Shown one piece after another: positions 1 through 64,000 of a stretch of DNA of 64,000 nucleotides. Each line of letters opens with the position of its first letter. Positions within the stretch are counted from its first letter, which is position 1. The stretch is from a virus. The position numbers were made by a program, and so were the translations under genes. The stretch lies in IMG/VR virus record IMGVR_UViG_3300025163_000003. The stretch is one strand, 5' to 3'. Below the pieces are notes generated by a model, which saw only the letters and a program-made list of their open reading frames with translations, made no database searches and was not told the DNA's origin.

Positions 1-2
1 TG

Positions 3-143
3 AAGGGAGTCACTGTCAGTCTTGAACCAGATGATGAAATAGTCTGGAATGGACAAACTTTCATTGTCAGAAACATAGAGAAATACATAGCTGGTGAAGA
101 TGAAATTTATTTGAGAGTCTACTTGAAGAGGATAGAAGGATGA
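3..143 (+). CDS. 3' end of an upstream virion-module gene (partial, C-terminus only)
   Basis: Open frame from the window edge to TGA at 141-143 (...KGVTVSLEPDDEIVWNGQTFIVRNIEKYIAGEDEIYLRVYLKRIEG*). The stop overlaps the ATG of the next gene (ATGA at 140-143), same strand as the tail module. Confidence 0.4.
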   Translation, partial: KGVTVSLEPDDEIVWNGQTFIVRNIEKYIAGEDEIYLRVYLKRIEG

Positions 144-742
144 AACTGAAACCTTATATCAAAGCTAAAGTGACAAGAGGAAAGGGAATACAACGACAAA
201 TCTATGAAGCATTCTATCAAGCTTTTTCTGAATGGATGGAAGAAGTCTATCCTAAAGTATTGAGTGAAACACCTAGATATTCTGGACCAGAAAGACCTAG
301 AACACCAGCTAATATTGCTTCTTACATTAAATTGATGACAGTACCAGGAATCTTTGGAATCAAATACAGAACAATAGGAGTGCCAGGAGCAGACAGAGTA
401 GGTTCACCTCAGTGGAGAGCATGGGTGGTGATAAATGTACTTCATTCTGGTTGGAGAAAACCTTTCATCAGAAGACCAAAGAGAAAAAGAGTAATGACAT
501 TTCCTCTTCAACGTGGAGCAGTTGTAAGAAATCCTGATGTATTGAGAGGACCACCAGGTTCACCTAGAGGACCTAAGACTTGGGTAGTCACAAGAAAAGC
601 TCAACAGTTACCAAGAGTGAAATTGAATCCTTGGATACGTAGAATTGTTCATGCTTCTTATCCCAAACTATTAGTGAAGTATGAGAAAGCACTTAAAAGT
701 CTGAAAGGTAGAGTTAAAATTAGGAGGATTGAGTTCCATTGA
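140..742 (+). CDS. hypothetical virion/neck-region protein (basic, Pro/Arg-rich)
   Basis: 200-aa ORF co-oriented and translationally coupled with the downstream tail genes. No catalytic motif recognised; assignment by position only. Confidence 0.35.
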   Translation: MKLKPYIKAKVTRGKGIQRQIYEAFYQAFSEWMEEVYPKVLSETPRYSGPERPRTPANIASYIKLMTVPGIFGIKYRTIGVPGADRVGSPQWRAWVVINVLHSGWRKPFIRRPKRKRVMTFPLQRGAVVRNPDVLRGPPGSPRGPKTWVVTRKAQQLPRVKLNPWIRRIVHASYPKLLVKYEKALKSLKGRVKIRRIEFH

Positions 743-1224
743 AAATAGTAACAGTCAATAAGATCTTAGTTGATCTCTTGAGAAACAACTTACCAAATTT
801 GCATGGTGGAAAGCCTTATGTTTATGTGGATTATCCTAGAGTAGATGCTACTTTCCCACGTGTCTCTGTTACTCATGTAGGAGGAAACTTAACTCCTATA
901 GCTGTTGGAGAAGTAGTCACTTCTACTGACGGTCACACTTTTGCTCTACTTTCAACATTAGACTTTGACATTGATGTATGGGTCAAGATGGACAACAGAG
1001 CAACAATAGATGGAACAACTTATGTTGGTACTAAGTTGAGAGATGAATTGGCTGACAGGATAATTCAAATCTTAATAGAGAACAAGAAAACTTTGAAAGA
1101 GGATTATGGCATTCTAGACGTTGAAGTTTTAGGTGTCTATTCTCATCCTTTAGATGAGGATTTAATGTTGCATCGTAAAACAATAACTATTAGAATAACT
1201 TCAGAGAGAGTGAAGAGTGAGTAA
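739..1224 (+). CDS. hypothetical virion protein (head-tail joining / tail-terminator position)
   Basis: 161-aa ORF with a TTG start overlapping the previous stop, immediately upstream of the major tail protein paralogs. Confidence 0.35.
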   Translation: MKIVTVNKILVDLLRNNLPNLHGGKPYVYVDYPRVDATFPRVSVTHVGGNLTPIAVGEVVTSTDGHTFALLSTLDFDIDVWVKMDNRATIDGTTYVGTKLRDELADRIIQILIENKKTLKEDYGILDVEVLGVYSHPLDEDLMLHRKTITIRITSERVKSE

Positions 1225-1606
1225 AATGACAGCATACAAAGGTTGGAATGCAAAGATACTGAAAGATGGTCAAGTGATAGGAACTGCTAGAGAAGTAAGA
1301 GTCACAGTAGACCATTCTCTTGAAAGATATTACATCCCATTCAGTAGGACACCTTATGAAATACGAGAAGGACAGATAAAGATAGACGGAACAATACGAA
1401 AGTTGTGGGTTGACAAGACTTATCTAACTTTGTTGGCAAATACTGGTACTCTAACTAATTTTGATCTTGAATTACAGGTGAACAATTTGCATCTCTATAT
1501 CTACAATTGTAAGTTTTCTAAAGGAGAGATCACTGTTCCTCAAGATGGTTGGATAACAGAAGACCTTGACTTTATTGGTTCTTCTATTGCTGTTGTAGAA
1601 ACTTAA
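1217..1606 (+). CDS. major tail (tube) protein-like, paralog 1
   Basis: Tandem paralog of 1653..2030; shared blocks MxxYKGWNAKIxKDG, TGTLxxFDL, CKFxxGxxxxPQDGWxxEDxDF. Sits directly upstream of the chaperone and tape-measure genes. Confidence 0.5.
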   Translation: MSKMTAYKGWNAKILKDGQVIGTAREVRVTVDHSLERYYIPFSRTPYEIREGQIKIDGTIRKLWVDKTYLTLLANTGTLTNFDLELQVNNLHLYIYNCKFSKGEITVPQDGWITEDLDFIGSSIAVVET

Positions 1607-1652
1607 GGTTTAAATAACAATCAAAGATAAGATAGAAGGTGGTGAGAGAAGA

Positions 1653-2030
1653 ATGGCGACATATAAAGGTTGGAATGCTAAAATCTACAAGGATGGACTG
1701 TTGATAGGACACTGTGATTCAGCATCAGTAGAAATAGCCACTAACCTAGAAGCCTACTATGAAATAGGCTCCAGAGTACCAACTGATCTAGTTGCTGGTA
1801 ATCAAGAAGTCACTGGCTCCCTCTCAAAGGCTTGGGTCAACAAGGACTATCTACAACTAGTTGCTGGTACAGGAACACTCTCTGAATTTGATCTTTGCTT
1901 TGAAGTTGAAAATGGACCAAAAATCTATTGCTACGACTGTAAGTTTGAGAGAGGAGCAGTGGACATTCCACAAGACGGTTGGTTGAAAGAAGACTTTGAC
2001 TTCAGGGCAAAATCAGTAGCAGTCCTCTAG
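1653..2030 (+). CDS. major tail (tube) protein-like, paralog 2
   Basis: Same conserved blocks as 1217..1606; a gene duplication. Confidence 0.5.
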   Translation: MATYKGWNAKIYKDGLLIGHCDSASVEIATNLEAYYEIGSRVPTDLVAGNQEVTGSLSKAWVNKDYLQLVAGTGTLSEFDLCFEVENGPKIYCYDCKFERGAVDIPQDGWLKEDFDFRAKSVAVL

Positions 2031-2090
2031 AAGGATTAGTACCCTAAGTAAAGGGTTTAATCCGAATCTCCAAGAAGGAGGTGTTTCGGT

Positions 2091-2444
2091 ATGAGTGAAG
2101 AAATTAAAGAGTTTGCTGAAGCAGCTGACTTGCTAGCTCCAGATGAAACTAAAGAAGTGACTCTGAAGACTATAAAGAAGAAAGTCAAGATAAGACAACT
2201 GACATTTGGTGAAATAGCTGACATAGCTAAAGTATCACAGAATGATCTAGAACAGTATGTTTGGGTAGTCTACAAAGGACTAGTAGAACCAAAACTGAAA
2301 GTAGATCAAGTCAGAAAGATGGCTCCACTGACTCTAGTTGAACTAGCCTATCATATTCAGAAGTATTCAGGACTAGACCAAGACTCTATCAAGAAACTAG
2401 AAAATTTATTGAAAACAAATATCTCTTTACAGCCTTCCAAGTAA
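2091..2444 (+). CDS. tail assembly chaperone (gpG-like)
   Basis: Acidic 117-aa protein between the major tail protein and tape-measure genes. A slippery AAATTTA lies near its 3' end, with an open -1 frame downstream. Confidence 0.5.
   Translation: MSEEIKEFAEAADLLAPDETKEVTLKTIKKKVKIRQLTFGEIADIAKVSQNDLEQYVWVVYKGLVEPKLKVDQVRKMAPLTLVELAYHIQKYSGLDQDSIKKLENLLKTNISLQPSK
2402..2408 (+). other. candidate -1 programmed ribosomal frameshift heptamer A_AAT_TTA (XXXYYYZ)
   Basis: The 0-frame codons AAT TTA (N105, L106 of the chaperone) are preceded by A. The -1 frame is open from 2342 to the TAA at 2567-2569, so a slip here would give a ~159-aa G-T-like fusion. Confidence 0.4.
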
Positions 2445-2569
2445 TGTACTACATGAAGTGGACTTTAGAAGACTTAAAGAAACTGAGAATGCCTCAATAC
2501 ATTTGGATAGTGAAGTCACTAGAGAAACAGAAACGGATGGAGGCAAGAGCATTAAGAGGTAAAAAGTAA
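2444..2569 (+). CDS. 41-aa ORF in the -1 frame of the chaperone (putative T segment of a G/GT product; also has its own ATG in a TAATG overlap)
   Basis: ATG at 2444-2446 overlaps the chaperone stop. The ORF ends 1 nt before the tape-measure ATG at 2571 and is absent from the >=60-aa track. Confidence 0.4.
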   Translation: MYYMKWTLEDLKKLRMPQYIWIVKSLEKQKRMEARALRGKK

Positions 2570-2570
2570 G

Positions 2571-4946
2571 ATGACATTAAGATCAAATGTAATAGTAGGC
2601 TTTGAAGTTGCAGGAAGACCACTGCAATGGTTAGAGAAGACTCTTGACCGTTTTGGCATGAGAATGCGACTGACAGCCAGAGACCTACTAAGATTAGGTG
2701 GCACTATTTCCTCTTATTTCTCTAGAGTTGAATCAATTTGGTTAAGATTTCTACGTCTAGGAGATGTTTTTGCTGGAGGAATGGAAGAAGTAGAATGGGT
2801 ACTAGGAGATTTAGCTGATGTAGTGGGAGAAGCATTAGAACCTGCTCTTGAATTCTTAGCTGATATACTGGAAAATGTAGTAGACTATGCTGAAGAAAAT
2901 CCATGGTTACAATGGGCTATTATTCTACCACTTATAATTGCTTTAGTAGGTAAGTTAGCAGCTGGAATACTTAGGATGGTAGGTACTATCAAACTAGCTG
3001 CAGGAACATTGATGACATGGCACCGGGAAGCACTAGGCTTTGTTGATGGTATCAGATATGTCACTATAGCTTTGACAGAAGGAAAAGAAGCAGCTGATAA
3101 ATGGTTAGTTACCACAGGAAAACTTCAAAGAATGATAGCTGAAGAGAGAGACAGATTCTTCCAACTTAGAGAGGCATTAGCTGACAAGATACAAGTTACA
3201 CGACAGAACATCAGTTTTATTGACAAAGAAATAGCTTCAAGAAAACGAAATATAGCACAGATAGATCAACAGATAAATGCTCTTACAGGATTATTGGGAA
3301 CAAGTCCAGAAGTGGCTGATAGAATAGAAGAATTAACAGCAAAGAGAGAGAAAGAAAGTACAGCTATAGAGAAGTTACAAGCCAGAAGAGATAGAGAAGT
3401 CAAGAAGCTTTACAAGTATCAAGATCAATTGATTGAAGTTGAAGGAGAAATAGCTTCTATTAACAAGTTAACTAAAGAATATGCTAAACAGTCAAAGAAA
3501 CAAGAGAAAGGAGTCAGAGGAGTATTTACAACCGTAAAGAAAGGACTCAAACCAATGGCTAAGTGGGCTGCTATAGGAACTTCATTAATAGGACTTGCTT
3601 TTGGACTGTTTCTTGCATGGGAACCATTACAAGATCTATTTGAAGTTGTGACTGACATTCTATATGACTTACTTTCTCCATTAGAACCAATAATAGAAAG
3701 TTTTGCAGACTGGTTAGAAGAGAATCCTGATCTAGCTAAGGCACTTATACTCTTGATACTGCTCTTGCCTGCTGTATTTCTAGGAATGAAAGTTCTAGGA
3801 AAAGTGGGAGGAATACTAGGGAAAGTATTTGGTAAGTTAGGTGATATCTTAGGAAAAGTAACATCTCCATTTGGTAAACTGGAACAAGGAACATGGAAGA
3901 CATACTTGGCTGAAGCAGCATTGATAGGAGCAGTAGCTGCACTTATCTTTTCACTGGCTTACTTCTTCACTTCACTTATGAAGACTGGTGTGGGACTGTG
4001 GGAAGCAGTAGGTGCTCTGTCAGCTGTCTTTGCTGCTATCTTAGGATTCTTAGGTGGACTAGTGTTACTAGCTAGAGGACTAAGTACAGTATCTTCACAA
4101 GTGTGGATGGGAATAGCTGCTCTAGCTGCTCTAGTGGGAATAGTTACTCTTCTAACTTGGGCTTTCACTATGTTGCTTCAACCACTGACACAGATAGAAG
4201 GAGGAATAGCTGCATTGTGGAACTTAGTAGGAGCATTACTGGCACTGTTAGCTGGATGCACAATTTTGATAGCTGTTCTAGGTGCTCTAGGTCCTCTAGC
4301 TCTACTAGGAGCAATGGCATTCTTGATGTTAGGTGCAGCTGTCTTAATGGCAGGAACAGGATTCTATCTTGCTGGAATGGGTGCACAATTACTGGCTCAA
4401 GCAATAGGTTTCTTGATTGACAAATTGGTTGAAAGTATAAGTGTACTACCACAAGCTGTAGCACTCTTATTTGGTCTTGGTGCTGGACTTATGGCAGTTG
4501 GTATGGGAGGACTAGTAGCTCTTGCAGGACTAATGGCTGCATTCATGGGATTTACAATGTTCTCTACAGCAATTGCAATGACAGCAGGAGCTTTGTACAT
4601 GTTAGCAGGAGCAATTTCTGCTGTAGCTGCTGCTCTTAGAGCTGTACCTGACTGGGCAAGAGGAATAGTAGGAGGTTTCTTAGGTGGTCTTGCTTCTATA
4701 GGTAGAGCTATTGGAGGAATGTTTGGCATACCAGGAGCACAAAGAGGTGGTATAGTGGAAAGAGCAGGAATTGTCTATGTACATCCTGGAGAATTAATAG
4801 TACCAGCTAGAGTGACACCTGAAGTAGGAGGAGAATATCACAATACTTTCTTCATCACAGCTTACATCAGAGGAGAAGAAGACATTAGAGCATTAGCTGA
4901 AGAAATCAATAAATTGCAAGCAGCAAAGATAGGGAGGACTGTCTAA
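2571..4946 (+). CDS. tail tape-measure protein
   Basis: 791 aa. N-terminal coiled-coil region (e.g. REKESTAIEKLQARRDREVKKLYKYQDQLIEVEGEIASINKL) is followed by many Gly/Ala-rich hydrophobic segments. Canonical position after the chaperone pair. Confidence 0.8.
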   Translation: MTLRSNVIVGFEVAGRPLQWLEKTLDRFGMRMRLTARDLLRLGGTISSYFSRVESIWLRFLRLGDVFAGGMEEVEWVLGDLADVVGEALEPALEFLADILENVVDYAEENPWLQWAIILPLIIALVGKLAAGILRMVGTIKLAAGTLMTWHREALGFVDGIRYVTIALTEGKEAADKWLVTTGKLQRMIAEERDRFFQLREALADKIQVTRQNISFIDKEIASRKRNIAQIDQQINALTGLLGTSPEVADRIEELTAKREKESTAIEKLQARRDREVKKLYKYQDQLIEVEGEIASINKLTKEYAKQSKKQEKGVRGVFTTVKKGLKPMAKWAAIGTSLIGLAFGLFLAWEPLQDLFEVVTDILYDLLSPLEPIIESFADWLEENPDLAKALILLILLLPAVFLGMKVLGKVGGILGKVFGKLGDILGKVTSPFGKLEQGTWKTYLAEAALIGAVAALIFSLAYFFTSLMKTGVGLWEAVGALSAVFAAILGFLGGLVLLARGLSTVSSQVWMGIAALAALVGIVTLLTWAFTMLLQPLTQIEGGIAALWNLVGALLALLAGCTILIAVLGALGPLALLGAMAFLMLGAAVLMAGTGFYLAGMGAQLLAQAIGFLIDKLVESISVLPQAVALLFGLGAGLMAVGMGGLVALAGLMAAFMGFTMFSTAIAMTAGALYMLAGAISAVAAALRAVPDWARGIVGGFLGGLASIGRAIGGMFGIPGAQRGGIVERAGIVYVHPGELIVPARVTPEVGGEYHNTFFITAYIRGEEDIRALAEEINKLQAAKIGRTV

Positions 4947-5392
4947 TGGTAAAGTTAATAGAATACATTTGGGATCCAGACCAACATAAGTATGTTTCCT
5001 CAGGGAACACTTTCACTTTTGATCCTCCTCCTTCATCTATTCAAAAGAATGTCAAGTGTGAATGGCGTGTAAAGCACATTGGAAAGAATGAACTTAAGAA
5101 GTTCAAGTGGAGATACAGAAGAACTTCAGCTATTAAGTTGAGAGGAGTCTTACATTCAGAAAGTGACAGACTTACTCTAGAAACTTTAGGTACAAGAAAT
5201 GCTCTCTTCAAATTAGAGATAGACTTTCAAGAACCAAAGAGTGCAGGAGAAGACATTGGTTCTGCTTATCCTCCAACTGGAAGATATGGATACTTCATCA
5301 TAACAGAGATGGTCTTTCAAGGAGTACCAGGACAGAATGATATTCAATATGAAATAACACTAGAAAGAGTTAGAGAAGATCAGGTGGGCTAA
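4946..5392 (+). CDS. tail-tip/baseplate component (distal tail protein position)
   Basis: 148-aa ORF whose ATG overlaps the tape-measure stop (TAATG), immediately upstream of the fibre gene. Confidence 0.4.
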   Translation: MVKLIEYIWDPDQHKYVSSGNTFTFDPPPSSIQKNVKCEWRVKHIGKNELKKFKWRYRRTSAIKLRGVLHSESDRLTLETLGTRNALFKLEIDFQEPKSAGEDIGSAYPPTGRYGYFIITEMVFQGVPGQNDIQYEITLERVREDQVG

Positions 5393-5393
5393 A

Positions 5394-8300
5394 ATGCAAT
5401 ATCAAGTGATCATCAAAGACAAAAACACTGGTTCAACACTTTACACTATCGATGAAGTGAAAATTGAATATGTTGAGATAGAACTGAATCTGTCTGACTT
5501 GTCTAGATTTCATATCAAGGTATTGAATGATCCTCCAATGGACATTGAAGAAGGAGATCTACTGTACTTCCAAATACAAAACATTGGTACAGGACTAAAA
5601 ACTGTCATAGGAGGAGAAATCTTAAGAGCAAAGAAAGTAATTGATGAAGGAGAGAACTACCTTGAATTAGAAGGTGAAGATTTCTCTGCTCTATTGCAGT
5701 ACAAAACAATAACTTCTGCATGGGAAGACACAGATGCAACAGACATTGTTCTTGATGTTCTTTCTCAGTTTCCTGAAATAACAACTGGAACTTATGAGAG
5801 TGCAGGAACTATCTCTTATTCATGTACAGAAAAGACAGGTTTAGAAGTTCTCCAAGATCTACACAATTACACTGGTTTTGAATTCTATGTTACACCCAAC
5901 AAAGAACTCAAATGGTTTGATCCAAACGAACATACTGGGACGACACTTACTCTGTCTGATCTAGAAAACTATGAATGTTATGAAGAAGCACATAACATCG
6001 TAAACTTTGTTAAAGTTGTAGGAGATTATAGGAGTCCTTATCCGGAAAATGAAGCAGCTACAGAAAGTGACACTTCCAATTGGACTAGTAAAAATGGAAA
6101 GACAATTGAGTTAGTGAATTCTGGTGGATTAACTCCTAAAGTTGGTGACTACTGTCTAAGAGTAGGACCTTATTCTGGTGATGCCTCTGATGAAATTGTG
6201 TATGATTTGGGAGGAACTCTTGATCTTACTAAACCTGGTTGTTACAAGAAGATCGAAGCTTTCTATGGATTTGACTTTGAAGGAAAACAGAATCTCACTA
6301 CTACAATGAAAATAAGATTGTACACAGATGACAGCAACTACTTTGAAACACCTTTTGGTGGACATTGGGGTATTAACATCACTAAGTATTGGGAGAAGAA
6401 AACAGCTAAAGTAGGTCCTAGAAGAGGAGTCTGGTATGTCTATGGAAGTCCAGACTGGTCACAAATAACAAAAGTTGGTTTCTATTTTGAACTAAGTGGT
6501 TATTCAGATACTTGGTATTTCTATTTGGATGGTTTCCAATTTACAGGAGGACAGTATAATGCAACTGCATCAGATCAGACTTCACAGAATACATGGGGTC
6601 TAAGAAAAGCCAAGACTGTCAAAGACAACTCTCTAACTTCTGATGAAATGTGTCAAGAAGTAGCAAATGCTATTATTGCTAACTTCAAAGATCCAGTACC
6701 TGTGTTGGATAACCTAGAACTGTCAGAAGGAAATGAAACATTAGAACTAGGAAAACTGATTGATGTCCAAATACCAGAAGGAACATTCACTGACAAGAAA
6801 ATAGTAAAGATCGTTCACAAGATAGATGATGGTGACTTTATTACAACTCTTTCTCTTGAGAATCCACCTAAGACAATTAATGAATTGGTTGACAGTCTGA
6901 AACATAGAATTGAACATGAAGAGACTGAACCAATAATAGAAGAAGAACCTAGTCCTTCAGGAACAGAATATCATCCACCTCCTGACATGAGTGAAGCTGT
7001 AGATACAAGTCCTGATCCACCAAGTTTCACTTGTGCTAATATTTCAGTTGTAAGAGCAGAATCAGAGATAGAGACTAAAGTAGCAATACAAGTATCTATC
7101 CCAAGAGTAGAAGAAGCAGGAGGCTATCTAGTAGATTACAGAAGAACAGATGAACCTGAGTGGAGAAGCATTATAGTTGAACAACCTTCAGCTGGTCCAG
7201 CTACTGTTCTTATTTCTGATGTAGAACTAGGGAAAGACTATGAAGTACATGTTGCATCACTTTCAAAGTTAGGTACAGCATCTAATTTTGTACCAGATCC
7301 ACCATGTGTAGTAACAATAGAAGCAGACACTGTTCCTCCTCCTGCTCCAAGTACTATTAATGCATATGAACTGTTCAATGGAATTCTCTTAGAATGGCCT
7401 GAAGTAACTGCTGCTGACTTGAAATGTTACAATGTCTTGCATAACACTATTAATGACTTGAGTTCTGCTTCAACTATTGCAAAGATAGATGCTACAACTT
7501 ACTTGTGGAAAGTACAAGATCCTAGCACTGATTATGCTGAACAATATTTCTGGGTATCAGCTGAAGACATCTATGGAAATGAGAGTGACAAGACTGGACC
7601 AGCAAAAGGAACACCTGCAAGAGCTAAACCTATTGATCTAACTATAGAAACAAGACCATGGACTTCTGACATAGGAATAATTGAAGACCATAGAACTTTT
7701 GGTAAATTCTACTATGGAAGTTCTCCAATATACTATGATGTCTCTCCTGACACAATCACAGTTGGTTCAAACACTTACAATCAGTTTGTAAATTATGAAC
7801 CTGATTCTTCTGCCAATGTCGTTCATACTAGATCTAGCAGCACTTCTTATTACACTACTTATTGGGGTGTACGAGTATTCAAAGTAGACTCCTCAGGCAA
7901 TGAGTCAGAAATAACTGATGGGAACCCTGTTGCAATTGTATCAAGAACTTCTGATGGAGAAGGTGTTCAAACTACTACATGGTCATTTCCTGGTTGTACT
8001 CTTGATCCAACTGACAGAATTTGCATAAAATACTATTCTAGAATAGGCACATCTGACTGGGTAGAAAAACTTAACGTTGTGACTCCTGAATTAGGAGTTT
8101 CAAGTCTTCCCGCTCAGTTATGGAGATTCAAATACTACACGAAAAGATTAACTCTGTACTTTGATCAATACTACACTAACAATTATCTTTTCTTTGGAAA
8201 AGACAAGAACACTAGTTTTCTTGGTTTAGCTGATGGTTTCATTAAGTTTGCAGATGGTTCTAGTAAGTCAATTCTAAGAGACACTGATGGCACTAAATTG

Positions 8301-10241
8301 ACTTCATCAGTAGAAGGAGTTCACTATGTTTATTGGGAAGATGGTGTTTCAGACTTACAATGGTCAACAGATTATTCAGACGCAGTTGGAGAAGGTAAAG
8401 GTTTAATTGCAATAATAGATAGAAAGACTTCCGAACCTTCTTCTATACTTCCTTTCAATACTTACAAACCAACTATAAGTGCAGGTGTAATAGCTGCCAA
8501 AAGTATTTTAGCTGAACATATACGAGCCAATCAGATAACAGCAGATCATATAGTAACAGGTGCTATTCACAGTGATCATATTGCAGCAGGACAAATAAAA
8601 AGTGATCATATTGCCACAAGTCAGATTGAAGCTAAACACATTAAAGCAGGAGAAATAACAGCTGAAAAGTTAACTGTTGGCTTTGCCAACTACTTACCAG
8701 ATGGTGATTTTGAAATAGGAGATCTTTCCAAAGAATGGCAAGTAGAAACTGGTTCTGCAAGTCTAGACACATATGCTTATTCAGGAAATTATTCACTAAA
8801 AGTAACAGCTGATTATTACAATTCCGACACAGGAAACTATGAGGGACGAGTTCACAGTAGAACTTATATTCCATGTATCGGTGGGGAACGATTTTATATA
8901 CGAGCTAGATTAGACACAACCAACAATGCAAAAGCAAGAATAGAAATAGCCTTCTATGATCAAAACAAAAGTTATATTTCTTCAACTACTGCAATCTCAC
9001 TTCCCTTTACAGGAATTGATTGGACAGAAGGAAAAGTCTCATTTACTGCACCAGACAATGCCTCTTACTTTAGAGTCTACTGTATTGCATTTGAAAGTAG
9101 TAGTGGAGTGAGTGCTAATTTTGATGATATTTATATCAGGAAACAAATCTTCACAGAAGATATAGATGATGATGCTATAGTAGCAAGTAAAATCGCAGCA
9201 GGAGAAGTCAAGACAGAACATATTAGATTCAGTGGTACTCAACCTTCTCAAGTTGAAGCAGGAATGTTATGGTATGATTCTTCAGAACATCTGATAAAAT
9301 TTGCAGAAGGCCCTAATGCAACTGATTGGTATTACATTCCCAAATATCCACTTTATGAATCTATGGCACCTCAAGAAAACTTCATACCAAATCAAAGTTT
9401 TGAGTATGATAGAGATGGTGATGGACAACCAGATTATTGGGAACATCACTGGGATGAAGGAGGATCACCAACTTATGATTATGTTTCCGACCATACAAGA
9501 AAGGGAGGCAAAGCTGTCAAAACAACATGTGACGTAGGTGAAAAGGCAGGTTGGATATCCACAGTCTATATTCCCGTCGCTGAAGGACAGAAATACTATG
9601 CCTCGGTCTGGATCTATTCTGGAAGTGCGAATGCTAGTGGAACAGTCTATTTATTGGCTGAATGTTATGATGCAGAGAAAAATTGGATCAACTACGTAAA
9701 TTTCGCATCAACAAGTCCTCCAGTAAGCAGTTGGAAACAAGTGAGCGGTGTAGCAACTATTCCAACTAACACACGATATATAAGACTAGCATTCAAACAT
9801 GTAAATGAAGATGGTACAAACACAAAATCTGTTTGGTGGGATGACGTAACTCTAAGTGAACTAAGAATGTTACCAGCTTCAGCCTACAGCTCTTCCAGTA
9901 GCGAACTGACTAATATGCTCGAAGGTCAACATACGTTACTAAGCAAAACAGTGTATTGCAATGAAGAATCTTACCTTTGGATTATTGCAATATTCAAAAG
10001 AAAGAATCAAACTACTCAAGTCAGTTTCTTCTTTAAAGTCGACGGGAATGTAAAAGGTCTTACTTGGCCAGTCCTTAGTGAATCCTCTGATTACGTGACT
10101 GATTGCATCCAAGCCCTAGTTCCAGTATCAAAAGGCGATCACACTGTAGAATTAATCTGTTCAGTTGGGTCCTCACCAGCAGCAGCCTCGGTGTATCACA
10201 GGTACATGGTAATTCAAGTCCTAAGACAAATTTCTGCTTAA
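5394..10241 (+). CDS. tail fibre / receptor-binding protein with FN3-like and tandem carbohydrate-binding-module-like domains
   Basis: 1615 aa. Two FN3-like segments (aa ~540-750). A five-fold decapeptide repeat HIxxGQIxxD (EHIRANQITAD HIVTGAIHSD HIAAGQIKSD HIATSQIEAK HIKAGEITAEK) encoded around 8510-8670. Two C-terminal CBM4/9-like jelly-roll-looking domains (YSLKVTADYY...ANFDDIYI and NQSFEYDRDGD...VWWDDVTLSE). Confidence 0.7.
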   Translation: MQYQVIIKDKNTGSTLYTIDEVKIEYVEIELNLSDLSRFHIKVLNDPPMDIEEGDLLYFQIQNIGTGLKTVIGGEILRAKKVIDEGENYLELEGEDFSALLQYKTITSAWEDTDATDIVLDVLSQFPEITTGTYESAGTISYSCTEKTGLEVLQDLHNYTGFEFYVTPNKELKWFDPNEHTGTTLTLSDLENYECYEEAHNIVNFVKVVGDYRSPYPENEAATESDTSNWTSKNGKTIELVNSGGLTPKVGDYCLRVGPYSGDASDEIVYDLGGTLDLTKPGCYKKIEAFYGFDFEGKQNLTTTMKIRLYTDDSNYFETPFGGHWGINITKYWEKKTAKVGPRRGVWYVYGSPDWSQITKVGFYFELSGYSDTWYFYLDGFQFTGGQYNATASDQTSQNTWGLRKAKTVKDNSLTSDEMCQEVANAIIANFKDPVPVLDNLELSEGNETLELGKLIDVQIPEGTFTDKKIVKIVHKIDDGDFITTLSLENPPKTINELVDSLKHRIEHEETEPIIEEEPSPSGTEYHPPPDMSEAVDTSPDPPSFTCANISVVRAESEIETKVAIQVSIPRVEEAGGYLVDYRRTDEPEWRSIIVEQPSAGPATVLISDVELGKDYEVHVASLSKLGTASNFVPDPPCVVTIEADTVPPPAPSTINAYELFNGILLEWPEVTAADLKCYNVLHNTINDLSSASTIAKIDATTYLWKVQDPSTDYAEQYFWVSAEDIYGNESDKTGPAKGTPARAKPIDLTIETRPWTSDIGIIEDHRTFGKFYYGSSPIYYDVSPDTITVGSNTYNQFVNYEPDSSANVVHTRSSSTSYYTTYWGVRVFKVDSSGNESEITDGNPVAIVSRTSDGEGVQTTTWSFPGCTLDPTDRICIKYYSRIGTSDWVEKLNVVTPELGVSSLPAQLWRFKYYTKRLTLYFDQYYTNNYLFFGKDKNTSFLGLADGFIKFADGSSKSILRDTDGTKLTSSVEGVHYVYWEDGVSDLQWSTDYSDAVGEGKGLIAIIDRKTSEPSSILPFNTYKPTISAGVIAAKSILAEHIRANQITADHIVTGAIHSDHIAAGQIKSDHIATSQIEAKHIKAGEITAEKLTVGFANYLPDGDFEIGDLSKEWQVETGSASLDTYAYSGNYSLKVTADYYNSDTGNYEGRVHSRTYIPCIGGERFYIRARLDTTNNAKARIEIAFYDQNKSYISSTTAISLPFTGIDWTEGKVSFTAPDNASYFRVYCIAFESSSGVSANFDDIYIRKQIFTEDIDDDAIVASKIAAGEVKTEHIRFSGTQPSQVEAGMLWYDSSEHLIKFAEGPNATDWYYIPKYPLYESMAPQENFIPNQSFEYDRDGDGQPDYWEHHWDEGGSPTYDYVSDHTRKGGKAVKTTCDVGEKAGWISTVYIPVAEGQKYYASVWIYSGSANASGTVYLLAECYDAEKNWINYVNFASTSPPVSSWKQVSGVATIPTNTRYIRLAFKHVNEDGTNTKSVWWDDVTLSELRMLPASAYSSSSSELTNMLEGQHTLLSKTVYCNEESYLWIIAIFKRKNQTTQVSFFFKVDGNVKGLTWPVLSESSDYVTDCIQALVPVSKGDHTVELICSVGSSPAAASVYHRYMVIQVLRQISA

Positions 10242-10291
10242 AGAAAAACTTAAAAATCTTAGAGTCTTTAATCACATTCGGGTGAAGAGAC

Positions 10292-10567
10292 TTGGAAGAT
10301 GACATCAGAGAAATCTTACAAAGGTTGACAAGAATAGAAAGTAAGATGGAAGAAGTCTCACATCAATTCGAAAGAATAGACAAACGACTAGATAGAATAA
10401 ATTCAGAAATGGGTTCTCTTGATTCAAGAATGGATGGACTGGACAGGAAGTTTGTGGCACAAGAAGAGAGATACAACAGAATGATATTCATCTGGAAAGT
10501 AGCAACAATGTTCCTTGCACCTATAATCACAACACTTATAATCTATGTCATTCAAAGTCTTTTGTAA
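10292..10567 (+). CDS. XhlA-like lysis-associated protein (N-terminal coiled coil + C-terminal TM helix)
   Basis: TTG start; coiled coil REILQRLTRIESKMEEVSHQFERIDKRLDRINSEMGSLDSRMDGLDRKF followed by TM segment IFIWKVATMFLAPIITTLIIYVIQSLL. Same architecture as PBSX XhlA. Confidence 0.45.
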   Translation: MEDDIREILQRLTRIESKMEEVSHQFERIDKRLDRINSEMGSLDSRMDGLDRKFVAQEERYNRMIFIWKVATMFLAPIITTLIIYVIQSLL

Positions 10568-11567
10568 GGTGGAATACATGGATCCAGTTGTAGAAGAAAT
10601 CTTCAAGAAACACTGGAAGAAATTGAAGAAACTCCCCAATGTTATTGGTTTTGATGGTAAGTTGAGACCAAGAGAAAGAAACAAACAACTTGTACCTGGC
10701 ACTCAAGTCTTCAGAGTTTATGTTTCTAAGAAAGTGCCCATTCATCAATTGAAAGACTCTGAAATAATACCTAGGAAATTGAAAGCGTCAAATTGTGAAG
10801 TTGAAGTTGACGTGGTAGAGATAGGAGAGATAAAAGCTTTGTCATTAAACAAACAAAGACACAGACCTGTTAAAGGTGGAATTTCAACCATGCACTATCA
10901 AGGTACTGCATGTACATTGAATGGTTTCTTTCGTGACAAAGAAACAGGGAAAATCTTAGTAGCATCCAACAATCATTGTTATGCAATGGAGAATAAAGCT
11001 AAGAAAGGAGATCCAGTATTACAACCTGCTCCTTATGATGGTGGAATACTAGGGAAAGACAACATTGGAAGATATTACAAATGTGTTGAAATAAAGTTCA
11101 ATGAATTCACTTGCCCTGTAAGAAACTTCTTCCATAGAATTTATCGTTTCTTCAAACGTGAACAACCTACTAACAAAGTAGACATTGCATTTGCTGAATT
11201 AGATGTTGACTATGAAGTAGCTGCCACTTATATTCAAAATGCTTACAAAGGGAAACGTCTACCAGAAGAAGGAGAACAAGTACAAAAGACAGGAAGAACT
11301 ACTGAACATACTGTAGGTGAAGTAGTTTCTCTACATTGGAATGGTCAAGTACAATACTCAAGAGGCATTGCCTTCTTCGTTGACTGTATACTCATCAAAG
11401 GACATCATTTCTCTCAAGGAGGAGACAGTGGTTCTCCTGTCTTTGACATGGAAGGAAACTACATAGGAGCATTATTTGCTGGAAGTGATGAGTACACTAT
11501 TGTCTGTAAAGTGACAAACATTGAAGAGGAAGCAGAAGTAGAATTAATAACGGAAGAGGAGAAATGA
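10545..11567 (+). CDS. chymotrypsin/trypsin-fold serine protease (candidate lysis enzyme)
   Basis: Catalytic His in ASNNHCYAME, Asp in NKVDIAFAELD, Ser in GGDSGSPVFDMEGNYIGALFAGS (GDSGxP signature). No signal peptide. Confidence 0.8.
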   Translation: MSFKVFCKVEYMDPVVEEIFKKHWKKLKKLPNVIGFDGKLRPRERNKQLVPGTQVFRVYVSKKVPIHQLKDSEIIPRKLKASNCEVEVDVVEIGEIKALSLNKQRHRPVKGGISTMHYQGTACTLNGFFRDKETGKILVASNNHCYAMENKAKKGDPVLQPAPYDGGILGKDNIGRYYKCVEIKFNEFTCPVRNFFHRIYRFFKREQPTNKVDIAFAELDVDYEVAATYIQNAYKGKRLPEEGEQVQKTGRTTEHTVGEVVSLHWNGQVQYSRGIAFFVDCILIKGHHFSQGGDSGSPVFDMEGNYIGALFAGSDEYTIVCKVTNIEEEAEVELITEEEK

Positions 11568-11791
11568 AAGGAAGAAGAATAAGAATTGTAGCCCACATTC
11601 TCTTCAACTTAGGATTTGTCACATTATTCTGGGGTGCATTTGAATTTGCATTTGAATTGGGTGTACCTGTATGGTCTGGAACATTTGGTTTTCCTATTCC
11701 TCATCATTATATTGTTGGTGCAATTATAGCTTACATAGGATATTTGATGTTAACATTTAAAAGAGGGAAGAAAGAAAATAGAAAGAGGTGA
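11564..11791 (+). CDS. holin-like small membrane protein (2 TM, basic C-tail)
   Basis: 75 aa with two hydrophobic helices (IVAHILFNLGFVTLFWGAF; IVGAIIAYIGYLMLTF) and a KRGKKENRKR tail. Start overlaps the protease stop. Confidence 0.4.
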   Translation: MKGRRIRIVAHILFNLGFVTLFWGAFEFAFELGVPVWSGTFGFPIPHHYIVGAIIAYIGYLMLTFKRGKKENRKR

Positions 11792-11798
11792 AGAAAGA

Positions 11799-12005
11799 AT
11801 GGCACAAGCTGGAGTACCTGAAAAAGACAAGCCATTCATACTGGCTTTGATATCTGCAGGTGTGACTATTTTGAATATTGCAATTATGGCCTATGGAGCA
11901 TTGACAGGAAATCAAGAAATGGTAACGTCTGCTATGGAGTCATTGAAATTCACATTTCCACTGACTACAATGGCATGGACATTCTACTTCAAGGCCAAGA
12001 GTTAG
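11799..12005 (+). CDS. holin-like small membrane protein (2 TM)
   Basis: 68 aa with two hydrophobic helices; last gene of the + strand block before the convergent terminator. Confidence 0.35.
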   Translation: MAQAGVPEKDKPFILALISAGVTILNIAIMAYGALTGNQEMVTSAMESLKFTFPLTTMAWTFYFKAKS

Positions 12006-12039
12006 AGGTACAACAAATGGATTGACTAGAAATCATAAT

Positions 12040-12104
12040 TGCCTATATAGCCTATTTCTTTTTCAAAGTGTTCTCTATATTCAAGAGAAGAAGAAAAGAG
12101 TAGT
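12040..12104. terminator. convergent intergenic region with oligo-T / pyrimidine-rich tracts (candidate bidirectional archaeal terminator)
   Basis: TTTCTTTTT at 12055-12063 lies after the + strand stop at 12003-12005. The reverse complement of 12064-12104 is CTCTTTTCTTCTTCTCTT after the minus-strand stop at 12105. This is the only strand switch in the window. Confidence 0.3.
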
Positions 12105-12362
12105 TTAGTCCCATAGCCAGAAAGCTACAATAACTAACATTAGACCTATCATGATCCAAGCACAGAACATTACATAGGCTTCAGTGTTCAACATGTACCA
12201 GAAAGGCAATACTTCAATAACTTTCTTGTCTGCCCAGACATAAGGAGCACATAACAAGTCTAGTTGCCACAGTCCTATCCAGAAGAGAGAAAGACCAAGT
12301 AACAAGAGAACTATTTCTTTAGTGTGTTTCTTTATCTTCTGAATGACATATCTCAATTTCAT
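12105..12362 (-). CDS. small membrane protein, paralog A
   Basis: 85 aa with 2 TM helices. Shares the motif WQLDLLCxPxVW and topology with 12375..12683. Confidence 0.4.
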   Translation of the reverse strand: MKLRYVIQKIKKHTKEIVLLLLGLSLFWIGLWQLDLLCAPYVWADKKVIEVLPFWYMLNTEAYVMFCAWIMIGLMLVIVAFWLWD

Positions 12363-12374
12363 CTTTATTCACCA

Positions 12375-12683
12375 CTACATTTCTTTGATGAGGCTGTAAA
12401 TAAACCATCCTAAGACAAGAATGAGACCAAAGAAACTAATGAAGTTCAGGAATAACAAAGTGTCATAAGCTTCACCAACTGTTGTCTTCCACAACCAACA
12501 CTGGAAATAGTCATCAGCATATCTGCCTATAGGATGACACCATCCTGGTTCCCATACTGGTCTTACACATATCAGATCCAATTGCCAAATAGCAAACTGA
12601 TGAACTACAATGCAAAGTGCTACTAAGACAAATACCCATACCAATTGTTTCCTGTATTTCTTAGCAAATGCACGCAACTTCAA
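12375..12683 (-). CDS. small membrane protein, paralog B
   Basis: 102 aa; WQLDLICVRPVWEPGWCHP motif between TM helices; tandem duplicate of 12105..12362. Confidence 0.4.
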   Translation of the reverse strand: MKLRAFAKKYRKQLVWVFVLVALCIVVHQFAIWQLDLICVRPVWEPGWCHPIGRYADDYFQCWLWKTTVGEAYDTLLFLNFISFFGLILVLGWFIYSLIKEM

Positions 12684-12952
12684 CTTTCTATCCCTCTTTC
12701 TATTTCTTTCTTTTCACCCATTTTAATTCTTCTATAATGCACATTTTCTACTAGACCAAACTTCTTTAGAATTCTGAGAACAAAAGAGGCTTGGTGTTGT
12801 TGATACTTCAATGGATATTCACCTTCAATACAGTACAGTCTTCCATTAGTCTTTGAAATTAGGACAAGAGGTTTGTTGTCATATTGCACACCAATGAATG
12901 AAGGAGTCTCAAAGACATTGACTGTTCCTTTGATGTTCAGAAGACCATACAA
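12680..12952 (-). CDS. hypothetical protein
   Basis: 90-aa ORF with TTG start and no nearby ATG; extent uncertain. Confidence 0.25.
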   Translation of the reverse strand: MYGLLNIKGTVNVFETPSFIGVQYDNKPLVLISKTNGRLYCIEGEYPLKYQQHQASFVLRILKKFGLVENVHYRRIKMGEKKEIERGIES

Positions 12953-13143
12953 AGTCTTGAGTGTTGAAGCTGTGAGTTTCTCTGTCTTGATTCTACTGTA
13001 ACTGATAACTTCTGCTCTGTTTCTATGATACTGTACTGGTTGTACTTCAACAATTCTCCATTCTCTATTCTCTTGACTAACACAACAACTGTCAAAACCC
13101 AGATAGGTTTTAGATATACTGTCCCAGATAGGACAAGACGTTA

Positions 13144-14043
13144 TTAATTCCCTCCATCTTCAGGAGAGTTCACCTGATAGTGATCCTCTCCTGTTATGAC
13201 TTTCAACAGTCCCTCCTCCAAAGATATTTTAGGTTTCCAACCTAATTTTCTTATCTTGTTGTCTTCTTTTATTTCTTTCCTTTCCCAGTTGACAGGTGGT
13301 TCTGCATCAGTTAATATGACAGGTTTGAAACCATACATTAGTTGTCCTATTAGCAGTCCAAGTTCATAAATTGTCAGTTGATGATTTGTTCCTACCTCAT
13401 ATATTTCTCCCACTTCTCCTTTTTCCATGACTGTTATTAGAGCTTCAACTGCATCAGTGATGTATACAAAGTCTCTTACATCAAGTCCAGTTCCTCTGAT
13501 GTGTAACACATTTGGATTTCTTCTAAGTTTCTCTATGAAGTCAGGAATGACAAAACCTAGTCTCTGTCCTGGTCCATAAACATTCCAGAATCTGACAATA
13601 CTTGCATTCAACTTACGTTTCTTGACTGCTGAAAGAATGTATTTCTCTGCTGTTCTCTTGCTTATAGCATAATGAGAGTCAGGAGCATACTTTATTTGTG
13701 CAGTTGAAGTGAAGATCATCCTACAACGATATTTCACAGCCAAGTCTATTACATTCAATGTTCCAATCACATTTATTTTCAAGTCCCATCTAGGATTTAT
13801 AGTAGCTATTCTTGGTTCAGGATTAGCAGCAAGATGGAAGACAACGTCACAATCTTTCAACAGTGTATCCAACTGGAACAGATCTGTCACATCACAATAT
13901 TTCCAATATCTTCTAAGTTTTCCATCTCTGGGTTCTTTTATGTCAGCTATAATGACTTCATGTCCATCTTTCAAGAGTCTTCTAGCTAGATACGTTCCTA
14001 TGAAACCTGAACCACCAGTTATTACAATTTTCACTTCAGACAC
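13144..14043 (-). CDS. NAD-dependent nucleotide-sugar epimerase/dehydratase (extended SDR)
   Basis: Rossmann motif ITGGSGFIGTYLARRLL and catalytic YxxxK (YAISK). Confidence 0.85.
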   Translation of the reverse strand: MSEVKIVITGGSGFIGTYLARRLLKDGHEVIIADIKEPRDGKLRRYWKYCDVTDLFQLDTLLKDCDVVFHLAANPEPRIATINPRWDLKINVIGTLNVIDLAVKYRCRMIFTSTAQIKYAPDSHYAISKRTAEKYILSAVKKRKLNASIVRFWNVYGPGQRLGFVIPDFIEKLRRNPNVLHIRGTGLDVRDFVYITDAVEALITVMEKGEVGEIYEVGTNHQLTIYELGLLIGQLMYGFKPVILTDAEPPVNWERKEIKEDNKIRKLGWKPKISLEEGLLKVITGEDHYQVNSPEDGGN

Positions 14044-15134
14044 CTCTTCACTACATCTACTACTTCTTTAGCTTCTTCCTCTGTCAACTTGTTGTGTATA
14101 GGTAGAGAGACTATTCGTTTATAGACATATTCTGCATTATGGTGTTGTGTGTGCTGGAAACACCAAGACTTTTGTAGGTGTACTGGCTTCCATGTAATTT
14201 TAAGTTGAATTCCTTCTTTCAAAGCTTCTTTCACAATTTTCAGTTGTTTCTTTCTTGGTACTAGTATTCCAAATAAGAAATAAGGATGGACACATGGATG
14301 GTATTCTCTTGGAACACACTGATATTCCACTGTGTCACCTAATTCATCTTTATAAAGAGAAGCTATTTCTTGTCTGTGCCGTAGAAACTTAGATAATTTC
14401 TTCATCTGAACAACACCTATAGCAGCTGAAGTCTCTGGCATTCTAAAGTTGAACCCTATTCTTGAATGTTTGTATTCCCATGGTTGTTTCTTCTTGTAAT
14501 ATCCTTGGTTCACTATTGCTTTCATCTCTTCATAGAAGATCTTATTGTCAGTTAATATTGCACCTCCTTCTCCTGTGGTAACTATCTTAGCTGAGTGGAA
14601 AGAGAAAGTAGTTATATCAGCAATTGAACCTAACCGTTTGCCCTTGTACATTCCACCTAATCCTTCAGCTGCATCGTCCACCACTACTAATCCTTCTCTC
14701 ATCAAAAGATCATAGTCAGCAGATAGTCCTCCAACATCTGTTGCTACTATAACATTCTTCTCTTTCACTTTAGAGACTTCATATGGATCAATGTTCCAAG
14801 TATCTTTCTGGCAGTCAACTAAAGTGATCTTGTCAGCAAAAGGAACAGCAGCATTTACAGTTGCTATGAAAGTAAAAGTAGGAGCACACAATTTTAGTTC
14901 TCCCAGAAATTCTTTCAGGAAGAAATATACTGTCATCAATGCAGTAGTTCCATTGCAAGTAGCTATTGCATATTTTGCTCCTGTATATTGACAAAGTTTT
15001 CTTTCAAACTCTCTTACCAGTGGTCCATTTCCACCTATCCAAGTAGAATCTACAACTTCATTTAAGATTTCACGTTCTTCTTCACCAATATCTGGACAAG
15101 CCCAAGGTATTCTTATTTTGTATCTAGTACCCAT
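14031..15134 (-). CDS. DegT/DnrJ/EryC1/StrS-family PLP-dependent sugar aminotransferase
   Basis: Motif FSFHSAKIVTTGEGGAILTDN (PLP-lysine context) and overall ~367-aa size. Confidence 0.85.
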   Translation of the reverse strand: MGTRYKIRIPWACPDIGEEEREILNEVVDSTWIGGNGPLVREFERKLCQYTGAKYAIATCNGTTALMTVYFFLKEFLGELKLCAPTFTFIATVNAAVPFADKITLVDCQKDTWNIDPYEVSKVKEKNVIVATDVGGLSADYDLLMREGLVVVDDAAEGLGGMYKGKRLGSIADITTFSFHSAKIVTTGEGGAILTDNKIFYEEMKAIVNQGYYKKKQPWEYKHSRIGFNFRMPETSAAIGVVQMKKLSKFLRHRQEIASLYKDELGDTVEYQCVPREYHPCVHPYFLFGILVPRKKQLKIVKEALKEGIQLKITWKPVHLQKSWCFQHTQHHNAEYVYKRIVSLPIHNKLTEEEAKEVVDVVKRCLK

Positions 15135-15922
15135 TTGTCTCCTCTCCTCACATATCCTACTTTTTCAAGTTCTGACTCAGGAAGAACTCCTCTCTGAACA
15201 TAATATTCAACTGGAAGATGATATTCTCCCTCCTTAAGAACATTAGCATGATAAATTTTGATGTATGGAAGAGCATAGACTTTGTATCCTAGTTTTCTTG
15301 CATTCTTACAAAATTGTAGATGTGGAGCAGGATTCTCCCATCTGACTCTCTTGAAGACTTCTCCTTTTATCAGTATGAAAGTACCAACAGAATCAAGTTC
15401 AACAGGTTTCTTTTCATCTTTGAATGGTGGATTCAAGGAGTCATAGACTTTACCATTCAAGACTACTTTGTCAAATCTATACCCATTTATTCTGAAGACA
15501 TAAGTGTCAAAGAACTGTTTTGTTCCTTCAATGTAGACATAAGGAGCAACAATGTCTTTGTTCACTTTCACCATTTCCTTGAGGGTATTTCTCGGGACTT
15601 GAACAACATCAGTATCAGCAAACAGGACATACTCTTCATCTTTATAGAGTTCCTTGAATGCATTGCACAATTCAGCCACATACAATGAACTTCTAACTGG
15701 CATGTGAATAGGAAATTCTTCATACACTTCATACTTGTAGGAATGTTTCTTGTGAAAGTCAAGAATTATTTGTAAAGTGTTGTCCTTTGACTTTCCATAG
15801 ATCCATACCCAACGTAATTTAGTTTTAGGATAATCCAACTTATTCATAGTTGCTAGAAAACGAGGAAGATACTTGGCATCATTCTTGGTCAATAGACAAA
15901 TCATTATTCTAGGCCACTTCAT
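15113..15922 (-). CDS. GT-A fold glycosyltransferase (GT2-like)
   Basis: N-terminal MICLLTKNDAKYLPRFLATMNKLDYP and DxD-like FADTDVVQV; lies between the aminotransferase and the acetyltransferase. Confidence 0.5.
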   Translation of the reverse strand: MKWPRIMICLLTKNDAKYLPRFLATMNKLDYPKTKLRWVWIYGKSKDNTLQIILDFHKKHSYKYEVYEEFPIHMPVRSSLYVAELCNAFKELYKDEEYVLFADTDVVQVPRNTLKEMVKVNKDIVAPYVYIEGTKQFFDTYVFRINGYRFDKVVLNGKVYDSLNPPFKDEKKPVELDSVGTFILIKGEVFKRVRWENPAPHLQFCKNARKLGYKVYALPYIKIYHANVLKEGEYHLPVEYYVQRGVLPESELEKVGYVRRGDKWVLDTK

Positions 15923-16424
15923 TTCTTTTCACCTCTTTCAGAACAAGTTCCATTTCACATCTTGTTTTATTGTCTGGGAAGAAAGTAACTATCTTCCATC
16001 CAAATTTCTGATACAATTTCAAGGCAGCTTTATTTCTTGTGTCCACAGAAAGACATATTTTCTCTACTCCCAGTTCTCTTGCTATTCTTAAAATGTACTT
16101 GACATGTTCAGTCCCTATTTTTCTTCCTCTGTAAGATGGATGAACTACTATTCCAAATCTACAGTGTTTCTTGTTGGGATAGAATCTGTCCAAATATGCA
16201 AGAGAGATAATCTTGTCATCAAGTGTTCCAACAGTGAAGAGGACATTGTCAGTTGAAAGAATATTAGAGTAAGCAGTTTCTGCATCTCTTCCAAATCTAT
16301 ACCAATGTCTCCATGTTTCTTCATCCAGTTCATTCAGGAATTCTTTAAGTTTTCTCTTGTCTGTCAAACATGAGAATTTTACTCTTTCCATTGTTGAGTT
16401 GAAAGATGTTTGCAATATCTTCAC
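15909..16424 (-). CDS. GNAT-family N-acetyltransferase
   Basis: Acetyl-CoA-binding motif VHPSYRGRKIGTEHVKYILRIARELGVEKICLSV...ALKLYQKFGWK. Confidence 0.75.
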   Translation of the reverse strand: MKILQTSFNSTMERVKFSCLTDKRKLKEFLNELDEETWRHWYRFGRDAETAYSNILSTDNVLFTVGTLDDKIISLAYLDRFYPNKKHCRFGIVVHPSYRGRKIGTEHVKYILRIARELGVEKICLSVDTRNKAALKLYQKFGWKIVTFFPDNKTRCEMELVLKEVKRNEVA

Positions 16425-16426
16425 CT

Positions 16427-17704
16427 TTATGCTATTCTCTTTAGTTTTTTCTTAGAAGTCCTGGGTATTTCATCTGCTATTTCTTTCAAGAAAGGTATCC
16501 AGTGTTTATCTATGGCTACATCCCATGTCTGTCTTCTTGCATATTGCAGTCCTCTCTTTGCATAGTATTTTCTCTTGTTAGGACTCTGATATGCTTCAGT
16601 CATAGCATCAGCAAATCCTTCAGGGTCAGGAATTGAAGACAAACCATTCAACTGAGTGTAGACATAAGTTGCAGGTTTCACCATCCAACCTGCTCTTCCA
16701 TTGTCCACTCTTTCTATCAGTGCAGAGAAACCATTTACAATAACAGGTATTCCACATGCTTGAGCTTCTAGAACTGGCAGACAGAATCCTTCACGTCTTG
16801 AGGGAAGAACAAAGACATCCATACAGTTGTAAACTTTAGCCATTGAACTCTCTGGCAGTCCTAACACTGAAGCAGTATAGACATCATTCCATATTATCCA
16901 CTTGTCAACATTCTCTTGTTTAGCAAGTTCTATCAGATTTCTTCCTCTCTCATTTGTTGGATCTGTATGTATGAAAAGTCTTGCATCTTTAACTGCATTT
17001 GGATTCTGTTCCAAGAAAATTCTGAAAGCCCTGAACAGACAGTCCCATCCCTTTCTAGGTTCATCATCATTGTTTGCAGCTACAACACCAAACAAGAAGA
17101 GATCTTTAGGAATACCAAAATGTTGTCTACATTTCAACTTGTCCATAGGTTTGAAGATATTTATGTCAACACCATGTGGGATATAAGTAGCATCTATTCC
17201 TGCTTTCTTCAACACTTGAACTCCATGTTTACTAGCTACTGCCACCCATTTATAGCTTCTAAATACAGACAACCATTTCTCTGGATAAGAATCATGATCA
17301 ACTGGAGAATAACAGATAGAATTTTCTATCAATTCTGCAAACTTTCTAGACACCCAGAAATCAGCACACCAAACAGCAACATCACAATTTAATCTCTTAT
17401 AATGGTCTCTAACAGTATAGAAACCAAGAGGATCATCAGATCTTTTCTGAACAGGCAATACAAACAGACCTTTGAAGTTGACTATTCCAGGAGTCTGAAG
17501 TCCATAGTAAGCTGAACAGATAACTGAGAATCCTCTGTTGAAAAGACCAAGAGCATTGTAATAAGTTACTTTCCCATAGCCACTACGGATATATGGAGCC
17601 ACTGAATGCCACAGAATCCTGAGATCTCTCCAGTCAACTTTCTCTTTCTTCTGTTCAGGACCTTTTAGTTCTATTTCTAGTCTCGATTCTTTCATGTATC
17701 TCAC
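16427..17704 (-). CDS. GT-B fold glycosyltransferase family 1 (GT4-like)
   Basis: Signature FVLPSRREGFCLPVLEAQACGIPVI (E-x7-E). Confidence 0.8.
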   Translation of the reverse strand: MRYMKESRLEIELKGPEQKKEKVDWRDLRILWHSVAPYIRSGYGKVTYYNALGLFNRGFSVICSAYYGLQTPGIVNFKGLFVLPVQKRSDDPLGFYTVRDHYKRLNCDVAVWCADFWVSRKFAELIENSICYSPVDHDSYPEKWLSVFRSYKWVAVASKHGVQVLKKAGIDATYIPHGVDINIFKPMDKLKCRQHFGIPKDLFLFGVVAANNDDEPRKGWDCLFRAFRIFLEQNPNAVKDARLFIHTDPTNERGRNLIELAKQENVDKWIIWNDVYTASVLGLPESSMAKVYNCMDVFVLPSRREGFCLPVLEAQACGIPVIVNGFSALIERVDNGRAGWMVKPATYVYTQLNGLSSIPDPEGFADAMTEAYQSPNKRKYYAKRGLQYARRQTWDVAIDKHWIPFLKEIADEIPRTSKKKLKRIA

Positions 17705-17954
17705 CTGATGGAATCTTTAATCCTTTATCTATCTTCTTAAGTTCATAAGATGCTATTTCAGTGACATATCCACCTTGATGCTTCATTATCCAGACTTCAA
17801 CTGGAAATTCTTGTCCTAGTTCATACTTGAAGTCAACAGTGAAGTTCTTGTGAGATTCATAACAACGTAGTGCTTCTTCTTTAGTCTTGTATATTTCTCC
17901 ACATCCCTTACATCTCCAACCTTCCACTCTTTCTATTTTGTCTCTTTCTTCCAT
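17655..17954 (-). CDS. small Zn-ribbon protein
   Basis: CKGCGEIYK...C pattern; 99 aa. Confidence 0.35.
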   Translation of the reverse strand: MEERDKIERVEGWRCKGCGEIYKTKEEALRCYESHKNFTVDFKYELGQEFPVEVWIMKHQGGYVTEIASYELKKIDKGLKIPSGEIHERIETRNRTKRS

Positions 17955-18280
17955 TCAAACAGACCTCCTTTTCTATATGTCTTGATTACTTCTATCTGAA
18001 AAGATTCAAGACTTATTTCACCTTTGTCCACACTAAATGTTACTCTGTTTGTCTTTCCTTCAACTATTGTTCCACAGAATGGACAGAAAAGAGTTATGTC
18101 TGAACCCATGTCATATATTCTAGCATGTTTCAATTCCATGAAAGCTTTACAGTTGGGACAACAAGGAAGAACAGGCTGTCCCAACACTGCTTTCAATATT
18201 GACTCTTTGTCTGAAGGAAACAATTCTTTGGGAATGTCAATTATTCCTACAAACTTGAAGTTGAAGAATTCAGAGGACAT
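17933..18280 (-). CDS. small Zn-ribbon protein
   Basis: CCPNCKAF...CPFCG four-Cys pattern; 115 aa. Confidence 0.4.
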   Translation of the reverse strand: MSSEFFNFKFVGIIDIPKELFPSDKESILKAVLGQPVLPCCPNCKAFMELKHARIYDMGSDITLFCPFCGTIVEGKTNRVTFSVDKGEISLESFQIEVIKTYRKGGLFEWKKETK

Positions 18281-19310
18281 TTTCCAACTCCTTCACAGCT
18301 TTATCCCATGTCCAACGTTTAGCATTTTCAATTGCTTTTCTCTTTGTCTTTTTGTATGCTTGTTCTACTTCCATCAAGAATCTCATCTTTCTATACAAGT
18401 CTGGTACAGATATCAGACCAATTCTTCCAACATTTGTTTCCAGGAATTCATTGACTTTGACATACAATGCTCCATTGCCAAGTACTTCTCTACTTGCTCC
18501 ATGTTCAGAAGCAATTACTGGTACACCACATGCTTGAGCTTCCAATGCTGGTAGACCAAATGATTCTGTGCCAGGAGAAATGTACACATCCAAAGTTCTC
18601 AAGAAGTCTCTCACTCCTTCTCTAGATAGTGGAATACCATGTAACTTTTGTTCAATGAACACTGGAGAAATCTTAAGTCTTCTTGACAGTTCCAGTAGGT
18701 CATAATGTCCTTCTGCTGATGCAGCTATTGCTAGTATTCCTTTTCCTAGTCTCTTGTAAGCATAAAATACTCTAGGCAATTGCTTTCTAATGTCATTTAG
18801 ACCAATATATCCAAATCTGAATTCTCTCCACATTTCTTGTGTAGGAGTAAAGAAAGAAGTGTCAACTCCATGTGGCACTACTTCTGCTTTAATCCCTGCC
18901 TTCCTCAGAATTCTAGCAGAATACTTGGAAGGTGTAATCACTTTGTCAAATTTCTTTATCAGTTCTTGATAGTGAAGTGGAACATCTTCACCTTCATATG
19001 GCAAATACAAAATCTTCTCCATCCTGAAGTTCTTTATCTTGTCTCCTATTTTCTCTAGGAAGTAACAAGAATGGAACATAATTAATCTGTCAGCATCAGC
19101 TAATTTCTTGGCATAGTAATCCAATTGATAATTCTTCTTGAGTGGATAAACAGAGACATGTTCATTTAAAGTGATAGGCAGTCCTTCATAACCAAGTGAG
19201 AGACAGAAGAATTTGTGTTGCATTCTCATTGTCATTTCATAAGTCACAGTACCAAAAGAAGTACCCAGTAAAGGATAATCTGACAACCAGATAATCTTCA
19301 ACTCTTCCAC
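18270..19310 (-). CDS. GT-B fold glycosyltransferase family 1
   Basis: Signature SFGLPALEAQACGVPVIASEHG. Confidence 0.8.
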   Translation of the reverse strand: MEELKIIWLSDYPLLGTSFGTVTYEMTMRMQHKFFCLSLGYEGLPITLNEHVSVYPLKKNYQLDYYAKKLADADRLIMFHSCYFLEKIGDKIKNFRMEKILYLPYEGEDVPLHYQELIKKFDKVITPSKYSARILRKAGIKAEVVPHGVDTSFFTPTQEMWREFRFGYIGLNDIRKQLPRVFYAYKRLGKGILAIAASAEGHYDLLELSRRLKISPVFIEQKLHGIPLSREGVRDFLRTLDVYISPGTESFGLPALEAQACGVPVIASEHGASREVLGNGALYVKVNEFLETNVGRIGLISVPDLYRKMRFLMEVEQAYKKTKRKAIENAKRWTWDKAVKELENVL

Positions 19311-19753
19311 CTCTTGATTATCTTACAAAGTTTTCCTGTCTTCAAGTTGAGAGTTCCTGGAAGTATAAACTTAGCCATTTCATCCTTCACTATTTTCACT
19401 TTATATGGCAATGTGAACTTCTTAAGTTCTTCAATAGAACCCAGGAAGAGTTCAAGGAACAAGACATAGTCTTTACCGTCAAACACTAAAGTTGATCTCA
19501 CTTTCTTCTTGTGATATTCTTCAGCAATTTGTTCTAAGATTTCCTTCTTTCCTTTCAACATCACTACATCAATTATAGCTGTTCCTGGAACAGGCTTTCC
19601 ATTGTACCATGTTGTGAAAGAATAGAGTCCTATCTCACAAGACTTGTTGTTTTGAATAGCTTCTTTCACTCTCATCTTCAACTCTTCTATACTCAGTATA
19701 ATTCTATTCTCTTTGAATCCTACTCTAGGAAATCTTTTGAGCATCTTTCTCAC
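19298..19753 (-). CDS. hypothetical protein
   Basis: 151-aa ORF translationally coupled between PolB and the GT1 gene. Confidence 0.35.
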   Translation of the reverse strand: MRKMLKRFPRVGFKENRIILSIEELKMRVKEAIQNNKSCEIGLYSFTTWYNGKPVPGTAIIDVVMLKGKKEILEQIAEEYHKKKVRSTLVFDGKDYVLFLELFLGSIEELKKFTLPYKVKIVKDEMAKFILPGTLNLKTGKLCKIIKRWKS

Positions 19754-22274
19754 CTAGAAAGATGTCAAGTGTGACACTTTTCTTCTTTCGTCTTCTCTTC
19801 CTCTTTATCTTCAACTCTTCTTTCAAGTTCAGTGAATCCCAAGTGATACCTAGTGACTCCAACAGCTTCTCTATTTTAGGTCGTACTGTCTTCTCAAGCA
19901 TTTTTGGATAGTCTATTTTTATCCATTCAGGAAGAGTAATTGTATTGTCAAAAGCTATTACGTCAATTTCCTCCAATACAGTTGGAGGTTTATTTTCAGT
20001 ATAGACATAAGCTCTTAGTGGTTTAGAACCATAGTCATAGTTTGTTCCTAGATATCTATTGGCAAGTTCTGCTGCTTTCTTCTGTATTGAATTGACAGCA
20101 TATGCTTTTAATGGTTTGGACACTGCTGATGGAACACCTATTACTTCTTTAGGCAATGTGTCATACTTGTTTAACTCCTGTTCAACTTCTTTCTTGATCT
20201 CTTCTGCACTCTTGCCACTCATCATCATATCAAGCACTTTCTCTTGAAGTTGTTTTGCAAATGCTGATGCATCTGACCTTTTAATTTCTAGTCCTTTAGT
20301 TTCTTTAGTCAGTGAACCATCTTCATGGACAATATATCCAAAGTATCTTTTCTTGGTGATGAAGAAGATTCTTCTGTAGATTTTCTCAAGTTTGATTCTT
20401 ATGATCTGTTCTCCTTCATAGCCAAATTCTTTAAGTTTCTCTGGTAGTCCTCTGTTGATCTCTTCTTCCACCATAGTACCAATTTTCTTTGCTTCTTCAA
20501 AACTACTAGCATTAGTTGCAATGAATATGCTGTCAGTGTCACCATAAAGAGCTTCATAACCTAATGACTTAGCAACTTCTTCTGCAAAATGAAGCATTAT
20601 CTTACCCATCACTGTAACAGCTTGAGCACACTCTCTTGAAGCTTGTCTTGATCTGTAAGCTAGTCCTCCATAGACTGCATTAGCCAATGTCTTGTAGACA
20701 TTCTGTTTGACATCATACACTTTAGCTTTCTCAGGTTCTTTCTTCATGAGTTCCTTGTATTTCATTCTCAACTTAATGAAGTCATCTAGAATAGTAGGGA
20801 ACAGTCCTCTTGGTTCTTTCCTGAATCTGAACACTTCTCCTGTCTCAGGATCAGTGAACTTGTAACAGTCTTCACTTTCTATTGGCAACCAAGAGAACTG
20901 GTCAATGTTAAATGTCCTAATGATGGAAGGATAAAGTGAAGCATAGTCCAATTGTACTACCCATTCATGCATTCCTTTCTTGGGTGGAAAGACATATGCT
21001 CCTCTAAAGTCCTTCACTTTCTCATGTTTAGAAGGCAGTGGATCTTTACTTCTTCTCAGACATTCTACATCTATCATTCGTTGAGTAGAGAATGCATCTT
21101 CAAGACGTACACCTACTACTTTTCTCAGTTCATCCAAGAAGGAAATCAATTCATTTTCTTTGTCTAGATCAACACACAACTCAACATCTCTTTTGTTGTA
21201 TTCCAATACTAGACTTGGATTTGTCTTCCAGAGATAAACTATGTTGGTAGAAACAGGCTTTCCTTTCCAAGTCAACTTTGTCTTTCCAGACTTCAAGAAA
21301 ACTTTGGAGATATATTCAAGACTGTAAGACTCCAACTGTTTTCGTGATATCATTCGGATCAAGTCTAACAAGTCAATTATGTTTCTTCCAGGAATCTTAA
21401 TTGTCTTCTTGGAAAGATCAACTCCTCTTATTCTATACTTCTTTGTTCTTGGTCTACCAACACCATATCCTTTGTCTGATAAACTTGACAGTTTGTCAAA
21501 CTCTTTAAGGACACCTCTTCTCTTAGCCTCATATCTCATACACAACAAGTCAAAGTCAATGTTATATCCAGTTAGAACGTCAGGGTCTCTGTCAACAATA
21601 TAGTTAACAAATCGTCTCAACATTTCTCCTACAGTTGAACATCTTATTAACACCCAGTCCTTCTGTGACTTTATTGGCACTGGATTCTTTCTAACATACC
21701 AAGTATAATAGACTCTTTCATAACTGTCAAAGGCAGAGATACAGATTATCTTGTCATTCTTCCTAAGTTTCCCTTCATGAACAGGTTTGTCACTTAAGAC
21801 TTCTATGTCCAAGTAGACAATTCTGAGAGGAATCTGTAAGTCTTCATCTATTGGCTGTAAACCTTTAGGTGTTATCTCTACACTGCTTCTTATTTTAGAG
21901 TCTATCAGAAATCTTAGTACAAATGGAACATCTGCTTCAAAAGTTCTATCTTCTCCATAGTAGTTGTACAGAATCTGTCTTAGTTGTCTGACTTGATCAG
22001 GGGTATAAGTCCACACTTTCCACAGTACACCCACATTGTCAAAAGAAACAAGTTCTTTCTTTGCTATTATGTCAAAAACAAGATGGAAGTTCTTAGGTAC
22101 AAAGAAGTATGGTTTAAAGTTGGAAATCTTACATCTTTTTCTCTTCAGGTCTTCTGTTCTAACCCATAAGTAGATGACTGGATGATACTTCCTAGGATGT
22201 CCTTCACTCAGTCTTCTATCTTTAACTTCTTTCTTGTATTCTATTGCTGTCCATATTCCTTTCATTTTACACAA
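19725..22274 (-). CDS. polB: family B DNA polymerase with 3'-5' proofreading exonuclease
   Basis: Exo I VYLDIEV, Exo II YNIDFDLLCM, Exo III YNKRDVELCVDL. Pol motif A DYASLYPSII, motif B KTLANAVYGG, motif C LYGDTDSIFI. Confidence 0.95.
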   Translation of the reverse strand: MCKMKGIWTAIEYKKEVKDRRLSEGHPRKYHPVIYLWVRTEDLKRKRCKISNFKPYFFVPKNFHLVFDIIAKKELVSFDNVGVLWKVWTYTPDQVRQLRQILYNYYGEDRTFEADVPFVLRFLIDSKIRSSVEITPKGLQPIDEDLQIPLRIVYLDIEVLSDKPVHEGKLRKNDKIICISAFDSYERVYYTWYVRKNPVPIKSQKDWVLIRCSTVGEMLRRFVNYIVDRDPDVLTGYNIDFDLLCMRYEAKRRGVLKEFDKLSSLSDKGYGVGRPRTKKYRIRGVDLSKKTIKIPGRNIIDLLDLIRMISRKQLESYSLEYISKVFLKSGKTKLTWKGKPVSTNIVYLWKTNPSLVLEYNKRDVELCVDLDKENELISFLDELRKVVGVRLEDAFSTQRMIDVECLRRSKDPLPSKHEKVKDFRGAYVFPPKKGMHEWVVQLDYASLYPSIIRTFNIDQFSWLPIESEDCYKFTDPETGEVFRFRKEPRGLFPTILDDFIKLRMKYKELMKKEPEKAKVYDVKQNVYKTLANAVYGGLAYRSRQASRECAQAVTVMGKIMLHFAEEVAKSLGYEALYGDTDSIFIATNASSFEEAKKIGTMVEEEINRGLPEKLKEFGYEGEQIIRIKLEKIYRRIFFITKKRYFGYIVHEDGSLTKETKGLEIKRSDASAFAKQLQEKVLDMMMSGKSAEEIKKEVEQELNKYDTLPKEVIGVPSAVSKPLKAYAVNSIQKKAAELANRYLGTNYDYGSKPLRAYVYTENKPPTVLEEIDVIAFDNTITLPEWIKIDYPKMLEKTVRPKIEKLLESLGITWDSLNLKEELKIKRKRRRKKKSVTLDIFLGEKDAQKIS

Positions 22275-22557
22275 ACTCCAGTCTTTTCAATTCAGGTTCT
22301 TTCTTGGAAGGATTAATCCATATCAACAACAAAACAACTCTTAGTCGTAACAGTGCACCATAAAAGCCACATGGACAAGTAACTTCCACCGCGTTTACAG
22401 TGGGAGGAAGAATCGTTTTATGTTCTTTACCACAAAAGGGACATTCCCAAGAAATTCCTTTAGCACTTGGAGTTACTGTCCTTGGTGTCCTTATTGTTGG
22501 TATTTGATGACGTGCTCTTGTTCTCAAACTCGGAAAGCGTCTTATCTTTGACACCAT
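22267..22557 (-). CDS. small Zn-ribbon protein (start uncertain; overlaps the XPF 3' end)
   Basis: CPFCGKEHK...CPCG; basic N-terminus. The predicted start overlaps the last ~30 codons of 22460..23269. Confidence 0.3.
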   Translation of the reverse strand: MVSKIRRFPSLRTRARHQIPTIRTPRTVTPSAKGISWECPFCGKEHKTILPPTVNAVEVTCPCGFYGALLRLRVVLLLIWINPSKKEPELKRLEFV

Positions 22558-23269
22558 AAATCACCTTCTTCATCAAGTTCAGTCTTTTTCTTCCAATTCT
22601 AGGACACAGTTTCTTCCACTCTTCAGGAGTCATGTTACAGAATTCTTGGAAGGAAGAAATACGTGAAGCTATTTCATCAGCCATTTTTCTTCCAATGCTG
22701 GGTATCATACACAACATATCAGACCATATTTCTCTCAAGTTAGTTGCTTTCTTCTTTGGTATTGGTTTTATACTTGCTGCTTTCTTGTCTGATGCAAAGT
22801 AGAGAAAACTTAAGAATTCTACAAAGTCTCTATAGTTCCTTCCTGAACCAGGAATGATGATAATAGATATTCCCATGAGAGCTATTCTAGCTAGTGCACC
22901 AAACACTATTCTAGCTCTTCTAGCATCAAGTAAGAAGGCATCATTCCAACGTTCAATAACTAAGAAAGGTCTTTCACATGCTCTTCTCAGATTAAAGACT
23001 TGATTCCATATTCTCTTGTTACCTGACACTATAGAGTTGTAGAAATCATTCAAAGTTTTCCTTTCAATTATAATGTTGGAGAAAGCATAGTCACCTACTG
23101 GAAGAGGTACTCTTTCAACAAATATTCCCTTCTCTTGTCTCAATGTCTCTACAATAGCTTCAGGTTCATGTACATCAACTAGCATCTTTTGTAGACCAGA
23201 ACTAGTAGAAGAAAGAGAGGAATTTATCTTGACTTTCTTTGTCTTAAAGAAATCGTTTACCTCTATCAA
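22460..23269 (-). CDS. short archaeal-type XPF/Mus81-family ERCC4 nuclease with C-terminal (HhH)2
   Basis: ERCC4 motifs VGDYAFS and IERKTLNDFYNSI; HhH region MIPSIGRKMADEIASR...LCPRIGRKRLNLMKKVIYG; no helicase domain. Confidence 0.8.
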   Translation of the reverse strand: MIEVNDFFKTKKVKINSSLSSTSSGLQKMLVDVHEPEAIVETLRQEKGIFVERVPLPVGDYAFSNIIIERKTLNDFYNSIVSGNKRIWNQVFNLRRACERPFLVIERWNDAFLLDARRARIVFGALARIALMGISIIIIPGSGRNYRDFVEFLSFLYFASDKKAASIKPIPKKKATNLREIWSDMLCMIPSIGRKMADEIASRISSFQEFCNMTPEEWKKLCPRIGRKRLNLMKKVIYGVKDKTLSEFENKSTSSNTNNKDTKDSNSKC

Positions 23270-23423
23270 GTTTCCACCCTGCTCTTCTCAATACTTTCTG
23301 TTCCATCTTCAGTATCTTTCTCATTGCCATATCAAGACAACTGGCATTTATTGCTCCATAGACTGTTATGACTTCTTTCTTGTTCTTCTTTCTAGCTCTG
23401 ATAGTGAAATAAAAGAGAGGCAT
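23244..23423 (-). CDS. unlisted 59-aa basic ORF in a 297-bp gap
   Basis: MPLFYFTIRARKKNKKEVITVYGAINASCLDMAMRKILKMEQKVLRRAGWKLDRGKRFL. It fills the largest minus-strand gap and overlaps the XPF start by 26 nt. Confidence 0.25.
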   Translation of the reverse strand: MPLFYFTIRARKKNKKEVITVYGAINASCLDMAMRKILKMEQKVLRRAGWKLDRGKRFL

Positions 23424-23566
23424 TTACTTCTCCTCTCTGAGACGACAGATCTTGCACCATTCCACTAGTGATTCTGGCTTCAGTTTCCACTCTGTCCTGA
23501 TGGGGCATTTCTTTCTCTTGTCCCATACACAAGGGTATGACTTCTTTTCTGTCATAGGATACCTCC

Positions 23567-24493
23567 TCAAGCTGGTTGTGCTTTGTTCTTTGGTAGATCT
23601 ACATATCCTGTGTCTTTAGCTAACATCACTGTTACTATCTTTTCATCCTTTCCTGGCATTCTGTAACGTTGTATTCTTCTGAGTCTATGTCCATCTGGAC
23701 CAAATGCTTTTACTTGATCTTTCAATGCCTTGTACAGACCAAACTGATATTTGACATAGTAAGTTACATTCTGTCCTCCCCAAGGATCACCTACTCCTAG
23801 ATGATATCCTGGATTCATTGGATTTCTAGTGACATGATTAGTGATCAATATAGATACATCATGTCCTCTTGCAAAAGTGTACATAGCACCTAGAAGTATT
23901 TGCAACAGTGAAGTTCTAGCTGGTAGGTTCTGAGTAGTAGAGGGTATAACTGACTTTATTGGAACAGTTATAGAGTCAATGACCACCATGCCATATTCTC
24001 CAGAAGAAAGTTTCTGCCATATTGGTGATCTTTCTTTCCAGTCTTCTCTTTGTACAGAAGTACTTGGTAGTTTACCCTTTGTCTTTGCTATCTTGGTCTG
24101 TCTTTCTGTTGGAAACTTAGCAACTACAGATACTCTCTTGTCTTCTTGTAGTATTTCAAACTGTACACCAAACAGTCTTCCTAGAGTAAAGATGTCTGGC
24201 ACTATCTCAAGTTCAATTTTAGGTTTGTCTGGTAGATCAGGCCAACGTTTCTTGAAGTAACCATAGAACATGTCAAAAGTGTTCCCTACGAAGAAAGATT
24301 CTGTGTCTAAGTAGAGGACTTTCTTTCCTAGTCCTCCATATTTTGGATCTCTAGTGCACATACATGCCAGTTGGAAACACAGCCATGTCTTACCCAAGTT
24401 AGGCATTCCAAATATCAGTAGAGGAACACCTGTTGGTACTCCTCCACACAATAAATCATCAAGTGTTTGACATCCTGTCTTTATGAATGCCAT
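23567..24493 (-). CDS. RecA-superfamily ATPase (RadB/KaiC-like)
   Basis: N-terminal LDDLLCGGVPTGVPLLIFGMPNLGKT (Walker A) and Walker B-like VLYLDTES. Confidence 0.6.
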   Translation of the reverse strand: MAFIKTGCQTLDDLLCGGVPTGVPLLIFGMPNLGKTWLCFQLACMCTRDPKYGGLGKKVLYLDTESFFVGNTFDMFYGYFKKRWPDLPDKPKIELEIVPDIFTLGRLFGVQFEILQEDKRVSVVAKFPTERQTKIAKTKGKLPSTSVQREDWKERSPIWQKLSSGEYGMVVIDSITVPIKSVIPSTTQNLPARTSLLQILLGAMYTFARGHDVSILITNHVTRNPMNPGYHLGVGDPWGGQNVTYYVKYQFGLYKALKDQVKAFGPDGHRLRRIQRYRMPGKDEKIVTVMLAKDTGYVDLPKNKAQPA

Positions 24494-24494
24494 C

Positions 24495-25337
24495 CTACAT
24501 TCCCTCCTCTTCCAGATATTCTGGTGCTTTCTTTCTAATGAACTTCAAGAACTCATACTTCCAAGTTGACTTCTTCTTGGATGCTAGGAATATGAACTTC
24601 TCTAGAATGTCTTTTGGTATTGGCACTGGTGATATCCATCTCAAGTCTCTAAGTTTCTCTTTAATCTGCTCTATTGCACTTTCTCTTTCTTCTTCACTAT
24701 AAGTGGACAGTTCTGCTTCAGCAAGTCGTCTCTCTTCAATTGTTAGACCAGCTAAAGGATCAACCACTTTACCATCTTCTTTCACTTCAGGAACAAAAGT
24801 CACTGTCTTAGTCTCTAGTGTTGCTTGTTTAGTTTCCTTTTTCTCTTCAGTGTCTAGTTTAGCAGGTGGAGTAGATCCAAGTCTACTTTCAAAGTAGTGT
24901 CTTGTACTAGTTGATATTCCAAGTTTAGCTTCTATCTCTCTGTATGACAGACCTGCTTCTCTCAGTTTCTTTATAGCAGCACCAAAGTCTCTGTCTACTA
25001 TTGGAAACTTCTGTAAGTCTTCCAGACAAGAGACAATTATTGCTTCAATGTCATCATAGTCAACTACTACACATGGAATTTCCATCTTCAGTCCTTTTTC
25101 TTGTGCTAGTTTTATTGCAGCTAACCATCGTCTTTGTCCAAGTATAATTTCATATTTCCCATCTGGTCTCTCTCTGACTATTAGAGGAACAGCTATTCCA
25201 CCAAAATTGTCTATTGTGCTCTTCAATACATCCAATTGTACTTCAATGTTGGACTTTCTGATGTTCAATGGAGAGACAATTAGTTGGTCAGGAGAAAGAG
25301 TGAGGAACTTCCATTTCCTAGGATCCAACTTCTTCAC
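24495..25337 (-). CDS. ParB-like nuclease-domain protein
   Basis: ParB N-terminal domain motif LIVRERPDGKYEIILGQRRWLAAIK. Confidence 0.65.
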   Translation of the reverse strand: MKKLDPRKWKFLTLSPDQLIVSPLNIRKSNIEVQLDVLKSTIDNFGGIAVPLIVRERPDGKYEIILGQRRWLAAIKLAQEKGLKMEIPCVVVDYDDIEAIIVSCLEDLQKFPIVDRDFGAAIKKLREAGLSYREIEAKLGISTSTRHYFESRLGSTPPAKLDTEEKKETKQATLETKTVTFVPEVKEDGKVVDPLAGLTIEERRLAEAELSTYSEEERESAIEQIKEKLRDLRWISPVPIPKDILEKFIFLASKKKSTWKYEFLKFIRKKAPEYLEEEGM

Positions 25338-25338
25338 C

Positions 25339-26397
25339 TCACTCTTCCCATTCTACTATGAACTCTTCAGCTTCTTCTGCTTCTGCAGGTCTAGCTTCTT
25401 CTACTTCTCCTTCAGGTTGGATTATTGGATACACTGAATATCCTTCTATTGAGAATCTAGGTTCATCTTCCTCTGTTCTAGTCCATATTCTAGGTCTACC
25501 AAACACTAACACTCTAGAGTATTCTCTGAATCCAAGTGGAAAGTCTTGTGGCAGGAATACTCTGATAGGCCAAGTGTAGTCACTTTCAGAGTCTGTCAAT
25601 AGAATACTTCTTGAACCTGTCTTTGGATTAATGTTGGTATCTATTAAGTCCACATCTCCTTCAATCATTATCCATGGATCAGTTGCATTCTGACAAGACT
25701 GAACAGCTTCTTCCAATTTGTCAAAGGAATAGAATCTATCTGCTAGAGCTGTTCTCATCCACTGTTCAATGTCTATTTCTTCATCCACTACTGTGAATTT
25801 AGTGTGTCTTGAAGGTGTCAATTCAAAGTATGGTGTTTCCTGCTGTACAAGTGCCAGAAATCTTACTGGTACAAATGGCTTGTATCTGAACTTCTCTGCA
25901 GCTGCTCTCCACAGTTTCATTCTAAAGAGTCTAGGTTTAGGATCATTCTCTCTTTTTGCTATTCCAAAGACACTTCTAGTGAACAAATGTCCTGTCAATG
26001 GTTTATGATAGTTTGGATTAGGAACTTCTTCTCCTCTTCTGTTCTTTATTGTTGGTCTATCATCCAATGGCACTCCATTCTCATCCACTAGTCCTAGTAG
26101 TTTAGCTTCTTCTGGATCTTCTGCCCACTTGTTAAGTGCTCGTCTTTTCTTGAGTTCTATCAAGTCTACTAGTCTGTCACATCCAAGGATAAAACCAAAG
26201 AAATATTCTGGTTTTCTTCCTCCACCTCCAGTCAATAATCTTCTAAGTTTTCTTGCAAGTTGAATTCTGACAATTCTCTCATCAGTGATTCCTGACTTAG
26301 CTGCTAGTTCTTTTTGTTTCTTCCATAGTTCTCTCATTTCCTTCATTGATTTTCCTGTTTTCTTAGCCCATTTCTTCAAAAATTGTTCCAATTCCAT
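25339..26397 (-). CDS. hypothetical protein with acidic C-terminal tail (possible ssDNA-binding protein)
   Basis: 352 aa ending EGEVEEARPAEAEEAEEFIVEWEE. Position within the replication module; no diagnostic motif. Confidence 0.3.
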   Translation of the reverse strand: MELEQFLKKWAKKTGKSMKEMRELWKKQKELAAKSGITDERIVRIQLARKLRRLLTGGGGRKPEYFFGFILGCDRLVDLIELKKRRALNKWAEDPEEAKLLGLVDENGVPLDDRPTIKNRRGEEVPNPNYHKPLTGHLFTRSVFGIAKRENDPKPRLFRMKLWRAAAEKFRYKPFVPVRFLALVQQETPYFELTPSRHTKFTVVDEEIDIEQWMRTALADRFYSFDKLEEAVQSCQNATDPWIMIEGDVDLIDTNINPKTGSRSILLTDSESDYTWPIRVFLPQDFPLGFREYSRVLVFGRPRIWTRTEEDEPRFSIEGYSVYPIIQPEGEVEEARPAEAEEAEEFIVEWEE

Positions 26398-26440
26398 TCT
26401 TCCTATTCCCTCCTTTTACTTTTAAACATGATTTCTCTTC

Positions 26441-26450
26441 TTATAAATAT
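26441..26450 (-). promoter_or_regulatory. TATA-like element upstream of 25339..26397
   Basis: TTATAAATAT (reads ATATTTATAA on the minus strand), about 45-55 nt upstream of the ATG at 26395-26397. Archaeal TTTAWA-type box. Confidence 0.3.
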
Positions 26451-26461
26451 TTAGCTTGTAG

Positions 26462-26523
26462 GGATAGAGGATAGAAAGAGAAGATTTGGTACTTGGGAGA
26501 AACAGCAATTCTATCCTCCATCC
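26462..26523. repeat. 15-nt near-perfect inverted repeat (14/15) with 32-nt spacer, containing direct GGATAGA repeats
   Basis: GGATAGAGGATAGAA at 26462-26476 versus the reverse complement of TTCTATCCTCCATCC at 26509-26523 (GGATGGAGGATAGAA). Lies in the 133-bp intergenic region between two minus-strand genes. Confidence 0.5.
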
Positions 26524-26530
26524 TTTCTAC

Positions 26531-27550
26531 CTAAACAAACTTAAGATCTCTTAGAGCAAGATACAAGTCTCTAAATGTCTGATCAGGTTTGAGTCTTAGA
26601 CCACCATATCCTGGATGACCAGATGCTATAAATCCTTTTGACTGTAAGTGTTGAAAGACAGCTTGAGCTAATGTTCCTCTTATGCTTCCTCTCCCTGTCT
26701 TCACATTTACTACCACTGTTGTTATCCTGTCACGTTGTTCAGCTACAAATGCTAAAGTTCTCTCCAACTTATAGTCTGACTGGATTTTCCAAAGTCTAAT
26801 TCCATTGTTCAATTGAATAGCATTTGACTCTTTTAGTATTCTTCTGTATTCATCATCTACAAACTTTCTAGCTGCATCTAAAGCTGGATCTTCCAGTATG
26901 TCTATTGGATCAGTAGCATTTCTCAAAACTGAATAGGCAGTGTACCACTTGTCAGGTATCTTACAGGCAGCATTTAAGGGAGCAGACAACTTAAGATAAA
27001 TTGGAAACTTTCTCAGTTCTATTTTTCCATACTTCTCATACACAGTAACATAGTTTTCCAACAGTTGAGGAGTCTCTTTAAAGACTTCAGGTGGTATCAA
27101 TTCTGGTTGTCCATCACCAACAATACCACACACTACTTTCCATCTATGTTCTTTAGGGATATAGTCTCTAAACAAGTTGTAGATTATCAAAGAAGTAGGA
27201 ACTTCACCCCAAATCAGTTTGTATGCTCTCTGCCCCTCTGGTGGATGACCTGGATGATGATCAATACATAGTTTCCCTGGCCATTGAGGATTAGCTGGAA
27301 CCATATCAACACAAGCATCTGGTGGATAGAACATTTCACCATCTATCTTTCTAGGCTTAATAGGCCATTCACCAAAATCTAATGGTGCCCATACTTTCTT
27401 TATCTTCAGTACAAAAGAGAGTAGAACACCAGAAGTTATTCCATCTGCATCATCATGTAAAGCTAGTTTCTCTATTGGTTCTACTTCCTTCTTCAATTGT
27501 TGATATTGTTTCCTGTCCAACATCCTTCCTACCTCCATCCTAATACACAT
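26531..27550 (-). CDS. DHH-DHHA1 phosphoesterase (RecJ/GAN/NrnA-like)
   Basis: Motif LHDDADGITSG, motif LCIDHHPGHPPE (DHH), DHHA1-like FIASGHPGYGGL. Confidence 0.8.
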   Translation of the reverse strand: MCIRMEVGRMLDRKQYQQLKKEVEPIEKLALHDDADGITSGVLLSFVLKIKKVWAPLDFGEWPIKPRKIDGEMFYPPDACVDMVPANPQWPGKLCIDHHPGHPPEGQRAYKLIWGEVPTSLIIYNLFRDYIPKEHRWKVVCGIVGDGQPELIPPEVFKETPQLLENYVTVYEKYGKIELRKFPIYLKLSAPLNAACKIPDKWYTAYSVLRNATDPIDILEDPALDAARKFVDDEYRRILKESNAIQLNNGIRLWKIQSDYKLERTLAFVAEQRDRITTVVVNVKTGRGSIRGTLAQAVFQHLQSKGFIASGHPGYGGLRLKPDQTFRDLYLALRDLKFV

Positions 27551-27761
27551 CTCTTCCTCTATACTTCCCTCTTCCTTTATACTTTCCCTTGTATCTTCTT
27601 GTCCTACCTTTAGAATTTCTTGTCAGAGACTTACACAACCACTTTAGAGGACAATTCTTACAGTCAAAGTGTTGTCCATATTCTCCTAGACAATATTTGT
27701 AGGAGTTGCTATAAGACACATTTTCCTCCTCTACATTTTCCATAGATGCTGACATCTTCAT
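27540..27761 (-). CDS. small Cys-rich protein with Arg/Lys/Tyr-rich tail
   Basis: CLGEYGQHFDCKNCPLKWLC followed by RRYKGKYKGRGKYRGRDVY; overlaps the ribonucleotide reductase start. Confidence 0.3.
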   Translation of the reverse strand: MKMSASMENVEEENVSYSNSYKYCLGEYGQHFDCKNCPLKWLCKSLTRNSKGRTRRYKGKYKGRGKYRGRDVY

Positions 27762-29817
27762 CCTCTTCTTCTTTAGATTCTTTTTTCACAGTAGTGAGAA
27801 CTTGAACACTTCTACAACGATCTCTAAATACCGTGATTCCTTTACACCCTAAACGGTAAGCCAACCAGTACACTTTCTCTACATCATGAGGTGTAGCTTC
27901 ATAAGGCAAATTGACAGTCTTAGAGACTGCATTGTCAGTGTATTTCTGAAAGGCCGCTTGCATTCTAACGTGCCATTCAGGAGACACATCATGAGCAGTC
28001 ATAAATAGACGTCTGATATGTTTGGGAATTTCTTCAACATCTTGAATACTTGTCTTGTTTGCTATCTTGTGTATTAGTTCAGGAGAATAGAATCCTTCTT
28101 TCACTGCTATCTCTTCAAACAATGGATTTATCTCTATCAGAGTATGTCCTAAAGATTTCTCTAGATTCCTCATGAGAACAATAGCAAAGAGAGGTTCAAT
28201 ACCACTTGAACAATTAGCTATAATTGAGATACTACCAGTAGGAGCTATAGCAGTTACACATGAGTTTCTGAGATATTTGTACCCTTTCTTCTTCCAGATA
28301 GACCTCTCAAACAATGGAAAGTTACCTTTCTCTTTCCCTAGTCTAACTGATTCTTTTCTTGCTTCTTCAGTGATAAACTTCATTATCTTCTCTGCCAAGT
28401 CAAGTGCTTCTTGAGAGGCATATGGTATGCCCAATAAGATTAACATTTCAGCCCAACCCATTACGCCTAGTCCTATTCTTCTAGTTGACTTTGTAAGTTC
28501 TTCTATCTGTTTCAAGGGATAATGATTAGCATCTATGACATTATCAAGAAATCTAACAGCTAGTCTTACTGTCTTTCTAAGTTTCTTCCAGTCTATCTCA
28601 TAACCAGAATTCTTTCTCCTCAACATCTTCTTCAAGTTGATTGAACCTAGGTTACATGATTCAAAAGGATACAGTGGAAGTTCACCACATGGATTAGTTG
28701 CTTCTATTGGTCCTAAAGATTTCACACAGTTAGAATAGGACTTGTTTATTGTGTCAATGAACAATAATCCTGGATCACCTGTCTTCCATGCTTCTGTTAT
28801 TAGAAGATCCCATACTCCTACCGCTTTTATCTTTCTCACAATTTTACCTGTCCTTGGATTTATCAATGGATATTCTTCATCATTCTCTAGTGCCTTCATG
28901 AACTCATCAGTTACAGCCACTGAAATGTTAAAGTTTTCAAATTTACCTTCTCTTGACTTGCATGTGATGAATTCAATTATGTCTGGATGATGAACAGAAA
29001 GAACTCCCATGTTAGCTCCTCTACGTTTACCTCCTTGCTTTATCTCATTAGTCGCTGCATCAAATACTCTCATGAAAGAGACTGGTCCAGAAGCTACTCC
29101 TCCAGTTGTTCTAACTACATCACCAGCAGGTCTAAGTTTAGAGAAAGAAAACCCTGTTCCTCCTCCTGTCTTGTGAATAATAGCTGCCCATTTAACAGCA
29201 TTGAAGATTTCTTCTAGAGAGTCTTCAACTGGAAGAACAAAACAAGCTGACAATTGTCCTAGTGGTCCACCTGCATTCATCAGAGTAGGAGAGTTAGGTA
29301 AGAACTCAAAGTTAGTCATCATCTTGAAGAATTCTCTTTCTAGTCTCTTCACATATTTCTTGTCCTTGCCATACTTGTATTCCACTTCAGCTATTGTCCT
29401 TGCTACTCTTCTAAACAACTGTTTAGGAGTCTCTTTCACTTCACCATTTTCATCTCTCAACAAGTATCGTTGATAAAGGACAATGAAAGAATTCAGTGGT
29501 AGTTTCAAGTCATTCTCTACACCAACTTTCTTAGCAAAGTCTCTTGCTCTTGCTTTTCGTTCTCGATACAGGATAAATGCTTTGGAAGTCTTGTAGAGTT
29601 TGTTCTGCACTAATGTCTCTTCTATCATGTCTTGTATCTCTTCAACATGCAATACTTCTTTCTTGACTGCTTTTATCTTATTCATCACACCAGAGAAAAC
29701 TTTCTCAAGAGTTTGTTTCTTGTATTCTCCTGATGCAAGTAATGCTTTCTTGATAGCTTGTTTAACTTTACAAGGATTGAACTTGACAACTCTATTGTTT
29801 CTTTTTCTTACCTTCAT
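27709..29817 (-). CDS. ribonucleotide reductase large (catalytic) subunit with N-terminal ATP-cone; probably class II (B12-dependent)
   Basis: ATP-cone [17 protein letters not shown]. Active-site motifs [17 protein letters not shown] and [10 protein letters not shown]-terminal Cys pair CRGGKC. No small-subunit gene in the window, which favours class II, but the class is not provable from sequence alone. Confidence 0.85.
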
Positions 29818-30169
29818 TCTTCTCCCTCTCCTTCAGCAAGATAAGACAGAGTAAAGAATAGTTAGCGAGATCTATAAGTGTATCTTCTAAAGACTCCATC
29901 TTGACTGCATCTTGCATGTCAGGATCGTCCATCTTTCTAGCCAAATTGTTTATTCTTGTCCATTTGTCACCCATTCTTACTAGACAACCTTTCCATGCAG
30001 GAATACCTAGTCTCTCACATTCCATGAAATTACCTAGTGGATTACCACCACCATATCCTTTGTTCTTGACTTCATGAATTTCACACATTTTGATGACAAG
30101 TTCATAGAACATTGGATGTCCATACTTCCAAATCTTTCTAAATTCTCTTAAGATTTCTTCCTTCTTCAT
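29792..30169 (-). CDS. hypothetical all-alpha protein, possibly MazG-like nucleotide pyrophosphohydrolase
   Basis: KGYGGGNPLGNF...MESLEDTLIDLANYSLLCLILL resembles the E-x2-D-x3-D-L-a-N-Y tail of the MazG/dATP-dGTP pyrophosphohydrolase superfamily; weak. Confidence 0.3.
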   Translation of the reverse strand: MKKEEILREFRKIWKYGHPMFYELVIKMCEIHEVKNKGYGGGNPLGNFMECERLGIPAWKGCLVRMGDKWTRINNLARKMDDPDMQDAVKMESLEDTLIDLANYSLLCLILLKEREKNEGKKKKQ

Positions 30170-30173
30170 CTTC

Positions 30174-30422
30174 CTACCCTCTCAACAGAAGTCCTATGAT
30201 AAGGCCAAGTTCAAAACCAAATAAGGCTCCTATGAAGAGAGCAACTTTCACTTTTCTACTGTTTTCTTCTCTAACTCTCTTAAGTGCTCTTTCTTGACTT
30301 CTATTTACTCTATTCATCAGCTCTAGTTGTCTTCTTAGTTCTCGTAATATTGGATCTTCTTCTCTTTTTCTTTCACGCAAGGAAGGATTTAACTCTTCGC
30401 AATCACCAACCATTCCAACCAA
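30174..30422 (-). CDS. small protein with C-terminal TM helix
   Basis: 82 aa; coiled-coil N-terminus, TM ALFIGALFGFELGLIIGLLL. Confidence 0.3.
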   Translation of the reverse strand: MVGMVGDCEELNPSLRERKREEDPILRELRRQLELMNRVNRSQERALKRVREENSRKVKVALFIGALFGFELGLIIGLLLRG

Positions 30423-30727
30423 TCCACCACTTTAAATTTTAAACCTAATTGACTGATCAGAAGACTTAACATTATTTTAAAGTTTGTAGATGGAAGGGTT
30501 CTCCATTCTTGATCAACTGCATAAATTGTGTTTTCCTTTTCTACCAAATGGAACCCTTCTCCTCTTAATCCTTCTATCAGGAGTTGCAACAGTTGTCTTT
30601 TCTGTTCCTTGTTCAAGATCATCTCACTCACATTCAAGTGATCTTGCCATGCTTGTATGGTCTCTTTCTGTTTATTTCCATCTTTCTCCTGATGGCTTTC
30701 TCTATATCTATTTCTAAGTCTCCACAC
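30389..30727 (-). CDS. hypothetical protein
   Basis: 112-aa ORF in the co-directional array. Confidence 0.3.
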   Translation of the reverse strand: MWRLRNRYRESHQEKDGNKQKETIQAWQDHLNVSEMILNKEQKRQLLQLLIEGLRGEGFHLVEKENTIYAVDQEWRTLPSTNFKIMLSLLISQLGLKFKVVDWLEWLVIAKS

Positions 30728-30948
30728 AAATGAAAAAGTCTGATGAAAGTGTCAGCTATTTCTTCTTCAAACTTTTCTTCCCAGTTCTTTTTCTGTTCTC
30801 TGTATACTTCTGCTGCTTCTGACAGTTCAGTTACTACAAGCATCAATGCTTCTAATACTCTCATCCAACCTTTTCTGTGAAATGTGATATAGAAACCATG
30901 TTCATTAGCTATCTTCTTGCATTCTTGTACCAGTTCATTTAATTCCAA
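30634..30948 (-). CDS. MazG-like NTP pyrophosphohydrolase
   Basis: LMLVVTELSEAAEVY...EEIADTFIRLFHLCGDLEIDIEKAIRRKMEINRKR (EExxE / ExxD metal-binding helices). Confidence 0.55.
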   Translation of the reverse strand: MELNELVQECKKIANEHGFYITFHRKGWMRVLEALMLVVTELSEAAEVYREQKKNWEEKFEEEIADTFIRLFHLCGDLEIDIEKAIRRKMEINRKRPYKHGKIT

Positions 30949-31552
30949 GATACAACCACCTGAATAAAGTCTTTAACCAGTGTTCTTGGACTAGTCTAAA
31001 TTCAGGTCTAGAGACAATAAAATCTCCTAGAGCAAACAGTCTTTCAAGTTCTGTAGTTGGTTCTGGTAGTCCCTTATACCAATGACCCATGTGAGACAAG
31101 ATAATTCGTTTAATCCTTTTGATTCTAGCTGAAGGTACTTTAGCTCTCTTCATATATTCTTCAGCTACTTTGGCAGAGACAACGGGATGATGATCTCCTG
31201 TCTCAACTCTTCTTGAGACAACGACTTTTCTCATCACTTTTTTCATTTTTTGATAGACTACTTTCTGTTCTACTCTTGTATCAACCACTTTCCCTATGTC
31301 ATGGAAATAAGCAGCAGTTAACATCTCATCTAGTGTGTCCTGATCCCACTGAAATTCATCACTACAACATAACAAGAACCAACACAATTTTTCTATATGA
31401 CGTATCAGACCTTCAAGACCATGTTCATCTGGTGGATGATAATGTCCTGTCATTGAAGAAGGAATAAATCTCAACTTGTAGCCCCAGTCAGACAACATCA
31501 TCTTGACAGCATTCTTTAACTTTGGATCTTTAATAATTTCATAGTACTTCAA
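30935..31552 (-). CDS. HD-domain metal-dependent phosphohydrolase
   Basis: H...HD motif AAYFHDIGKVVD plus the downstream His LSHMGHWY. Confidence 0.7.
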   Translation of the reverse strand: MKYYEIIKDPKLKNAVKMMLSDWGYKLRFIPSSMTGHYHPPDEHGLEGLIRHIEKLCWFLLCCSDEFQWDQDTLDEMLTAAYFHDIGKVVDTRVEQKVVYQKMKKVMRKVVVSRRVETGDHHPVVSAKVAEEYMKRAKVPSARIKRIKRIILSHMGHWYKGLPEPTTELERLFALGDFIVSRPEFRLVQEHWLKTLFRWLYLGIK

Positions 31553-31553
31553 T

Positions 31554-32249
31554 TCACTCTAACTCCTTCAATACCTTTTCATAATCTTTGTAAGTGTTGA
31601 TAGTAACCCATCTTCCTCGAAGTTTATAAACTTTAAGAAGATGATCACGAGCCATGTTCTGCCATACACATAGTTCTAGATCTCCTTTCTCTGGAAAGTA
31701 CTTCTTGATAACTCTTCTCTTGAGAGCATAATGTCCACATGAAACCCAGTAAGAAGTAAATGGTTTCTCTTCAAATCTCAGTACTTCATTCTTGTAGTCA
31801 AAGTAAACAACACCATAAGGCAGTCTTGTCTGTTGAACTAGAATTGTTCCTCCTCTTCCTAAGTTCTCTAGAAGTTCATTAGGATCATAATCAACTATGT
31901 CATCTACATTCATGACATAAAGAACTCTAGCTGTTGTATACTGAAGAGCTTGTCTCACTGCACCACCTGTTCCTAGTCTTTCCTTTTCTATTGAGAAAGT
32001 GAAATCATCAGTCTTAGCTAGATAAGAATAGTGTTTGAGCATGTACTTGTAGTCTTGTTCATTAATAGCTACAACAACATGTTCAAAGTCATGAGCTAAC
32101 AACCATTCCAACTGCAGTTCAAGAAGAGTCTGATCTTTAAAAGTTAGAAATGGTTTTGGAGTCATTACTTCTGGTTTCAGTCTTTTGGCCCATCCACCAG
32201 CTAATATAATTGCTTCTTTCAAAGTACTTCCTCCACTTCTTTCCTCCAT
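31554..32249 (-). CDS. sugar-phosphate nucleotidyltransferase
   Basis: N-terminal AIILAGGWAKRLKP (GGxGxRL-type) and overall NTP-transferase layout. Confidence 0.65.
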   Translation of the reverse strand: MEERSGGSTLKEAIILAGGWAKRLKPEVMTPKPFLTFKDQTLLELQLEWLLAHDFEHVVVAINEQDYKYMLKHYSYLAKTDDFTFSIEKERLGTGGAVRQALQYTTARVLYVMNVDDIVDYDPNELLENLGRGGTILVQQTRLPYGVVYFDYKNEVLRFEEKPFTSYWVSCGHYALKRRVIKKYFPEKGDLELCVWQNMARDHLLKVYKLRGRWVTINTYKDYEKVLKELE

Positions 32250-33415
32250 TCATCCCATATAGAACGCAAGTAAGGAGAAATATAAATTTGCACTGGATTA
32301 CTTCTACTTCCCCTTTGACTACGTGTCAGATATTTTGAACTAGAAGCATATGTTAGAATTGTTCTTGACACCATACGCATATCAGCAAAATCTTTCTGTT
32401 TACTTCGAACTCTTAAACGATAAACAAGATCAATTAAAGGTGTCTTATATCCACCAGTACGAACTATCTCTTCAACAAGAAAGAGTTCTTTCTTCTTCAT
32501 GTCTGCTGTTATCAAGAATCTAGAGAATAGTTTGTTCACAACTTGATAGTCTTCTGGCAACACTTCACTTCTACCATTTATCCTTGCATGTCCTTCAGCA
32601 AGTGAATCTATCATCTTCAGAAGATTCTCAGGGAATTTCTTGAACTGTCTAAGTTTCTGATACAAGTCCATTCTTTCAAACGCATCAACTGTTATTCTCT
32701 TCATTGGACCATAATATGGTTCTACTCCTACCTTTTTCACTCTATCACACCATTCAAGAATTACATTCCAGTCATCTTTAATTGACCTCTGGAATGCTAA
32801 GTTCTCTCTTGTTTCCCACTCTTCTGGTCTCATTAGTGCAATACAAGTTAAACTTCTTCTGTCAATGAATTCTTCATATAGACTAGTAGCTGATATCTCT
32901 TCCCAGTCAGAAGGAGTGCCTGACAACATAGCTTTCTTTGGTATTTCTCCTAGTTTAATCTCAAGTGAACCACCTTCAGAAGTTAAGTCATCTAAGTGAG
33001 TTGTTTGAGTTAGACCAGCAAGGAACTGTACAGAAGTTAGTTTAAGATAATGAGTAGTTGCTCTAGACAAGTCTTCTACAAATATTAGTTGAGCATTCTT
33101 CAGACGTTCAAATTCCATACTACTTCTGTGATTTTTCAAAGACTTCTTGTGTAGTTTAGCTACTCCAGCAGGTGTAAATCTGCCTGTCAGTATAAGTGGG
33201 TGAAGTCTTTCACCATACAGCTTTATTGCTATCTTGTCAGTTATTGTCTTTCCTGTTCCTGAGTAACCAAACTTCATAAACAACCATCTGGAGTCAGTAG
33301 CTACATAACATGAAGTCAGGAGAATAAGAGAAGACCAGAAGAGTCCTACTTCATCATAGTCATCATAAGCTGACTTGAGAAGATGAACTGTCACAGGTGA
33401 ACTATTCAGTTTCAA
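32219..33415 (-). CDS. P-loop AAA+-like ATPase (Orc1/Cdc6-type Walker A; possible replication initiator or loader)
   Basis: Walker A FGYSGTGKT and Walker B LIFVEDL. Confidence 0.45.
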   Translation of the reverse strand: MKLNSSPVTVHLLKSAYDDYDEVGLFWSSLILLTSCYVATDSRWLFMKFGYSGTGKTITDKIAIKLYGERLHPLILTGRFTPAGVAKLHKKSLKNHRSSMEFERLKNAQLIFVEDLSRATTHYLKLTSVQFLAGLTQTTHLDDLTSEGGSLEIKLGEIPKKAMLSGTPSDWEEISATSLYEEFIDRRSLTCIALMRPEEWETRENLAFQRSIKDDWNVILEWCDRVKKVGVEPYYGPMKRITVDAFERMDLYQKLRQFKKFPENLLKMIDSLAEGHARINGRSEVLPEDYQVVNKLFSRFLITADMKKKELFLVEEIVRTGGYKTPLIDLVYRLRVRSKQKDFADMRMVSRTILTYASSSKYLTRSQRGSRSNPVQIYISPYLRSIWDEWRKEVEEVL

Positions 33416-33656
33416 TTTTAATTACACCCTTTGAGAAGAGTTCATCCAAGTTTATCTTAGTAGTTACTTCATCAGCTATCATAGAAGAACTACCAGAAGA
33501 GCTTGTAGTACCAAAAGTTGTCACTATTGAAACAGTTCCTGAGTTCACTCCTGCTGGACCAAGATTAACTGGATACCATAAAGTTGAACTGTAAGAGTAT
33601 TCTGGAATTTCTAAGTCTGCCTTCTTATCTCTTAGAGAAGGATTAGTGATCTCCAC
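33402..33656 (-). CDS. hypothetical protein
   Basis: 84-aa ORF. Confidence 0.25.
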   Translation of the reverse strand: MEITNPSLRDKKADLEIPEYSYSSTLWYPVNLGPAGVNSGTVSIVTTFGTTSSSGSSSMIADEVTTKINLDELFSKGVIKIETE

Positions 33657-33660
33657 TCTC

Positions 33661-34029
33661 TTACCCTCCTGTGCTGTGGTCTGAAATATGATAAGTGGGA
33701 GGAGTAGTTCTCCACCATTCCCATTGCTCTGTAGGAAAACTTTCTTTAGATTCCAATTGTTGGAGCTTAAGTTCTATTCGACTGACTTCTTGCTTCAGAC
33801 GTTCAATTTCTTGCACTAACTTTTCCATTTGCTTTTGTAAGTAGGACAATAGAATTGTGCCATGTTCTTTACTAATGAAGAAGTCTAATGGAGTCTTTAT
33901 CTCCACCTCATAGAGAACTCCTGGTTGAAACTTACCTGACAAATTCTTAGAATTTCTTATACAGAACTTACATGGTTCACTTACAGGTCTACCTTTGTCA
34001 TCAGAATAAACACATTCACTGCAACTCAT
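33661..34029 (-). CDS. Zn-ribbon + coiled-coil protein
   Basis: CSEC...CKFC followed by EKLVQEIERLKQEVSRIELKLQQLE. Confidence 0.35.
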   Translation of the reverse strand: MSCSECVYSDDKGRPVSEPCKFCIRNSKNLSGKFQPGVLYEVEIKTPLDFFISKEHGTILLSYLQKQMEKLVQEIERLKQEVSRIELKLQQLESKESFPTEQWEWWRTTPPTYHISDHSTGG

Positions 34030-34360
34030 CTGCCAATTCCTCCAAGGTAACTTCTCTCTGTTTCTTCTCTTCCTTCTTTATTAAGTTACCATCTTTGTCA
34101 TATGCTTCCAAATCTATTATCTCTCCCTTCCATTCAACAAATCTAAAAGGCAAATACTTCTTTCTCTTCAACTGTCTGATAAACTTTCTCTTTGCAAGTT
34201 CACTTCGTTGTGCTCTCAAGATATCAGGATCACCTTTAGGTGGTATTATTTGTAGATCTTTATCAAACTTGAGATTACAGTGAGGACATTTGAAGTACTT
34301 GTTCTTTCCACTCCCTTTTCGTTTCAACTTCTGTTTACAAACAGGACATAATTTCTTCAT
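34016..34360 (-). CDS. small Zn-ribbon protein
   Basis: CPVCKQK...CPHC. Confidence 0.4.
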   Translation of the reverse strand: MKKLCPVCKQKLKRKGSGKNKYFKCPHCNLKFDKDLQIIPPKGDPDILRAQRSELAKRKFIRQLKRKKYLPFRFVEWKGEIIDLEAYDKDGNLIKKEEKKQREVTLEELADELQ

Positions 34361-34361
34361 A

Positions 34362-34640
34362 CTATCGCCTCAGAGAAGGATTAATATTTAACAGTCTTTT
34401 CAACTCTTTCTCTAGTTTCTGTTTCTTCTGCACTAACTGTGTTAGTTTCTTCTCAGCTTCACTTATTCTTCTTCTCCAGAGTCTAACTTCATACTTCATT
34501 GTTTCTGCTTCTTTCTCTAGTTTCATTGCACCTACTTGTGCTGTCAAGAGAGAATCTTTATAGTCCCTGATTTCAGTCTCTACTTTCTCTATTGCCTCTT
34601 CCAACTTCTTTATCTCCTCTTTCAAATGTTCAATTATCAA
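34362..34640 (-). CDS. coiled-coil protein
   Basis: 92 aa, heptad-rich. Confidence 0.35.
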   Translation of the reverse strand: MIIEHLKEEIKKLEEAIEKVETEIRDYKDSLLTAQVGAMKLEKEAETMKYEVRLWRRRISEAEKKLTQLVQKKQKLEKELKRLLNINPSLRR

Positions 34641-34842
34641 CTTGTTCTCCTTCCATGTCTTTTAGTTCTCTCAACAGTTGAACTAAGACTTCTCTTGCAA
34701 CATCCTGTCGCCTTTCTTTCCAACTTCTCCAATATTCTCGTGATTCTTTTAAAGTTCTCCAGTTGAGGTAAGTTCTGACAAGAGCAAATATGAAGTTTAA
34801 AGTGGCAACAACTAAGGTGCAAATCAGAAGGGTTTCGTACAT
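34630..34842 (-). CDS. small membrane protein
   Basis: N-terminal TM LLICTLVVATLNFIFALV. Preferred over the overlapping 34637..34822 frame because of the membrane helix and coupling. Confidence 0.3.
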   Translation of the reverse strand: MYETLLICTLVVATLNFIFALVRTYLNWRTLKESREYWRSWKERRQDVAREVLVQLLRELKDMEGEQVDN

Positions 34843-35180
34843 CTTTTCACTTTCCCTATCAACATCTTTCTTTCATTGTCCCATTTGACATCTACATCTT
34901 GAGGAGGAATATTGTAGTACTTCAAGAAATGTGAACAATAAAAGATATTGCAGTATCTCTTGCCTGAACCAGAAGGTCTAAGTCTAAAGTCAAGTGGATT
35001 AGAAGATGGTTTGATTCCAATTAAGTTATTCTTGGGATCAAAAAGAAGTTCCACATATTTCTCTTTGAAGTGTTCCAACTGTGTCAGAGGAAGAACTATT
35101 CTTCCATTGCGTATCTTAAGTTTGTCTGGAATTATTCTGACTTTAGGTTGTATTCTTATGAAAGAGTTACTTCCTTCCAT
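34824..35180 (-). CDS. hypothetical protein
   Basis: 118-aa ORF. Confidence 0.3.
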   Translation of the reverse strand: MEGSNSFIRIQPKVRIIPDKLKIRNGRIVLPLTQLEHFKEKYVELLFDPKNNLIGIKPSSNPLDFRLRPSGSGKRYCNIFYCSHFLKYYNIPPQDVDVKWDNERKMLIGKVKRCTKPF

Positions 35181-36142
35181 CTTCTTCTCTCCTTGAATTC
35201 TCTGACTATTCTATCTATGTCATGTTCAGGAGGTCTAACACCTACTATTCTTCTAAGTTCCTGTAGGGACAGACCTCCTGCTTTCTTGTCTGTCTTGAGA
35301 CCAATGTTATAAGTTACTCTTGGATCATCTATGATCTCTATTGCTTCTTTGTCCCAGTAGAATCTGACAATAGGTGCACCTATCTTTGTTATTGGATAAC
35401 TTCTCTTTTCAGCATATCCTAGACGCTTTACAAAACAACCAGTTGTTAACCAGTGTTGTTCATGGCAAGTCAAGTAGAAAGAGTTTCCTACTCTTCTGAC
35501 AGCATAATAAGTCTTGTGATCTTTGTATATTTGATGAATGTGAGCATGTGCTATCAATGCTGTTCGTAAGTTTTCAAATATCTTCTTCAACTGTGTCTCT
35601 TTTCTGATAGTTGCTGAAGTGTAACCATGAATAGCATAGACAGGATAGAACTGCTCAAACTCTTTCTGCTTAATATGAACAACAAACAATTGTCCTCTTT
35701 CTGGCCCAGGCAAGAGAGGTTTGATTCCTAACTTAGCTGCAATTATTTCTGTCAGACAGTCTGTTCCTTTAGTTGCTTTCCAGAATCTCTCTTCATGATT
35801 TCCTTCAAGTAAGACTATAATTCTATCCTTGATAGGTTCTAATAGTCTGATGACTTCAGTCAATTGCATTGCCACTAACTGTTTCTCTGATGCACCATAA
35901 CGTGACAGAGCAGCCATTTCAACATAGTCACCCATAAGAACTACTTTGACATTTGGATGTTCCTTGATGTACTTGACATATTCTAGATATTGCTTCTCTG
36001 AGAAGTAACCAGAACCGATATGAAAGTCGCCCATGAAGACTATTTCACCATAAGTACATCCTTTCTTAGGCTTCAGTTCTATCACTGGGATTTCTGCTTC
36101 CATTTCATCAAGAGTTATACCTGGCAAGATATCTCTTATCAT
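35156..36142 (-). CDS. calcineurin-like metallophosphoesterase (Mre11/SbcD-like fold)
   Basis: Motifs FMGDFHIGSGY, LMGDYVE, LEGNHEE, IHGYTS, AHAHIH. Confidence 0.8.
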   Translation of the reverse strand: MIRDILPGITLDEMEAEIPVIELKPKKGCTYGEIVFMGDFHIGSGYFSEKQYLEYVKYIKEHPNVKVVLMGDYVEMAALSRYGASEKQLVAMQLTEVIRLLEPIKDRIIVLLEGNHEERFWKATKGTDCLTEIIAAKLGIKPLLPGPERGQLFVVHIKQKEFEQFYPVYAIHGYTSATIRKETQLKKIFENLRTALIAHAHIHQIYKDHKTYYAVRRVGNSFYLTCHEQHWLTTGCFVKRLGYAEKRSYPITKIGAPIVRFYWDKEAIEIIDDPRVTYNIGLKTDKKAGGLSLQELRRIVGVRPPEHDIDRIVREFKERRRWKEVTLS

Positions 36143-36148
36143 GCTAAT

Positions 36149-36622
36149 TTACACCTTGTTTGCCTGGATTACTATTTCAAATGAGAACTCTACAAACTCA
36201 GTAGGATAACCTGTTTCCAGATACAATACTATCTCTCTAACTTCTTGTGGATTTATTACTGAACCATTGTAGTTCCAAGTCAGATTAAAGTAGGAAACAG
36301 CAATGTCTGGTTCCCAATTCTGTGACCACATCTCAAGAGTAACAGGACTATTTCCTTCATTTCTCAAGTAAATAGTGTAATTGTAAGTATAGCCTGCTAT
36401 CAAGTCAGTCCAGTTAATCAATGTCAGTTTGTTGATACATTCTGGTTCTGAGTAGCATTCAATTCCTAAAGTTATGATTCTACCTGTACTTTCAAGATGT
36501 TTTAGAACTGGTCTTAAAGTTAAAGCACCCAAGAGAAATGCAGCTAGACAGACAAAGAATATTGCTAAGATTTCTTTCCTCCTCAAAATCTCACCACCTG
36601 AAGAAATTGAATAATGTCCCAA
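36149..36622 (-). CDS. secreted/membrane-anchored protein with N-glycosylation sequons
   Basis: N-terminal TM ILAIFFVCLAAFLLGAL; sequons NWT, NYT, NLT, NGS. Confidence 0.4.
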   Translation of the reverse strand: MGHYSISSGGEILRRKEILAIFFVCLAAFLLGALTLRPVLKHLESTGRIITLGIECYSEPECINKLTLINWTDLIAGYTYNYTIYLRNEGNSPVTLEMWSQNWEPDIAVSYFNLTWNYNGSVINPQEVREIVLYLETGYPTEFVEFSFEIVIQANKV

Positions 36623-36891
36623 ATGAAGTCAATACCAAGAGCAATGACAGGAATCAGACGAAAGACAAGATCATATTTAGGTAGTCGTAAGCCAAGTTCT
36701 TCAAAGATGATCAAGCATACTAGAAGAGCTGCAAAATGACCAATTACATTTAGAGGAAAAGGAAGATGATACATTGCAATTGGATTAAGTTCAACTCCAA
36801 TTCCACTCTTAACTGCAAAGTCAGTTAGAAGGAAATTTACAGAGGCAAAGAAAGCAGGAAGAATTCTTGTCAACCACAAGAACTTTCTCAT
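36583..36891 (-). CDS. membrane protein
   Basis: Multiple hydrophobic helices. Confidence 0.35.
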   Translation of the reverse strand: MRKFLWLTRILPAFFASVNFLLTDFAVKSGIGVELNPIAMYHLPFPLNVIGHFAALLVCLIIFEELGLRLPKYDLVFRLIPVIALGIDFIWDIIQFLQVVRF

Positions 36892-36979
36892 TTGTACCTC
36901 TTCCTCCTCAATTTTCTCTTTCTTCTATTCCTACGTTGTCTCTTTTTCTTACTCTTTTTACTTCTATGTTTTCTGCTCA

Positions 36980-37204
36980 TTACCATGTTCTCCTTCTACG
37001 TTTCCATGGTTGACCAGGCAACTTCTTCTGGAGTATTCTCTTTTTATAAATGTTTCTTACACGTTGTTTGGGATTCTTCTTTTTCTTTCGGAGGAATACT
37101 TTCTTCTCACCTTTCTTGTTCTTACGTTCATGTTTGACTTGTGGTCTGTGACCAGGCATGTCTCTTACTTTACCAGCTTTAGCAAGACTACCATGTGTTG
37201 GCAT
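36980..37204 (-). CDS. rps30e: ribosomal protein eS30 (S30e) homolog
   Basis: MPTHGSLAKAGKVRDMPGHRPQV...KKRIL matches the conserved eS30 N-terminus (human FAU-derived S30 has HGSLARAGKVRGQTPKV...RRMQYNRRF). Extremely Lys/Arg-rich, 74 aa. Confidence 0.6.
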   Translation of the reverse strand: MPTHGSLAKAGKVRDMPGHRPQVKHERKNKKGEKKVFLRKKKKNPKQRVRNIYKKRILQKKLPGQPWKRRRRTW

Positions 37205-37205
37205 T

Positions 37206-37562
37206 TCACTTCCTCCTACTTGGTCTTATATCTCCATTCTCCTCTGCTTTCTTGTCTTCATACGGTGCTAATATTCTTCTGTAGAACTCCAATTTAACAC
37301 TTTCTAATACTTTCAGTGCATTTGATCTTCTTTCATAGTTGCCTCTTCCATAGACATCAACTAGTATTTTGTAGATGACATAAGTTACAACTCCTGAGTT
37401 TCTAGTACCTGAACTGGTCAAGTTTACTAGATTAAGAATAAGACCATCTAACCACTTTGCTAGATGTCTTCTTATTTCTCTTTTCACATATGGCATTGTT
37501 AATACTCTCACAAGACTTTGTCTATCAGGCCAAACTTCAATGCTTCTTCTGCTGACATCCAA
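37206..37562 (-). CDS. hypothetical basic protein
   Basis: 118 aa; no confident assignment. Confidence 0.3.
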   Translation of the reverse strand: MDVSRRSIEVWPDRQSLVRVLTMPYVKREIRRHLAKWLDGLILNLVNLTSSGTRNSGVVTYVIYKILVDVYGRGNYERRSNALKVLESVKLEFYRRILAPYEDKKAEENGDIRPSRRK

Positions 37563-38095
37563 TAGTCTTTCTTTCTTACTAATTTCTTTAAAGTTTTCAG
37601 CTTCTTTCCTGTTCTCTCTGCTAGAATTCTTAGAACCATCTCATTCAGTTTTGCTACTTCAGTTGACTGTTCCTGTAATTCTGTGCACTTTCCATATTCA
37701 AATGCTCCTACTTCATGGAGCATGAATCTAGACCACTTGTGAGCTATTCTCTCACTTCCTGCTTGTAGGATAATTGCTCCTGCTGATGCTGCTAATCCTC
37801 TCACTTCAATTGTTACTTTAGCACCTGAGAGAACAAGAGACCTGATAGAGTTGTACACTAGAAGAGCATGATAAACTTCTCCACCAACTGTGTTGAGAAT
37901 TATCTTGACATGTTTAGGTTTCTTCTCTTCCAGGATCAGACATTCTTTTGCTATTCTATTGCACAACTTCTCATCCAATTCTCCATGTATCACAATAATG
38001 TTCTTTTCAAGTAGATCTCTTTCTAATTCAACTGAAAAAACTGAAGTTGTTCTATCTTCCTCCTCCTGAAAATCCCAGTCAGTCATCCTTCTCAT
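37508..38095 (-). CDS. ClpP-family (S14) serine protease
   Basis: IILNTVGGEV, Ser in GLAASAGAIILQAG, His in MLHEVGAFEY. Confidence 0.8.
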   Translation of the reverse strand: MRRMTDWDFQEEEDRTTSVFSVELERDLLEKNIIVIHGELDEKLCNRIAKECLILEEKKPKHVKIILNTVGGEVYHALLVYNSIRSLVLSGAKVTIEVRGLAASAGAIILQAGSERIAHKWSRFMLHEVGAFEYGKCTELQEQSTEVAKLNEMVLRILAERTGKKLKTLKKLVRKKDYWMSAEEALKFGLIDKVL

Positions 38096-38636
38096 CTCCT
38101 TCTTTTAATTCTCTCTGGAGGAATCGTATAAAGGTTCTTTTAGAGGAGAAGATAATGTTAGAGTTACCAAACAACCATAGAGGAATACTTCCACCATCCT
38201 CTTTGTTCGTATAGATGACAATAACAGGTTTCCTGAGAATTCGATATGCAAAGAATATTTCCATGCTTGTTCCAACTGACAGTCGAGGAATGTAAGCTAG
38301 TAACATGTCACATTGAGCAATATCTTTCAAGTCATCAGTAATGACTTCTTCAGCTATCTCACGTTTCTCCTCCTCTTTCTCCAAATCTCTAAATGTCATG
38401 TGTTTACCTCTGAACTTTACCTGTTCTCTTTCCCATGGATCATGTATCTTGAACTTACTTGAGACTCTTGTCAGTTCTTCTTTCAAGATTTCTCTGTACT
38501 CTTGTTGCTCTTCTACAAAGGAAATAGGACCAGCTAAGTAGACATGAATTTCATCTTTTGTTCTCAACAACTTCCTTACTTGTTCTGAGTCTCTCTGTCT
38601 CCTCTTCCTAAGAATCCTTCTTAGAGGGATTTCCAA
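38079..38636 (-). CDS. nucleoside 2-deoxyribosyltransferase-like / deoxynucleotide N-hydrolase-like protein
   Basis: HVYLAGPISF N-terminal signature and LSVGTSMEIFFAYR (GT..E catalytic region). Confidence 0.5.
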   Translation of the reverse strand: MEIPLRRILRKRRQRDSEQVRKLLRTKDEIHVYLAGPISFVEEQQEYREILKEELTRVSSKFKIHDPWEREQVKFRGKHMTFRDLEKEEEKREIAEEVITDDLKDIAQCDMLLAYIPRLSVGTSMEIFFAYRILRKPVIVIYTNKEDGGSIPLWLFGNSNIIFSSKRTFIRFLQRELKEGDEKDD

Positions 38637-38973
38637 TTTCCTTCACCCACAAGTATTTGAAGGGATACCATACTTTACCAGACCAATGAGTGTAACCACA
38701 TAATGGACATTCTTCATCATGTTTCTCATCAGAACAGAACTCTGAATCTCTAAAAGGTTCAAATGGTAACTTTGTTATCTCCAACCAACACATCCAACAG
38801 ACACCTAAGTCAGGTGGATACTCTTGCCATTTTCTAGCTGCTCTTTTTCGTTTCTCTGGGTACTTGACATACTTCTCACGTTCTTTACAGATCTTTAGGA
38901 AATAGTAATAACTGTCTCTCCAACGTTTAGGTATCTTCTTTTTCTTCTCTTTCTTTAGAGATGGGTTTATCAA
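38608..38973 (-). CDS. Cys-rich hypothetical protein
   Basis: CWMCW...CSDEKHDEECPLCG. Confidence 0.3.
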   Translation of the reverse strand: MINPSLKKEKKKKIPKRWRDSYYYFLKICKEREKYVKYPEKRKRAARKWQEYPPDLGVCWMCWLEITKLPFEPFRDSEFCSDEKHDEECPLCGYTHWSGKVWYPFKYLWVKEIGNPSKKDS

Positions 38974-38974
38974 C

Positions 38975-39343
38975 TTATTTCACACTCGGGTTAGAAACTC
39001 GGAGTGACAGTATCTTCTTGAGGAGTTCAATTTCTTTCTTGAGGTTCTCTATCTGTGTCCTTTTAAGTTCTATCTTCTTCATTAGGTTCTTCTCATACTT
39101 TTCAGCTTCTCTCTCCAAGACTTCTTTGTTAGTTGTATAGGGACAAGTGAAAGAACAAGTTCTACAAATCAAATCATCTATAATTGTTTCATAGGTAATT
39201 GTTCTAACTCTTGTTAGAGTATTTACTCCACAGAATGGACATTTAATTTTTGTCTCCACTGGCAACAACCACCACAACAGACTTTCTTCGTTTTCTTGGT
39301 CTGACTGCCATGACTTGAACTTGTACGGTGTCTCCTTCTTCAA
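38975..39343 (-). CDS. Zn-ribbon + coiled-coil protein
   Basis: CPFCG...CRTCSFTC followed by IELKRTQIENLKKEIELLKK. Confidence 0.4.
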   Translation of the reverse strand: MKKETPYKFKSWQSDQENEESLLWWLLPVETKIKCPFCGVNTLTRVRTITYETIIDDLICRTCSFTCPYTTNKEVLEREAEKYEKNLMKKIELKRTQIENLKKEIELLKKILSLRVSNPSVK

Positions 39344-39662
39344 CTTCTATACCACCCAAGTTGGGAAATGTTTCTATTCTGTGCCATTTGTTCTTGACAT
39401 ATCTATAAATTGGTTTCCTATTCCAGACAATTCTGAATGGTCTATACTCCAACAGTCTTTCAATGTATTCTCGTGGTAAAGTAATCTTGGTAATAACAAT
39501 GTTCTTCTCATCTGGTAGTTTACGTTTCTCTTTAAAGTAAGCTCTTAAGATTTCTCTCAGAATATCCCTGTACTTTTTTTCAAGTTCAGTCAGTTCCCTC
39601 TCTAGATCCATTGACATACTCCTCCAGTTCTGACAACCTTGATGAAGGAGACAACTCTCCAA
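39243..39662 (-). CDS. hypothetical protein
   Basis: 139 aa. Confidence 0.3.
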   Translation of the reverse strand: MESCLLHQGCQNWRSMSMDLERELTELEKKYRDILREILRAYFKEKRKLPDEKNIVITKITLPREYIERLLEYRPFRIVWNRKPIYRYVKNKWHRIETFPNLGGIEVEEGDTVQVQVMAVRPRKRRKSVVVVVASGDKN

Positions 39663-39912
39663 ATAAATAGATTTTCAACACTCTAATTACTTCCTTGAAA
39701 TCTTTAACTTGAATTATTTTCGTTCTTCCATCACGATAAGCTTGAATGTATCTAACTTCAGCAGGAAAAGTTGTGTAATTAAGAGAAGAATCTAAACAAT
39801 GAAAGTTCAAGACATGACGAACTAAACCCCATGAAGTCTTGTAAGCATAAGAAGAATTACTTGGACAGAATGGACATTTTCTTGGTGGACTTAATCTAGC
39901 TTTCTGCAACAT
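39586..39912 (-). CDS. C2H2-like zinc-finger protein
   Basis: CPFCPSNSSYAYKTSWGLVRHVLNFHC. Confidence 0.4.
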   Translation of the reverse strand: MLQKARLSPPRKCPFCPSNSSYAYKTSWGLVRHVLNFHCLDSSLNYTTFPAEVRYIQAYRDGRTKIIQVKDFKEVIRVLKIYLFGELSPSSRLSELEEYVNGSREGTD

Positions 39913-39946
39913 AACTGTTCCTCCTTAAAGAGAAAGAAAAAAGAGG

Positions 39947-40864
39947 TTAAGGAGTTGGTTGAATCAATACAGGTACTCCATTTTCTCCTGTTGCAAGAAT
40001 TATCACTGGAACATCTAATTCTTTCAATGTCTGCAACCACAAATACAGCTCCAACAGTTCTGTTGAATTCATATCTGGATAAATGGACATTATCAGTTCC
40101 ATAGCTTCTTTAATACCCTCTGCTTCAATTATTTTTGCTTGTGCATATCCTTCTGCTTCTATTATCTTGGACTGTGCAGTGGCATTAGCTAATATCAACA
40201 TTCTTTCTTTCTCAAACTCTGCTTGTATTTTCTGTTGCTCTGCACATAACTTCTGTTCTATGGCATCTACATATGCTTGCGGTAGAGCAATATTTCTCAA
40301 GTCCACTTGCAAGTTGATCAGAGCATTTGCCAGTGAAGGTTCATTTTGTATAGCTGCAATAATTTCAGATTCTGCTTGATCAGCTATGACATCACGATAT
40401 AGTATAGTTTCTACAGCAGTGTATTGCTTAGTAATAAATCTCACTCGTTCTCTAACCAGTGATGCAATAGTCTTTTCTTTGTAGTCCAAGTGAGGGTAAT
40501 TGAGATAAAGATCTCTGATTTTCTCTATGTCCAATGACCATCTGACCATTATGTCAATTCTCATTTCCAACTGATCTTTAGAGAAACAAGCTACTGCAGG
40601 AAAGTCAGCAGTAGGATCGGAACCATCTCCCCACATTCCCAAAGTGTCTGTTGCAACATAAATTTTCACTACTGATACCCAAGGTGCTTTTGTACCCCAA
40701 GCAGGTCCTAAAATTGGACCAGAGACAGAACCTGACAATGGATTCACTAGGAGTGCAGCATAACCTGTTCCCACTGTGTAGAACATTGTTCCAAAGAAGA
40801 CTCCAAGAAATATTGCTGACAGTAGAATACCAATCAACAGAATAACTTTCTTTTCCATCCTCAA
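39947..40864 (-). CDS. SPFH/band-7 (stomatin/prohibitin/HflK-like) membrane protein
   Basis: N-terminal TM VILLIGILLSAIFLGVFFG. SPFH core with coiled-coil QKIQAEFEKERMLILANATAQSKIIEAEGYAQAKIIEAEGIKEA. Confidence 0.75.
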   Translation of the reverse strand: MRMEKKVILLIGILLSAIFLGVFFGTMFYTVGTGYAALLVNPLSGSVSGPILGPAWGTKAPWVSVVKIYVATDTLGMWGDGSDPTADFPAVACFSKDQLEMRIDIMVRWSLDIEKIRDLYLNYPHLDYKEKTIASLVRERVRFITKQYTAVETILYRDVIADQAESEIIAAIQNEPSLANALINLQVDLRNIALPQAYVDAIEQKLCAEQQKIQAEFEKERMLILANATAQSKIIEAEGYAQAKIIEAEGIKEAMELIMSIYPDMNSTELLELYLWLQTLKELDVPVIILATGENGVPVLIQPTP

Positions 40865-41484
40865 CTTTCACCTCCATTAGGAATTTCATATTCTTCCAAA
40901 CAGTCAAAGATTTCATACAGTCTCTTACAGTTCTCAGTTTTAGGATACTTTGACTTCTTCCTTCTTTTGTTAAGTTGGTTAACATCCTTCTCATTCAAGT
41001 GAATAACTTCCCAACCTAAATCTTCCAGTATTTTATTCTTACGTTCATCTGCACTTTCTCTATTCCACATCTTGTGCCATACAGAAGGTGACACTTCAAT
41101 AACTAATTTCTTTTCTGGTATCACAAAATCACACCAGTAATAGACTTTATTGTCATTTTCATTTATGAATGGTCCAATACGAGAATTGTGAAAGAAATCT
41201 AGACCTTCGAATAGTCCTCTGTTCTTTAGAAATCTTCTCACTTTCTCTTCTGAAGAAGTGTAATAAGTAGGACTTCTGTTTGGCTTACTTCCTACTTTGC
41301 TACAGAACTTTCTAAAGTTAGCTGATACAGCTGTTGAAGTCTTATACTGACACTTGCACTTGGAACATAACATTAGAGCAAATCCTTTTCTGTCATGCAT
41401 GTAGGGAGGATTATAAGTGCCACATTTGGGACAAGGATATTCTACTTCTACAGTTTTCACGTTTTTCTTCACTTTCATTGGCAC
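40861..41484 (-). CDS. Zn-ribbon + PD-(D/E)xK-fold nuclease-like protein
   Basis: CPKCG...CSKCKC N-terminus; C-terminal YYWCDFVIPEKKLVIEVSPSVWH (D...E.K). Confidence 0.45.
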   Translation of the reverse strand: MPMKVKKNVKTVEVEYPCPKCGTYNPPYMHDRKGFALMLCSKCKCQYKTSTAVSANFRKFCSKVGSKPNRSPTYYTSSEEKVRRFLKNRGLFEGLDFFHNSRIGPFINENDNKVYYWCDFVIPEKKLVIEVSPSVWHKMWNRESADERKNKILEDLGWEVIHLNEKDVNQLNKRRKKSKYPKTENCKRLYEIFDCLEEYEIPNGGES

Positions 41485-41882
41485 TGTTTCTTCACCTCAT
41501 CAAAACACAATTTCAAGAGAACTTCTGACTTTCCAATAGCTCCTTGTAATGGTATTTCTTTCTTGTATTCCAAGACAGGTTTCTCATCAGCTGGATTCAG
41601 AAACACTATCACTACTTTTCCCTTCAAACATGGTTTCTTTATCTTCAGAAGTAATTTCATTGAAAGAGAAGAAGTGTGATAATCCCAGTTGAGATAAGAG
41701 ATGTCAAGAGGAAGTTTCTTCCCATCTCCATATGCAAAAACTAGTAACTTGCATTTCTGAAGACGAGTAAAGACATGTTTTTGTAAAGACTTCAGTGATG
41801 GATTGTCAAGGTAATAAGGATCATGCAAAATAACTTCTGTCATTTCTTCACCAATAGGAGTAATAGAGTCTTTCCCACTCAT
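41475..41882 (-). CDS. hypothetical protein
   Basis: 135 aa. Confidence 0.3.
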   Translation of the reverse strand: MSGKDSITPIGEEMTEVILHDPYYLDNPSLKSLQKHVFTRLQKCKLLVFAYGDGKKLPLDISYLNWDYHTSSLSMKLLLKIKKPCLKGKVVIVFLNPADEKPVLEYKKEIPLQGAIGKSEVLLKLCFDEVKKQCQ

Positions 41883-43092
41883 TGACTACTGCATTTTTAC
41901 CACGAGTCAAGAAGTCCTTGATTTCTCTCTCTTTTAGTTCTATGTATTTGTCAAACATTTCACTACCAAGAGTCTCTTTCACAAGAGTATCAGATTTCAT
42001 TTCTGAAAGAGCTTCTAGTAATGACTTGGGAAGAGAAGGTAAGTTGTGTTCATAGGCATTACTTGAAAGTGGATCACCAGGATCAATTTTCTTTCTTACT
42101 CCCTCTAGACCAGCTTTCAACAGAACACTTAAGGCAAGATAAGGATTAGCAAGAGGATCAGATGCTCTATATTCAATTCTCATTCTCTCTTCCAAATTCT
42201 GTGAAGAATACAGAGGAACTCTTATCAGACAAGACCTATTCTTGAAACCCCAACTTATGTTGACAGGAGCTTCAGAATTCTTCTTTAGTCGTCTATAAGA
42301 ATTTACAGTTGGGCACATAATGGCTGACATTCCTCTAGCATGTTCCAATATACCACCAATGAAATATCTTCCAAATTGTGAGAGACCATTGTCATAGAAG
42401 AGATTTCCATTGTCAAACATTGAAATATGAAAGTGCATACCATTTCCTGGTAAGTGTGCCCATGGTTTTGGCATGAAGTTTACTTCTACTGTATGACTTT
42501 CTTTCAAGTATCTTCTCAAGAGAAATTTTATGAGAATAATGTTCTCAGAAGTGTTGATAGGAGAAGAATACTTAATACAGATTTCACTCTGGGAAGGACC
42601 AACTTCATGATTTCCATATTCCACATCTAATCCTGCTTTCTCTAAGACTTCCATAGCTTCCATTCTCAGACTTTCTGTTTCATCAGGAAAGATTTGACAG
42701 TATCTGTCAAGTAAATTCTCTGGCTCAAGAGGATTACCATTCTTAGTAAAGTAAAATTCTACTTCTGCTCCTACACGGATATTCTGATGAAATTCTTCTA
42801 AAGTTTTCTCTAAGACATACCTTGGATCAAGAGAGAATCTTTTGTCATCTTGATAGACTTCACAGAAGACTGTTGAGAATGGCTCACTCAAGTCACTGAA
42901 AAATATCTCTTTCTTAGTTCTTTCTATTGGCTTCAGAAGAAGATCAGAATTTTCTATTGTTGCAAAACCATCTACTGAAGAACCATCAAAACCAGTTCCC
43001 TCTTGTAGAACTACTTGATACTTGTCTTCAGGAATTGTTCTTACTCTTAATTTACCATTCAAGTCTAGGAAGAGAAGATAGACTATTTTCAT
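41848..43092 (-). CDS. glnA: glutamine synthetase family protein
   Basis: N-terminal beta-grasp signature GTGFDGSSVDGFATIENSDLLLKP. ATP-binding signature MPKPWAHLPGNGMHFHISMF. 414 aa. Confidence 0.85.
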   Translation of the reverse strand: MKIVYLLFLDLNGKLRVRTIPEDKYQVVLQEGTGFDGSSVDGFATIENSDLLLKPIERTKKEIFFSDLSEPFSTVFCEVYQDDKRFSLDPRYVLEKTLEEFHQNIRVGAEVEFYFTKNGNPLEPENLLDRYCQIFPDETESLRMEAMEVLEKAGLDVEYGNHEVGPSQSEICIKYSSPINTSENIILIKFLLRRYLKESHTVEVNFMPKPWAHLPGNGMHFHISMFDNGNLFYDNGLSQFGRYFIGGILEHARGMSAIMCPTVNSYRRLKKNSEAPVNISWGFKNRSCLIRVPLYSSQNLEERMRIEYRASDPLANPYLALSVLLKAGLEGVRKKIDPGDPLSSNAYEHNLPSLPKSLLEALSEMKSDTLVKETLGSEMFDKYIELKEREIKDFLTRGKNAVVNEWERLYYSYW

Positions 43093-43212
43093 TCTGTCTT
43101 CTCCTTTGCAAAGTGTTTCTTGAGTCTAGCTAACATGCAGATGGGGCATATTGGACTTAGAGGATGATCAACTTCTTCAATCTGAAAGATTTCACTTAGT
43201 TTTTCTCTCCAT

Positions 43213-43641
43213 TTACCCATTCAGTTCACCCTCCAATTCATCTAACAACTGAATAAAGAATTCAAGTTGTTCTCTCCATTCTCTGTTATCTAACCAAATA
43301 CAGTATCGTAAACGATCACAGTGAAGGCCATAAAGACTGAAACTTAGTTTTGGAGAAAACTTTCTGTCAAGTGGCTTCAAGATTCTATCAATAACTGTCT
43401 CAGGATCAAGAGAAGTTCTGAAGTCAATATGTGCTCTTCTACCTCCTTTCTCTGGATCTTCTCCATGACCACAGCAACTTTGAGTTGTCACTATAAATTT
43501 GTGTCTGTTTATTCTCTCAAGATAAGGAATCATTTCTTCATCTACATATCCCATTTGTATTTCTTCCTTCAGAGATTCTAATCTAAGTCTTCGTTCTTGT
43601 GGTGTCATCCTGTTTCCTTTGAACCTCTCCATCGAAAACAC
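43213..43641 (-). CDS. hypothetical protein
   Basis: 142 aa; QSCCGHGED motif; start region overlaps the topoisomerase 3' end. Confidence 0.3.
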   Translation of the reverse strand: MFSMERFKGNRMTPQERRLRLESLKEEIQMGYVDEEMIPYLERINRHKFIVTTQSCCGHGEDPEKGGRRAHIDFRTSLDPETVIDRILKPLDRKFSPKLSFSLYGLHCDRLRYCIWLDNREWREQLEFFIQLLDELEGELNG

Positions 43642-45253
43642 CTAATTCTTTCATGGCCCATTCAAACTTCTTTCTTAGACTTTTTGAATATGCTTTTTCA
43701 ACAGGATAATTGTATTTCAAACAGTACTTCAGAATTCTTCTTGGGTCAATGTATGAATTGAGAGAAGTGTTCAAGTTCCATTCAGCTGTTTCCTTTGTAA
43801 CTTCATAATCAAGTCTGTACTCAACTATCTTCTCCTTAATCTTTCTTATTCGTTCAAGTAGTCTTGCTTTCTGTTTCTCTGTCTTTGCCTTCTTTAACTT
43901 TTCTTCCAATTCCTTCAACTTTTCTTCATACTTCTGTATCCTTTCTTCTTTCTTCTTTAGTCTCTCTTGAAAGTTCTTAGGTAATTTCTTCTTGTGGTTA
44001 AGTCTTTTAGCAACATCACAATTGATAAGTTTGAAGGCTGTCTTCTTCAGATATAATGGTGAGTCTTCCTTGACTTCATAAAGGGAAGTGTACTTTTCTT
44101 CTGACATTTCCCATGTCTTACCAGCTAAGTGAGTCCTGAATATCTTTGCAGTTGCATTTGGAATTACTTCTTGTAAGAACTTGGCTATCTTCTTAGAATT
44201 CAAAGAGTCAAACACTCTCTGTCCTTTAGGAGTCTTCTTCCACAGTTTGAAGAAAACTTTGTGAATATCAGAAGGAAGCTCCAACTCTCTATGCCATGGG
44301 ACAAAATCTTTCCCTATGAAGTCAAGAATAACTTTGTTTCCTTCAAACTGAATATTTTCTTTTTTGAGTGTGGTACAACCTACGTTCCCTGTTTCACCAG
44401 CTATCTTTTCATCACCAACTCTAATTCCCATTTGCTGTATCAACCATACAGCAAGACCTAATTTCTGTCTTTCTTCATCATCTGAGAGAATAGCACTCTT
44501 GATGTGTTTGTCTAATTTCTTTTGATACTTGGGAATCTTAAGAGCTAGATCCCATTTCTTCTTTGCTCGTTCTTGTCTTATAACTGAATCCATACTGAAC
44601 CAGACATACTTCCACTTTCCACTGAGAGGATCTCGCCAACGAGCTATGTATAATTTGTCTGGCTTCCATTCTACCTTCCATCTTCCATCCGGTCTCGGTG
44701 CATCAGGAGATAAGTTGAGTATGATCTCCTCTTCCTTGATCCTTCTTTTGTAGCGTCCTCTCAGTGGATGTTTTCCTTTTGAAATATATAGTCCTGGTGG
44801 CTCAACTGTCCAATTCATAATTGGTACTCTTTGTCCATCCACAATAGCATATCCATATTTCTCCTTCAATGCTTCCCTCATCTTCTTTCTATCTTCTCTT
44901 AGTTTCTTCTTCATCTCTTTAGGTAAGTTCTTCTTCAGTTCCTTCTCTTTCTGTAATGCTTCATAGACCGATGAAAAGTCAAAGTCTTCCAACTTTACTT
45001 CTTCTTCAATGTTGAGTGCTATTCTCAAATCAGACAAGAAGTTGTTGACAAAGACTTCATCTTTCATGTAGTCAGTATCAAATTTCTTGACAAATGCAAC
45101 TACCATTTCTTCTTGTTCTGGTGTAAGTTTTATTTTCTTTCCTTTGTACTTGATAGTGTATCCTTTTGGCTCATAGGGAGGGATGTAAACTCCATTGTGT
45201 ATCAGTTGTTTCATAAGATTTCCCTCAGATACTTCCAAGCAAACCAAGTACAA
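43583..45253 (-). CDS. eukaryotic-type DNA topoisomerase IB
   Basis: HNGVYIPPYEPKGYTIKYKGKKIKLTPEQEEMVVAFVKKFDTDYMKDEVFVNNFLSDLR aligns with the human TOP1 core (HKGPVFAPPYEPL...YDGKVMKLSPKAEEVATFF...KEIFRKNFFKDWR). The active-site Tyr context TSLNSYIDPR matches TSKLNYLDPR. Confidence 0.9.
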   Translation of the reverse strand: MYLVCLEVSEGNLMKQLIHNGVYIPPYEPKGYTIKYKGKKIKLTPEQEEMVVAFVKKFDTDYMKDEVFVNNFLSDLRIALNIEEEVKLEDFDFSSVYEALQKEKELKKNLPKEMKKKLREDRKKMREALKEKYGYAIVDGQRVPIMNWTVEPPGLYISKGKHPLRGRYKRRIKEEEIILNLSPDAPRPDGRWKVEWKPDKLYIARWRDPLSGKWKYVWFSMDSVIRQERAKKKWDLALKIPKYQKKLDKHIKSAILSDDEERQKLGLAVWLIQQMGIRVGDEKIAGETGNVGCTTLKKENIQFEGNKVILDFIGKDFVPWHRELELPSDIHKVFFKLWKKTPKGQRVFDSLNSKKIAKFLQEVIPNATAKIFRTHLAGKTWEMSEEKYTSLYEVKEDSPLYLKKTAFKLINCDVAKRLNHKKKLPKNFQERLKKKEERIQKYEEKLKELEEKLKKAKTEKQKARLLERIRKIKEKIVEYRLDYEVTKETAEWNLNTSLNSYIDPRRILKYCLKYNYPVEKAYSKSLRKKFEWAMKELGVFDGEVQRKQDDTTRTKT

Positions 45254-45405
45254 ATACTACCAACAGTGAAAGACAGGACTCCTAATATAAGTTTTGTAAT
45301 CACTGACAATTTACAAATACAGATCACACAAGACAAGACAAGAAGATCTAAACCAGTAAGGAGAAGAAGTGCAACAAAAGCAAAGAACAGAAGTTCTCTT
45401 ATCAT
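45211..45405 (-). CDS. small membrane protein
   Basis: 64 aa, two hydrophobic helices; overlaps the topoisomerase 5' end. Confidence 0.25.
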   Translation of the reverse strand: MIRELLFFAFVALLLLTGLDLLVLSCVICICKLSVITKLILGVLSFTVGSICTWFAWKYLREIL

Positions 45406-45785
45406 CTTACTGCCTCATAGAGAACAGCTAGTGATTCAAATTTCTCTCTGTCTTGAGGCTTCATTACCTTTAGAACTTCATCCTTGAAGAAATGCCAGTA
45501 CTCCAAGAACTGAGGAGTGAAACAAACTTCATCTTCTTCAAGAGTAGACATTTCTACTCGTTGAAAGAACTTCAAACGAAGATTAGAAGAAAAGTCCAAG
45601 AAGACTCTAGACTTACTCAATACAATAGAAACTGTATAAGTACGTGTTTGCTTCAAGGTCATAGTGAAAAGTTCATGTTCAGACAAGTCCTGTTGTTTCT
45701 CTTTCAGATAAGTAACTGTTTCAGGAGGAATTTCAATTAAGACAGGAAGACCATAGAAGGCATGATAAACTCTCACTTCTTCCAC
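45402..45785 (-). CDS. hypothetical protein
   Basis: 127 aa. Confidence 0.3.
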   Translation of the reverse strand: MEEVRVYHAFYGLPVLIEIPPETVTYLKEKQQDLSEHELFTMTLKQTRTYTVSIVLSKSRVFLDFSSNLRLKFFQRVEMSTLEEDEVCFTPQFLEYWHFFKDEVLKVMKPQDREKFESLAVLYEAVR

Positions 45786-46165
45786 CGTTCAGCTCTTCTC
45801 CTATGAACTTCACGTTCAAGAATCTTACCAAACAAGTTCTCCTTACGGGGTATCCACTTAAGTTCTACCTCAAGATTTCTAGTCTTCATTACAATTCTAC
45901 ACCAAGAAGCAATTCGTTTAAGATCTTCATCTTTCACTTTATATCTTCCATTGAACTGATTAACTACAAGTTGAGAGTCAGAAAAGATTTGTATTCTTGA
46001 ATTGACAGGAGCATGAAGAAGACATATGAATAGAGCAAGCCATTCTGCTTGGTTGTTAGTGAGAGGTTGATCAACTTCAATGTGAGTGTCAACTATTTTC
46101 TTGTTCTTGACTTCACAGAAACCATATAGGCCAAGTGAAGAACCATCTATATGATATACTTTCAT
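45773..46165 (-). CDS. rnhA: ribonuclease H (type 1)
   Basis: Catalytic D in HIDGSS, E in NNQAEWLAL, D in IFSDSQLV, and a C-terminal WIPRKEN motif. Confidence 0.8.
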   Translation of the reverse strand: MKVYHIDGSSLGLYGFCEVKNKKIVDTHIEVDQPLTNNQAEWLALFICLLHAPVNSRIQIFSDSQLVVNQFNGRYKVKDEDLKRIASWCRIVMKTRNLEVELKWIPRKENLFGKILEREVHRRRAERWKK

Positions 46166-46353
46166 TTCTTCTTCCTCTTCTTTATTGGCACTTTGTCTTC
46201 ATGAAAAGGAAGACATTCTTCACACACCCAACAATGACAGGAAAGACAATAAGTCAGTTCTTCTTCAGGGAAGTATTCACCACAATAGTCACACATTCGG
46301 TATCCTTCTTTAGGTTCCTTCTTCCTTTTGAACAGCTTTCTAAAGAATTTCAT
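46162..46353 (-). CDS. small Zn-ribbon protein
   Basis: CDYCGEYF...CLSCHCWVCEEC. Confidence 0.4.
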   Translation of the reverse strand: MKFFRKLFKRKKEPKEGYRMCDYCGEYFPEEELTYCLSCHCWVCEECLPFHEDKVPIKKRKKK

Positions 46354-46354
46354 G

Positions 46355-46531
46355 TTAGTCCTTCCTTGACGGATTAAGTTCTCCTTTCAACATTTCAAAG
46401 TAGGCTAGAGCAGCTTCATATATCTTTAACTCTTTCTCTATCTCCTTCTTCCGTCTCTTCAATGCTTTAATCTCTTGCTTACAGAGTGAAATTAGAAAGT
46501 CAAGTTCTTTTCTTGACAGTGTCAACTTCAT
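46355..46531 (-). CDS. unlisted 58-aa coiled-coil protein
   Basis: MKLTLSRKELDFLISLCKQEIKALKRRKKEIEKELKIYEAALAYFEMLKGELNPSRKD. Its ATG overlaps the upstream stop (ATGA) and its stop abuts the next ATG; it fills a 150-bp gap. Confidence 0.35.
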   Translation of the reverse strand: MKLTLSRKELDFLISLCKQEIKALKRRKKEIEKELKIYEAALAYFEMLKGELNPSRKD

Positions 46532-46986
46532 TGTAACTTCTTCCTCAACAGGTAAGTGTAAATAAGTTCTTTCTCTTTCTTAAATCCTAGCTTCTCATAG
46601 AACTTTAATGCTTCAGTATTGTCTTTCTTGACTTCAAGAATTATTTCTTTGCCATTGTTGAGAAGAATTAAAGACATCAAGTACTTCATCATTCTCTTGC
46701 CAAAACCTTGTCTCTGATAACTGTCTGCTACTACAAGACCAGAAACTTCCCATGTCTCATCATCTATACGCGTCAACTTGCCACAAGCAATTATTTTCTT
46801 GTCTGTCAATAGTAAGATAAGTTGTTCATCTGGAAGACATTTCTTCAAATTAGAGTGAATGGTTTTGGGATCTATTCCAGACAGTGAGAGTCTCTTTCTG
46901 GTATCCTCAGACAATGACTCTACAAACTCAAGCAGTTTACGAGAAAAGCGACTGTTATACTTACGAAACTTGAACTTCAAGTTCAT
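46528..46986 (-). CDS. GNAT-family N-acetyltransferase
   Basis: VVADSYQRQGFGKRMMKYLMS and ALKFYEKLGFK. Confidence 0.75.
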   Translation of the reverse strand: MNLKFKFRKYNSRFSRKLLEFVESLSEDTRKRLSLSGIDPKTIHSNLKKCLPDEQLILLLTDKKIIACGKLTRIDDETWEVSGLVVADSYQRQGFGKRMMKYLMSLILLNNGKEIILEVKKDNTEALKFYEKLGFKKEKELIYTYLLRKKLQ

Positions 46987-47180
46987 TACCTCTTGGATGG
47001 AGATCTACTTCTTCTCCCTGTTGCTTCAAGTAGAAGTCTGATAGCTTCTTCCAACTTCTTCAGTTCTGTTTCTGGAATAACTTTGTCTTTGAAGGTAATC
47101 CAAATTGTAAGTTTCTCTGATGAACCTTCTTTTATTTCAACTTCCCAGTATTCTGTTCTCATCTGAAATTCAGATGCCAA
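46986..47180 (-). CDS. hypothetical protein
   Basis: 64 aa. Confidence 0.25.
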   Translation of the reverse strand: MASEFQMRTEYWEVEIKEGSSEKLTIWITFKDKVIPETELKKLEEAIRLLLEATGRRSRSPSKR

Positions 47181-48168
47181 TATCTTTCACCTCTATAGCC
47201 AATATCTTTACATTTCCTTCTGGAAATAAAGATTGTGTCTCTTCAATACGTTTAGGTGTAAGTTCAGAAGGTTTCTCTATAAGAATTATCTTGAATGAAT
47301 TTGTCAGGAGTGCTATTTCTTTTATCTTGTCTCTTGTCTTCTCAAAGTCAGCTATGTCCATGTCAGAAATGATGATGACATTAGCATCCTTGTATTCTTT
47401 GTCAGTAAAGAGGTCAAGTGCTTTAGAGAGAACTGTTCCTCCATTCCACACACCAAGTTCTCTCTTAGCTTCTGCTGTTGTGAAGAAATCTTTAATTCTT
47501 TTCTGAGGAATTCTTACTGCTGTGTCAGTGAAGAGAGCAAGGTAGAAATCAAAGTTGTTTGCTTTACAGATTTTCCATGTCTCTTCTGCTAGTAACAATG
47601 CCTTTCCTATTTTTCCCTTAGAAGTGTTCTGTCCTGAACCATAGAACATTGAACCAGAAGTATCCAAGATACAAATGATTTTAATTCCTTTCAGACGTTC
47701 TACTGATCTTCCTTTAGTGTAACCATACACTCTTTTCTGAAGAGTAACTCCAGGAATAAGACGTAAGTCTTCTAGTCCCATTGACTTTACTTCTGAAGAA
47801 GGAAGATCTATGTCCTTGAAAGAATCCCCCATTCTCCAAGGTTCAGTAGAAACTTGATACTTCTCACCTGCTACTCTTTTAAGTTCACGACTTACTCTCA
47901 AGTTTTCTTTAATGAACTTTCTAACTATCCTACGTTCCATGGCACTTTCCCATTCTGCTTTATCAACTTCAATTCCTAACTGATGAAGTTCTTCTAGAGA
48001 AGCTCCTTGTGATGCTTCTAATATCTTGTCCAAGACATCTGGATTTCCTTTTATCTTCATACCTTTTGCTTTACTTTCTGCATCTGGTTTAAGAGAACCT
48101 AATGGTTTGGGTATTACTTCTGTCTCTATTTCATAACCACATTTTGAACATCTGACTCTAATCTTCAT
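47170..48168 (-). CDS. von Willebrand factor type A (vWA) domain protein with N-terminal Zn ribbon
   Basis: RCSKCGYEIE at the N-terminus; MIDAS DxSxS motif ICILDTSGSMF. Confidence 0.8.
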   Translation of the reverse strand: MKIRVRCSKCGYEIETEVIPKPLGSLKPDAESKAKGMKIKGNPDVLDKILEASQGASLEELHQLGIEVDKAEWESAMERRIVRKFIKENLRVSRELKRVAGEKYQVSTEPWRMGDSFKDIDLPSSEVKSMGLEDLRLIPGVTLQKRVYGYTKGRSVERLKGIKIICILDTSGSMFYGSGQNTSKGKIGKALLLAEETWKICKANNFDFYLALFTDTAVRIPQKRIKDFFTTAEAKRELGVWNGGTVLSKALDLFTDKEYKDANVIIISDMDIADFEKTRDKIKEIALLTNSFKIILIEKPSELTPKRIEETQSLFPEGNVKILAIEVKDIGI

Positions 48169-48356
48169 GAGTTAATATCACCTTCTCTCTTGGAAGGATT
48201 CTTGATGGTTACTTTAACTTCTTTCATTTCAGTTGCTTCTCCTTTAACTGGTACAACCATGTTTGAACCACAATATGGACAAGAAGGTTCTTTCTGTCCC
48301 AAGAACATCCTTCCACACAACATACAGAGAAACAATTTCACTTCACTTTCACCCAC
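48165..48356 (-). CDS. small Zn-ribbon protein
   Basis: CMLCG...CPYCG. Confidence 0.35.
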   Translation of the reverse strand: MGESEVKLFLCMLCGRMFLGQKEPSCPYCGSNMVVPVKGEATEMKEVKVTIKNPSKREGDINS

Positions 48357-49225
48357 TTGCCAGTCTTAGGATCTTCATAAGCAACTATTTCCCATTCATC
48401 ATTTCCACATTTTGGACATTTAGGTGATCCTTCTCCTTCTTGTTCTTTCTTCTTCATTTCTTCAATGTCTTGTAGAATGTTCTCATGAAACAGTTTGCAC
48501 ATTTCCTTGAGAGCTAGGACAGTTGAAATTTTTCCTTCACGACATAAAGTAACAAGTTCAGCTATCTTCACAGCTTTCTCTTTAGACTTTTCATCTTTCA
48601 GTGGTACTTCAGGAAGAGTAGGATCTAGAATGGGATAGACAGAAAGATAGAGCATGAAAGTAGTATCTCTTTTAGCAGCCTTTTCTTTCTCATAGAAAGT
48701 TCCATCATTGTAGAGGAATAGCCACAATGTGTCCCAGAGTGAAGGATGCATGTCTCTAATATGTAGATTGACCAAGTAGTCTCCTAGAATGTTCTGAACA
48801 AATTGTATTTCTTTAACAGTGTATTCAAAACCTGACCAGTCTTCTATCTTGTACCACAATGTCTCCTTCTTTATTTTCGGTTTGAAGTGTAACTCTTCAG
48901 CTAGCATCCTTCTAGCTTCAAATACTTCTCTAATGCCTCTGAACAAATCAACTGGATATATTACCCAGTGATAGGCTTCATGGAACATTATAACATCAGA
49001 GAATTCTCTGCCTCTGAAGTAAGGTGTCTGAAAGAATATTTCACCAACAGTTGAGTAATAGCTTTCTACAAATGAGATCTTGAAGTGAAACCTCATCCTT
49101 GGAGTCATCGGTCTAGAGGTCTTCCACACTTTAATGAGACTCTGTTCAAATATTGACCTAACTTCATCAACTGTGTCTTTCGTGATGATCTTCTTTACTG
49201 AACCCTTCAAACTCTGTTTGGACAT
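48338..49225 (-). CDS. HExxH putative Zn-metallopeptidase-like protein (resembles vWA-associated peptidases) with C-terminal Zn ribbon
   Basis: IMFHEAYHWVIYP (HExxH) and C-terminal CPKCGNDEWEIVAYEDPKTGKWVKVK. Confidence 0.5.
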   Translation of the reverse strand: MSKQSLKGSVKKIITKDTVDEVRSIFEQSLIKVWKTSRPMTPRMRFHFKISFVESYYSTVGEIFFQTPYFRGREFSDVIMFHEAYHWVIYPVDLFRGIREVFEARRMLAEELHFKPKIKKETLWYKIEDWSGFEYTVKEIQFVQNILGDYLVNLHIRDMHPSLWDTLWLFLYNDGTFYEKEKAAKRDTTFMLYLSVYPILDPTLPEVPLKDEKSKEKAVKIAELVTLCREGKISTVLALKEMCKLFHENILQDIEEMKKKEQEGEGSPKCPKCGNDEWEIVAYEDPKTGKWVKVK

Positions 49226-49229
49226 GTGG

Positions 49230-49706
49230 CTATTCCTCTAATATTCCCAAATCTAATTCATCCAACACTTGAAAGACACTCTTTCTCACTCTAGTCTTAA
49301 TGTTGAATTTTTTCTTGAAGTATTCTATGAAGATGATGATTCTTTCCATTGGTGTCTTTTCTTGTCCTTCTTCTTCATTGAATATGACATGTCCTCTATA
49401 GACATAGAAACCAGCATCACCAAAAATGTCTAAAGATTTCTCTGCTCTCAAAATTGTCTTGAACTGATACAAGTCAAGTGAACGTTCTTTTGGTCCTCTA
49501 TGAGCATCTACTTTCTCCAACCAAGTCTTGAAGTGTTGGAACAGTTCACCATTGTTCTCAATTGGAATTCTGTATCCTTTTATTCCTTTGTCAGTTTCAT
49601 ATGCATAAGCTCTAAACTCTATACCTTTCACTGTGAGAAGAGTCTCTTCTTCCTTGACTACTTTGTGAGAGAAGACTTTAGGGTATGCTACTTGCTTTTG
49701 TGACAA
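49230..49706 (-). CDS. hypothetical protein
   Basis: 158 aa. Confidence 0.3.
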   Translation of the reverse strand: MSQKQVAYPKVFSHKVVKEEETLLTVKGIEFRAYAYETDKGIKGYRIPIENNGELFQHFKTWLEKVDAHRGPKERSLDLYQFKTILRAEKSLDIFGDAGFYVYRGHVIFNEEEGQEKTPMERIIIFIEYFKKKFNIKTRVRKSVFQVLDELDLGILEE

Positions 49707-51342
49707 GTCCTCTCTCCTCCAATTTTCTCTTTAACTCTTCTTTCAACTTGGTAGTCATAGCTGTTACTCTGACTAGACCATCTTCCTCTTCAAGAATAAC
49801 TAAGTCTGTCAACAGACTAATTTCTTTCTCAAATCTCATCTTCAAGAAAGCAAGGTCTTCTATCTCTGCATTTTGTTCTTGATGGAAGGAATGAATAACT
49901 TCAGCAAATACATCAATAGCAGTAGGTTCAACAGTCACATAGAAAGTGAAATTGGGATTGTCTTTAGTTGCCTCTGAAAGGACTTCTGACTTGTCTATTA
50001 CAGGCAGACCAGACATGTTCAAGAACTCATTAACTTCTTTCAAGTTGTTCCATTTCTTTTCTTGTATCATCTTCAAGTACTTTTTCTTGACTAAGTCTTT
50101 AACAGAATTGATTGTGTCTTCACAGAATTTGTATAGAGCATATATTTCTCGTGTTTCTGACAGGAGAGAACTTACTTCCTCTTCATTGAAGTGAGGTGGA
50201 TCACTTCTAGCATCTTCAACTATGGCATTCAATGTCAGGAAGATACCTCTGTTCTTCCAAGCTAACATGTCATCATTAAACTGTTGAACTAAGTCTTTTA
50301 CACTTTCAAGACTTTCAAATATTGTCTTTTCTTCACCTATCCAGACAAGACGATGAGGAAGAGTGAATGGAATTGCTTCATTTATCTCTTCAAATCCAAC
50401 TTGTCTCTTTCCTGCATACCATGCTAGAGCTTTAGCTAACAGAACAGTTGCTCTTAGAAATCTTGGTTTAGAGAGTGCTACTTTGGAACAGAGGTGTTGT
50501 TTCTCGTTACATTCTGCACATGTCTTCTGAAGTTTAGCTGCTGAGACATCAAACTTAGACTTGTAATGTTTACAGAGAGAAAGACAATTGGTGAAAAGTG
50601 TCAACCAGACTACTATTTTACTTGGTACCTCAATACCCATTATTTCTTTCCGTATCTCTTCATACTCTTTCCAAGTGATTATCTGTTTAAGAGGTCTCTC
50701 TTTTCTACCACAAGTAGCAAACTTATGAACCATCTTCTCTGATGCAACAGAATCTGCTTGAAAGACTGGTACTACAACGTCAATTCTGTCCAATGTAGCT
50801 AAGTTCTTTTCTTCCACTTGACCAGCATACCATTCTGTCAATGGATTTGTTAGAAATGTGTAGGTCTTAGTTAGAACATCTAAACCAGCATAAGTTCGTT
50901 CTTCTAACAACTGATGAAGTTTAGCTCTATATTTGTTGTTCCAGAGGAAGAATTCATCTATAATAATGTGATCTCTTTCCATCAATTCTCCTCTTCTCAT
51001 CTGTACTATGTTCTTCTCTCTGAAGACAGCTGGATCTATGTAAGCTATCATTGACTCATCTACTTCTGAAGAAGTAACAATTCTGTAATCAAGACCAGTT
51101 GTTATTGACCAGACTCTGGCTAAAGCAGATTTAGCTACTGCATGTTCTCCTATCAACATTATAGTCAAGTCAACAGCTTTTGAGAGACAGAAGATCTTGA
51201 TGACTTCATCCATGCCATAAAGTGTCTTCTTGATTTCTCTTATCTGTTCTTTTAATTTCTCTCTCAACTGCATTCTTTTCCCTACTTCTTTCTTGCTAGG
51301 AGACTTTTCTAAAATTTTCGTTGACATGGTATCACTCTCCAA
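49678..51342 (-). CDS. MoxR-like AAA+ ATPase
   Basis: Walker A of MoxR type (GxxxxAK[ST]) in IMLIGEHAVAKSALAR; Walker B HIIIDEFFLWNNKYRAKLHQLLEER. Confidence 0.55.
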   Translation of the reverse strand: MESDTMSTKILEKSPSKKEVGKRMQLREKLKEQIREIKKTLYGMDEVIKIFCLSKAVDLTIMLIGEHAVAKSALARVWSITTGLDYRIVTSSEVDESMIAYIDPAVFREKNIVQMRRGELMERDHIIIDEFFLWNNKYRAKLHQLLEERTYAGLDVLTKTYTFLTNPLTEWYAGQVEEKNLATLDRIDVVVPVFQADSVASEKMVHKFATCGRKERPLKQIITWKEYEEIRKEIMGIEVPSKIVVWLTLFTNCLSLCKHYKSKFDVSAAKLQKTCAECNEKQHLCSKVALSKPRFLRATVLLAKALAWYAGKRQVGFEEINEAIPFTLPHRLVWIGEEKTIFESLESVKDLVQQFNDDMLAWKNRGIFLTLNAIVEDARSDPPHFNEEEVSSLLSETREIYALYKFCEDTINSVKDLVKKKYLKMIQEKKWNNLKEVNEFLNMSGLPVIDKSEVLSEATKDNPNFTFYVTVEPTAIDVFAEVIHSFHQEQNAEIEDLAFLKMRFEKEISLLTDLVILEEEDGLVRVTAMTTKLKEELKRKLEERGLVTKASSIP

Positions 51343-51655
51343 GTATTTCTTCTAAAACAAGAACTGTTTGAAGTTTCTGTTTGTCAGCTTTGGTTAGACT
51401 GACAGTCTCAATTTCCTTCACGAAGACACTTCCCTTCAACTTGTTTCCAAATTCTTCCAATTTCTTTACAAGAGTCGTAACAGAAATAGGTTTCATGTTG
51501 TAGAGTTCTAAGATGTAACTACCCATTGAAAGAGAGAAATTGATTTTGGAAGGATGGAATTCCAGAATAACAAAATCTAACAATTTAGGAACTGGAACAC
51601 GATACAGATCAAGTTTAAGAATCACATCCATCCTTCCTTCCATCCATCCTTTCAA
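51332..51655 (-). CDS. hypothetical protein
   Basis: 107 aa. Confidence 0.3.
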   Translation of the reverse strand: MKGWMEGRMDVILKLDLYRVPVPKLLDFVILEFHPSKINFSLSMGSYILELYNMKPISVTTLVKKLEEFGNKLKGSVFVKEIETVSLTKADKQKLQTVLVLEEILGE

Positions 51656-51803
51656 TGACTACATTGAGAACAAGTTCTTTGGGTACTATGTTTCCTAATG
51701 CTCTGTCCAAGTATTCAAGGACTTCTTCAAGAGTATCACAACAAGTTATTATTGGTTCTTTGTCTTGTCCTGTTCTTGTCAAAACAATTATCACTCTATA
51801 CAT
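51615..51803 (-). CDS. hypothetical protein
   Basis: 62 aa. Confidence 0.25.
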   Translation of the reverse strand: MYRVIIVLTRTGQDKEPIITCCDTLEEVLEYLDRALGNIVPKELVLNVVIERMDGRKDGCDS

Positions 51804-52014
51804 ACTTCACCCGATTAAGTCTAGCTTCTAATTCTGCCACTCGTCTTTCTAAGTCTCTTAATCTTCTAAGAATTTCTTCCAACTTAGAGTAAGGATCATA
51901 GAGAGGAACTCTTGACACTTGAAACTCTTCTCTCAATGGATAGCCACAATTAGGACAGACTGGTACAGTCCCTTCCATTTCCCAACCACATCTAGGACAT
52001 TTCACTCTTTTCAC
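51796..52014 (-). CDS. Zn-ribbon + coiled-coil protein
   Basis: CPRCGWEMEGTVPVCPNCGYPL followed by LEEILRRLRDLERRVAELEARL. Confidence 0.4.
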   Translation of the reverse strand: MKRVKCPRCGWEMEGTVPVCPNCGYPLREEFQVSRVPLYDPYSKLEEILRRLRDLERRVAELEARLNRVKYV

Positions 52015-53251
52015 CTTTCAGTTCAGCTTTCACTTTCTGGTATACTCTATACAACACTTTTCCATCTATCTCTCCTATTCTTCTGTGAATTGTGGAGAGA
52101 ACTACTCTCTTGTTATCTAAGTCTATTCCTGCCAACTGAAGTCCTTCCATTATCTCCTTCACGACATCTTTAAGATCTTCTGGTGTTGGCATCAAGTATC
52201 TTCTTATTTCTGCTTTCACTCTGTCAATAGAATTCTCATATAACTCTGGTGTTACATCCTCCAAGAGTTCCTCTCTCACCTTAGGCTCTATGTCCTCTAT
52301 TTTCTCTAGTTCTGGATAGTTCTCGAGGACTTTCCTAATTGCTTTTCTGATGATACTTTTAGGGATAGTTGTTCTTGCATGTTCCCAACATTTCTCTTTT
52401 ATCTCTTCACACTTCAGTTTAGCCATTAACTCATCTTTCAAGTCAGTGTCATAATACTTAGCAACTAGACCTTCCATTCCATCTGGTTTCACTTCTTTCT
52501 TCAGTTCAAATTCTAGTCTCTCTATTTCCTTAGCAGTGAGTTCACCAGACCAGATTTCTTTTACTCTTCTCAGACCATTCGACCATGCTAATTCTTTAGT
52601 CTTGGACCAAGGAAGAAATCTCATTGTCTTCATGTCAACTATGTCAAATACTTTGAAGTCAATTGGAACTGAATATTGAATGAAATCTGTAGGATTCAAT
52701 GCTCCATAAAGTTCTCCAAATACAAGATATCCGTCTTTCAGAACTCTCTGTATTCTCTCATGTGTTCTTCCATCCTGTACTTTCATGAACAAGTCTTTCC
52801 ATGAAGAGATTCCTCTCTTGGCAGCTGGAGCTGTTTGAAGATCCCATCTAGGAACTAGTCTTGTCTTCCCCATTATTGTTCCATCTGGGAGCATGAAGAT
52901 ACCTAAGTTTGTACCATCAACTTTCTCTTGACAGACAACATGCTTTCCTTTCACTTCTGTCTCATCTGCATATCTTAGTTTGGGATATCCACGAACAATA
53001 AAGAGTTCTTTATCGAAGAAAGAGACAATCGTACCCATCAGACTATTTCTCTTCTGATAGATTATTCCTCTCCACTTGTGACCATTGATGCTATAAGAGA
53101 ATTCTTTCATATCTGCTGGTTTAGCATTCCATAGTTCGGAGACAGTTGCTCTAATACTCTGTAAGCTTTTCTTACCTTCCAACTCTTCTCTCAAGATGTC
53201 AAGTCTTTTACAAGTGGGTAATTCCATCACATTTACTTTCTTCACTTTCAA
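51992..53251 (-). CDS. ATP-dependent nucleic-acid ligase (Rnl2-like KxDGTN motif; RNA or DNA ligase)
   Basis: Motif I VCQEKVDGTNLG, motif III-like FKVFDIVDM, motif IV MEGLVAKYYD, motif V LMAKLKCEEIKEK. Confidence 0.7.
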   Translation of the reverse strand: MKVKKVNVMELPTCKRLDILREELEGKKSLQSIRATVSELWNAKPADMKEFSYSINGHKWRGIIYQKRNSLMGTIVSFFDKELFIVRGYPKLRYADETEVKGKHVVCQEKVDGTNLGIFMLPDGTIMGKTRLVPRWDLQTAPAAKRGISSWKDLFMKVQDGRTHERIQRVLKDGYLVFGELYGALNPTDFIQYSVPIDFKVFDIVDMKTMRFLPWSKTKELAWSNGLRRVKEIWSGELTAKEIERLEFELKKEVKPDGMEGLVAKYYDTDLKDELMAKLKCEEIKEKCWEHARTTIPKSIIRKAIRKVLENYPELEKIEDIEPKVREELLEDVTPELYENSIDRVKAEIRRYLMPTPEDLKDVVKEIMEGLQLAGIDLDNKRVVLSTIHRRIGEIDGKVLYRVYQKVKAELKGEKSEMS

Positions 53252-53295
53252 CGTTCCTCACTCCTTTCTTCTTAAACTTCTTTCCTCTTATAAAG

Positions 53296-53718
53296 TTACA
53301 GTTCAAATTTGTCGTCTTCCTTCTCTTTCCACCAGACTGTGTAACTTGGATAATAGTCATCAGAATTCAACGTTCCAATTATGAACACTACTTCTCCATC
53401 TTTATAAGCTATAATGTCCCAAGTGTTCGTTTCAGTATAGACATAGCCATGTTCTACTTGCTTGATCTTTTCTACATCAAATTCTATCTTGTCATATTCT
53501 ATTTCTCTGAACTTGTCAATGCTTCCTATCAAATCAATAATATCAACAGGAGGATTTTCATGGATGACAGTGAAACTTCTATATCCATCACAATTGTCTA
53601 GCTCAATGAAGAAAGTCTTGTTCTTCTCTGGTACATCAACTACAACTAAGTCATTGTCTCCTCCTATGTCTTCATTTTGAATTACCTTCTCCAAGATAGC
53701 AAATCTTAACTTAGGCAA
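53296..53718 (-). CDS. hypothetical protein
   Basis: 140 aa. Confidence 0.3.
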   Translation of the reverse strand: MPKLRFAILEKVIQNEDIGGDNDLVVVDVPEKNKTFFIELDNCDGYRSFTVIHENPPVDIIDLIGSIDKFREIEYDKIEFDVEKIKQVEHGYVYTETNTWDIIAYKDGEVVFIIGTLNSDDYYPSYTVWWKEKEDDKFEL

Positions 53719-54001
53719 GTAGTTCCCTCATTTCTATCAAGATGAGATGAAACGAAGAAAACTTCTTCTTGAGTAAGGACAAAATAGAATCTCGTAGATG
53801 ATACCACTTTCCACCCACGATGATAATATCAGCAACAACTGGATAGTTAGAAGGGTTAAGAACATCCTGTTCACTCAAGCTATCTGTTTCGAAGACTTTA
53901 AGTCCAGTCCTTCTGAAGAGAGTGGATTTCCCTACATTAGGCTTGCCTACAACAATATACTTGACTGGCTTTGGAAATCCTTTCTTCTTGAGCCATGTCA
54001 T
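53711..54001 (-). CDS. small P-loop protein
   Basis: YIVVGKPNVGKSTLF Walker A resembling GTPase G1 boxes, but only 96 aa. Confidence 0.35.
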   Translation of the reverse strand: MTWLKKKGFPKPVKYIVVGKPNVGKSTLFRRTGLKVFETDSLSEQDVLNPSNYPVVADIIIVGGKWYHLRDSILSLLKKKFSSFHLILIEMRELLA

Positions 54002-54444
54002 TTTTCACGTAGTTCCTCCCAGACCATGTCATTTATTTCTTCATCATACTTGAGAGAAAGAATACCCAAAACAACAATAGAACTACAAATCAGTAAGATG
54101 ATTAAAGAGACTGGAAAGAAGGTGAAGAGATAAGGAGCAGTTATAAATGCTGTGCCAACAGCCAGATATATCATGAAATATCGGAAAATGTCTCTTGGTT
54201 CTTCATAAGCTATCTTAAGTTTTCCACAGAGTGCACACTTCCAGACATCACCAATATCATCTTTAGGAGAGTAAGCAACATACCAACGATGTTCTCTGAA
54301 GATAACATGAAAGATTTTCATCAATAGTTTCAGTCTCTTCTTGTGTTTTTCCTTGAATTCTTGTATCTTCATTTGGTAGTATTTTTCAGGTTCCAATTCT
54401 TCCAGGAACTGTTCCTTTATTTTCTTCTTATTCAATTTTAACAA
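53998..54444 (-). CDS. membrane protein with CxxC
   Basis: CALCGKL and TM helices YLAVGTAFITAPYLFTFFPVSLIILLICSSIVVLGIL. Confidence 0.35.
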   Translation of the reverse strand: MLKLNKKKIKEQFLEELEPEKYYQMKIQEFKEKHKKRLKLLMKIFHVIFREHRWYVAYSPKDDIGDVWKCALCGKLKIAYEEPRDIFRYFMIYLAVGTAFITAPYLFTFFPVSLIILLICSSIVVLGILSLKYDEEINDMVWEELREK

Positions 54445-54908
54445 CCCTTGTATGGTTCTACATCACCACGGATAATGTAAGTGTCGATCTCTTCCTCATG
54501 ATACTTGAAAGTGAAAGTCTCAAAATGACCATGAACATCTACTTTCTGTCCAAGAAGATCATACTTAGGAACTTCTAAGCGTATTAGTATTCCCTTCTCA
54601 AATGAGTTGGAAGTGTAGACAGCAAAGTAATAGTCAGTATCTCGCAGAGGAACCCAAATGACCGTAGTTGTCTCTCCAGTAGAAATTATAATTGGAATGA
54701 GAATAGCTGACACATCAATTTCTCCTGTGTCTCCCAAGTAACCAATAGTATGTATGTCCTTTCCAACATATTTCTCTGGGTGTTCAATTAGTTCAGTAAG
54801 TTCAACATCAAGATATTCTCTGGGTTGCAGTAAGTAAGCTACTCCTATTCCGATTAGAACTAACAGACCAATGATTAAAGAAACAATTCCTGCTGTGAAC
54901 TTATCCAT
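54438..54908 (-). CDS. membrane-anchored protein
   Basis: N-terminal TM AGIVSLIIGLLVLIGIGVAYLL. Confidence 0.35.
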   Translation of the reverse strand: MDKFTAGIVSLIIGLLVLIGIGVAYLLQPREYLDVELTELIEHPEKYVGKDIHTIGYLGDTGEIDVSAILIPIIISTGETTTVIWVPLRDTDYYFAVYTSNSFEKGILIRLEVPKYDLLGQKVDVHGHFETFTFKYHEEEIDTYIIRGDVEPYKGC

Positions 54909-54912
54909 GAAA

Positions 54913-55200
54913 TCACTTCTGCTTGTTCCATTCTCTAGGTTTCTTTCCTTTCTTCTTTCTTTCTAATTCTCTAAAATAAGGACATACTTGCCAAGCATGT
55001 TGACCTGCTGCATGAAGCATCACTACATTCTGTGATACTTCTTGGTCTTTACAGAGAACTCTAAATTCTTCTTCTAGAACTATTTGGTCACAGGTTCCCA
55101 AGTAAGGACAGTCTTGAGGTTTCACTCTCTTCTTAAGTTTCTCTGCTAGAGACTTGGCATTGGCAAGTAGTCCTTTTGGTTTCTTGTTGAACTTTACCAA
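54913..55200 (-). CDS. hypothetical Cys-containing protein
   Basis: 95 aa. Confidence 0.3.
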   Translation of the reverse strand: MVKFNKKPKGLLANAKSLAEKLKKRVKPQDCPYLGTCDQIVLEEEFRVLCKDQEVSQNVVMLHAAGQHAWQVCPYFRELERKKKGKKPREWNKQK

Positions 55201-55215
55201 CTATTTCACCTCCAA

Positions 55216-55470
55216 CTAAGTCTCTTCACCAATTGAATAGAAGGGTGAACTCTTAGCCTTCTTCTTCAGTAGTTCCTCTTTTCTTATCAGTTCTGTCAAT
55301 GTTACAATGACATCTTTACCAGCAAACATGTCTTCAAACTGACGAATGTACTTTCTCTCCATAGGTCTGTCTTTTTCTAAGACTAGATAAAGTTCATTAG
55401 GATTCTCTGGGTTGATTAGAATTCTCTTAAGTTTTCCATATATCTGATTCTTCTGTCCCAATTTAACCAA
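55216..55470 (-). CDS. hypothetical protein
   Basis: 84 aa. Confidence 0.3.
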   Translation of the reverse strand: MVKLGQKNQIYGKLKRILINPENPNELYLVLEKDRPMERKYIRQFEDMFAGKDVIVTLTELIRKEELLKKKAKSSPFYSIGEET

Positions 55471-55831
55471 CCAACTTCTTTAGGAGTGTTCCAAATGCTA
55501 TGACTGCAACTATTGAAGTTACTAGACATATCAAGACACTCACTATGAAACCATAAAAGCAACCTATCATCAGAGCAATTGGTGTATTAACATTGAAGTA
55601 AATTGTTAATGAAGACCACCATTCCCAAAGTAACAAATACAAGTATGGACCAGCAAATGGTATCAGTCCCAGAAGTCCAAAGAAAGGTGCTAGTATCCCT
55701 GAGACAAAAGCAAAGACTGCCCCACTAATTCCTCCCTCTAAAAATCCAATAGCTGTCATCACTATTAAGACAATTAAACCTATGGGAATGCTCCATTTCC
55801 TTCCTTCTCTCTTAACAACTTCTAGTGTCAA
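55463..55831 (-). CDS. membrane protein
   Basis: Four hydrophobic helices. Confidence 0.35.
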   Translation of the reverse strand: MTLEVVKREGRKWSIPIGLIVLIVMTAIGFLEGGISGAVFAFVSGILAPFFGLLGLIPFAGPYLYLLLWEWWSSLTIYFNVNTPIALMIGCFYGFIVSVLICLVTSIVAVIAFGTLLKKLVG

Positions 55832-55846
55832 TATTTCACCTCCAGT

Positions 55847-56146
55847 CTAAGAGATATAAGACATACTTCTCCTTTCTTCTTGAGCATTAATCCACTTGAG
55901 AGTGTACCACACTCCAAAGCATACACCAGCTCTAAGAGAGACTTCATCTAAAGATTTCCCTTTGAATATCGTGTTGTTCCACCAATTCTCTACTTCATGA
56001 GTCAACATCTTTTCAACTTCTCTTGAATCTTTACCTTGTAACAAGTCATCAATTGCTTCCTCTATCTTCTTCATGATTTCCTTGTAATTGTTCTTATCTA
56101 CTTTTCCCTTCTTACGTTTCCAGAACAAATTTAATTCCTCATGCAA
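55847..56146 (-). CDS. hypothetical protein
   Basis: 99 aa. Confidence 0.3.
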   Translation of the reverse strand: MHEELNLFWKRKKGKVDKNNYKEIMKKIEEAIDDLLQGKDSREVEKMLTHEVENWWNNTIFKGKSLDEVSLRAGVCFGVWYTLKWINAQEERRSMSYIS

Positions 56147-56387
56147 TATATTCTAAACGCATCTTCCTTATCTTCTTGACACTCTCTCTTGAACCATACA
56201 ATTCAGCTAAAGAGTTGAAAAGATTATAGAGAATTTGTTCAGACAGTGGTGGATCACAGTCTAAGTGCAACTTGTATTCTCCATTTGTCAGTTCAGCTTT
56301 GATAGTAACTTTGAACTTGTCTAATGCTTTCTCTTTCCTGTTATTAGATGAACTATTCTTATGTTTCTTGAACCGCATCTTGGACAT
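56139..56387 (-). CDS. hypothetical protein (5' extent uncertain; overlaps the eL40-like ORF)
   Basis: 82-aa ORF; its low-complexity basic N-terminus overlaps 56321..56494 in another frame. Confidence 0.25.
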   Translation of the reverse strand: MSKMRFKKHKNSSSNNRKEKALDKFKVTIKAELTNGEYKLHLDCDPPLSEQILYNLFNSLAELYGSRESVKKIRKMRLEYIA

Positions 56388-56494
56388 TTGTTTTCAGACC
56401 TTCTGAATTTCTTGTGGCATTTCCTACATAGTTTGAAATGTCGTCTACGGGAATATTGTGCTATTCTCAGTTTCACAGGGTCAATAATTGGCAT
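56321..56494 (-). CDS. rpl40e: ribosomal protein eL40 (L40e) homolog, C4 Zn ribbon
   Basis: Unlisted 57-aa ORF: MPIIDPVKLRIAQYSRRRHFKLCRKCHKKFRRSENKCPRCGSRNIRIVHLITGKRKH. Compare human eL40: [49 protein letters not shown]. ATG 2 nt after the alba stop. Confidence 0.55.
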   Translation of the reverse strand: MPIIDPVKLRIAQYSRRRHFKLCRKCHKKFRRSENKCPRCGSRNIRIVHLITGKRKH

Positions 56495-56495
56495 T

Positions 56496-56753
56496 TTACT
56501 TGCCTAATGTCAGCTCAATGAAAGAGACATTCTTCTGTCCCTGTTGTGTGTCAATTGTCTCTGTTCCTATCTTTATCTCTTTAAGTTGAATGTCAGTTGC
56601 AAATCTGTGTCTGACTATTTCAGCAACATCAATAGCTTTTGATATCAGTCTTCCTCTTGCTTTGATGACAATATCTTCTTTTCCTCTAAGTCTAGAAAGA
56701 ACAGCAACTACATATGTCATAGTTGGTTTCTTTCCAATTAGAATCTCAGCCAC
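56496..56753 (-). CDS. albA: Alba (Sso10b-type) DNA/RNA-binding chromatin protein
   Basis: ILIGKKPTMTYVVAVLSRLRGKEDIVIKARGRLISKAIDVAEIVRHRF...VSFIELTL matches the Alba fold consensus. Confidence 0.85.
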   Translation of the reverse strand: MAEILIGKKPTMTYVVAVLSRLRGKEDIVIKARGRLISKAIDVAEIVRHRFATDIQLKEIKIGTETIDTQQGQKNVSFIELTLGK

Positions 56754-57009
56754 TTCTCTTCACCTCTTGTTTCTTCTTAGTGACTTTAATTTCTCTCTCT
56801 TTCTGAAGTTCTTGAATCTTGACACCTAACTCATTTATAGTTTGACTCAGGTCTTCTATTTCTTCTTTCAAGAAGTTTACTGCATTGACTAGGTTTGTAT
56901 ATTTCTCAAGCAGTTTCTTAAGTCTGACATTCAGTTGGAAGTATTGTTTTGAGACATCTTCTATTCCCAACTTGTTCACCTCTAATAGTCTGGTAAGACA
57001 CCTATACAC
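56746..57009 (-). CDS. coiled-coil protein
   Basis: 87 aa. Confidence 0.3.
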   Translation of the reverse strand: MYRCLTRLLEVNKLGIEDVSKQYFQLNVRLKKLLEKYTNLVNAVNFLKEEIEDLSQTINELGVKIQELQKEREIKVTKKKQEVKRSG

Positions 57010-57494
57010 CAGTCAACTCTTCTCTTTTCAGGAGGAATATTCTTCCAGTTCTCACAATCTGAATCTGAAGCAATAATCCATTCTTGAAGTTCTTCATTCC
57101 AAACTCTAGGTATCCATCTATTTGGTATTACAAAACTACCATTAGGGAATCGTTCTAGATTAGTAGGGTTGATTACTGCCCACAACATCATTCCCATTTG
57201 CACAGTTACTTCCTCTTCTACTTCTTGTTTTCCTTCCCTTCTAATTTGCTTTGCTTTTATATTTGTTTTGTATTCAACATAGACTTGTCCATGTTTTGCT
57301 CTCTGACAAGCTCTGTCTCCATCAACATCCCAATCTAAAGTTGGATCATTTCCATCTAGGACAGGTGGTGGATCATCCCACTTTACTTGTCTTGTCCTCA
57401 GTCTTATTTTCTGTTTCTTGAAACTTGGTTTGATTTGTCTTAAGATTTCTAGTTCTTCTTCAGTCAGCATTTCCTGTAAGTTCTTTGTAGACAA
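56982..57494 (-). CDS. hypothetical protein
   Basis: 170 aa. Confidence 0.3.
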   Translation of the reverse strand: MSTKNLQEMLTEEELEILRQIKPSFKKQKIRLRTRQVKWDDPPPVLDGNDPTLDWDVDGDRACQRAKHGQVYVEYKTNIKAKQIRREGKQEVEEEVTVQMGMMLWAVINPTNLERFPNGSFVIPNRWIPRVWNEELQEWIIASDSDCENWKNIPPEKRRVDWCIGVLPDY

Positions 57495-58398
57495 AAGGAT
57501 CTACCTCTAGAACCCAATAAGTCTCAGTCTTCTTTCCTATGCATCTACCATAACATTTCTTAGCAAATTCTGTTGCTTCATTCTCATCTTTGAAAGCATC
57601 AGCTGGTAACATAACTTTCTTAAGTTTTCTCTTTCCATTGACTAGGAATTCCCATCTATATTCCAAATAGTCAAATGACAAGTCCTCTGTCCACAGAACA
57701 TCTTCAAATTCTGCTTTCAATTGCTTCTGTATTTCCTCTGTTGGTGCTTGCTCTATCAATTGGAGTGCAGCCTTAGACTTTGAAATGATTCGTTGAAGTT
57801 TAGAGAAATCTATTTCTCCTGTTTCAAGTCTTTGAATTAGTATCTCTCTCTTGTCATCAGGAATAATATCTAGAGCTAGCAACCTAGCTTGTTCAAAAGT
57901 CAAAGTCGTCACGCCGTGACGATTGAGTCGTTCCCAAATTCTAATTCTATCTCTGACATAGCCTTCTGACACACCTAGTTTCTTAGCTAATTTTCTTTTT
58001 GAAATACCACCTAATTCACACATCTGTAAGAACAGTCTTCCTTCGTCCAAATAGTTTGGTTCTTTTCTATGGAAGTTTTCTGTGTAACTAGCTATCATCT
58101 GTTCAAAAGGTGTTGCATCACGAATTTCTACTAACATCCACTCTTCTCCAAGTTCATCGTGAGCTATGAGTCTCCTACCACCAATGTAGACTTCACCGTT
58201 GGATGTGCAGACTGGTATCTGTTGCAAGCCTAGTTCCTTAATTGACTTTGCTAGTGAACTTCGTATTTCTTCTCTTTCCTCTTCTGTCACTTCTGGTCTG
58301 ACATTGTATGGTGAAACTTTCAAGTCTTTTACTCTAGCCCATGCAAATACTTTATTCCCAACTTGTGTCTTATTTCTAAACTCAACCACACTTATCAC
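57460..58398 (-). CDS. ParB-like nuclease-domain protein with HTH
   Basis: ParB-N-like LQQIPVCTSNGEVYIGGRRLIAH; HTH-like KRKLAKKLGVSEGYVRDRIRIWERL. Confidence 0.55.
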   Translation of the reverse strand: MISVVEFRNKTQVGNKVFAWARVKDLKVSPYNVRPEVTEEEREEIRSSLAKSIKELGLQQIPVCTSNGEVYIGGRRLIAHDELGEEWMLVEIRDATPFEQMIASYTENFHRKEPNYLDEGRLFLQMCELGGISKRKLAKKLGVSEGYVRDRIRIWERLNRHGVTTLTFEQARLLALDIIPDDKREILIQRLETGEIDFSKLQRIISKSKAALQLIEQAPTEEIQKQLKAEFEDVLWTEDLSFDYLEYRWEFLVNGKRKLKKVMLPADAFKDENEATEFAKKCYGRCIGKKTETYWVLEVDPFVYKELTGNAD

Positions 58399-58718
58399 CT
58401 TTTAACTTTCATAACTCTAACTTTCATGTCTTTTGTTTGTTCTTTAAAGTCTGAAAGAGACATGAGGGAAAGATTTTCACCTTTCAAATAAAAGGCTTGT
58501 GGATACTCAAACACAACAACTTCTCTTTCTATTTCCTTGTTGTTACCAAAGGCACAACAATGTTCTATTACTTGACATTCCTTCACTATGTGATAACCTT
58601 CTTTGTCAACTTTGTCATAGACATAAAATCTTGAAAGAGGAAACGTGTCATATCCAAGACACTTCTCCTTTATACATGGTTCTCCCAAGAAGGGACAAAT
58701 CTTAACCAGTTTTCTCAC
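58395..58718 (-). CDS. hypothetical Cys-containing protein
   Basis: 107 aa. Confidence 0.3.
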   Translation of the reverse strand: MRKLVKICPFLGEPCIKEKCLGYDTFPLSRFYVYDKVDKEGYHIVKECQVIEHCCAFGNNKEIEREVVVFEYPQAFYLKGENLSLMSLSDFKEQTKDMKVRVMKVKR

Positions 58719-58980
58719 CTCTCATAACTAACTCTTTAATATAAAGGATACCTGACACAAGAACATCTTTGTAGTCTACTCCTTTCTTTTCACAGACTTC
58801 TTTGAAGTCTTCCAACCATTTTTTAGGAATGAGTATTGATACCCATGTAGTGTTCTTGAACTCTTTAACTTCTATGTCAGGGCATCTTCGTATCTTAAGA
58901 GGTTCTAGTTCTGGAGCAAACTTAGAGAGTATTCTGATTTTCACTTTGTCTTCCAACTTCGTGGTTTCTTCTCTTTTCAT
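58702..58980 (-). CDS. hypothetical protein
   Basis: 92 aa. Confidence 0.3.
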   Translation of the reverse strand: MKREETTKLEDKVKIRILSKFAPELEPLKIRRCPDIEVKEFKNTTWVSILIPKKWLEDFKEVCEKKGVDYKDVLVSGILYIKELVMRGEKTG

Positions 58981-59029
58981 TTCGTCTTCTCCTTTGTCTC
59001 TTTAAACTGTTCTCTTGTAATATAAACTT

Positions 59030-59374
59030 TTACTGTATTGCATTTCTGATAGCAAATAAATTCAAGACTTCTTCCTTGCTTAATTTTTCTCTTAAGATGC
59101 GTGACAACAAACCCCACTTATTTCTATCTTTCTTGAGTTGTTCAAAGAGCAGTCTCTCTTCTCTGGTAATTTGTTTCTCATCTTCATTTCTTCCTATCAG
59201 ATACTTGAAAATTAGTTCAGCAACATAAGTTGTTTCACCACAGACTATCCAGTCTCTTGAGACCACTTCTCCATCTCTCTTAATGAACAGTTCTACTTCT
59301 ATGAATCTTCTAGTTGGATATCGAGCATAATATTTGACAAAGTGTCGTTTCTTCAAGATGTATTCTTCACTCAT
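59030..59374 (-). CDS. hypothetical protein
   Basis: 114 aa. Confidence 0.3.
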   Translation of the reverse strand: MSEEYILKKRHFVKYYARYPTRRFIEVELFIKRDGEVVSRDWIVCGETTYVAELIFKYLIGRNEDEKQITREERLLFEQLKKDRNKWGLLSRILREKLSKEEVLNLFAIRNAIQ

Positions 59375-59592
59375 TTCTTTTTCCTCAACAGTCGTTTAGA
59401 GAACAGCATGTTGTGACAGACAATTCCATGTTTAAGGTAAAGGAGTAAGTAGTTTTCAAGAGGAGAAAGGTCAGTTAAAGTGTAGAGTTTTACCCAAGCT
59501 GTTAGACTTCTCCAAGACTTAGGTTCAAATTTGAGTAATAGACGGAGACGGAACATGTTTATTCTGTGGATAAATGAGACTAGCCTTTCCAT
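59371..59592 (-). CDS. hypothetical protein
   Basis: 73 aa. Confidence 0.25.
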   Translation of the reverse strand: MERLVSFIHRINMFRLRLLLKFEPKSWRSLTAWVKLYTLTDLSPLENYLLLYLKHGIVCHNMLFSKRLLRKKK

Positions 59593-59601
59593 CCTCTCTC
59601 C

Positions 59602-60027
59602 CTAATCTGAATTGGGATAGTAAAGAGCAACTATCATTCCTACTAACTTGTGTCTATCATCAATAGGTGAATCCCATCTTGTAATCTTAATCCATTGTAA
59701 GCCTTCTTGATTTCTTGGTTGTCCTTCTGGAGCCTCTACTTCTTCAAACTCTAAGTTCTCTCTTTCCCGTAACCACTCTTTCATCTCTTTCCAGAGTCTT
59801 TCTGCTTTCTCTCTGTTACCAGCATAGTTAGCCATTTGAAGGTCTACAAGGATTCTTCTAGGCATTGGAAGAGGAATAAAGATACCTTCAATAGTTACAT
59901 GTTCACAGAGAACACCACAAGTTTGTTGTTCCCAACAGAACCCTGAAGGATAAGGAATCACAATACCAAAGTTGTGGTGATAAGTGTGGAGTTTAATTTC
60001 TTCTACTATTCCTATCATTCTCATCAC
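59602..60027 (-). CDS. hypothetical protein
   Basis: 141 aa; GTG start. Confidence 0.3.
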   Translation of the reverse strand: MMRMIGIVEEIKLHTYHHNFGIVIPYPSGFCWEQQTCGVLCEHVTIEGIFIPLPMPRRILVDLQMANYAGNREKAERLWKEMKEWLRERENLEFEEVEAPEGQPRNQEGLQWIKITRWDSPIDDRHKLVGMIVALYYPNSD

Positions 60028-60203
60028 AAGAGTCCTATTTTCTTGAATATACTTTCTAAAGCCTTAGACCTTTTCTTTCCAAAGTTGTCTTCCCAAAAAC
60101 TTACAAGTGATTCAGCAAGTTCACTTGCACTTTCTGGATAAGCCATTTCCTTGAAATAATTTTTCAATTCTTCTACTTCTTCATCAGTCAATTCAACTGT
60201 CAT
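60024..60203 (-). CDS. unlisted 59-aa acidic protein
   Basis: MTVELTDEEVEELKNYFKEMAYPESASELAESLVSFWEDNFGKKRSKALESIFKKIGLL. It fills a 165-bp gap, and its stop overlaps the next start. Confidence 0.3.
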   Translation of the reverse strand: MTVELTDEEVEELKNYFKEMAYPESASELAESLVSFWEDNFGKKRSKALESIFKKIGLL

Positions 60204-60612
60204 GTTTTACTCCCTCCTTTTCTCTTTCTTCTAAATATTCAACAAACTGTAAGGCTCTAGGAACTGCTTCCCATTTAATATCTAGTTGAGTGAGAGTAGG
60301 CATTTCAGTTACAAACACAAAGACATCTCTTTCTTTCCAATAAAAGAAACCTATGTAAGGCATTCTCTTGTGTAAGTTTTCATCTCTATCAGCAATTGTT
60401 GAATAAGGCAATACTCTTCCATCAAAGGAAACTCCATCAACATCAAACACATGTTTCTCTAGTCCTCCTTCTTTCAATAAGAAGTCTCTGAAAGTTCTAA
60501 GTGAAGGATTGTCACTTACTTTTAATGCAACTGCCTCTTGACAACCTAAAACTTCTAGAAGAGTAAGCTTTTCTGACAAGTCTTTCAAAGATTTACTCTC
60601 TATTGTTATCAT
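60193..60612 (-). CDS. member 3 of tandem triplicated gene family (unknown function)
   Basis: Shares with 60593..60994 and 60981..61457: ES(K/E)(S/T)L.DL...L.FLE.L.C.E......V.GNP(S/H)L..F...L......DG....G...P....I......GFFYWEE.D.FVF. Confidence 0.45.
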   Translation of the reverse strand: MITIESKSLKDLSEKLTLLEVLGCQEAVALKVSDNPSLRTFRDFLLKEGGLEKHVFDVDGVSFDGRVLPYSTIADRDENLHKRMPYIGFFYWKERDVFVFVTEMPTLTQLDIKWEAVPRALQFVEYLEEREKEGVKHDS

Positions 60613-60994
60613 CTTCCTCTCTCCTCTTCAAGTATCTCACAAGTCTTAAAGCTCTTCTGACTGGAGGTTCTGGTGAAGGAGTTATAGGAGAAGTGAAGAC
60701 AAAGGCATCCTTTTCTTCCCAATAGAAGAAGCCACGATGAGTGAAGAGAAAACTAAGAGCATCTTCAACTTCTGTGATTGTCCAGAAAGCTAAAGCATTT
60801 CCTTTAACTTTCTGCCCCTCAATTACAAAACGATATTCTTGAGGCTTACGATACTTTAATAGTTTGTCTCTAAATCGTTCTAGACTAGGATTGCCTTTCA
60901 CTAGAATCATTATTCCTTCTTTACAGTCTAAAGTTTCCAAGAAAGCTAGTTTGCCTTCAAGGTCAATTAAGGATTCACTTTCAAGAGTCAACAT
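60593..60994 (-). CDS. member 2 of tandem triplicated gene family
   Basis: See 60193..60612; GNPSLERFRDKLLKY...HRGFFYWEEKDAFVFT. Confidence 0.45.
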   Translation of the reverse strand: MLTLESESLIDLEGKLAFLETLDCKEGIMILVKGNPSLERFRDKLLKYRKPQEYRFVIEGQKVKGNALAFWTITEVEDALSFLFTHRGFFYWEEKDAFVFTSPITPSPEPPVRRALRLVRYLKRREEDDNNRE

Positions 60995-61457
60995 CTTTAT
61001 TCCGTGCCTTCAAATATCTTATGAACTTTAAAGCTCTCTTGACTCCTGCTTCTTTTGGATTCTTCATGATTCCAAAGTCATAGTCAAAGACTAACAACTC
61101 TTCTTCTATCCAATAGTAGAAACCGTATGTAGGCAAGACTTCTTTGATTCTTTTCTCCTTGTGTATGATGTTGTAGTAAGGAACAACAGTCCCATTGAAC
61201 TTTTGACCATCTATTGTGAAATGAGCATTCTTGATTTTCCTCATTCGTTTCAAGTTTTCACAGTAAGATTCCAAGTGTGGATTACCAGAGACTTTTATCA
61301 GAATTGATTCTTCACATTCTAAGAACTCCAAGAACATCAAGATATTTTCCAATTCTTCTAGTGTTTTGTTCTCTATGATTATCATCTTCTCACCTAGTGA
61401 CGGAGGAAACAGACATGAATGTTTTTCCTCAGACATAACTGACATTCTTTCATGCAT
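60981..61457 (-). CDS. member 1 of tandem triplicated gene family
   Basis: See 60193..60612; GNPHLESYCENLKRM...TYGFYYWIEEELLVFD. Confidence 0.45.
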   Translation of the reverse strand: MHERMSVMSEEKHSCLFPPSLGEKMIIIENKTLEELENILMFLEFLECEESILIKVSGNPHLESYCENLKRMRKIKNAHFTIDGQKFNGTVVPYYNIIHKEKRIKEVLPTYGFYYWIEEELLVFDYDFGIMKNPKEAGVKRALKFIRYLKARNKDVDS

Positions 61458-62002
61458 TCTATTTTCTTACCCTTCTTCTTAGCTAGTTGCTCTGGACAGA
61501 TAAACTCAAATGACTTCCTTTCACTTGGTTTCTCTATTACTCTGGCAGTTGACTTTTCCCAGTTAACTTTCTCTGGAAATCTAGATTCTACACTTTGTAT
61601 TATTCGCAAGTTGTCTGGTATATTGTCCCAGAAGTTGTCAAAGAAGTATGACTTTGTGTAAGCATAGAAAATTTTGTCTGGTAGTTGTCTAGCTATTTCA
61701 CACCATTTGTTCAAGTATTCTTTGTTGTAGAAGTCACCACTCTCATGTAAACGGATAATTGTCTCTTTTCGTTTCCTTAAGAATTGAACTATCTTTTCAA
61801 CAAACTGTTCACTTTTAGAGAACTCAAAATTTCTTAATCGTGATTTTCTTGCAGATGGATAACATCTTTCAGCCTTGAGGGCATAACAGATTCTTCTACA
61901 ATAGGTTGAACTGCCAGGACAAGTCTTTACAGCTGGTAAGTTCCAGATAAGAACATTATTGGACAACTTTCTATTTCCTTTACTGAAAGTAAATTCCTTC
62001 AA
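61394..62002 (-). CDS. Cys-rich hypothetical protein
   Basis: VKTCPGSSTYCRRICYALKAERCYP cluster plus C-terminal CMKECQLCLRKNIHVC. Confidence 0.3.
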   Translation of the reverse strand: MKEFTFSKGNRKLSNNVLIWNLPAVKTCPGSSTYCRRICYALKAERCYPSARKSRLRNFEFSKSEQFVEKIVQFLRKRKETIIRLHESGDFYNKEYLNKWCEIARQLPDKIFYAYTKSYFFDNFWDNIPDNLRIIQSVESRFPEKVNWEKSTARVIEKPSERKSFEFICPEQLAKKKGKKIECMKECQLCLRKNIHVCFLRH

Positions 62003-62011
62003 ATTCCTCCC

Positions 62012-62308
62012 TCACAATACATCAACAAGTTCAACTTTATCTTTTGTAACTTGGACTCTTCTTATTCCATCATCTATCCAGACAATTTCAATCATTACTG
62101 CATGTTCTTTTACTTCAACAACTTTACCTATCCAACCAGCTGTTAGAATCCAAAATTGAAGATGAGTTCTGTCTGGTAATGCAATTGTTCTAACTAGGTT
62201 GATTACTTCTTTTGTTCTGACTATGGAGTTGAGAGGGAAGTCAACACCTAATAAGTTTCTCAAGTCCTCTAAGGAATCAGATTGTGTTTCAATAGTATCC
62301 TTATCCAT
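62012..62308 (-). CDS. hypothetical protein
   Basis: 98 aa. Confidence 0.3.
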   Translation of the reverse strand: MDKDTIETQSDSLEDLRNLLGVDFPLNSIVRTKEVINLVRTIALPDRTHLQFWILTAGWIGKVVEVKEHAVMIEIVWIDDGIRRVQVTKDKVELVDVL

Positions 62309-62652
62309 TTTCTAAACCTCCTCTTGAAGTTTGAATTGACGAAGTAGAATCTCTTCTCATCTGGACAATAAGCAAAACCAAATTGACCTAATTCCCTTTC
62401 CCAAAACTTTTCCTTGTCACAGATAATCCAATAAGGAACAACTTTAACTCCTGTAAATCCTCTTGTCTGAGTAGGATAGGTTTCTAGTCTCTGAGCATAT
62501 CTCTTGAGGAAAGTGAGATAGTCTATTGGTATTTTGACTTCAGTTGAAGTTGTTTCTGGAAAGAGACCAAGTTCCATGAGAAGAAAGAAGTTCTCTACTG
62601 CTCGTAGGATTTTAGTCTTTGACCATTTTTCATTCATTAGTAAGCCACACAT
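62269..62652 (-). CDS. hypothetical protein
   Basis: 127 aa. Confidence 0.3.
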   Translation of the reverse strand: MCGLLMNEKWSKTKILRAVENFFLLMELGLFPETTSTEVKIPIDYLTFLKRYAQRLETYPTQTRGFTGVKVVPYWIICDKEKFWERELGQFGFAYCPDEKRFYFVNSNFKRRFRKWIRILLKHNLIP

Positions 62653-63014
62653 GAAATCATTATGACTAAGAACTTTGTGTATATCCAGATTGTCTTTCTT
62701 GAAACTTGTATCTGCTTCTGAATGAAATAATGTTTCACTAACTCATATAAAGCTCCTTTAGAGAGACAAGCTAAGTTACAACCCAAGTCATTCCTTATCC
62801 ATAAAGCTATGTCTAACAGTTTCTGAAGTGTCTTATATTCGATTTTTCCATCACTGGTTACTCCACAAGTTACTTTAGTATTCTTGTAGAGTTTAACATG
62901 AGAAACTTTCTTTTTGCTAGGAGGCAATACCCACATTCTAGCTTGAGAGTCCCATACAAATCCTAATTTCTGGAAGAGAGTCTTTCCTTCTTGGTTTCCA
63001 TTCTGCAACAACAT
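62637..63014 (-). CDS. hypothetical protein
   Basis: 125 aa. Confidence 0.3.
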   Translation of the reverse strand: MLLQNGNQEGKTLFQKLGFVWDSQARMWVLPPSKKKVSHVKLYKNTKVTCGVTSDGKIEYKTLQKLLDIALWIRNDLGCNLACLSKGALYELVKHYFIQKQIQVSRKTIWIYTKFLVIMISCVAY

Positions 63015-63394
63015 TACTCTATCACCTTCTTGAGGACTAGATATTCTCTCAACTTTTCTACTACTTCGTCTACCTTGTTCTCTTGAAGTCTCTTGAAGAA
63101 ATCTATGGAGTCAAACACTATTAACAGTTCATGTCTGTGTTTCTCTGGTATCTTTTCAAGAAGTCTAAGAAGTTCTATCACATTCTCTGGTGTTCTCCAG
63201 AAGTAAGCTTCTAAGTTTTCTGTGTCATAAATGAAAGGTTTAGAGTTCTCTTGAAAGACCTTGACAAGAAAGTCAGAAGCAAGACTCCATATTGGGCGAC
63301 TTATCCAAATTTCCTTCTCAAACTTCCAGACATCATCTTCTTGTTTCCAGATTTTGAACTTGAAGTCCATTCGTCTAACAATATATTTGCTCAT
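63014..63394 (-). CDS. hypothetical protein
   Basis: 126 aa. Confidence 0.3.
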   Translation of the reverse strand: MSKYIVRRMDFKFKIWKQEDDVWKFEKEIWISRPIWSLASDFLVKVFQENSKPFIYDTENLEAYFWRTPENVIELLRLLEKIPEKHRHELLIVFDSIDFFKRLQENKVDEVVEKLREYLVLKKVIE

Positions 63395-63699
63395 TCTTTA
63401 ACTGCCTCTCTCAAGACTAGATTAGCTGTTTCTGTCTTGTTGAGTTTTATCTTAGTGAATTTGAAGTAATAGAGACAACCTCCAAACAAGTCTCTTATTT
63501 TCTTTCTCACTTCCTCTGGTGTCATGTTCTCTACTTTAGCTTTAACATGATAACCATTAGGCTTGTATTCTAATCTCTTAAGAGTGAGTTCTGAACAGAA
63601 GAGAGCTAATTGATTGGTGACAAACACAGCATCAACTTTTATTCTTTCCTTGTCTCGATACATAATAGAACCCAAGTGGATGTCAAATTCTACTTCCAT
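63391..63699 (-). CDS. hypothetical protein
   Basis: 102 aa. Confidence 0.3.
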   Translation of the reverse strand: MEVEFDIHLGSIMYRDKERIKVDAVFVTNQLALFCSELTLKRLEYKPNGYHVKAKVENMTPEEVRKKIRDLFGGCLYYFKFTKIKLNKTETANLVLREAVKE

Positions 63700-63708
63700 C
63701 TTCTCACC

Positions 63709-63972
63709 TTAAGCTATGTAACTTGGAGTCTTCTCTTTCTCTTTCACTTTCAAGGTGATTTTCCTCTTATCAACCTCTACTTTGTCTGAAAGTTGAAATT
63801 CTACTGCTAGTAGTTTACCAGCATTTCTGACTGGAATGAACAGAGGATAGTATAGACCTTCTGCTTTCTCTATGAAGATAGGAGTCAAGACTTCTCTAGT
63901 CTTCCGTCTCTTCATCAAACAAATCTTCTTCAGCAGTGCTTTCAAACCCTTTAATTTCTGCAAACTCATCAT
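63709..63972 (-). CDS. hypothetical protein
   Basis: 87 aa. Confidence 0.3.
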   Translation of the reverse strand: MMSLQKLKGLKALLKKICLMKRRKTREVLTPIFIEKAEGLYYPLFIPVRNAGKLLAVEFQLSDKVEVDKRKITLKVKEKEKTPSYIA

Positions 63973-64000
63973 CTCTGTAAAAGTCTTTCTTGAACCTATT

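What the first reader, a model, noticed from the sequence alone, without database searches (positions are those of the whole stretch)
41848..43092. Virus-encoded glutamine synthetase
Both GS signatures are present: the beta-grasp FDGSSVDGF motif and the ATP-binding KPWAHLPGNGMHFHISMF motif. The gene is in a compact 414-aa form embedded among viral genes. If the host is an ammonia-oxidising thaumarchaeon, as the topoisomerase IB, low GC and Alba suggest, this is a nitrogen-assimilation auxiliary metabolic gene acting on the product of host energy metabolism. Alternatively it is a GS-like gamma-glutamyl ligase used for another purpose.
Basis: partly seen in the sequence, partly recalled or inferred. 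Interest (0 to 1): 0.65.

Follow-up and report, generated by a model that had tools for sequence, protein, structure and literature searches.

The report
Glutamine synthetase in an archaeal virus
A large tailed virus of archaea from anoxic Guaymas Basin vent sediment carries an intact but trimmed-down, highly diverged glutamine synthetase gene, most likely to make glutamine for its own replication; viral copies of this enzyme are already known elsewhere, and the proposed ammonia-oxidiser host is not supported.

Summary
Window 41848-43092 (-) encodes a 414-aa two-domain glutamine synthetase (GS), and both quoted motifs are present. It is truly viral. It lies on one contig with tail-tube, tape-measure and fibre genes. 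An HK97 capsid gene sits just upstream of the window. The identical protein recurs in three assemblies. All six metal ligands and the catalytic residues are intact, and the fold model matches GSI-alpha structures (TM 0.86-0.88). So it is neither a pseudo-enzyme nor a polyamine-type gamma-glutamyl ligase by the known markers. It is an orphan, fast-evolving branch: at most 47% identical to anything in 15 billion proteins. It groups with Bathyarchaeia-type GS in 100/100 bootstraps. It lacks the N-terminal helix that docks PII/GlnK in M. mazei GS, the 2-oxoglutarate pocket and the glutamine-feedback arginine. Its Glu-flap is altered. It sits in a four-gene cargo island after Topo IB that sister viruses lack. 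The ammonia-oxidiser host idea is not supported: Topo IB and Alba are widespread in archaea, the sediment is anoxic, and no Nitrososphaeria GS appears among the near relatives. Viral GS genes are already catalogued in large phages, giant viruses and seep viromes. This is a new member of a known kind, and possibly the first documented in an archaeal tailed virus.

The parts
41848..43092 (-). Viral glutamine synthetase, GSI-alpha type, 414 aa. Beta-grasp domain is residues 2-81 and catalytic domain residues 88-407.
   Evidence: ORF; Pfam; NCBIfam; PDB sequence hits; catalytic residues; AF2 model pLDDT 87.8; Foldseek TM 0.86-0.88 to GSI-alpha.
43101..43105 (-). AGGAG Shine-Dalgarno-like motif, with an 8-nt spacer before the GS ATG
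   Evidence: Read directly from the sequence. Its function is inferred.
43089..43220 (-). 43-aa ORF (MGKWREKLSEIFQIEEVDHPLSPICPICMLARLKKHFAKEKTE). Its stop overlaps the GS start (ATGA) and its start overlaps the stop of the TYW3-like gene. Function unknown.
   Evidence: It was called as a gene in two independent contigs.
43213..43641 (-). 142-aa ORF with a marginal TYW3 (wybutosine methyltransferase) N-terminal match. First gene of the cargo island.
   Evidence: Pfam TYW3 28.7 bits against a cut-off of 27; phrog_7413; absent from sister viruses.
41475..41882 (-). 135-aa ORF of unknown function that overlaps the GS 3' end by 35 nt (an alternative ATG lies at 41843). Last gene of the cargo island.
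   Evidence: no Pfam or PHROG hit; absent from sister viruses.
43583..45253 (-). Eukaryote-type DNA topoisomerase IB. Conserved backbone gene that bounds the island upstream.
   Evidence: Pfam; 54-56% identical orthologs in sister viruses.
40861..41484 (-). 207-aa zinc-ribbon plus DUF559/Vsr-like endonuclease-fold protein. Conserved backbone gene that bounds the island downstream.
   Evidence: Pfam DUF559 2.1e-05; ortholog in sister viruses (55% in L012, 30% partial in L014).
1217..10241 (+). Virion module on the same contig: two tail-tube genes (1217-1606, 1653-2030), tape-measure-like gene (2571-4946) and tail-fibre-like gene (5394-10241). An HK97 major capsid gene lies about 1.2 kb upstream of window position 1.
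   Evidence: Phage_tube_2 and Phage_capsid Pfam hits on L004; PHROG tail and major-head hits; L004 is 100% identical to window 1-10742.

Best explanation
The gene encodes a catalytically competent type I-alpha glutamine synthetase (glutamate + NH4+ + ATP -> glutamine). A tailed archaeal virus of at least ~106-116 kb captured it long ago from a Bathyarchaeia-like (Thermoproteota) lineage. It now sits in a hypervariable cargo island just downstream of Topo IB, inside the long co-directional replication and nucleotide-metabolism gene block, and is translationally coupled to its neighbours.

Shown: it is viral, its fold and full catalytic set are intact, and it belongs to GSI-alpha.

Shown by sequence: it lacks three control elements described for GSI-alpha enzymes. 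These are the N-terminal 'crown' helix that docks the PII protein GlnK1 in M. mazei GS, the 2-oxoglutarate activation pocket, and the arginine that mediates glutamine feedback inhibition.

Inferred: during infection it supplies glutamine free of the host's nitrogen-status control. Glutamine is the amide-nitrogen donor for purines, CTP, GMP, NAD and hexosamines. In ammonium-rich sediment the host's own GS would be expected to be throttled. The virus also encodes a B12-dependent ribonucleotide reductase, a deoxyribosyltransferase and a complete amino-sugar pathway, all of which draw on that nitrogen pool.
For: Viral origin:
- The GS lies on one contig with tail-tube, tape-measure and fibre genes. 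An HK97 capsid gene sits just upstream.
- An identical protein in the same context occurs in three assemblies. The only 2 nucleotide differences are synonymous.
- GC (36.1%) and GC3 (28%) match the other viral genes.
- Start and stop codons overlap those of the neighbouring genes.

Enzyme:
- Pfam finds both domains.
- The best NCBIfam model is GlnA type I at 360.7 bits, against 238 for type III and 231 for gamma-glutamylputrescine synthetase.
- All six metal ligands are kept (E110, E112, E163, E170, H220, E307), as are D36, S39, Y131, R268, E274, R286, R291 and R309.
- 109 of 138 near-invariant columns are retained despite about 45% identity.
- The AF2 model has pLDDT 87.8 and pTM 0.91. Its best structural matches are GSI-alpha transition-state complexes.

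Origin:
- 100 of 100 NJ bootstraps place it with the Bathyarchaeia-type assemblage.
- The nearest cluster is named Bathyarchaeota GS.
- Bathyarchaeota top the reference-genome scan.

Regulation:
- The 2-oxoglutarate site residues (Mm F24, R26, S38, R87, R172, R173, S189) read I, Y, V, S, R, M, G. Mm R66 (Bs R62) is Thr45 (residues taken from PMC11957540 and PMC10799026).
- The protein starts at about Mm residue 22-23. It therefore lacks the crown helix and the E19/R20/D21 residues that contact GlnK1 (PMC10651883).

Context:
- RNR, PolB, deoxyribosyltransferase and HD genes, plus the set epimerase/dehydratase, DegT, GNAT, glycosyltransferases and NTP-transferase.
Against: - No activity or expression data exist.
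- The protein scores below the GlnA equivalog cut-off (360.7 against 429.15).
- The three residues before the catalytic flap Glu are changed, PGYE to KNSE. These are conserved in 112-115 of 119 relatives.
- The Asn264 equivalent is Pro, as in the proven polyamine ligase GlnA2. The nearest cellular GS also carry Pro or Ala there.
- The Tyr179-loop region is remodelled and modelled with low confidence at residues 125-135.
- The lack of the 2-oxoglutarate and feedback sites is shared with the cellular relatives, so it is inherited rather than a viral adaptation.
- A cellular 407-aa GS also lacks the N-terminal helix.
- No glutamine-dependent amidotransferase was found in the part of the window that was annotated.
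- Sister viruses manage without a GS.
Confidence: 0.62

Rival explanations
1. It is a GS-like gamma-glutamyl ligase that joins glutamate to an amine other than ammonia. Candidates are a polyamine, ethanolamine, methylamine, or an amino group on a sugar or nucleotide intermediate of the virus's own modification pathways.
For: - It scores below the GlnA equivalog threshold.
- Asn264 is Pro, one of the ammonium-site substitutions reported for GlnA2.
- Its Glu-flap (KNSE) is unique.
- It has the longest branch in the tree: 0.58 against 0.39 +/- 0.04.
- The Tyr179 loop is remodelled.
- The virus encodes amino-sugar genes and a DUF1599 'nucleotide modification' gene.
Against: - The ammonium-pocket residues that are replaced in GlnA2, GlnA3 and similar enzymes (Ser53, Tyr179, Glu327), and Asp50, are all kept (PMC8998196).
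- The gamma-glutamylputrescine synthetase profile scores 231 bits against a cut-off of 650, and 130 bits below the GlnA profile.
- Pro or Ala at position 264 is shared by cellular proteins that NCBI annotates as type I GS.
- The tree places it inside GSI-alpha.
Confidence: 0.17
2. It is a moonlighting or decoy GS. Its main role would be to bind or titrate host nitrogen regulators, or to form mixed oligomers with host GS, rather than to make glutamine.
For: GSI-alpha enzymes are known to act as regulator-binding platforms: B. subtilis GS with GlnR, and M. mazei GS with GlnK1 and sP26 (cited). A 43-aa ORF is translationally coupled to the viral GS.
Against: - The regulator-docking crown helix is the very element that is missing.
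- Every catalytic residue is conserved despite about 55% divergence, which indicates selection for catalysis.
Confidence: 0.06
3. It is not a viral gene: either a cellular fragment joined to viral DNA by mis-assembly, or a decaying passenger gene.
For: Sister viruses lack it. No IMG/VR contig carries a relative.
Against: - The same junctions appear in three independent assemblies.
- The composition is virus-like.
- The coding overlaps with both neighbours are intact.
- The ORF is full length with all catalytic residues.
- No cellular protein is more than 47% identical to it.
Confidence: 0.02

Closest known systems
Cellular GSI-alpha of Bathyarchaeia (e.g. NCBI MCD6243281.1 / RLG99403.1, cluster P0002)
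   Same: - Two-domain fold and the full catalytic set.
- The 'P/A-G-N' variant of the Asn264 loop.
- No 2-oxoglutarate pocket and no feedback arginine.
- No GSI-beta insertion and no adenylylation motif.
   Different: - Only 45-47% identical.
- The viral protein is about 45 aa shorter: the N-terminal helix is lost, 8 aa are lost after the Tyr loop, and there are several 1-5 aa deletions.
- The Glu-flap reads KNSE instead of PGYE.
- 29 of 138 near-invariant columns are changed.
- It is encoded by a virus.
Structurally characterised archaeal and Gram-positive GSI-alpha (M. mazei 8S59/8TFK, M. shengliensis 8OOW, B. subtilis 4LNI, P. polymyxa 7TDP)
   Same: The fold matches at TM 0.86-0.88. The metal, ATP, glutamate and ammonium site residues are the same.
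   Different: - It lacks the M. mazei/M. thermolithotrophicus 2-oxoglutarate site.
- It lacks the B. subtilis/M. shengliensis/M. mazei feedback arginine.
- It lacks the N-terminal crown that docks GlnK1.
GS genes reported as auxiliary metabolic genes in other viruses: 'moraphages' (PMC12619734), Mimiviridae MAGs (PMC9270025), a SAR86 virus (PMC10721903), cold-seep viromes (bioRxiv 10.64898/2025.12.10.692286), and phrog_21628
   Same: It is a virus-borne GS homolog interpreted as manipulating nitrogen or glutamine metabolism. Like them, it is uncharacterised biochemically.
   Different: - The host domain is Archaea, and the virus belongs to an undescribed archaeal tailed lineage with Topo IB.
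- The GS is of Bathyarchaeia-type GSI-alpha ancestry and is an orphan at 47% identity or less.
- No close relative was found in GenBank phage records or in IMG/VR.
GS-like gamma-glutamyl-amine ligases (GlnA2/GlnA3/GlnA4, PuuA, GmaS)
   Same: The fold is the same, and position 264 is Pro as in GlnA2.
   Different: It keeps Ser53, Tyr179 and Glu327, and it scores far better against the GlnA profile than against the GGputSyn or type III profiles.

Membership tests
Glutamine synthetase type I (GlnA), alpha subtype | N-terminal beta-grasp domain plus C-terminal catalytic domain | tested here: met
   PF03951 59.2 bits and PF00120 299.6 bits. The AF2 model superposes on GSI-alpha structures at TM 0.86-0.88.
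Glutamine synthetase type I (GlnA), alpha subtype | Six metal ligands (E. coli E129, E131, E212, E220, H269, E357) | tested here: met
   E110, E112, E163, E170, H220 and E307.
Glutamine synthetase type I (GlnA), alpha subtype | Ammonium and glutamate site: D50', S53', Y179, N264, R321, E327; plus the phosphate-binding R339, R344 and R359 | tested here: inconclusive
   All are kept except N264, which is P215. That change is shared with the nearest cellular GS (57 Pro and 54 Ala among 119). The flap residues before E327 read KNS instead of PGY.
Glutamine synthetase type I (GlnA), alpha subtype | Alpha rather than beta subtype: no ~25-aa insertion and no adenylylation motif | tested here: met
   The alignment with E. 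coli GlnA shows the insertion is absent. The adenylylation pattern is absent (pattern quoted from memory).
Glutamine synthetase type I (GlnA), alpha subtype | Reaches the curated equivalog score (TIGR00653 cut-off 429.15) | tested here: not met
   360.7 bits. GlnA is still the best-scoring model by more than 120 bits. The shortfall fits the deletions and the divergence.
Glutamine synthetase type I (GlnA), alpha subtype | Phylogenetic placement within GSI-alpha | tested here: met
   100 of 100 NJ bootstraps place it with the Bathyarchaeia-type GSI-alpha assemblage, with E. coli GSI-beta as outgroup. The method was NJ only, and no Nitrososphaeria GS was in the set.
Glutamine synthetase type I (GlnA), alpha subtype | Glutamate-ammonia ligase activity and dodecameric assembly | not testable with these tools
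   This needs an enzyme assay and SEC, mass photometry or cryo-EM.
GS-like gamma-glutamyl-amine ligases (GlnA2/3/4, PuuA, GmaS) | Substituted ammonium pocket (Ser53, Tyr179 and/or Glu327 replaced) and a profile match | tested here: not met
   S39, Y131 and E274 are kept. NF045547 scores 231 bits against a cut-off of 650, and TIGR03105 scores 238 against 469.6. Only the N264-to-Pro change resembles GlnA2.
2-oxoglutarate-activated archaeal GS (M. mazei / M. thermolithotrophicus type) | 2-oxoglutarate pocket: F24, R26, R87, R172, R173, S189 (M. mazei numbering) | tested here: not met
   Only R172 (viral R143) is kept. The other positions read I, Y, S, M, G.
Glutamine-feedback-inhibited GSI-alpha (B. 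subtilis / M. shengliensis type) | Arg62 (B. subtilis) / Arg66 (M. mazei) in the Asp50' loop | tested here: not met
   Thr45.
Virus-encoded auxiliary metabolic gene | Flanked on both sides by viral genes, on a contig with virion hallmark genes, and reproducible across assemblies | tested here: met

The most novel reading that the evidence does not exclude
This is the first glutamine synthetase documented in an archaeal virus. It would be a streamlined, 'regulator-blind' enzyme: no PII-docking crown, no 2-oxoglutarate switch, no glutamine feedback, and a rewired Glu-flap. It would uncouple glutamine supply from the host's nitrogen sensing in ammonium-rich anoxic sediment. Because the GS is of Bathyarchaeia-type ancestry, it would also tie a new family of roughly 100-kb Topo IB-encoding tailed viruses to uncultured sediment Thermoproteota.
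Probability: 0.3. Interest if true: 0.6.

Novelty: new member of a known kind. Interest (0 to 1): 0.45.

Why it matters
Glutamine is the main amide-nitrogen currency for nucleotide and amino-sugar synthesis. A viral GS that ignores host nitrogen signals would be a direct way for a virus with a large genome to lift a biosynthetic bottleneck. It would show that archaeal viruses in subsurface sediments reprogram nitrogen assimilation, as has been proposed for large phages and giant viruses.

In practical terms, the protein is a naturally minimised GSI-alpha. It could test how the N-terminal crown, the Glu-flap and the Tyr loops contribute to assembly and regulation.

The surrounding genome defines an undescribed archaeal tailed-virus lineage, with Topo IB, Alba, XPF, a RadA-like protein, ClpP and an amino-sugar pathway. 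That lineage recurs in Guaymas Basin sediment.

Tried and rejected
- GenBank phage records searched with the GS: 24 hits at 37% identity or less, mostly unannotated fragments or bacterial contigs filed as phage. Not informative.
- IMG/VR scan with the GS: no relative found.
- tRNA scan of the window: none found, so no tRNA-based host clue.
- Host assignment by gene affinity gave mixed signals, so the host lineage is left unresolved.
  - GS points to Bathyarchaeia.
  - Topo IB points to Nitrososphaeria MAGs at 49-51%, against 40-43% for Bathyarchaeia.
  - RNR is 58-64% identical to many archaeal phyla.
- I tested whether the compact cellular GS P0109 (407 aa) represents the donor lineage. Shared-derived-residue counts (9 of 40) were no better than for control sequences (for example 8 of 27 for P0074). 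Rejected as evidence.
- The Asn264-to-Pro change looked at first like a virus-specific sign of altered substrate. It is a trait of the whole clade.
- Capsid, PolB and Topo IB searches against deposited viruses gave no usable classification.
- PHROG searches of the putative portal and terminase-sized ORFs upstream of the capsid gene found nothing.
- The Bathyarchaeia-virus paper PMC10541130 mentions neither glutamine nor topoisomerase.
Full report
**Observation**

The ORF at 41848-43092 on the minus strand is real: ATG start, 414 aa. Both quoted motifs are present, at residues 35 and 209. Pfam finds the GS beta-grasp domain (3e-16) and the catalytic domain (3.6e-89). Among NCBIfam models the best is GlnA type I at 360.7 bits. 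That is below its equivalog cut-off of 429.15. It is well above type III GS (238) and gamma-glutamylputrescine synthetase (231). The best solved-structure relatives are GSI-alpha enzymes of Methanosarcina mazei, Paenibacillus, Bacillus, Listeria and Staphylococcus (E about 1e-73 to 1e-66).

**Is it viral?**

Yes.
- The window carries two Phage_tube_2 genes, a tape-measure-like gene and a 1615-aa fibre-like gene.
- On a 73.9-kb ENA contig that is 100% identical to window 1-10742, an HK97-fold major capsid gene lies about 1.2 kb upstream of the window's first gene. PHROGs confirms the capsid with ten 'major head protein' families.
- The rest of the window is one long co-directional block on the minus strand. 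It holds family-B DNA polymerase, B12-type ribonucleotide reductase, XPF/ERCC4 nuclease, a Rad51/RadA-like ATPase, two ParB-N proteins, Topo IB, RNase H, RNA ligase, a MoxR-like AAA protein, ClpP, a Band_7 protein, nucleoside deoxyribosyltransferase, HD and metallophosphatase genes, Alba, and a full amino-sugar pathway.
- The exact GS protein, in the same context, occurs in three assemblies. The window differs from the JGI contig by 2 nucleotides in the GS, both at third codon positions.
- GS GC (36.1%) and GC3 (28%) match the other viral genes.
- The GS start overlaps the stop of a 43-aa ORF (ATGA). That ORF in turn overlaps the stop of the upstream gene. An AGGAG motif lies 8 nt before the GS ATG. 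The downstream ORF overlaps the GS 3' end.

Two ENA contigs together imply a genome of about 116 kb; the arithmetic uses the coordinates. No deposited virus is close. The capsid is at most 33% identical over partial matches to bacterial phages. PolB is 25-28% identical to haloarchaeal tailed viruses. Topo IB has no match at all.

**Is the enzyme intact?**

I aligned the protein with E. coli GlnA (fetched) and M. mazei GlnA1. Every metal ligand is present: E110, E112, E163, E170, H220, E307. So are D36 (D50'), S39 (S53'), Y131 (Y179), R268 (R321), E274 (E327), R286 (R339), R291 (R344) and R309 (R359). The protein retains 109 of the 138 columns that are at least 95% conserved in its 119 nearest relatives. 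An AlphaFold2 model is confident (pLDDT 87.8, pTM 0.91). It is weak only at residues 125-135, the remodelled Tyr179-loop region. Its best structural matches are GSI-alpha transition-state complexes at TM 0.86-0.88.

**GS or GS-like ligase?**

Published discriminators for gamma-glutamylpolyamine synthetases are substitutions at Ser53, Tyr179, Asn264 and Glu327 (PMC8998196). The viral protein keeps Ser, Tyr and Glu. Asn264 is Pro. However, the nearest cellular proteins, which NCBI annotates as type I GS, carry Pro or Ala there: 57 and 54 of 119 respectively. In most of them an Asn sits two residues later ('PGN').

Several features are specific to the virus:
- The flap before the catalytic Glu reads KNSE instead of PGYE, which is conserved in 112-115 of 119 relatives.
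- About 16-21 N-terminal residues are lost.
- Eight residues are deleted just after the Tyr loop.
- Several deletions of 1-5 residues lie around the Tyr179 loop.

I rate true GS activity as most likely (about 0.6-0.65). An altered amine substrate is the main rival (about 0.17).

**Regulatory sites**

The M. mazei 2-oxoglutarate pocket is F24, R26, S38, R87, R172, R173, S189 (PMC11957540). The M. thermolithotrophicus equivalent is described in PMC10799026. In the viral protein these positions read I, Y, V, S, R, M, G. The glutamine-feedback arginine (Mm R66, Bs R62) is Thr45. The cellular relatives lack both sites too, so these absences are inherited.

In M. mazei GS the N-terminal helices form a 'crown' into which the PII protein GlnK1 docks, contacting E19, R20 and D21 (PMC10651883). 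The viral protein begins at about the equivalent of residue 22-23, so this element is entirely missing. A cellular 407-aa GS (P0109) starts at the same position. It is flanked by ribosomal protein genes and comes from a sample whose ENA accession (ERZ27247235) is numerically close to the virus's (ERZ27245482). Compactness is therefore not a viral invention.

**Origin**

Among 5.8 billion clustered proteins, the only hit above 47% identity is the protein itself. An exhaustive HMMER scan of 1.84 billion representatives confirms that it forms its own 50%-identity cluster; the next single-domain relative is 45% identical. Every NCBI-named protein among the top 120 hits is from Bathyarchaeia. The nearest cluster is named Bathyarchaeota GS. 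In GTDB species-representative genomes the top four loci are Bathyarchaeota at 40-44%. Mixed bacterial and archaeal GSI-alpha follow at 34-39%, and no Nitrososphaeria appear. That scan was limited by its peptide patterns.

In NJ trees the viral GS joins the Bathyarchaeia-type assemblage in 100 of 100 bootstraps. Its exact position there is unresolved: sister to the whole core clade in 28, nested inside it in 20, and sister to a set within the extended group in 52. Its branch from the shared node is 0.58, against 0.39 +/- 0.04 for the cellular tips. By contrast, this virus's RNR is 58-64% identical to cellular homologs.

**Genomic setting**

Two sister viruses have Topo IB 54-56% identical and contigs of 75-95 kb. 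One comes from a scaffold labelled DOMB18-1_SAMN06251742, which I take from memory, unchecked, to be a Guaymas Basin data set. They share the backbone: MoxR-AAA ... GNAT - RNase H - Topo IB ... DUF559-like endonuclease - 108aa - 122aa - deoxyribosyltransferase - ClpP - metallophosphatase - NTP-transferase. They have no GS. The four genes between Topo IB and the endonuclease are unique to this virus: the TYW3-like gene, the 43-aa ORF, the GS and the 135-aa ORF (window 41475-43641). In the same slot the sister viruses carry a GT4 glycosyltransferase or a ribosomal protein S26e homolog. The GS is therefore lineage-specific cargo in a hypervariable island, not a core gene of the virus family.

**Host and environment**

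JGI sample 3300013103, one of the samples that carries this virus, is Guaymas Basin sediment core 4571-4 (PMC6478937). That these hydrothermal sediments are anoxic and ammonium-rich is my own background knowledge. Ammonia oxidisers need oxygen.

Topo IB homologs occur in many archaeal phyla. The nearest cellular ones are in Nitrososphaeria MAGs at 49-51%, in housekeeping gene contexts. I could not establish whether those MAGs are ammonia oxidisers. Bathyarchaeia Topo IB is 40-43% identical.

The host is an archaeon, probably of Thermoproteota, and its lineage is unresolved. Its premise is also mis-stated, because ammonia is the substrate of that energy metabolism, not its product.

**Mechanism proposed**

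Shown: an intact GSI-alpha catalytic machine encoded by a virus.

Inferred: it is expressed together with the replication and nucleotide-metabolism block, and it makes glutamine independently of host nitrogen-status control. Glutamine is the amide donor for purine, CTP, GMP, NAD and hexosamine synthesis. This is a plausible bottleneck for replicating a genome of more than 100 kb in an ammonium-replete cell, where host GS would be expected to be kept low. The virus's own RNR, deoxyribosyltransferase and amino-sugar pathway (4,6-dehydratase, DegT aminotransferase, GNAT, glycosyltransferases, NTP-transferase) draw on that pool. No glutamine amidotransferase was found in the annotated part of the window, and about 50 kb of the genome lies outside it.

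**Comparison with what is known**

Viral GS genes have been reported before:
- nine 'moraphage' genomes (PMC12619734);
- Mimiviridae MAGs (PMC9270025);
- a virus predicted to infect SAR86 (PMC10721903);
- cold-seep and digester viromes;
- a PHROG family, phrog_21628, that matches at 2e-85 and is annotated 'unknown function'.

None of these has been characterised biochemically. I found no report of a GS in an archaeal virus, and the Bathyarchaeia-virus survey does not mention one. The verdict is a new member of a known kind, with some variant features: compact, without the crown helix, with an altered flap, and an orphan branch. Interest is moderate.

Noticed in passing
L014 12967-13260 and L015 10963-11256 (sister-virus contigs): Sister viruses carry a ribosomal protein S26e homolog (PF01283) in the same variable slot downstream of Topo IB where this virus carries the GS.
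   Followed up: no
window 13144-19310 and 31554-32249 (-): A complete nucleotide-amino-sugar pathway: NAD-dependent epimerase/4,6-dehydratase, DegT aminotransferase, GT2/Anp1-like transferase, GNAT, two GT4 glycosyltransferases, and separately an NTP-transferase. This suggests glycosylation of virion or host surface with an N-acetylated amino-deoxy sugar.
   Followed up: partly
window 43089-43220 (-): A 43-aa ORF with a CPIC motif is translationally coupled to both the TYW3-like gene and the GS, and is conserved in two independent contigs. It recalls small GS-binding proteins such as M. mazei sP26, but no homology was tested.
   Followed up: partly
window 43213-43641 (-); L096 6957-7949: The gene upstream of the viral GS has a marginal TYW3 (wyosine pathway) match. 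The compact cellular GS P0109 sits next to a TYW1 (radical SAM + Wyosine_form) gene. This may be coincidence or the trace of a shared ancestral neighbourhood.
   Followed up: no
window 43583-45253 (-); L012, L014: A eukaryote-type Topo IB is a conserved backbone gene of a family of roughly 75-165 kb archaeal tailed-virus contigs. It has no match in GenBank phage or archaeal-virus records.
   Followed up: partly
window 22460-24493, 24495-25337, 57460-58398, 37508-38095, 39947-40864, about 56500: An unusual cellular-type toolkit for a tailed virus: short-form XPF/ERCC4 + HhH nuclease, a Rad51/RadA-like ATPase, two ParB-N proteins, ClpP, a Band_7/SPFH protein and Alba.
   Followed up: no
P0383 (4424 aa), P0384 (2757 aa), P0385 (1356 aa) in the representative library: Giant predicted proteins with 3 to 12 tandem GS-like stretches scored among the top hits. 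They may be fusion artefacts or real multi-GS polyproteins.
   Followed up: no
window about 34555-34985: In the ENA assembly the virus is split into two contigs (73.9 kb and 43.1 kb) whose ends overlap by about 430 bp here. This suggests a repeat or a strain-variation break point.
   Followed up: no
window 29792-30169 (-): A small ORF next to the RNR has a sub-threshold DUF1599 match ('nucleotide modification associated domain 1', 21.6 bits against a cut-off of 25). This may hint at DNA modification.
   Followed up: no

Follow-up and report, generated by a model that had tools for sequence, protein, structure and literature searches.

The window analysed here (a stretch of 64,000 nucleotides of the IMG/VR record IMGVR_UViG_3300025163_000003, from Guaymas Basin hydrothermal sediment) is part of a large tailed virus of heat-loving archaea, and it encodes a complete long-form type IB DNA topoisomerase (TopoIB) with an intact active site. 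The best explanation of our data, to which we give a probability of about 0.72, is that this protein is a competent enzyme, carried in the enzymatic arm of the virus as an old gene of its lineage and acting as a viral swivel. The long TopoIB has counted as a marker of cells, as a 'hallmark' of Thaumarchaeota and as a sign that the archaeal-eukaryal ancestor already had it. To our knowledge, viral TopoIB has been known so far as the short poxvirus type, the long form being found only in giant viruses of eukaryotes. An intact long TopoIB is described here as a conserved gene of an archaeal tailed-virus lineage.

On the minus strand, an open reading frame spanning positions 43583 to 45253 encodes 556 residues when read from a TTG codon, as reported in the first-pass annotation, but the true start is likely the ATG at 45214, leading to a coding sequence of 543 codons plus a TAG stop (43583–45214; all features of this gene are on the minus strand). 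This ATG is the start in the gene calls of three independent assemblies (ENA, Logan and JGI), all giving the exact 543-aa protein; it shares an ATGA with the TGA stop of the upstream gene and is preceded by a GAGG-like motif, so that the 13 additional N-terminal residues obtained from the TTG at 45253 are probably not translated. Three Pfam domains were recognized in the protein: Topoisom_I_N, with the cap and DNA-binding core subdomains (PF02919, E = 1.1e-49, profile positions 4–213 of 213; residues 2–206, 44597–45211), the Topoisom_I catalytic core (PF01028, E = 2.7e-42; residues 210–439, 43898–44587) and the C-terminal domain Topo_C_assoc with the active-site tyrosine (PF14370, E = 1.3e-15; residues 460–522, 43649–43837). 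A coiled-coil linker with helices at residues 415–442 and 446–476 (43787–43972) was delimited by linker alignment and from an AlphaFold model (pLDDT 91.5), in which two long linker helices are seen. In the alignment to human TOP1, R265 (codon at 44420–44422), K302 (44309–44311), R360 (44135–44137), H407 (43994–43996) and Tyr488 (codon TAC, 43751–43753) pair with human R488, K532, R590, H632 and Y723, respectively, and all five residues are conserved in 57 of the 57 aligned sequences. Tyr488 lies in SLNSYIDPR, within the context S-x-x-x-Y-(I/L)-D-P-R of the C-terminal domain; the strings quoted earlier for this protein (HNGVYIPPYEPKGY, KLTPEQEEMVVAF, DEVFVNNFLSDLR and TSLNSYIDPR) are all present. 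The His-to-Tyr spacing of 81 aa corresponds to a long-linker subtype, also found in L008-type viruses and in the cellular sister clade described below.

The window TopoIB and human TOP1 can be aligned over their full length (E = 3e-69; query 10–534, chain 13–556), with the whole catalytic pentad matched, and the resemblance to the human core that had been claimed is thus far beyond chance. Human TOP1 (PDB 1K4T, 1RRJ and others) has the same clamp fold, pentad and coiled-coil linker at about 29% identity, whereas the viral protein lacks the charged N-terminal domain and its linker is shorter by 10 aa. The alignment is stronger with the archaeal CsTOP1 of Caldiarchaeum subterraneum (PDB 6Z01/6Z03; E = 7e-111 with 6z01), which also gave the best E-value in a Foldseek search with the model (4e-46), human TOP1-DNA complexes reaching a TM of 0.74. 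Like the viral enzyme, CsTOP1 is a three-domain long form without a eukaryote-like N-terminal tail and its catalytic pentad is identical; in contrast, its gene is chromosomal, it belongs to the TopoIB clade of ammonia oxidisers (AOA) and Aigarchaeota, the viral protein being in another clade, and its linker is 14 aa shorter (His-to-Tyr spacing of 67 versus 81 aa). The short TopoIB is an enzyme of approximately 300 aa with a small N-terminal domain, of which the poxvirus protein is the classic virus-encoded example. Poxvirus (vaccinia/variola) and bacterial short TopoIBs have the same catalytic chemistry and catalytic-domain fold as the viral protein but are devoid of the long-form cap, linker and C-terminal domain that it possesses, and the variola/vaccinia enzyme aligns only at residues 227–375 (E = 1.6e-7; TM 0.33). 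The short type is ruled out by the 543-aa size and the presence of all long-form domains; the assignment to a eukaryotic-type long TopoIB is upheld by the Pfam domains, the Foldseek results and the restricted extent of the short-type alignment. The long TopoIBs of giant viruses (Dasosvirus and Marseillevirus LCMAC MAGs in BFVD) are virus-encoded and full-length like ours (TM 0.68–0.76), but they are only 27–31% identical and are carried by Nucleocytoviricota of eukaryotes, whereas the present carrier is an HK97-type tailed archaeal virus. Two IMG/VR contigs, L094 and L095, in which TopoIB is the sole gene common with the window, are probably of the giant-virus kind. A tyrosine recombinase or integrase was also considered and rejected, the fold matches being marginal (XerH, Tn1549 integrase; E ~1e-2; TM 0.15–0.22) and far behind those to TOP1.

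In agreement with the first-pass annotation, the element is viral and archaeal. Its viral nature follows from an HK97-type capsid gene, from tail-tube and fibre genes and from the enzymatic arm; the HK97-fold major capsid protein and the tail proteins are marks of Caudoviricetes. The capsid gene lies on the same contig but outside the window, about 1 kb before its first position (L005, 2531–3547; PF05065/PF25209; PHROG major head protein, 6e-20). Within the window, two tail-tube genes (Phage_tube_2; 1217–2030, plus strand, profile search) and a gene whose 1615-aa product, a tail-fibre-like or virion protein, contains a CBM_4_9 domain (5394–10241, plus strand, matching tail-fibre PHROGs) come first. 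A 791-aa protein gave a weak tape-measure match in the profile search; no terminase or portal was identified by Pfam and PHROG profile searches, and an ORF of 710 aa preceding the capsid gene matches neither. The enzymatic arm, which follows, contains a family B DNA polymerase (PolB; 19725–22265, minus strand), with closest deposited relatives in haloarchaeal tailed viruses at about 26% identity, a class II (B12-dependent) ribonucleotide reductase with an ATP-cone (27709–29817, minus strand; NrdJ, 748 bits against a cutoff of 400), and Alba, RNase H, RadA-like and XPF genes. Among the context genes proposed initially, Alba (1e-17), a short XPF (241 aa, nuclease domain only, below NCBIfam cutoffs) and the class II reductase were recovered, but the eS30-like ORF stayed below the threshold (Ribosomal_S30, 16.4 bits; cutoff 27) and the eL40 identity of the ORF at 56321–56494 was not retained, only generic zinc-ribbon matches being obtained in Pfam.

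The following genes around TopoIB are all encoded on the minus strand. They include a metallophosphoesterase (35156–36142), which is the most conserved gene of the lineage (up to 73% identity), a ClpP-like protease (37508–38095) in the conserved block downstream of TopoIB, a window-specific Band_7/SPFH protein (39947–40858) and a 414-aa glutamine-synthetase-like (GlnA-like) gene of Bathyarchaeia type (41848–43092), present only in the window virus among the relatives examined. Directly downstream, and overlapping the 3′ end of TopoIB, is a gene for a TYW3-N-domain-like protein (43213–43608; Pfam TYW3, E = 9e-7), missing at the TopoIB-adjacent position in relatives and with a homologue elsewhere in L109. 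Upstream, the neighbour conserved in the viral lineage is an RNase H-like gene (45773–46165; Pfam RVT_3/RNase_H), followed by a GNAT acetyltransferase of the conserved block (46528–46986) and a MoxR-like AAA protein (49678–51327), a conserved lineage marker. The contigs of the window virus reach at least 106 kb. The structural-arm/enzymatic-arm layout and the possession of an own PolB are common to the ANME-1 Ekchuahviridae and Ahpuchviridae and to haloarchaeal HCTV/HVTV-type viruses; the ANME-1 viruses are likewise of hydrothermal origin, and their paper does not mention a topoisomerase (PMC9894754). These large archaeal tailed viruses differ from the window virus in that a tblastn search found the long TopoIB in none of their genomes. 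Compared with any deposited virus, the PolB identity does not exceed the value given above, and that of the capsid protein is at most 24–37% over partial alignments.

Related viral contigs of up to 156 kb from hot springs and hydrothermal sediments, at least nine in number, have the TopoIB gene in the same syntenic slot (order GNAT, RNase H, TopoIB), and all samples of the lineage are geothermal. Between 18 and 26 genes, in conserved order, are common to the window and contigs L008, L009, L091 and L092; the conserved block is also present in L096, L097, L098 and L104/105, and RNase H next to TopoIB is syntenic in L008, L009, L091, L092, L096, L098, L099 and L104. Five relatives of the window virus are in IMG/VR, where a single-protein scan matched nothing and an alignment-based scan was needed. 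Most relatives were found with TopoIB as bait. Contig L099 was recovered by a TopoIB-independent search, using the MoxR-like protein as bait, and has TopoIB in the same slot; L102/L109, a clearly bait-independent relative, has the slot without TopoIB, indicating that the gene is not essential to the lineage. The mean identity is 54% among the viral TopoIB copies and 65% among the 15 cellular sister copies. Taken together, the same slot in at least nine viruses and this deep divergence argue for an old gene of the viral lineage rather than a recent capture, at variance with the earlier proposal that the virus 'captured the host topoisomerase' and in line with the alternative given beside it, an ancient viral lineage of the enzyme. 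In the more distant relative L093, TopoIB nests in Bathyarchaeia with a bootstrap of 100, suggesting that this virus acquired a Bathyarchaeia-type copy separately. Together with the relative having no gene in the slot, this copy indicates that TopoIB is a recurrent, useful but dispensable accessory of the lineage. By tblastn, the long TopoIB had no match in 50,697 deposited phage and archaeal-virus genomes; none of the PHROG families corresponds to it (0 families), and a literature search on long TopoIB in archaeal viruses found nothing relevant.

All trees were built by neighbour-joining (NJ) only. The viral copies and 15 sequences from unclassified thermophilic 'Nitrososphaeria' MAGs form a 38-member clade with a bootstrap of 100 (two alignments, three distance schemes), in which the 15 cellular copies are monophyletic (bootstrap 95–100 under the three distance schemes). 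The window TopoIB has the traits of this clade, namely an E-W-N-L motif before the active-site Tyr and the long-linker subtype. The ammonia oxidisers (Nitrosopumilales, Nitrosocaldus, Nitrososphaerales) and Caldiarchaeum form a separate TopoIB clade. Inside the 38-member clade, the deep nodes have bootstrap values of 2–42 and are still without resolution with gamma distances and Dayhoff-6 recoding, and the viral copies are monophyletic in 0–1% of bootstraps; these NJ values do not establish the direction and number of transfers, and the direction considered below is one that we infer. Clade-specific HMMs scored the window TopoIB at 661 bits (viral), 633 (sister cells), 551 (Bathyarchaeia) and 493 (AOA/Aigarchaeota), the last being the lowest of six. 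A 'viral' versus 'sister-cell' affinity was not retained from these profiles, since the gap of 28 bits equals the outgroup background (32 ± 17), nor was the plain-NJ placement of the window with P0011 at the clade base (bootstrap 56), regarded as a long-branch artefact because the window linker is almost identical to those of P0002 and P0003. The long TopoIB also occurs in Bathyarchaeia, Hadarchaeia, Aenigmatarchaeota, Brockarchaeota, Jordarchaeia, Methanomethylicia and others, and it has been reported in many archaeal lineages (PMC8748870). The view that it is characteristic of Thaumarchaeota among archaea is outdated, and its presence alone is therefore no host clue.

Concerning the host, the signals conflict: composition and the TopoIB sister clade point to thermophilic Nitrososphaeria, the GlnA-like and Band_7 genes to Bathyarchaeia. 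The host that we put forward, tentatively and at somewhat less than even odds, is a thermophilic non-ammonia-oxidising Nitrososphaeria (either from the lineage to which the 15 sister MAGs belong or Caldarchaeales-like), with one ancient acquisition of TopoIB from the host lineage. The sister copies from hot-spring 'Nitrososphaeria' MAGs (for instance JARVJP01 DRTY6_bin.115, JACIWG01 MAG-19 and CALHLD01 S1_Bin_236) share the clade of the viral TopoIB (bootstrap 100), its long linker and an HK[KR]KLP motif at 47–49% identity; they differ in being chromosomal, in cellular neighbourhoods without viral genes nearby. The nearest named cellular homologues of the window TopoIB have the NCBI label 'Nitrososphaeria archaeon' (phylum Nitrososphaerota; 48–49% identity), and to this extent the initial pointer to Nitrososphaerota holds, although the GlnA-like and Band_7 genes favour Bathyarchaeia. 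With TopoIB masked, the best cellular tetranucleotide matches were the sister-clade loci L029 (0.68) and L012 (0.61), in a test that used short loci (only about 6 kb). Among named cellular sequences, the closest to the lineage DegT lies in a Nitrososphaeria MAG glycan cluster, but this gene was discarded as an uninformative host probe since it is common to related viruses. The same Guaymas core also contains Caldarchaeales with CRISPR arrays, yet no spacer match was obtained. The monophyly of viral copies in so few bootstraps fits poorly with a single cell-to-virus capture. A scan of IMG/VR with four lineage genes recovered none of the CRISPR-assigned Guaymas UViG fragments, as far as these appear in the accessible part of the preprint concerned (10.1101/2025.08.23.671958).

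A Bathyarchaeia host appears somewhat less probable still; the TopoIB clade would then be primarily viral and the 'Nitrososphaeria' sister group would have received its copy from such viruses. Among the top 120 matches of the GlnA-like protein, 13 of the 13 that are organism-named are Bathyarchaeia or Bathycorpusculaceae, and the only organism-named match among the top 10 Band_7 representatives is Bathyarchaeota; the low identities (41–45% for the GlnA-like protein, 44% for Band_7) indicate, however, that these are not recent transfers. These two window-specific cellular-type genes are the part of the evidence that speaks for a non-thaumarchaeal host. The Bathyarchaeia-type TopoIB of L093 is in agreement with such a host, and the abundance of Bathyarchaeia in such sediments (PMC10541130) was counted in its favor. 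In contrast, 40 Bathyarchaeia loci resemble the window little in tetranucleotide composition (median 0.18, maximum 0.48; TopoIB masked), and the described Bathyarchaeia tailed viruses are much smaller, in a paper where topoisomerase goes unmentioned. Amid numerous deep viral branches, the 15 cellular copies make up a single tight one, with a viral nearest neighbour (P0045), and on this basis the chromosomal copy of one thermophilic Nitrososphaeria lineage may be virus-derived, large tailed viruses of thermophilic TACK archaea then being a long-standing TopoIB reservoir and vehicle; we regard this as a speculative proposal, probably not correct in full. If it were true, repeated virus-cell exchange (as in L093) would help to explain the patchy occurrence of long TopoIB in Archaea and a few Bacteria, for which the viral lineage is a plausible vehicle, and a viral player would be added to the debate on the origin of eukaryotic TOP1. 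A parallel is found in the viral origin proposed for eukaryotic Topo IIA (PMC9752973).

According to two papers (PMC4824112; PMC8748870), archaeal long TopoIBs are active in vitro, and these archaeal relatives have been shown to relax positive and negative supercoils without ATP or Mg via a 3′-phosphotyrosyl intermediate. From its sequence, the window TopoIB is predicted to be catalytically competent. As in the rest of the family, it would clamp round duplex DNA, Tyr488 would attack one strand to give the 3′-phosphotyrosyl intermediate, with the transition state stabilised by R265, K302, R360 and H407, the cut strand would swivel while cap and linker exert friction, and the nick would then be resealed without ATP or Mg2+, leading to the relaxation of both positive and negative supercoils. 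The protein would most likely be the swivel for viral genome replication and transcription, the family B DNA polymerase being the viral replicase that it would serve. A site-specific strand-transferase role is discussed for poxvirus TopoIB, and a similar main function here (concatemer or telomere resolution, recombination) seems improbable. The catalytic fold is indeed that of tyrosine recombinases, in line with the weak Foldseek matches to XerH and integrases mentioned above, and neither an integrase nor a resolvase was noticed among the window genes; however, the viral TopoIB is built throughout like a relaxing enzyme, with cap, linker and clamp, and is 47–48% identical to chromosomal archaeal TOP1s, the gene is dispensable in one relative, and nothing points to hairpin ends.

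The first-pass annotation had proposed a thaumarchaeal, Nitrosopumilus-like (ammonia-oxidising) host from which TopoIB would have been recently captured and which it would mark. Apart from the 'Nitrososphaeria' label of the nearest homologues, this is consistent with the GC content (37%), similar to that of Nitrosopumilales loci, and with a moderate tetranucleotide correlation with Nitrosopumilales and Nitrosocaldus loci (0.52–0.55), values nevertheless exceeded by the sister-clade loci. Such a host is effectively excluded by the separate clade of the AOA and Caldiarchaeum TopoIBs and their lowest profile score (493 versus 661 and 633), by an identity of only 40% to Nitrosopumilales TopoIB and by the geothermal, hydrothermal habitat; the synteny and deep divergence of the gene across the viral lineage go against a recent capture, and its wide distribution in Archaea against its use as a host marker. 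It is equally very improbable that the window is an archaeal plasmid or cellular genomic island, in spite of its many cellular-type genes (GlnA-like, Band_7, ribonucleotide reductase, ClpP, glycosyltransferases), given the capsid, tail-tube and fibre genes, more than 100 kb of small co-directional genes mostly without Pfam match, the five relatives in IMG/VR and the finding of no cellular marker genes, housekeeping genes or rRNA in the window and no tRNA genes in the window or in 13 viral loci. Nor does the window show tandem repeats or Borg-like features.

These results are a warning that the long TopoIB is unsafe as a host or lineage marker. They also provide, for mechanistic work, thermostable forms of TOP1 in which the linker length varies naturally (67–81 aa). 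The analysis flags a group of large geothermal archaeal viruses (contigs of 58–156 kb), apparently undescribed and at the family level, and large virome surveys may already list it under a different name. This group also carries ribosomal-protein genes (eS26, the eS30-like ORF), Alba, the class II ribonucleotide reductase and the glutamine-synthetase-like gene.

The topoisomerase gene, read in the first-pass annotation as an ORF of 556 aa from a TTG codon (43583..45253, minus strand), is better modelled at 43583-45214 as 543 aa from the ATG at 45214, since this ATG shares an ATGA with the TGA that ends the upstream gene and is preceded by a GAGG-like motif. The same start was chosen in 3/3 gene calls of independent public assemblies (ENA ERZ27245482, Logan SRR5214304 and JGI 3300013103). 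All three long-form domains were detected by Pfam in the predicted protein (Topoisom_I_N, 1e-49; Topoisom_I, 3e-42; Topo_C_assoc, 1e-15), which aligned over its full length with CsTOP1 of Caldiarchaeum subterraneum (PDB 6Z01, PMC8748870; E 7e-111) and with human TOP1 (E 3e-69); the alignment of the variola and vaccinia enzymes was restricted to the catalytic core (E 1e-7). The pentad R265, K302, R360, H407 and Y488, aligned with human R488, K532, R590, H632 and Y723, is invariant in 57 aligned sequences. The AlphaFold model (pLDDT 91.5, pTM 0.83) predicts two long linker helices and resembles CsTOP1 (structure match, E 4e-46) and the human TOP1-DNA clamps (TM 0.74). Domains, full-length alignments, pentad and model all agree with the initial description of a long TopoIB, and the predicted enzyme is an ordinary member of this family, showing each defining feature that can be tested on a sequence.

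Judged from its genes, the window belongs to a tailed virus of archaea that is remote from all deposited viruses, since its capsid protein reaches at most 24-37% identity to deposited phage capsids, in partial alignments, and its PolB is nearest to that of haloarchaeal tailed viruses at ~26%. In the precomputed annotation of the source contigs, an HK97-type major capsid gene precedes the start of the window by ~1 kb. The plus strand encodes two annotated tail-tube proteins (1217-2030), a protein of 791 aa that weakly matches tape-measure proteins and a fibre-like protein of 1615 aa, and a strand switch near 12 kb opens a minus-strand enzymatic arm, a layout similar to that of the ANME-1 viruses (PMC9894754). 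Both GC and AT skew are positive at 1-12 kb (the structural genes), negative at 12-64 kb (the enzymatic arm) and flip exactly at the switch near 12000, reflecting a strong purine loading of the coding strand. The enzymatic arm encodes, in order, sugar-modification genes, PolB, a short XPF, a RadA-like ATPase, ParB, class II RNR (NrdJ), MazG, an HD protein, a nucleotidyltransferase, a metallophosphoesterase, ClpP, a nucleoside deoxyribosyltransferase, Band_7, a glutamine-synthetase-like protein, a TYW3-like protein, TopoIB, RNase H, GNAT, a MoxR-like AAA protein, an RNA ligase and Alba. Three genes of this arm named from the first reading hold: the short XPF (241 aa, with scores under the NCBIfam cutoffs), the class II ribonucleotide reductase (NrdJ, 748 bits vs a cutoff of 400) and Alba (56496-56753, minus strand, 1e-17), a bona fide gene. 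The sugar-modification cluster (13144-19310, minus strand) comprises an NAD-dependent epimerase, a DegT aminotransferase, a GT2, a GNAT and two GT4 glycosyltransferases; its DegT gene is common to related viruses at ~50% identity, which suggests a virus-directed glycosylation of the virion or the host surface. Neither tRNA genes nor tandem repeats of note were found in the window.

The nearest homologues of the topoisomerase are unnamed metagenomic proteins (58-54% identity), and their contigs keep the order of the window: MoxR-like AAA, two conserved unknowns, GNAT, RNase H, TopoIB, deoxyribosyltransferase, ClpP and metallophosphoesterase. This order is present in the viral contigs L008 (JGI 3300006448), L009 (a 95-kb Dombrowski scaffold from Guaymas), L096 (122 kb), L098 and L104/105, and is rearranged in L097. 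By tblastn, 18-26 window genes are common to each 21-kb relative locus, including those on L091 and L092, which are IMG/VR contigs of Yellowstone Obsidian Pool origin. L098 (the contig encoding MEM2271911.1, with homologue P0014) was deposited in an 'Archaeoglobaceae' MAG and is a fragment of this same viral lineage, with the order MoxR-like AAA, GNAT, RNase H, TopoIB and ClpP; its presence in that MAG is probably a binning artefact, so the Archaeoglobaceae label on its TopoIB is misleading. A TopoIB-independent search with the MoxR-like AAA protein as bait recovered two further relatives. In L099 (156 kb) TopoIB occupies the syntenic slot; in L102/L109, a close relative (IMGVR_UViG_3300009499_000295, 133 kb), it was not found in the 44 kb of contig covered, a stretch that takes in the slot, flanked here by RNase H and the g60 homologue; instead, this relative has an RNR beside ClpP. 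The slot shared by the relatives and its vacancy in L102/L109 argue that TopoIB is an old, positionally stable yet dispensable gene of the viral lineage. The shared slot does not fit a recent capture of the gene from the host and agrees with the alternative, also raised in the first reading, of an ancient viral lineage of the enzyme.

To place this lineage among long TopoIBs, 201 sequences (120 database matches, 80 labelled GTDB species representatives, IMG/VR copies, CsTOP1 and human TOP1; 505 columns) were compared in NJ trees (100 bootstraps). One clade with 100% support unites the viral copies with 15 chromosomal ones of unclassified hot-spring 'Nitrososphaeria' MAGs, whose cellular context was verified on contigs of up to 500 kb. 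Sequences of Nitrosopumilales, Nitrososphaerales, Nitrosocaldus and HR01 fall with CsTOP1 in a separate clade beside the human sequence. The clade-HMM scores of the window protein are 661 (viral), 633 (sister cells), 551 (Bathyarchaeia), 532 (Hadarchaeia), 497 (Aenigmarchaeota) and 493 (ammonia-oxidising archaea/Aigarchaeota). When 54 sequences were re-analysed (L-INS-i; Kimura, gamma and Dayhoff-6 distances), the joint clade was again recovered at 100% and the 15 cellular copies were monophyletic at 95-100%, the 23 viral copies being monophyletic in just 0-1% of replicates; deep nodes had bootstraps of 2-42. Viral and cellular copies are equally distant from the outgroup (1.52 and 1.50), and the closest neighbour of the cellular copies is a viral sequence, P0045. 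The linker serves well as a rare character: its long form (80-81 aa from His to Tyr, HK[KR]KLP) is found in the window, L008, L009, L097, L104 and the 15 cellular copies, and a short form (67-72 aa, HKKALP) in L091, L092, L096, L098 and L099, the outgroup spacing being 57-77 aa. A viral donation of TopoIB to a cellular lineage is possible. The basal NJ position of the window sequence was rejected as an artefact because its linker is near-identical to those of homologues P0002 and P0003. In a distant relative, L093 (IMGVR_UViG_3300044799_000154), TopoIB lies at 10001-11515, away from the lineage slot, and nests within a 32-member Bathyarchaeia clade (bootstrap 100), indicating a second, independent acquisition.

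The host signals conflict. A thermophilic, non-ammonia-oxidising member of the Nitrososphaeria is our leading candidate, at a probability of about 0.4: its MAGs provide the sister clade of the window TopoIB and the closest named cellular relative of the lineage DegT gene. With TopoIB masked, tetranucleotide usage of related viruses scored 0.88-0.96 against the window, sister-clade loci 0.68 (L029) and 0.61 (L012), and labelled Nitrososphaer* loci a median of 0.50; 40 Bathyarchaeia loci scored low (median 0.18, maximum 0.48) and Hadarchaeia about 0. The lineage habitat is geothermal throughout (Guaymas core 4571-4, Yellowstone Obsidian Pool), and the same Guaymas core contains Caldarchaeales with CRISPR arrays. 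A Bathyarchaeia host, from what NCBI taxonomy treats as a phylum separate from Nitrososphaerota, is the slightly less likely reading and has that low tetranucleotide score against it, but three signals favour it over the Nitrososphaeria: the Bathyarchaeia-type TopoIB of L093, the sole organism-named match among the best ten Band_7 representatives (Bathyarchaeota) and the glutamine-synthetase-like gene, for which 13/13 organism-named top matches among the best 120 are Bathyarchaeia (41-45% identity). The last gene (41848-43092, minus strand, 414 aa; 361 bits vs the NCBIfam GlnA cutoff of 429) encodes a protein ~45 aa shorter than its homologues and was not found in the related viruses examined, and is thus seen as a later acquisition. 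No tRNA, integrase or spacer clue was obtained. We take the host to be a thermophilic TACK archaeon. A Nitrosopumilus-like host is effectively excluded by the separate clade of the ammonia oxidisers and by the geothermal habitat; in tetranucleotide usage Nitrososphaer* loci scored above those of Bathyarchaeia, the closest cellular loci being those of the thermophilic sister clade.

Enzymes of the TopoIB family clamp DNA, form a 3'-phosphotyrosyl link, allow controlled rotation and reseal the nick independently of ATP, relaxing supercoils of both signs. From its conserved architecture and pentad, the window enzyme would be expected to act like CsTOP1 and human TOP1: it would clamp duplex DNA, link to the 3' end through Tyr488, let the cut strand rotate under control, close the nick again without ATP and relax supercoils of both signs. 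Two reports show archaeal long TopoIBs to be active (PMC4824112; PMC8748870). The gene lies in an overlapping, co-directional string beside RNase H, and its arm also carries PolB, RadA-like, XPF, RNR and Alba. This setting suggests a swivel in replication and transcription of the viral genome, whose minimum size is 106 kb, the length of the longest contig with this gene. A minor alternative is a function in recombination or in resolving telomeres.

The novelty lies in the carrier, an archaeal tailed virus, and not in the enzyme. Long TopoIB was not found among 50,697 deposited genomes of phages and archaeal viruses or in 38,880 PHROG families. In the literature, viral TopoIBs are short-form enzymes (PMC8748870), and no topoisomerase is mentioned in the archaeal virome papers examined. 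Full-length viral matches in BFVD come from giant viruses of eukaryotes only (27-31% identity). The lineage is present, uncharacterised, in IMG/VR and is possibly already catalogued under a provisional family name. Two further IMG/VR contigs, L094 (IMGVR_UViG_3300025715_000009, 388 kb) and L095 (IMGVR_UViG_3300028837_002886, 131 kb), encode deep-branching long TopoIBs (30-32% identity), the sole gene they have in common with the window, and are probably giant viruses of eukaryotes because of BFVD matches to Dasosvirus and Marseillevirus. Long TopoIBs (35-43% identity) also occur on contigs, some up to 205 kb, of GTDB genomes labelled Acidobacteriota, Chloroflexota/Anaerolineae or 'bacterium' (L032, L062, L075, L077, L086, L087); in the NJ tree, those of L032 and L077 cluster with Bathyarchaeia, pointing to either mis-binning or archaea-to-bacteria transfer.

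Among the small genes, a 74-aa ORF (36980-37204, minus strand) is possibly a virus-encoded homologue of ribosomal protein eS30, as first proposed: the signature HGSLAKAGKVR is present, but the Pfam Ribosomal_S30 match (E 0.01, 16.4 bits) falls below the gathering cutoff of 27. The supposed eL40 homologue, a 57-aa ORF adjoining the Alba gene (56321-56494, minus strand; MPIIDPVKLRIAQ...CRKC...CPRCGS), matches only a generic zinc ribbon in Pfam and not L40e. A clear eS26 homologue (Pfam S26e, E 3e-21) is encoded by the related viruses L009 (12967-13260), L104 (5445-5756) and L105 (5484-5795), directly downstream of TopoIB in the latter two. A tblastn search of the window gave no counterpart (E > 2), and no literature report of eS26 in archaeal viruses was found. 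The TYW3-like gene (43213-43608, minus strand) overlaps the 3' end of TopoIB; its product matches TYW3, a tRNA-wybutosine methyltransferase, at just the 45 residues of the TYW3 N terminus (E 9e-7), and a 46% identical homologue is located elsewhere in the TopoIB-less relative L109 (15108-15503).

Follow-up and report, generated by a model that had tools for sequence, protein, structure and literature searches.

An operon for a MoxR-type ATPase, a zincin-like protein and a vWA protein in an uncultivated archaeal virus

Results

The stretch of DNA analysed here (the window; 64,000 nucleotides, IMG/VR record IMGVR_UViG_3300025163_000003) belongs to an uncultivated archaeal virus, whose genome is tailed-virus-like and encodes tail-fibre-like proteins. 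Positions 47170-51342 of the minus strand carry an operon for a MoxR-type ATPase, a zincin-like HExxH protein and a vWA protein. A preliminary description of this DNA had counted three linked genes; the interval has five ORFs, namely those of the ATPase, a 158-aa protein (p158), the HExxH protein, a 63-aa ORF and the vWA protein (5' to 3'), whose reading frames overlap or abut, and a downstream 64-aa ORF is possibly part of the same transcription unit. The Walker A, Walker B, HExxH and MIDAS motifs first quoted all lie where they had been placed, on the minus strand, and their occurrence by chance is ruled out by the invariance of key residues across 27 ATPase, 25 HExxH and 23 vWA homologues. 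The features are as follows.

46986..47180, minus strand: 64-aa ORF, conserved in close relatives
47170..48168, minus strand: vWA protein, 332 aa (58 clusters; alignment)
47362..47436, minus strand: other MIDAS residues T245 (GGT) and D269 (SDMD), both invariant
47650..47664, minus strand: MIDAS DTSGS; D169, S171 and S173 invariant
48139..48150, minus strand: CSKC (C7, C10) in the vWA protein, putative second knuckle of the split ribbon; invariant
48165..48356, minus strand: 63-aa ORF with a four-Cys zinc ribbon, last residues ...KNPSKREGDINS; sequence variable, not conserved
48338..49225, minus strand: zincin-like HExxH protein, 295 aa, ending in a putative half zinc ribbon
48407..48418, minus strand: CPKC (C270, C273) in the zincin-like protein, putative first knuckle of the split ribbon; invariant
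48776..48784, minus strand: G148-D149-Y150 of the invariant QNILGDYL(I/V)N motif (alignment)
48968..48982, minus strand: HEAYH; H82, E83 and H86 invariant in 25/25 aligned sequences
49230..49706, minus strand: p158, conserved 158-aa protein (tblastn, 9/10 first loci and 25/26 metagenome loci)
49678..51342, minus strand: MoxR-family AAA+ ATPase, 554-aa ORF
50449..50475, minus strand: sensor 2 / lid motif LSKPRFLRA; R294 and R297 invariant; aligned to the 2r44 lid
50488..50574, minus strand: four invariant Cys (C257, C275, C278, C285), an insertion in the lid region (alignment, secondary structure)
50776..50847, minus strand: sensor 1 (N166-P167) to the DRID arginine-finger motif (R186)
50953..50958, minus strand: Walker B (IIID)DE, D129-E130; invariant
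51127..51150, minus strand: Walker A GEHAVAKS; G65, A70, K71 and S72 invariant

The order ATPase-zincin-vWA is kept in every related contig of sufficient reach. Gene order was identical in all 10 of the first loci, and among metagenome loci with enough sequence the zincin was present in 19/19, the vWA protein in 14/14 and p158 in 25/26. Moreover, the zincin and the vWA protein are a single polypeptide in some relatives (P0146, P0148, P0144, and loci L002 and L005), so that the module proposed earlier is co-conserved and sometimes fused. Within the virus group it is strictly conserved as a core module and is not a variable island, and the family is restricted to this one archaeal-virus group and one Bathyarchaeia lineage, in which a homologous three-gene cluster lies in the cellular chromosome beside purF.

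In all close relatives the operon is surrounded by genes for RNA ligase, GNAT, RNase H and topoisomerase IB, and the tail-fibre-like genes of the window lie ~35 kb away on the opposite strand. This setting bears on a role in virion morphogenesis, in which the MoxR-vWA pair would help to assemble or mature virion parts and the zincin would trim structural proteins. Such a role would suit a tailed-virus-like genome; a similar one has been proposed for tail growth in ATV, whose p618 (MoxR) protein interacts both with p892, a vWA protein, and with tail proteins (PMC4124505), and Iyer et al. propose assembly and peptidolytic processing for the jumbo-phage pair (PMC7824862). However, the distance and strand of the tail-fibre-like genes, the neighbourhood just described, the cellular cluster beside purF, where a virion is absent, and the replication/accessory regions in which the analogous pairs of Hardycor1 and RG-2014 also sit make it unlikely.

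The ATPase likely starts at ATG 51327, which matches P0001 (549 aa, 100% identical), or else at M24 (51273), the start position of most homologues; TTG 51342 is less likely. Its AAA+ core plus lid covers residues ~25-340 and is followed, over residues ~340-554, by a C-terminal helical and small alpha/beta domain that shorter homologues are missing. Among 27 aligned homologues, Walker A and B, sensor 1 N166, DRxD R186 and sensor 2 R294/R297 are invariant, and inteins in homologues lie at both ends of the sensor 1-DRID stretch. The structural model has the helix-2 insert and the pre-sensor-1 hairpin; its best fold matches were Cytophaga MoxR (2r44), RavA and the chelatase BchI, with BchI the most distant of the three. 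Since bpMoxR and AAA_lid_2 scored above the Pfam cut-off, the full MoxR motif set is invariant and the fold is like that of 2r44 and RavA, the original MoxR-type assignment stands. The canonical models expected for it, AAA_3 and AAA_5, did not support the match, AAA_5 scoring 16.3 bits against a cut-off of 22 and AAA_3 being absent. The four-Cys insertion in the lid, which is atypical of MoxR proteins, is probably a zinc site.

Among full-length Pfam models bpMoxR alone passed its cut-off; it was built from MoxR-vWA ternary conflict systems, which sometimes bear vWA-fused peptidase effectors including metallopeptidases (PMC7159879). Together with the early or accessory region in which the operon lies, this might suggest a defence or counter-defence system with the zincin as effector, for instance by breaking down a host immunity protein or by keeping out competing viruses. 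The bpMoxR match nevertheless barely exceeds its cut-off (28.8 bits; cut-off 27) and covers only part of the profile (positions 2-126 of 205), the operon is without a beta-propeller, VMAP or other third component, PADLOC defence models match none of the proteins, and strict conservation as a core module is unusual for conflict genes; we therefore regard this explanation as very unlikely.

The HExxH protein is predicted from its model to adopt a zincin fold, with D149 or E139 as candidates for the third zinc ligand. In P0141 an intein is inserted right behind Y150. HEAYH is changed to HELLR solely in the cellular Bathyarchaeia lineage, where H86 -> R occurs together with D149 -> R. The invariant HExxH and GDY, the intein at GDY and the joint loss of H86 and D149 argue for the zincin reading, and the motifs and modelled fold suggest that the protein may be proteolytically active. 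A DNA-protein crosslink protease (Wss1/SprT-like) that, with its AAA+ partner, clears trapped topoisomerase IB from viral DNA is most improbable: Wss1 and Spartan scores were not above those of many other small zincins, a DNA-binding domain is not evident, and the distant relatives L002, L003 and L005 carry the module without topoisomerase IB within 8 kb.

The site of the Bathyarchaeia zincin copy is degenerate (HELLR, GRY). That this lineage retains the zincin in such a state points to a non-catalytic role as well, and the machine may not need catalysis.

Bacterial DUF2201 proteins occur beside MoxR-like ATPases, and a DUF2201-type metallopeptidase domain had been suggested for the HExxH protein. 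This was not borne out: neither Pfam DUF2201_N nor any peptidase model matched members of the HExxH family, even at E<=10, and DUF2201_N (PF13203) and DUF2201 (PF09967) were unmatched by the 25 HExxH and 23 vWA family members scanned. A profile search of 1.84 billion representatives found only 9 members of the HExxH family. The residual likeness to DUF2201_N is at motif level only: the DUF2201_N protein of phage RG-2014 likewise has N-[IV]-[LA]-x-D-x-x-[IV]-N after its HExxH.

The vWA protein consists of a putative half zinc ribbon, a conserved N-terminal region of ~150 aa and the vWA domain with its MIDAS. VWA_CoxE was matched by 18 of the 23 homologues (best E 1.5e-7), and ViaA weakly, far below cut-off (E 1.7e-6). 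All five MIDAS residues (D169, S171, S173, T245, D269) are invariant in the 23 aligned homologues, which confirms the perfect MIDAS noted earlier, and in P0144 an intein separates G172 from S173. Two separate zinc ribbons, at the C-terminus of the HExxH protein and the N-terminus of the vWA protein, had also been described. Each protein has a single CxxC there, and the fused homologue P0146 has one four-Cys ribbon, CPKCG-x27-CKKCG. With one invariant CxxC per side and four Cys in the fusions, the two appear from sequence to be halves of one zinc ribbon.

The phage proteins that the zincin model resembles include some named CobT, and the ribonucleotide reductase of the window is the class II adenosylcobalamin-dependent NrdJ (TIGR02504, 748 bits against a cut-off of 400). 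Liu et al. read a viral AAA + vWA pair as cobST and proposed that it serves as a cobaltochelatase helper (PMC8651126), which here would hijack a host CobN-type chelatase and provide more cobalamin for the viral B12-dependent enzyme. There is little chance that this applies, as the CobS, CobT and CobT_C models were unmatched by the ATPase and the vWA/zincin proteins, no large protein of the window was recognised as CobN-like, the ATPase fold leans away from BchI, and an invariant HExxH with its catalytic Glu, together with the GDY intein, speaks for hydrolysis and not metal delivery.

In viral loci p158 always lies between the ATPase and the zincin. No relatives were found in Pfam, PHROG, NCBIfam or PDB, and p158 is a fourth, virus-specific core component. 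The position of the 63-aa ORF is taken in relatives by one to six different small ORFs, nearly all ending in NPSx[K/R]. Homologues of the downstream 64-aa ORF end in NPSRR or NPSKR, and the window copy in SPSKR. The C-terminal NPSx[K/R] tag was seen on ~13% of the ORFs scanned in the window and nine related loci.

Discussion

We consider it reasonably probable that the operon encodes a MoxR-type chaperone / vWA co-chaperone machine carrying its own zincin protease. Where they are separate polypeptides, the zincin and the vWA protein would re-associate via a shared four-Cys zinc ribbon, to which each would contribute one CxxC. The MIDAS might then grip a target protein by an acidic residue or peptide, as in the MoxR-vWA systems RavA-ViaA, CbbQ-CbbO, NorQ-NorD, CoxD-CoxE, the chelatases and ATV p618-p892; an ATPase hexamer would remodel the captured target using ATP and the attached zincin would cleave it, with p158 possibly acting as a virus-specific adaptor or regulator. 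Given that the operon lies in a replication/nucleotide-metabolism block and not among tail genes, and that a cellular cluster exists in Bathyarchaeia, the target is expected to be an intracellular viral or host protein complex of the replication phase, not the virion.

The split viral arrangement had been called uncharacterised, which overstated its novelty in view of ATV p618/p892 (PMC4124505), the jumbo phages (PMC7824862) and the split cobT of HHTV-2 (PMC8651126). In Acidianus two-tailed virus, the interaction of p618 (MoxR) with p892 (vWA) has been shown experimentally, the partner stimulates the ATPase, and homologues occur in SMV1 (PMC4124505). Both archaeal viruses pair a MoxR ATPase with a vWA partner, but a peptidase domain is not reported for the ATV pair, whose proteins form part of the virion and are linked to tail growth; tblastn of our ATPase against a phage and virus collection gave no match, and a sequence relationship to the ATV pair was not detected. 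Among cellular systems (RavA-ViaA, CoxD-CoxE, CbbQ-CbbO, NorQ-NorD and the chelatases BchI-BchD and CobS-CobT), which share a general logic of MIDAS capture and ATP-driven remodelling (PMC7159879), the vWA protein resembles CoxE and ViaA; those systems, however, are without a protease and act on metallo-enzymes or tetrapyrroles.

Kaur et al. (2020) described bacterial MoxR-vWA ternary systems that are coupled to a zincin metallopeptidase and to small variable proteins with a C-terminal motif in common (FxSxx-COOH and related; PMC7159879). Here too a zincin accompanies MoxR and vWA proteins, and many small, fast-diverging proteins have only a C-terminal motif in common. The equivalent in the window is NPSx[K/R]-COOH, on small ORFs inside and beside the module, with a putative functional link. 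The motif differs, the window is without radical-SAM, AP-ATPase and VMAP, and the tagged ORFs are scattered across the viral genome, in contrast to the single precursor gene of the bacterial systems.

Closer in composition are the MoxR + metallopeptidase-vWA pair of group 2.2 (T4-like) jumbo phages (Iyer et al. 2021, PMC7824862) and the pair of the same kind labelled cobS/cobT in cyanophages, Gordonia phages and haloarchaeal tailed viruses, cobT being split in HHTV-2 (Liu et al. 2021, PMC8651126; Hardycor1, PMC7911831). These combine an ATPase of the MoxR clade with an HExxH domain and a MIDAS-bearing vWA in the same linkage, with the HExxH domain N-terminal to the vWA in fused forms; HHTV-2 cobT occupies two ORFs, as do the zincin and vWA of the window, and the Hardycor1 pair sits in a "replication/accessory module". 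The motif pair of HExxH and a later N-[IV]-[LA]-x-D is shared with HHTV-2, HCTV-2, Hardycor1, Gordonia phage gp73 and the DUF2201_N protein of RG-2014. When searched with Foldseek against viral models, the zincin model ranked phage "CobT VWA" proteins highest, along with the N-terminal half of the split HHTV-2 cobT, as weak structural matches (E 5e-3 to 9e-3, probability 0.96-1.0). In hhalign comparisons with phage proteins the vWA domain alone aligned (E 1.3e-4), the ATPase and zincin being not significant (E 0.03-0.35). The phage ATPases are recognised by the AAA_5 and AAA_3 models, one of them also by GvpN and CobS, in contrast to the window ATPase. The window split falls in the zinc ribbon and not in a long acidic linker, the conserved p158 is an addition, and the window ATPase has the Cys4 insertion in its lid and differs in its C-terminal domain.

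N4-like phages encode an AAA ATPase and a DUF2201_N/VWA-like protein, for example genes 33 and 36 of Delftia phage RG-2014 (PMC5735904). There, too, the ATPase is followed by small ORFs and then the HExxH-vWA protein, and the neighbours (dCTP deaminase, helicase, polymerase) belong to nucleotide metabolism/replication. The signature after HExxH is N-I-A-x-D-x-x-I-N (WNIACDIWIN) in RG-2014 and QNILGDYLVN in the window, at a spacing of ~17 residues versus ~55, and the window protein is split; hhalign of the zincin with the RG-2014 DUF2201_N protein gave E 0.033. No significant sequence match linked the window family to the jumbo-phage, cobS/cobT, N4-like or ATV pairs. To conclude, the window system is the archaeal-virus counterpart of the N4-like, T4-like/jumbo, Gordonia phage and haloarchaeal-virus pairs, at a divergence too great to prove common descent, and its operon is a very divergent, split version of the known viral ATPase/protease-vWA pair.

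A conserved operon of five reading frames

The operon in the interval 47170-51342 is real and strongly conserved. The motifs that the preliminary description had located there are all present and the coordinates were verified. It had rightly recognized the three main domains, those of a MoxR-type ATPase, an HExxH protein and a vWA protein, but its picture of the module was incomplete, since the interval holds five reading frames. All of them lie on the minus strand, overlapping or abutting in an operon-like manner, and follow one another in transcription order as listed here:

49678-51342, minus strand, MoxR-family ATPase, 554 aa
49230-49706, minus strand, p158, a conserved protein of 158 aa
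48338-49225, minus strand, HExxH protein (zincin), 295 aa
48165-48356, minus strand, four-cysteine ORF, 63 aa
47170-48168, minus strand, vWA protein, 332 aa

The order ATPase, p158, zincin, vWA was constant in the first ten related loci, p158 being missing only from the Bathyarchaeia-binned locus L010. In 46 metagenome loci, where the sequence suffices, p158 was found downstream of the ATPase gene in 25 of 26 cases, the zincin in 19 of 19 and the vWA gene in 14 of 14; a vWA/MIDAS partner gene occurs in the operon of the ATPase in every locus that extends far enough. Moreover, the zincin and the vWA protein form a single polypeptide of ~610-620 aa in the related loci L002 and L005 and in the homologues P0146, P0148 and P0144 (986 aa with its intein), and these fusions prove a functional link between the two. 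A chance adjacency of the genes is ruled out by synteny and fusions together. The p158 protein gave no match in PDB sequences (profile search), Pfam, PHROGs or NCBIfam.

The ATPase is a MoxR-family protein

The first gene encodes a member of the MoxR-family AAA+ proteins. Its motif set is complete, with Walker A (GxxxxAK[ST]), Walker B (hhhhDE), sensor 1 (NP), the arginine finger (DRF/DRI) and the lid sensor 2. The latter (SKPRFLRAT) and the PHR motif that closes the lid are also invariant in the family alignment, and G65, A70, K71, S72, D129, E130, N166, R186, R294 and R297 are invariant in 27 sequences. The MoxR clade is defined by a helix-2 insert and a pre-sensor-1 beta-hairpin (PMC7159879). 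Both are predicted by the AF2 model, the insert as strands 100-102 and 115-117 between beta2 and beta3, and the hairpin at 150-155. The closest solved structure to the family profile was Cytophaga MoxR 2r44 (E 4.5e-6), followed by RavA. Among Pfam models, bpMoxR (28.8, cut-off 27) and AAA_lid_2 (27.3, cut-off 22.7) scored above their cut-offs, AAA_5 (16.3, cut-off 22) and MCM scored below, and neither AAA_3 nor any NCBIfam model was matched. The family comprises 45 clusters of 40-60% identity, all metagenomic. Four invariant cysteines (C257, C275, C278 and C285) lie within an insertion of the lid, and a C-terminal helical and small alpha/beta domain is absent from the shorter homologues (406-479 aa).

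The HExxH protein adopts a predicted zincin fold

The AlphaFold model of the HExxH protein (pLDDT 85, pTM 0.82) places the motif in the active-site helix of a zincin fold. H82, E83, H86, W87 and P91 are invariant across the alignment, as is a second motif, QNILGDYL(I/V)N, which contains N145, D149 and Y150. It is a predicted zincin-fold protein, an orphan by sequence, and its peptidase activity is putative. Indeed, none of the 31 clusters of the family carries a Pfam domain, and its profile found only nine matches among 1.84 billion representative proteins. The DUF2201-type N-domain proposed earlier was not recovered: DUF2201_N (PF13203) and all Pfam peptidase models were unmatched by any of 25 zincin members even at E<=10, and the 23 vWA proteins gave no match to the DUF2201 VWA-like domain (PF09967) at E<=1. 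A weak WWE_5 match over the HExxH helix in 7 of the 25 members was judged spurious.

D149 and E139 are the candidates for the third zinc ligand. The former lies in the invariant GDY, adjacent to an intein, and is lost together with H86 in the homologue P0143; the latter is invariant and still present in P0143.

The vWA protein and a split zinc ribbon

In the vWA protein the MIDAS is complete, with D169, S171, S173, T245 and D269 (DxSxS...T...D) invariant in 23 sequences. VWA_CoxE was matched by 18 of these 23 members (best E 1.5e-7), the window's own protein staying below Pfam cut-offs, and there was a weak NCBIfam match to ViaA, the partner of RavA. CoxE and ViaA are both vWA partners of MoxR ATPases.

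The zincin ends in a lone CPxC (C270 and C273) and the vWA protein begins with a lone CxxC (C7 and C10), all four cysteines being invariant. In the zincin-vWA fusions the two pairs stand 27 residues apart (CPKCG...KVRCKKCG). A single CxxC is insufficient for tetrahedral zinc. Since both halves are retained, the split proteins would still share one zinc site, which suggests that zincin and vWA remain joined through it. The split through the ribbon thus predicts a zinc-bridged heterodimer.

Inteins and a cellular copy as natural experiments

The module is an unusually intein-rich gene set. There are five intein sites over its three main proteins, all in homologues, the window's copies being free of inteins:

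ATPase, after S91 (P0026)
ATPase, at sensor 1 (P0029)
ATPase, just before the T-x-DRID arginine-finger motif (P0014, P0019, P0027 and P0036)
Zincin, directly after GDY150 (P0141, locus L001 10037-11860)
vWA protein, inside the MIDAS between G172 and S173, DxSG|S (P0144)

Inteins usually occupy indispensable sites, and therefore these positions support a probably working ATP site, a probably working MIDAS and a GDY motif that is likely to be functional.

A three-gene form of the module was found in two loci on Bathyarchaeia-type chromosomes, L010 (7004-10213; Bathyarchaeia MAG JAVZLH010000003) and L037 (8004-11199), at an identical chromosomal place, flanked by purF/purD-like genes on one side and an iron-sulfur reductase gene on the other. 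This copy is genuinely cellular. Its ATPase has 406 aa and p158 is missing. In its zincin the two motifs have become HELLR and GRY, with Arg in place of both H86 and D149, while E83 and E139 are retained. As the two residues were lost jointly, they probably share one site, the zinc site. The degenerate copy also shows the zincin protein to have a non-catalytic, scaffolding role. It is also a hint to the host of the virus. Contigs of the group have been deposited in MAGs labelled Thorarchaeota and Archaeoglobaceae as well (RLI52531.1, MEM2271919.1); these are probably viral contigs that were binned wrongly. The split of the ribbon, the fusions, the five intein sites and the cellular loss of two putative zinc ligands are natural experiments offered by the module family.

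Genomic setting and possible function

Taken as a whole, the window resembles a large archaeal virus. Its genes include those for a family B DNA polymerase, a ribonucleotide reductase, a topoisomerase IB, an RNA ligase and a glutamine synthetase. Its GC content is 37%, with a strong strand bias, and IMG/VR lists its relatives as viral contigs. The uncultivated archaeal viruses that carry the module measure roughly 60-180 kb. Genes elsewhere in the window include the following:

5394-10241, plus strand, 1615-aa protein with CBM_4_9 and tail-fibre-like PHROG matches
10545-11567, plus strand, 340-aa protein matching a PHROG 'protease' family (E 3.5e-45)
27709-29817, minus strand, class II adenosylcobalamin-dependent ribonucleotide reductase NrdJ with ATP-cone (TIGR02504, 748 bits)
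41848-43092, minus strand, full-length glutamine synthetase
43583-45253, minus strand, eukaryote-type topoisomerase IB with all three Pfam domains, syntenic with the module in close relatives

Neither of the neighbours of the ribonucleotide reductase gene (25339-26397 and 26531-27550) resembles a small-subunit gene, since both were without a PHROG match. Two kinds of gene in related loci are odd for a virus: Ribosomal_L16 Pfam matches of 207-208 aa (L002 2078-2701 and L005 14840-15466) and a TOP6A/Spo11 Toprim protein (L004 351-1448).

Given the domain identities, the linkage and the fusion, we think it rather likely that the module is an ATP-driven machine that uses the MIDAS for targeting and that remodels and cleaves a target within the cell. 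Its components would form a complex via the ribbon, and the zincin would provide proteolysis. Virion assembly, which the preliminary description had considered, is argued against by the gene neighbourhood: the operon is surrounded by RNA ligase, GNAT, RNase H and topoisomerase IB genes, a replication-type setting that is kept in close relatives, and the structural module probably ends with the plus-strand genes at 5394-11567, on the strand opposite to the operon. This location points to an action during replication, and the existence of a cellular copy agrees with it and likewise speaks against virion assembly.

A chelatase role, similar to that of CobS/CobT, gains one point and loses on three. 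The ribonucleotide reductase of the window is of the B12-dependent class II. However, there was no CobS, CobT or CobN signal: CobS (TIGR01650/CobS_N), CobT and CobT_C were unmatched in Pfam and NCBIfam by the ATPase, the zincin, the vWA protein and the fused P0146, and CobN-Mg_chel was absent from the large proteins of the window that were scanned (791, 1615, 849 and 702 aa among them). In addition, the modelled ATPase fold is nearer to MoxR proper than to BchI, and the conserved site of the zincin is of catalytic type. A role in a conflict system seems unlikely and finds no specific support, as a beta-propeller/VMAP third component and effector domains were not found, p158 being the only extra conserved gene and without a Pfam match, and PADLOC gave no match for the module proteins.

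A C-terminal tag shared by small viral proteins

An observation of possible relevance to the target comes from the space between the zincin and vWA genes, which holds one to six small ORFs per locus, different in each relative. Almost all of these are CxxC proteins ending in NPSx[K/R], and the next ORF after the module often has the tag, too. The window and nine loci contain 496 coding-strand ORFs, of which 65 (13%) carry NPSx[K/R] in their last 20 residues, versus 1% of internal 20-residue windows. The exact ending NPSxR is present in 23 of the 65, two or more CxxC pairs in 48%, and the tagged ORFs fall into 54 unrelated sequence clusters. They are numerous in the related loci L002, L003, L005, L009 and L041, and none was found in the two cellular loci. 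Those of the window are:

48165-48356, minus strand, tagged ORF
46355-46531, minus strand, tagged ORF
38608-38973, minus strand, tagged ORF
38975-39343, minus strand, tagged ORF
34362-34640, minus strand, tagged ORF
22267-22557, minus strand, tagged ORF

A signal at the DNA level (promoter or Shine-Dalgarno) was rejected: TCN (44) as well as AGY (21) codons are used for the serine, in proportions like those of the genome, and the constraint thus lies at the protein level. NPSx[K/R] may serve as a tag for processing, degradation or targeting. Kaur et al. described zincins, coupled to MoxR-vWA, that cleave small, fast-diverging proteins having only a C-terminal motif in common (FxSxx-COOH and others; PMC7159879), and the parallel with our tag is suggestive. 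By this analogy, the module might be a processing or turnover machine for virus-wide small, mostly zinc-ribbon proteins tagged with NPSx[K/R]-COOH, a proposal that we put forward as speculative and rather improbable. The zincin would cut at or near the tag, the vWA protein and the MoxR ATPase would deliver or unfold the substrate, and the whole would be a virus-encoded, tag-directed AAA+/protease system. The cellular copies, with a degenerate zincin, no p158 and no tagged ORFs nearby, fit such a proposal. If the tagged proteins prove to be substrates of the module, the role of viral MoxR-vWA-peptidase systems would become directly testable.

Comparison with known systems

MoxR-vWA pairs act as chaperone and co-chaperone, the vWA protein capturing a substrate peptide and the ATPase transmitting a conformational change (PMC7159879). 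Viral precedents include the p618/p892 pair of ATV (PMC4124505), the MoxR and N-terminal-metallopeptidase-vWA proteins of group 2.2 jumbo phages, for which a role in virion assembly was proposed (PMC7824862), and the AAA/vWA-MIDAS pair of Hardycor1, which sits in a replication/accessory module (PMC7911831). No description of the virus group that mentions the module was found in the literature.

In our module as in the phage pair known from jumbo phages and as 'viral cobST', a MoxR-clade ATPase is encoded beside an HExxH domain that has a MIDAS vWA after it. The architecture of ATPase plus HExxH-vWA was confirmed in HHTV-2, HCTV-2, Hardycor1 and Gordonia phage Chidiebere, where HExxH is followed by N-[IV]-L-E-D (HHTV-2 gp2, HCTV-2 gp79, Hardycor1 vwa and Chidiebere gp73). 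In Delftia phage RG-2014, gp36 (DUF2201_N plus vWA) has HEIWH and then WNIACDIWIN. An AAA gene and two small ORFs precede it, and genes for dCTP deaminase, helicase and polymerase are nearby. A DUF2201-like signature is thus present in the module, at motif level only: HExxH, then N-x-x-x-D-x-x-[IV]-N (QNILGDYLVN in the zincin versus WNIACDIWIN in RG2014_036), fused to vWA (P0146 and P0148 on the side of the module) and beside a MoxR-like ATPase.

Searching 50,697 phage records with the ATPase and the fused zincin-vWA by tblastn gave nothing meaningful. Profile-profile alignments (hhalign) were not significant for the zincin against the haloviral, Gordonia and RG-2014 N-domains (E 0.033 against the RG-2014 DUF2201_N protein), nor for the ATPase against the AAA partners of these phages and viruses; the vWA domain gave the sole significant profile alignment to phage proteins (E 1.3e-4). 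In a Foldseek search of BFVD, the best matches of the zincin model were phage 'CobT VWA'/VWFA proteins and HHTV-2 gp2, all weak (E 5e-3 to 9e-3) and with a TM-score of only 0.33-0.44 when normalised by query length. We therefore claim no homology; what the module and these viral systems have in common is architecture and motif logic.

To conclude, MoxR-vWA with a metallopeptidase recurs in N4-like phages, T4-like and jumbo phages, actinophages, haloarchaeal tailed viruses and now uncultivated archaeal viruses. Cobalamin synthesis and virion assembly are the roles that have been proposed in print for the viral pairs. Our module belongs to a kind of viral system that is already known and does not found a new kind; within it, the module is a new variant, isolated in sequence and distinctive in structure.
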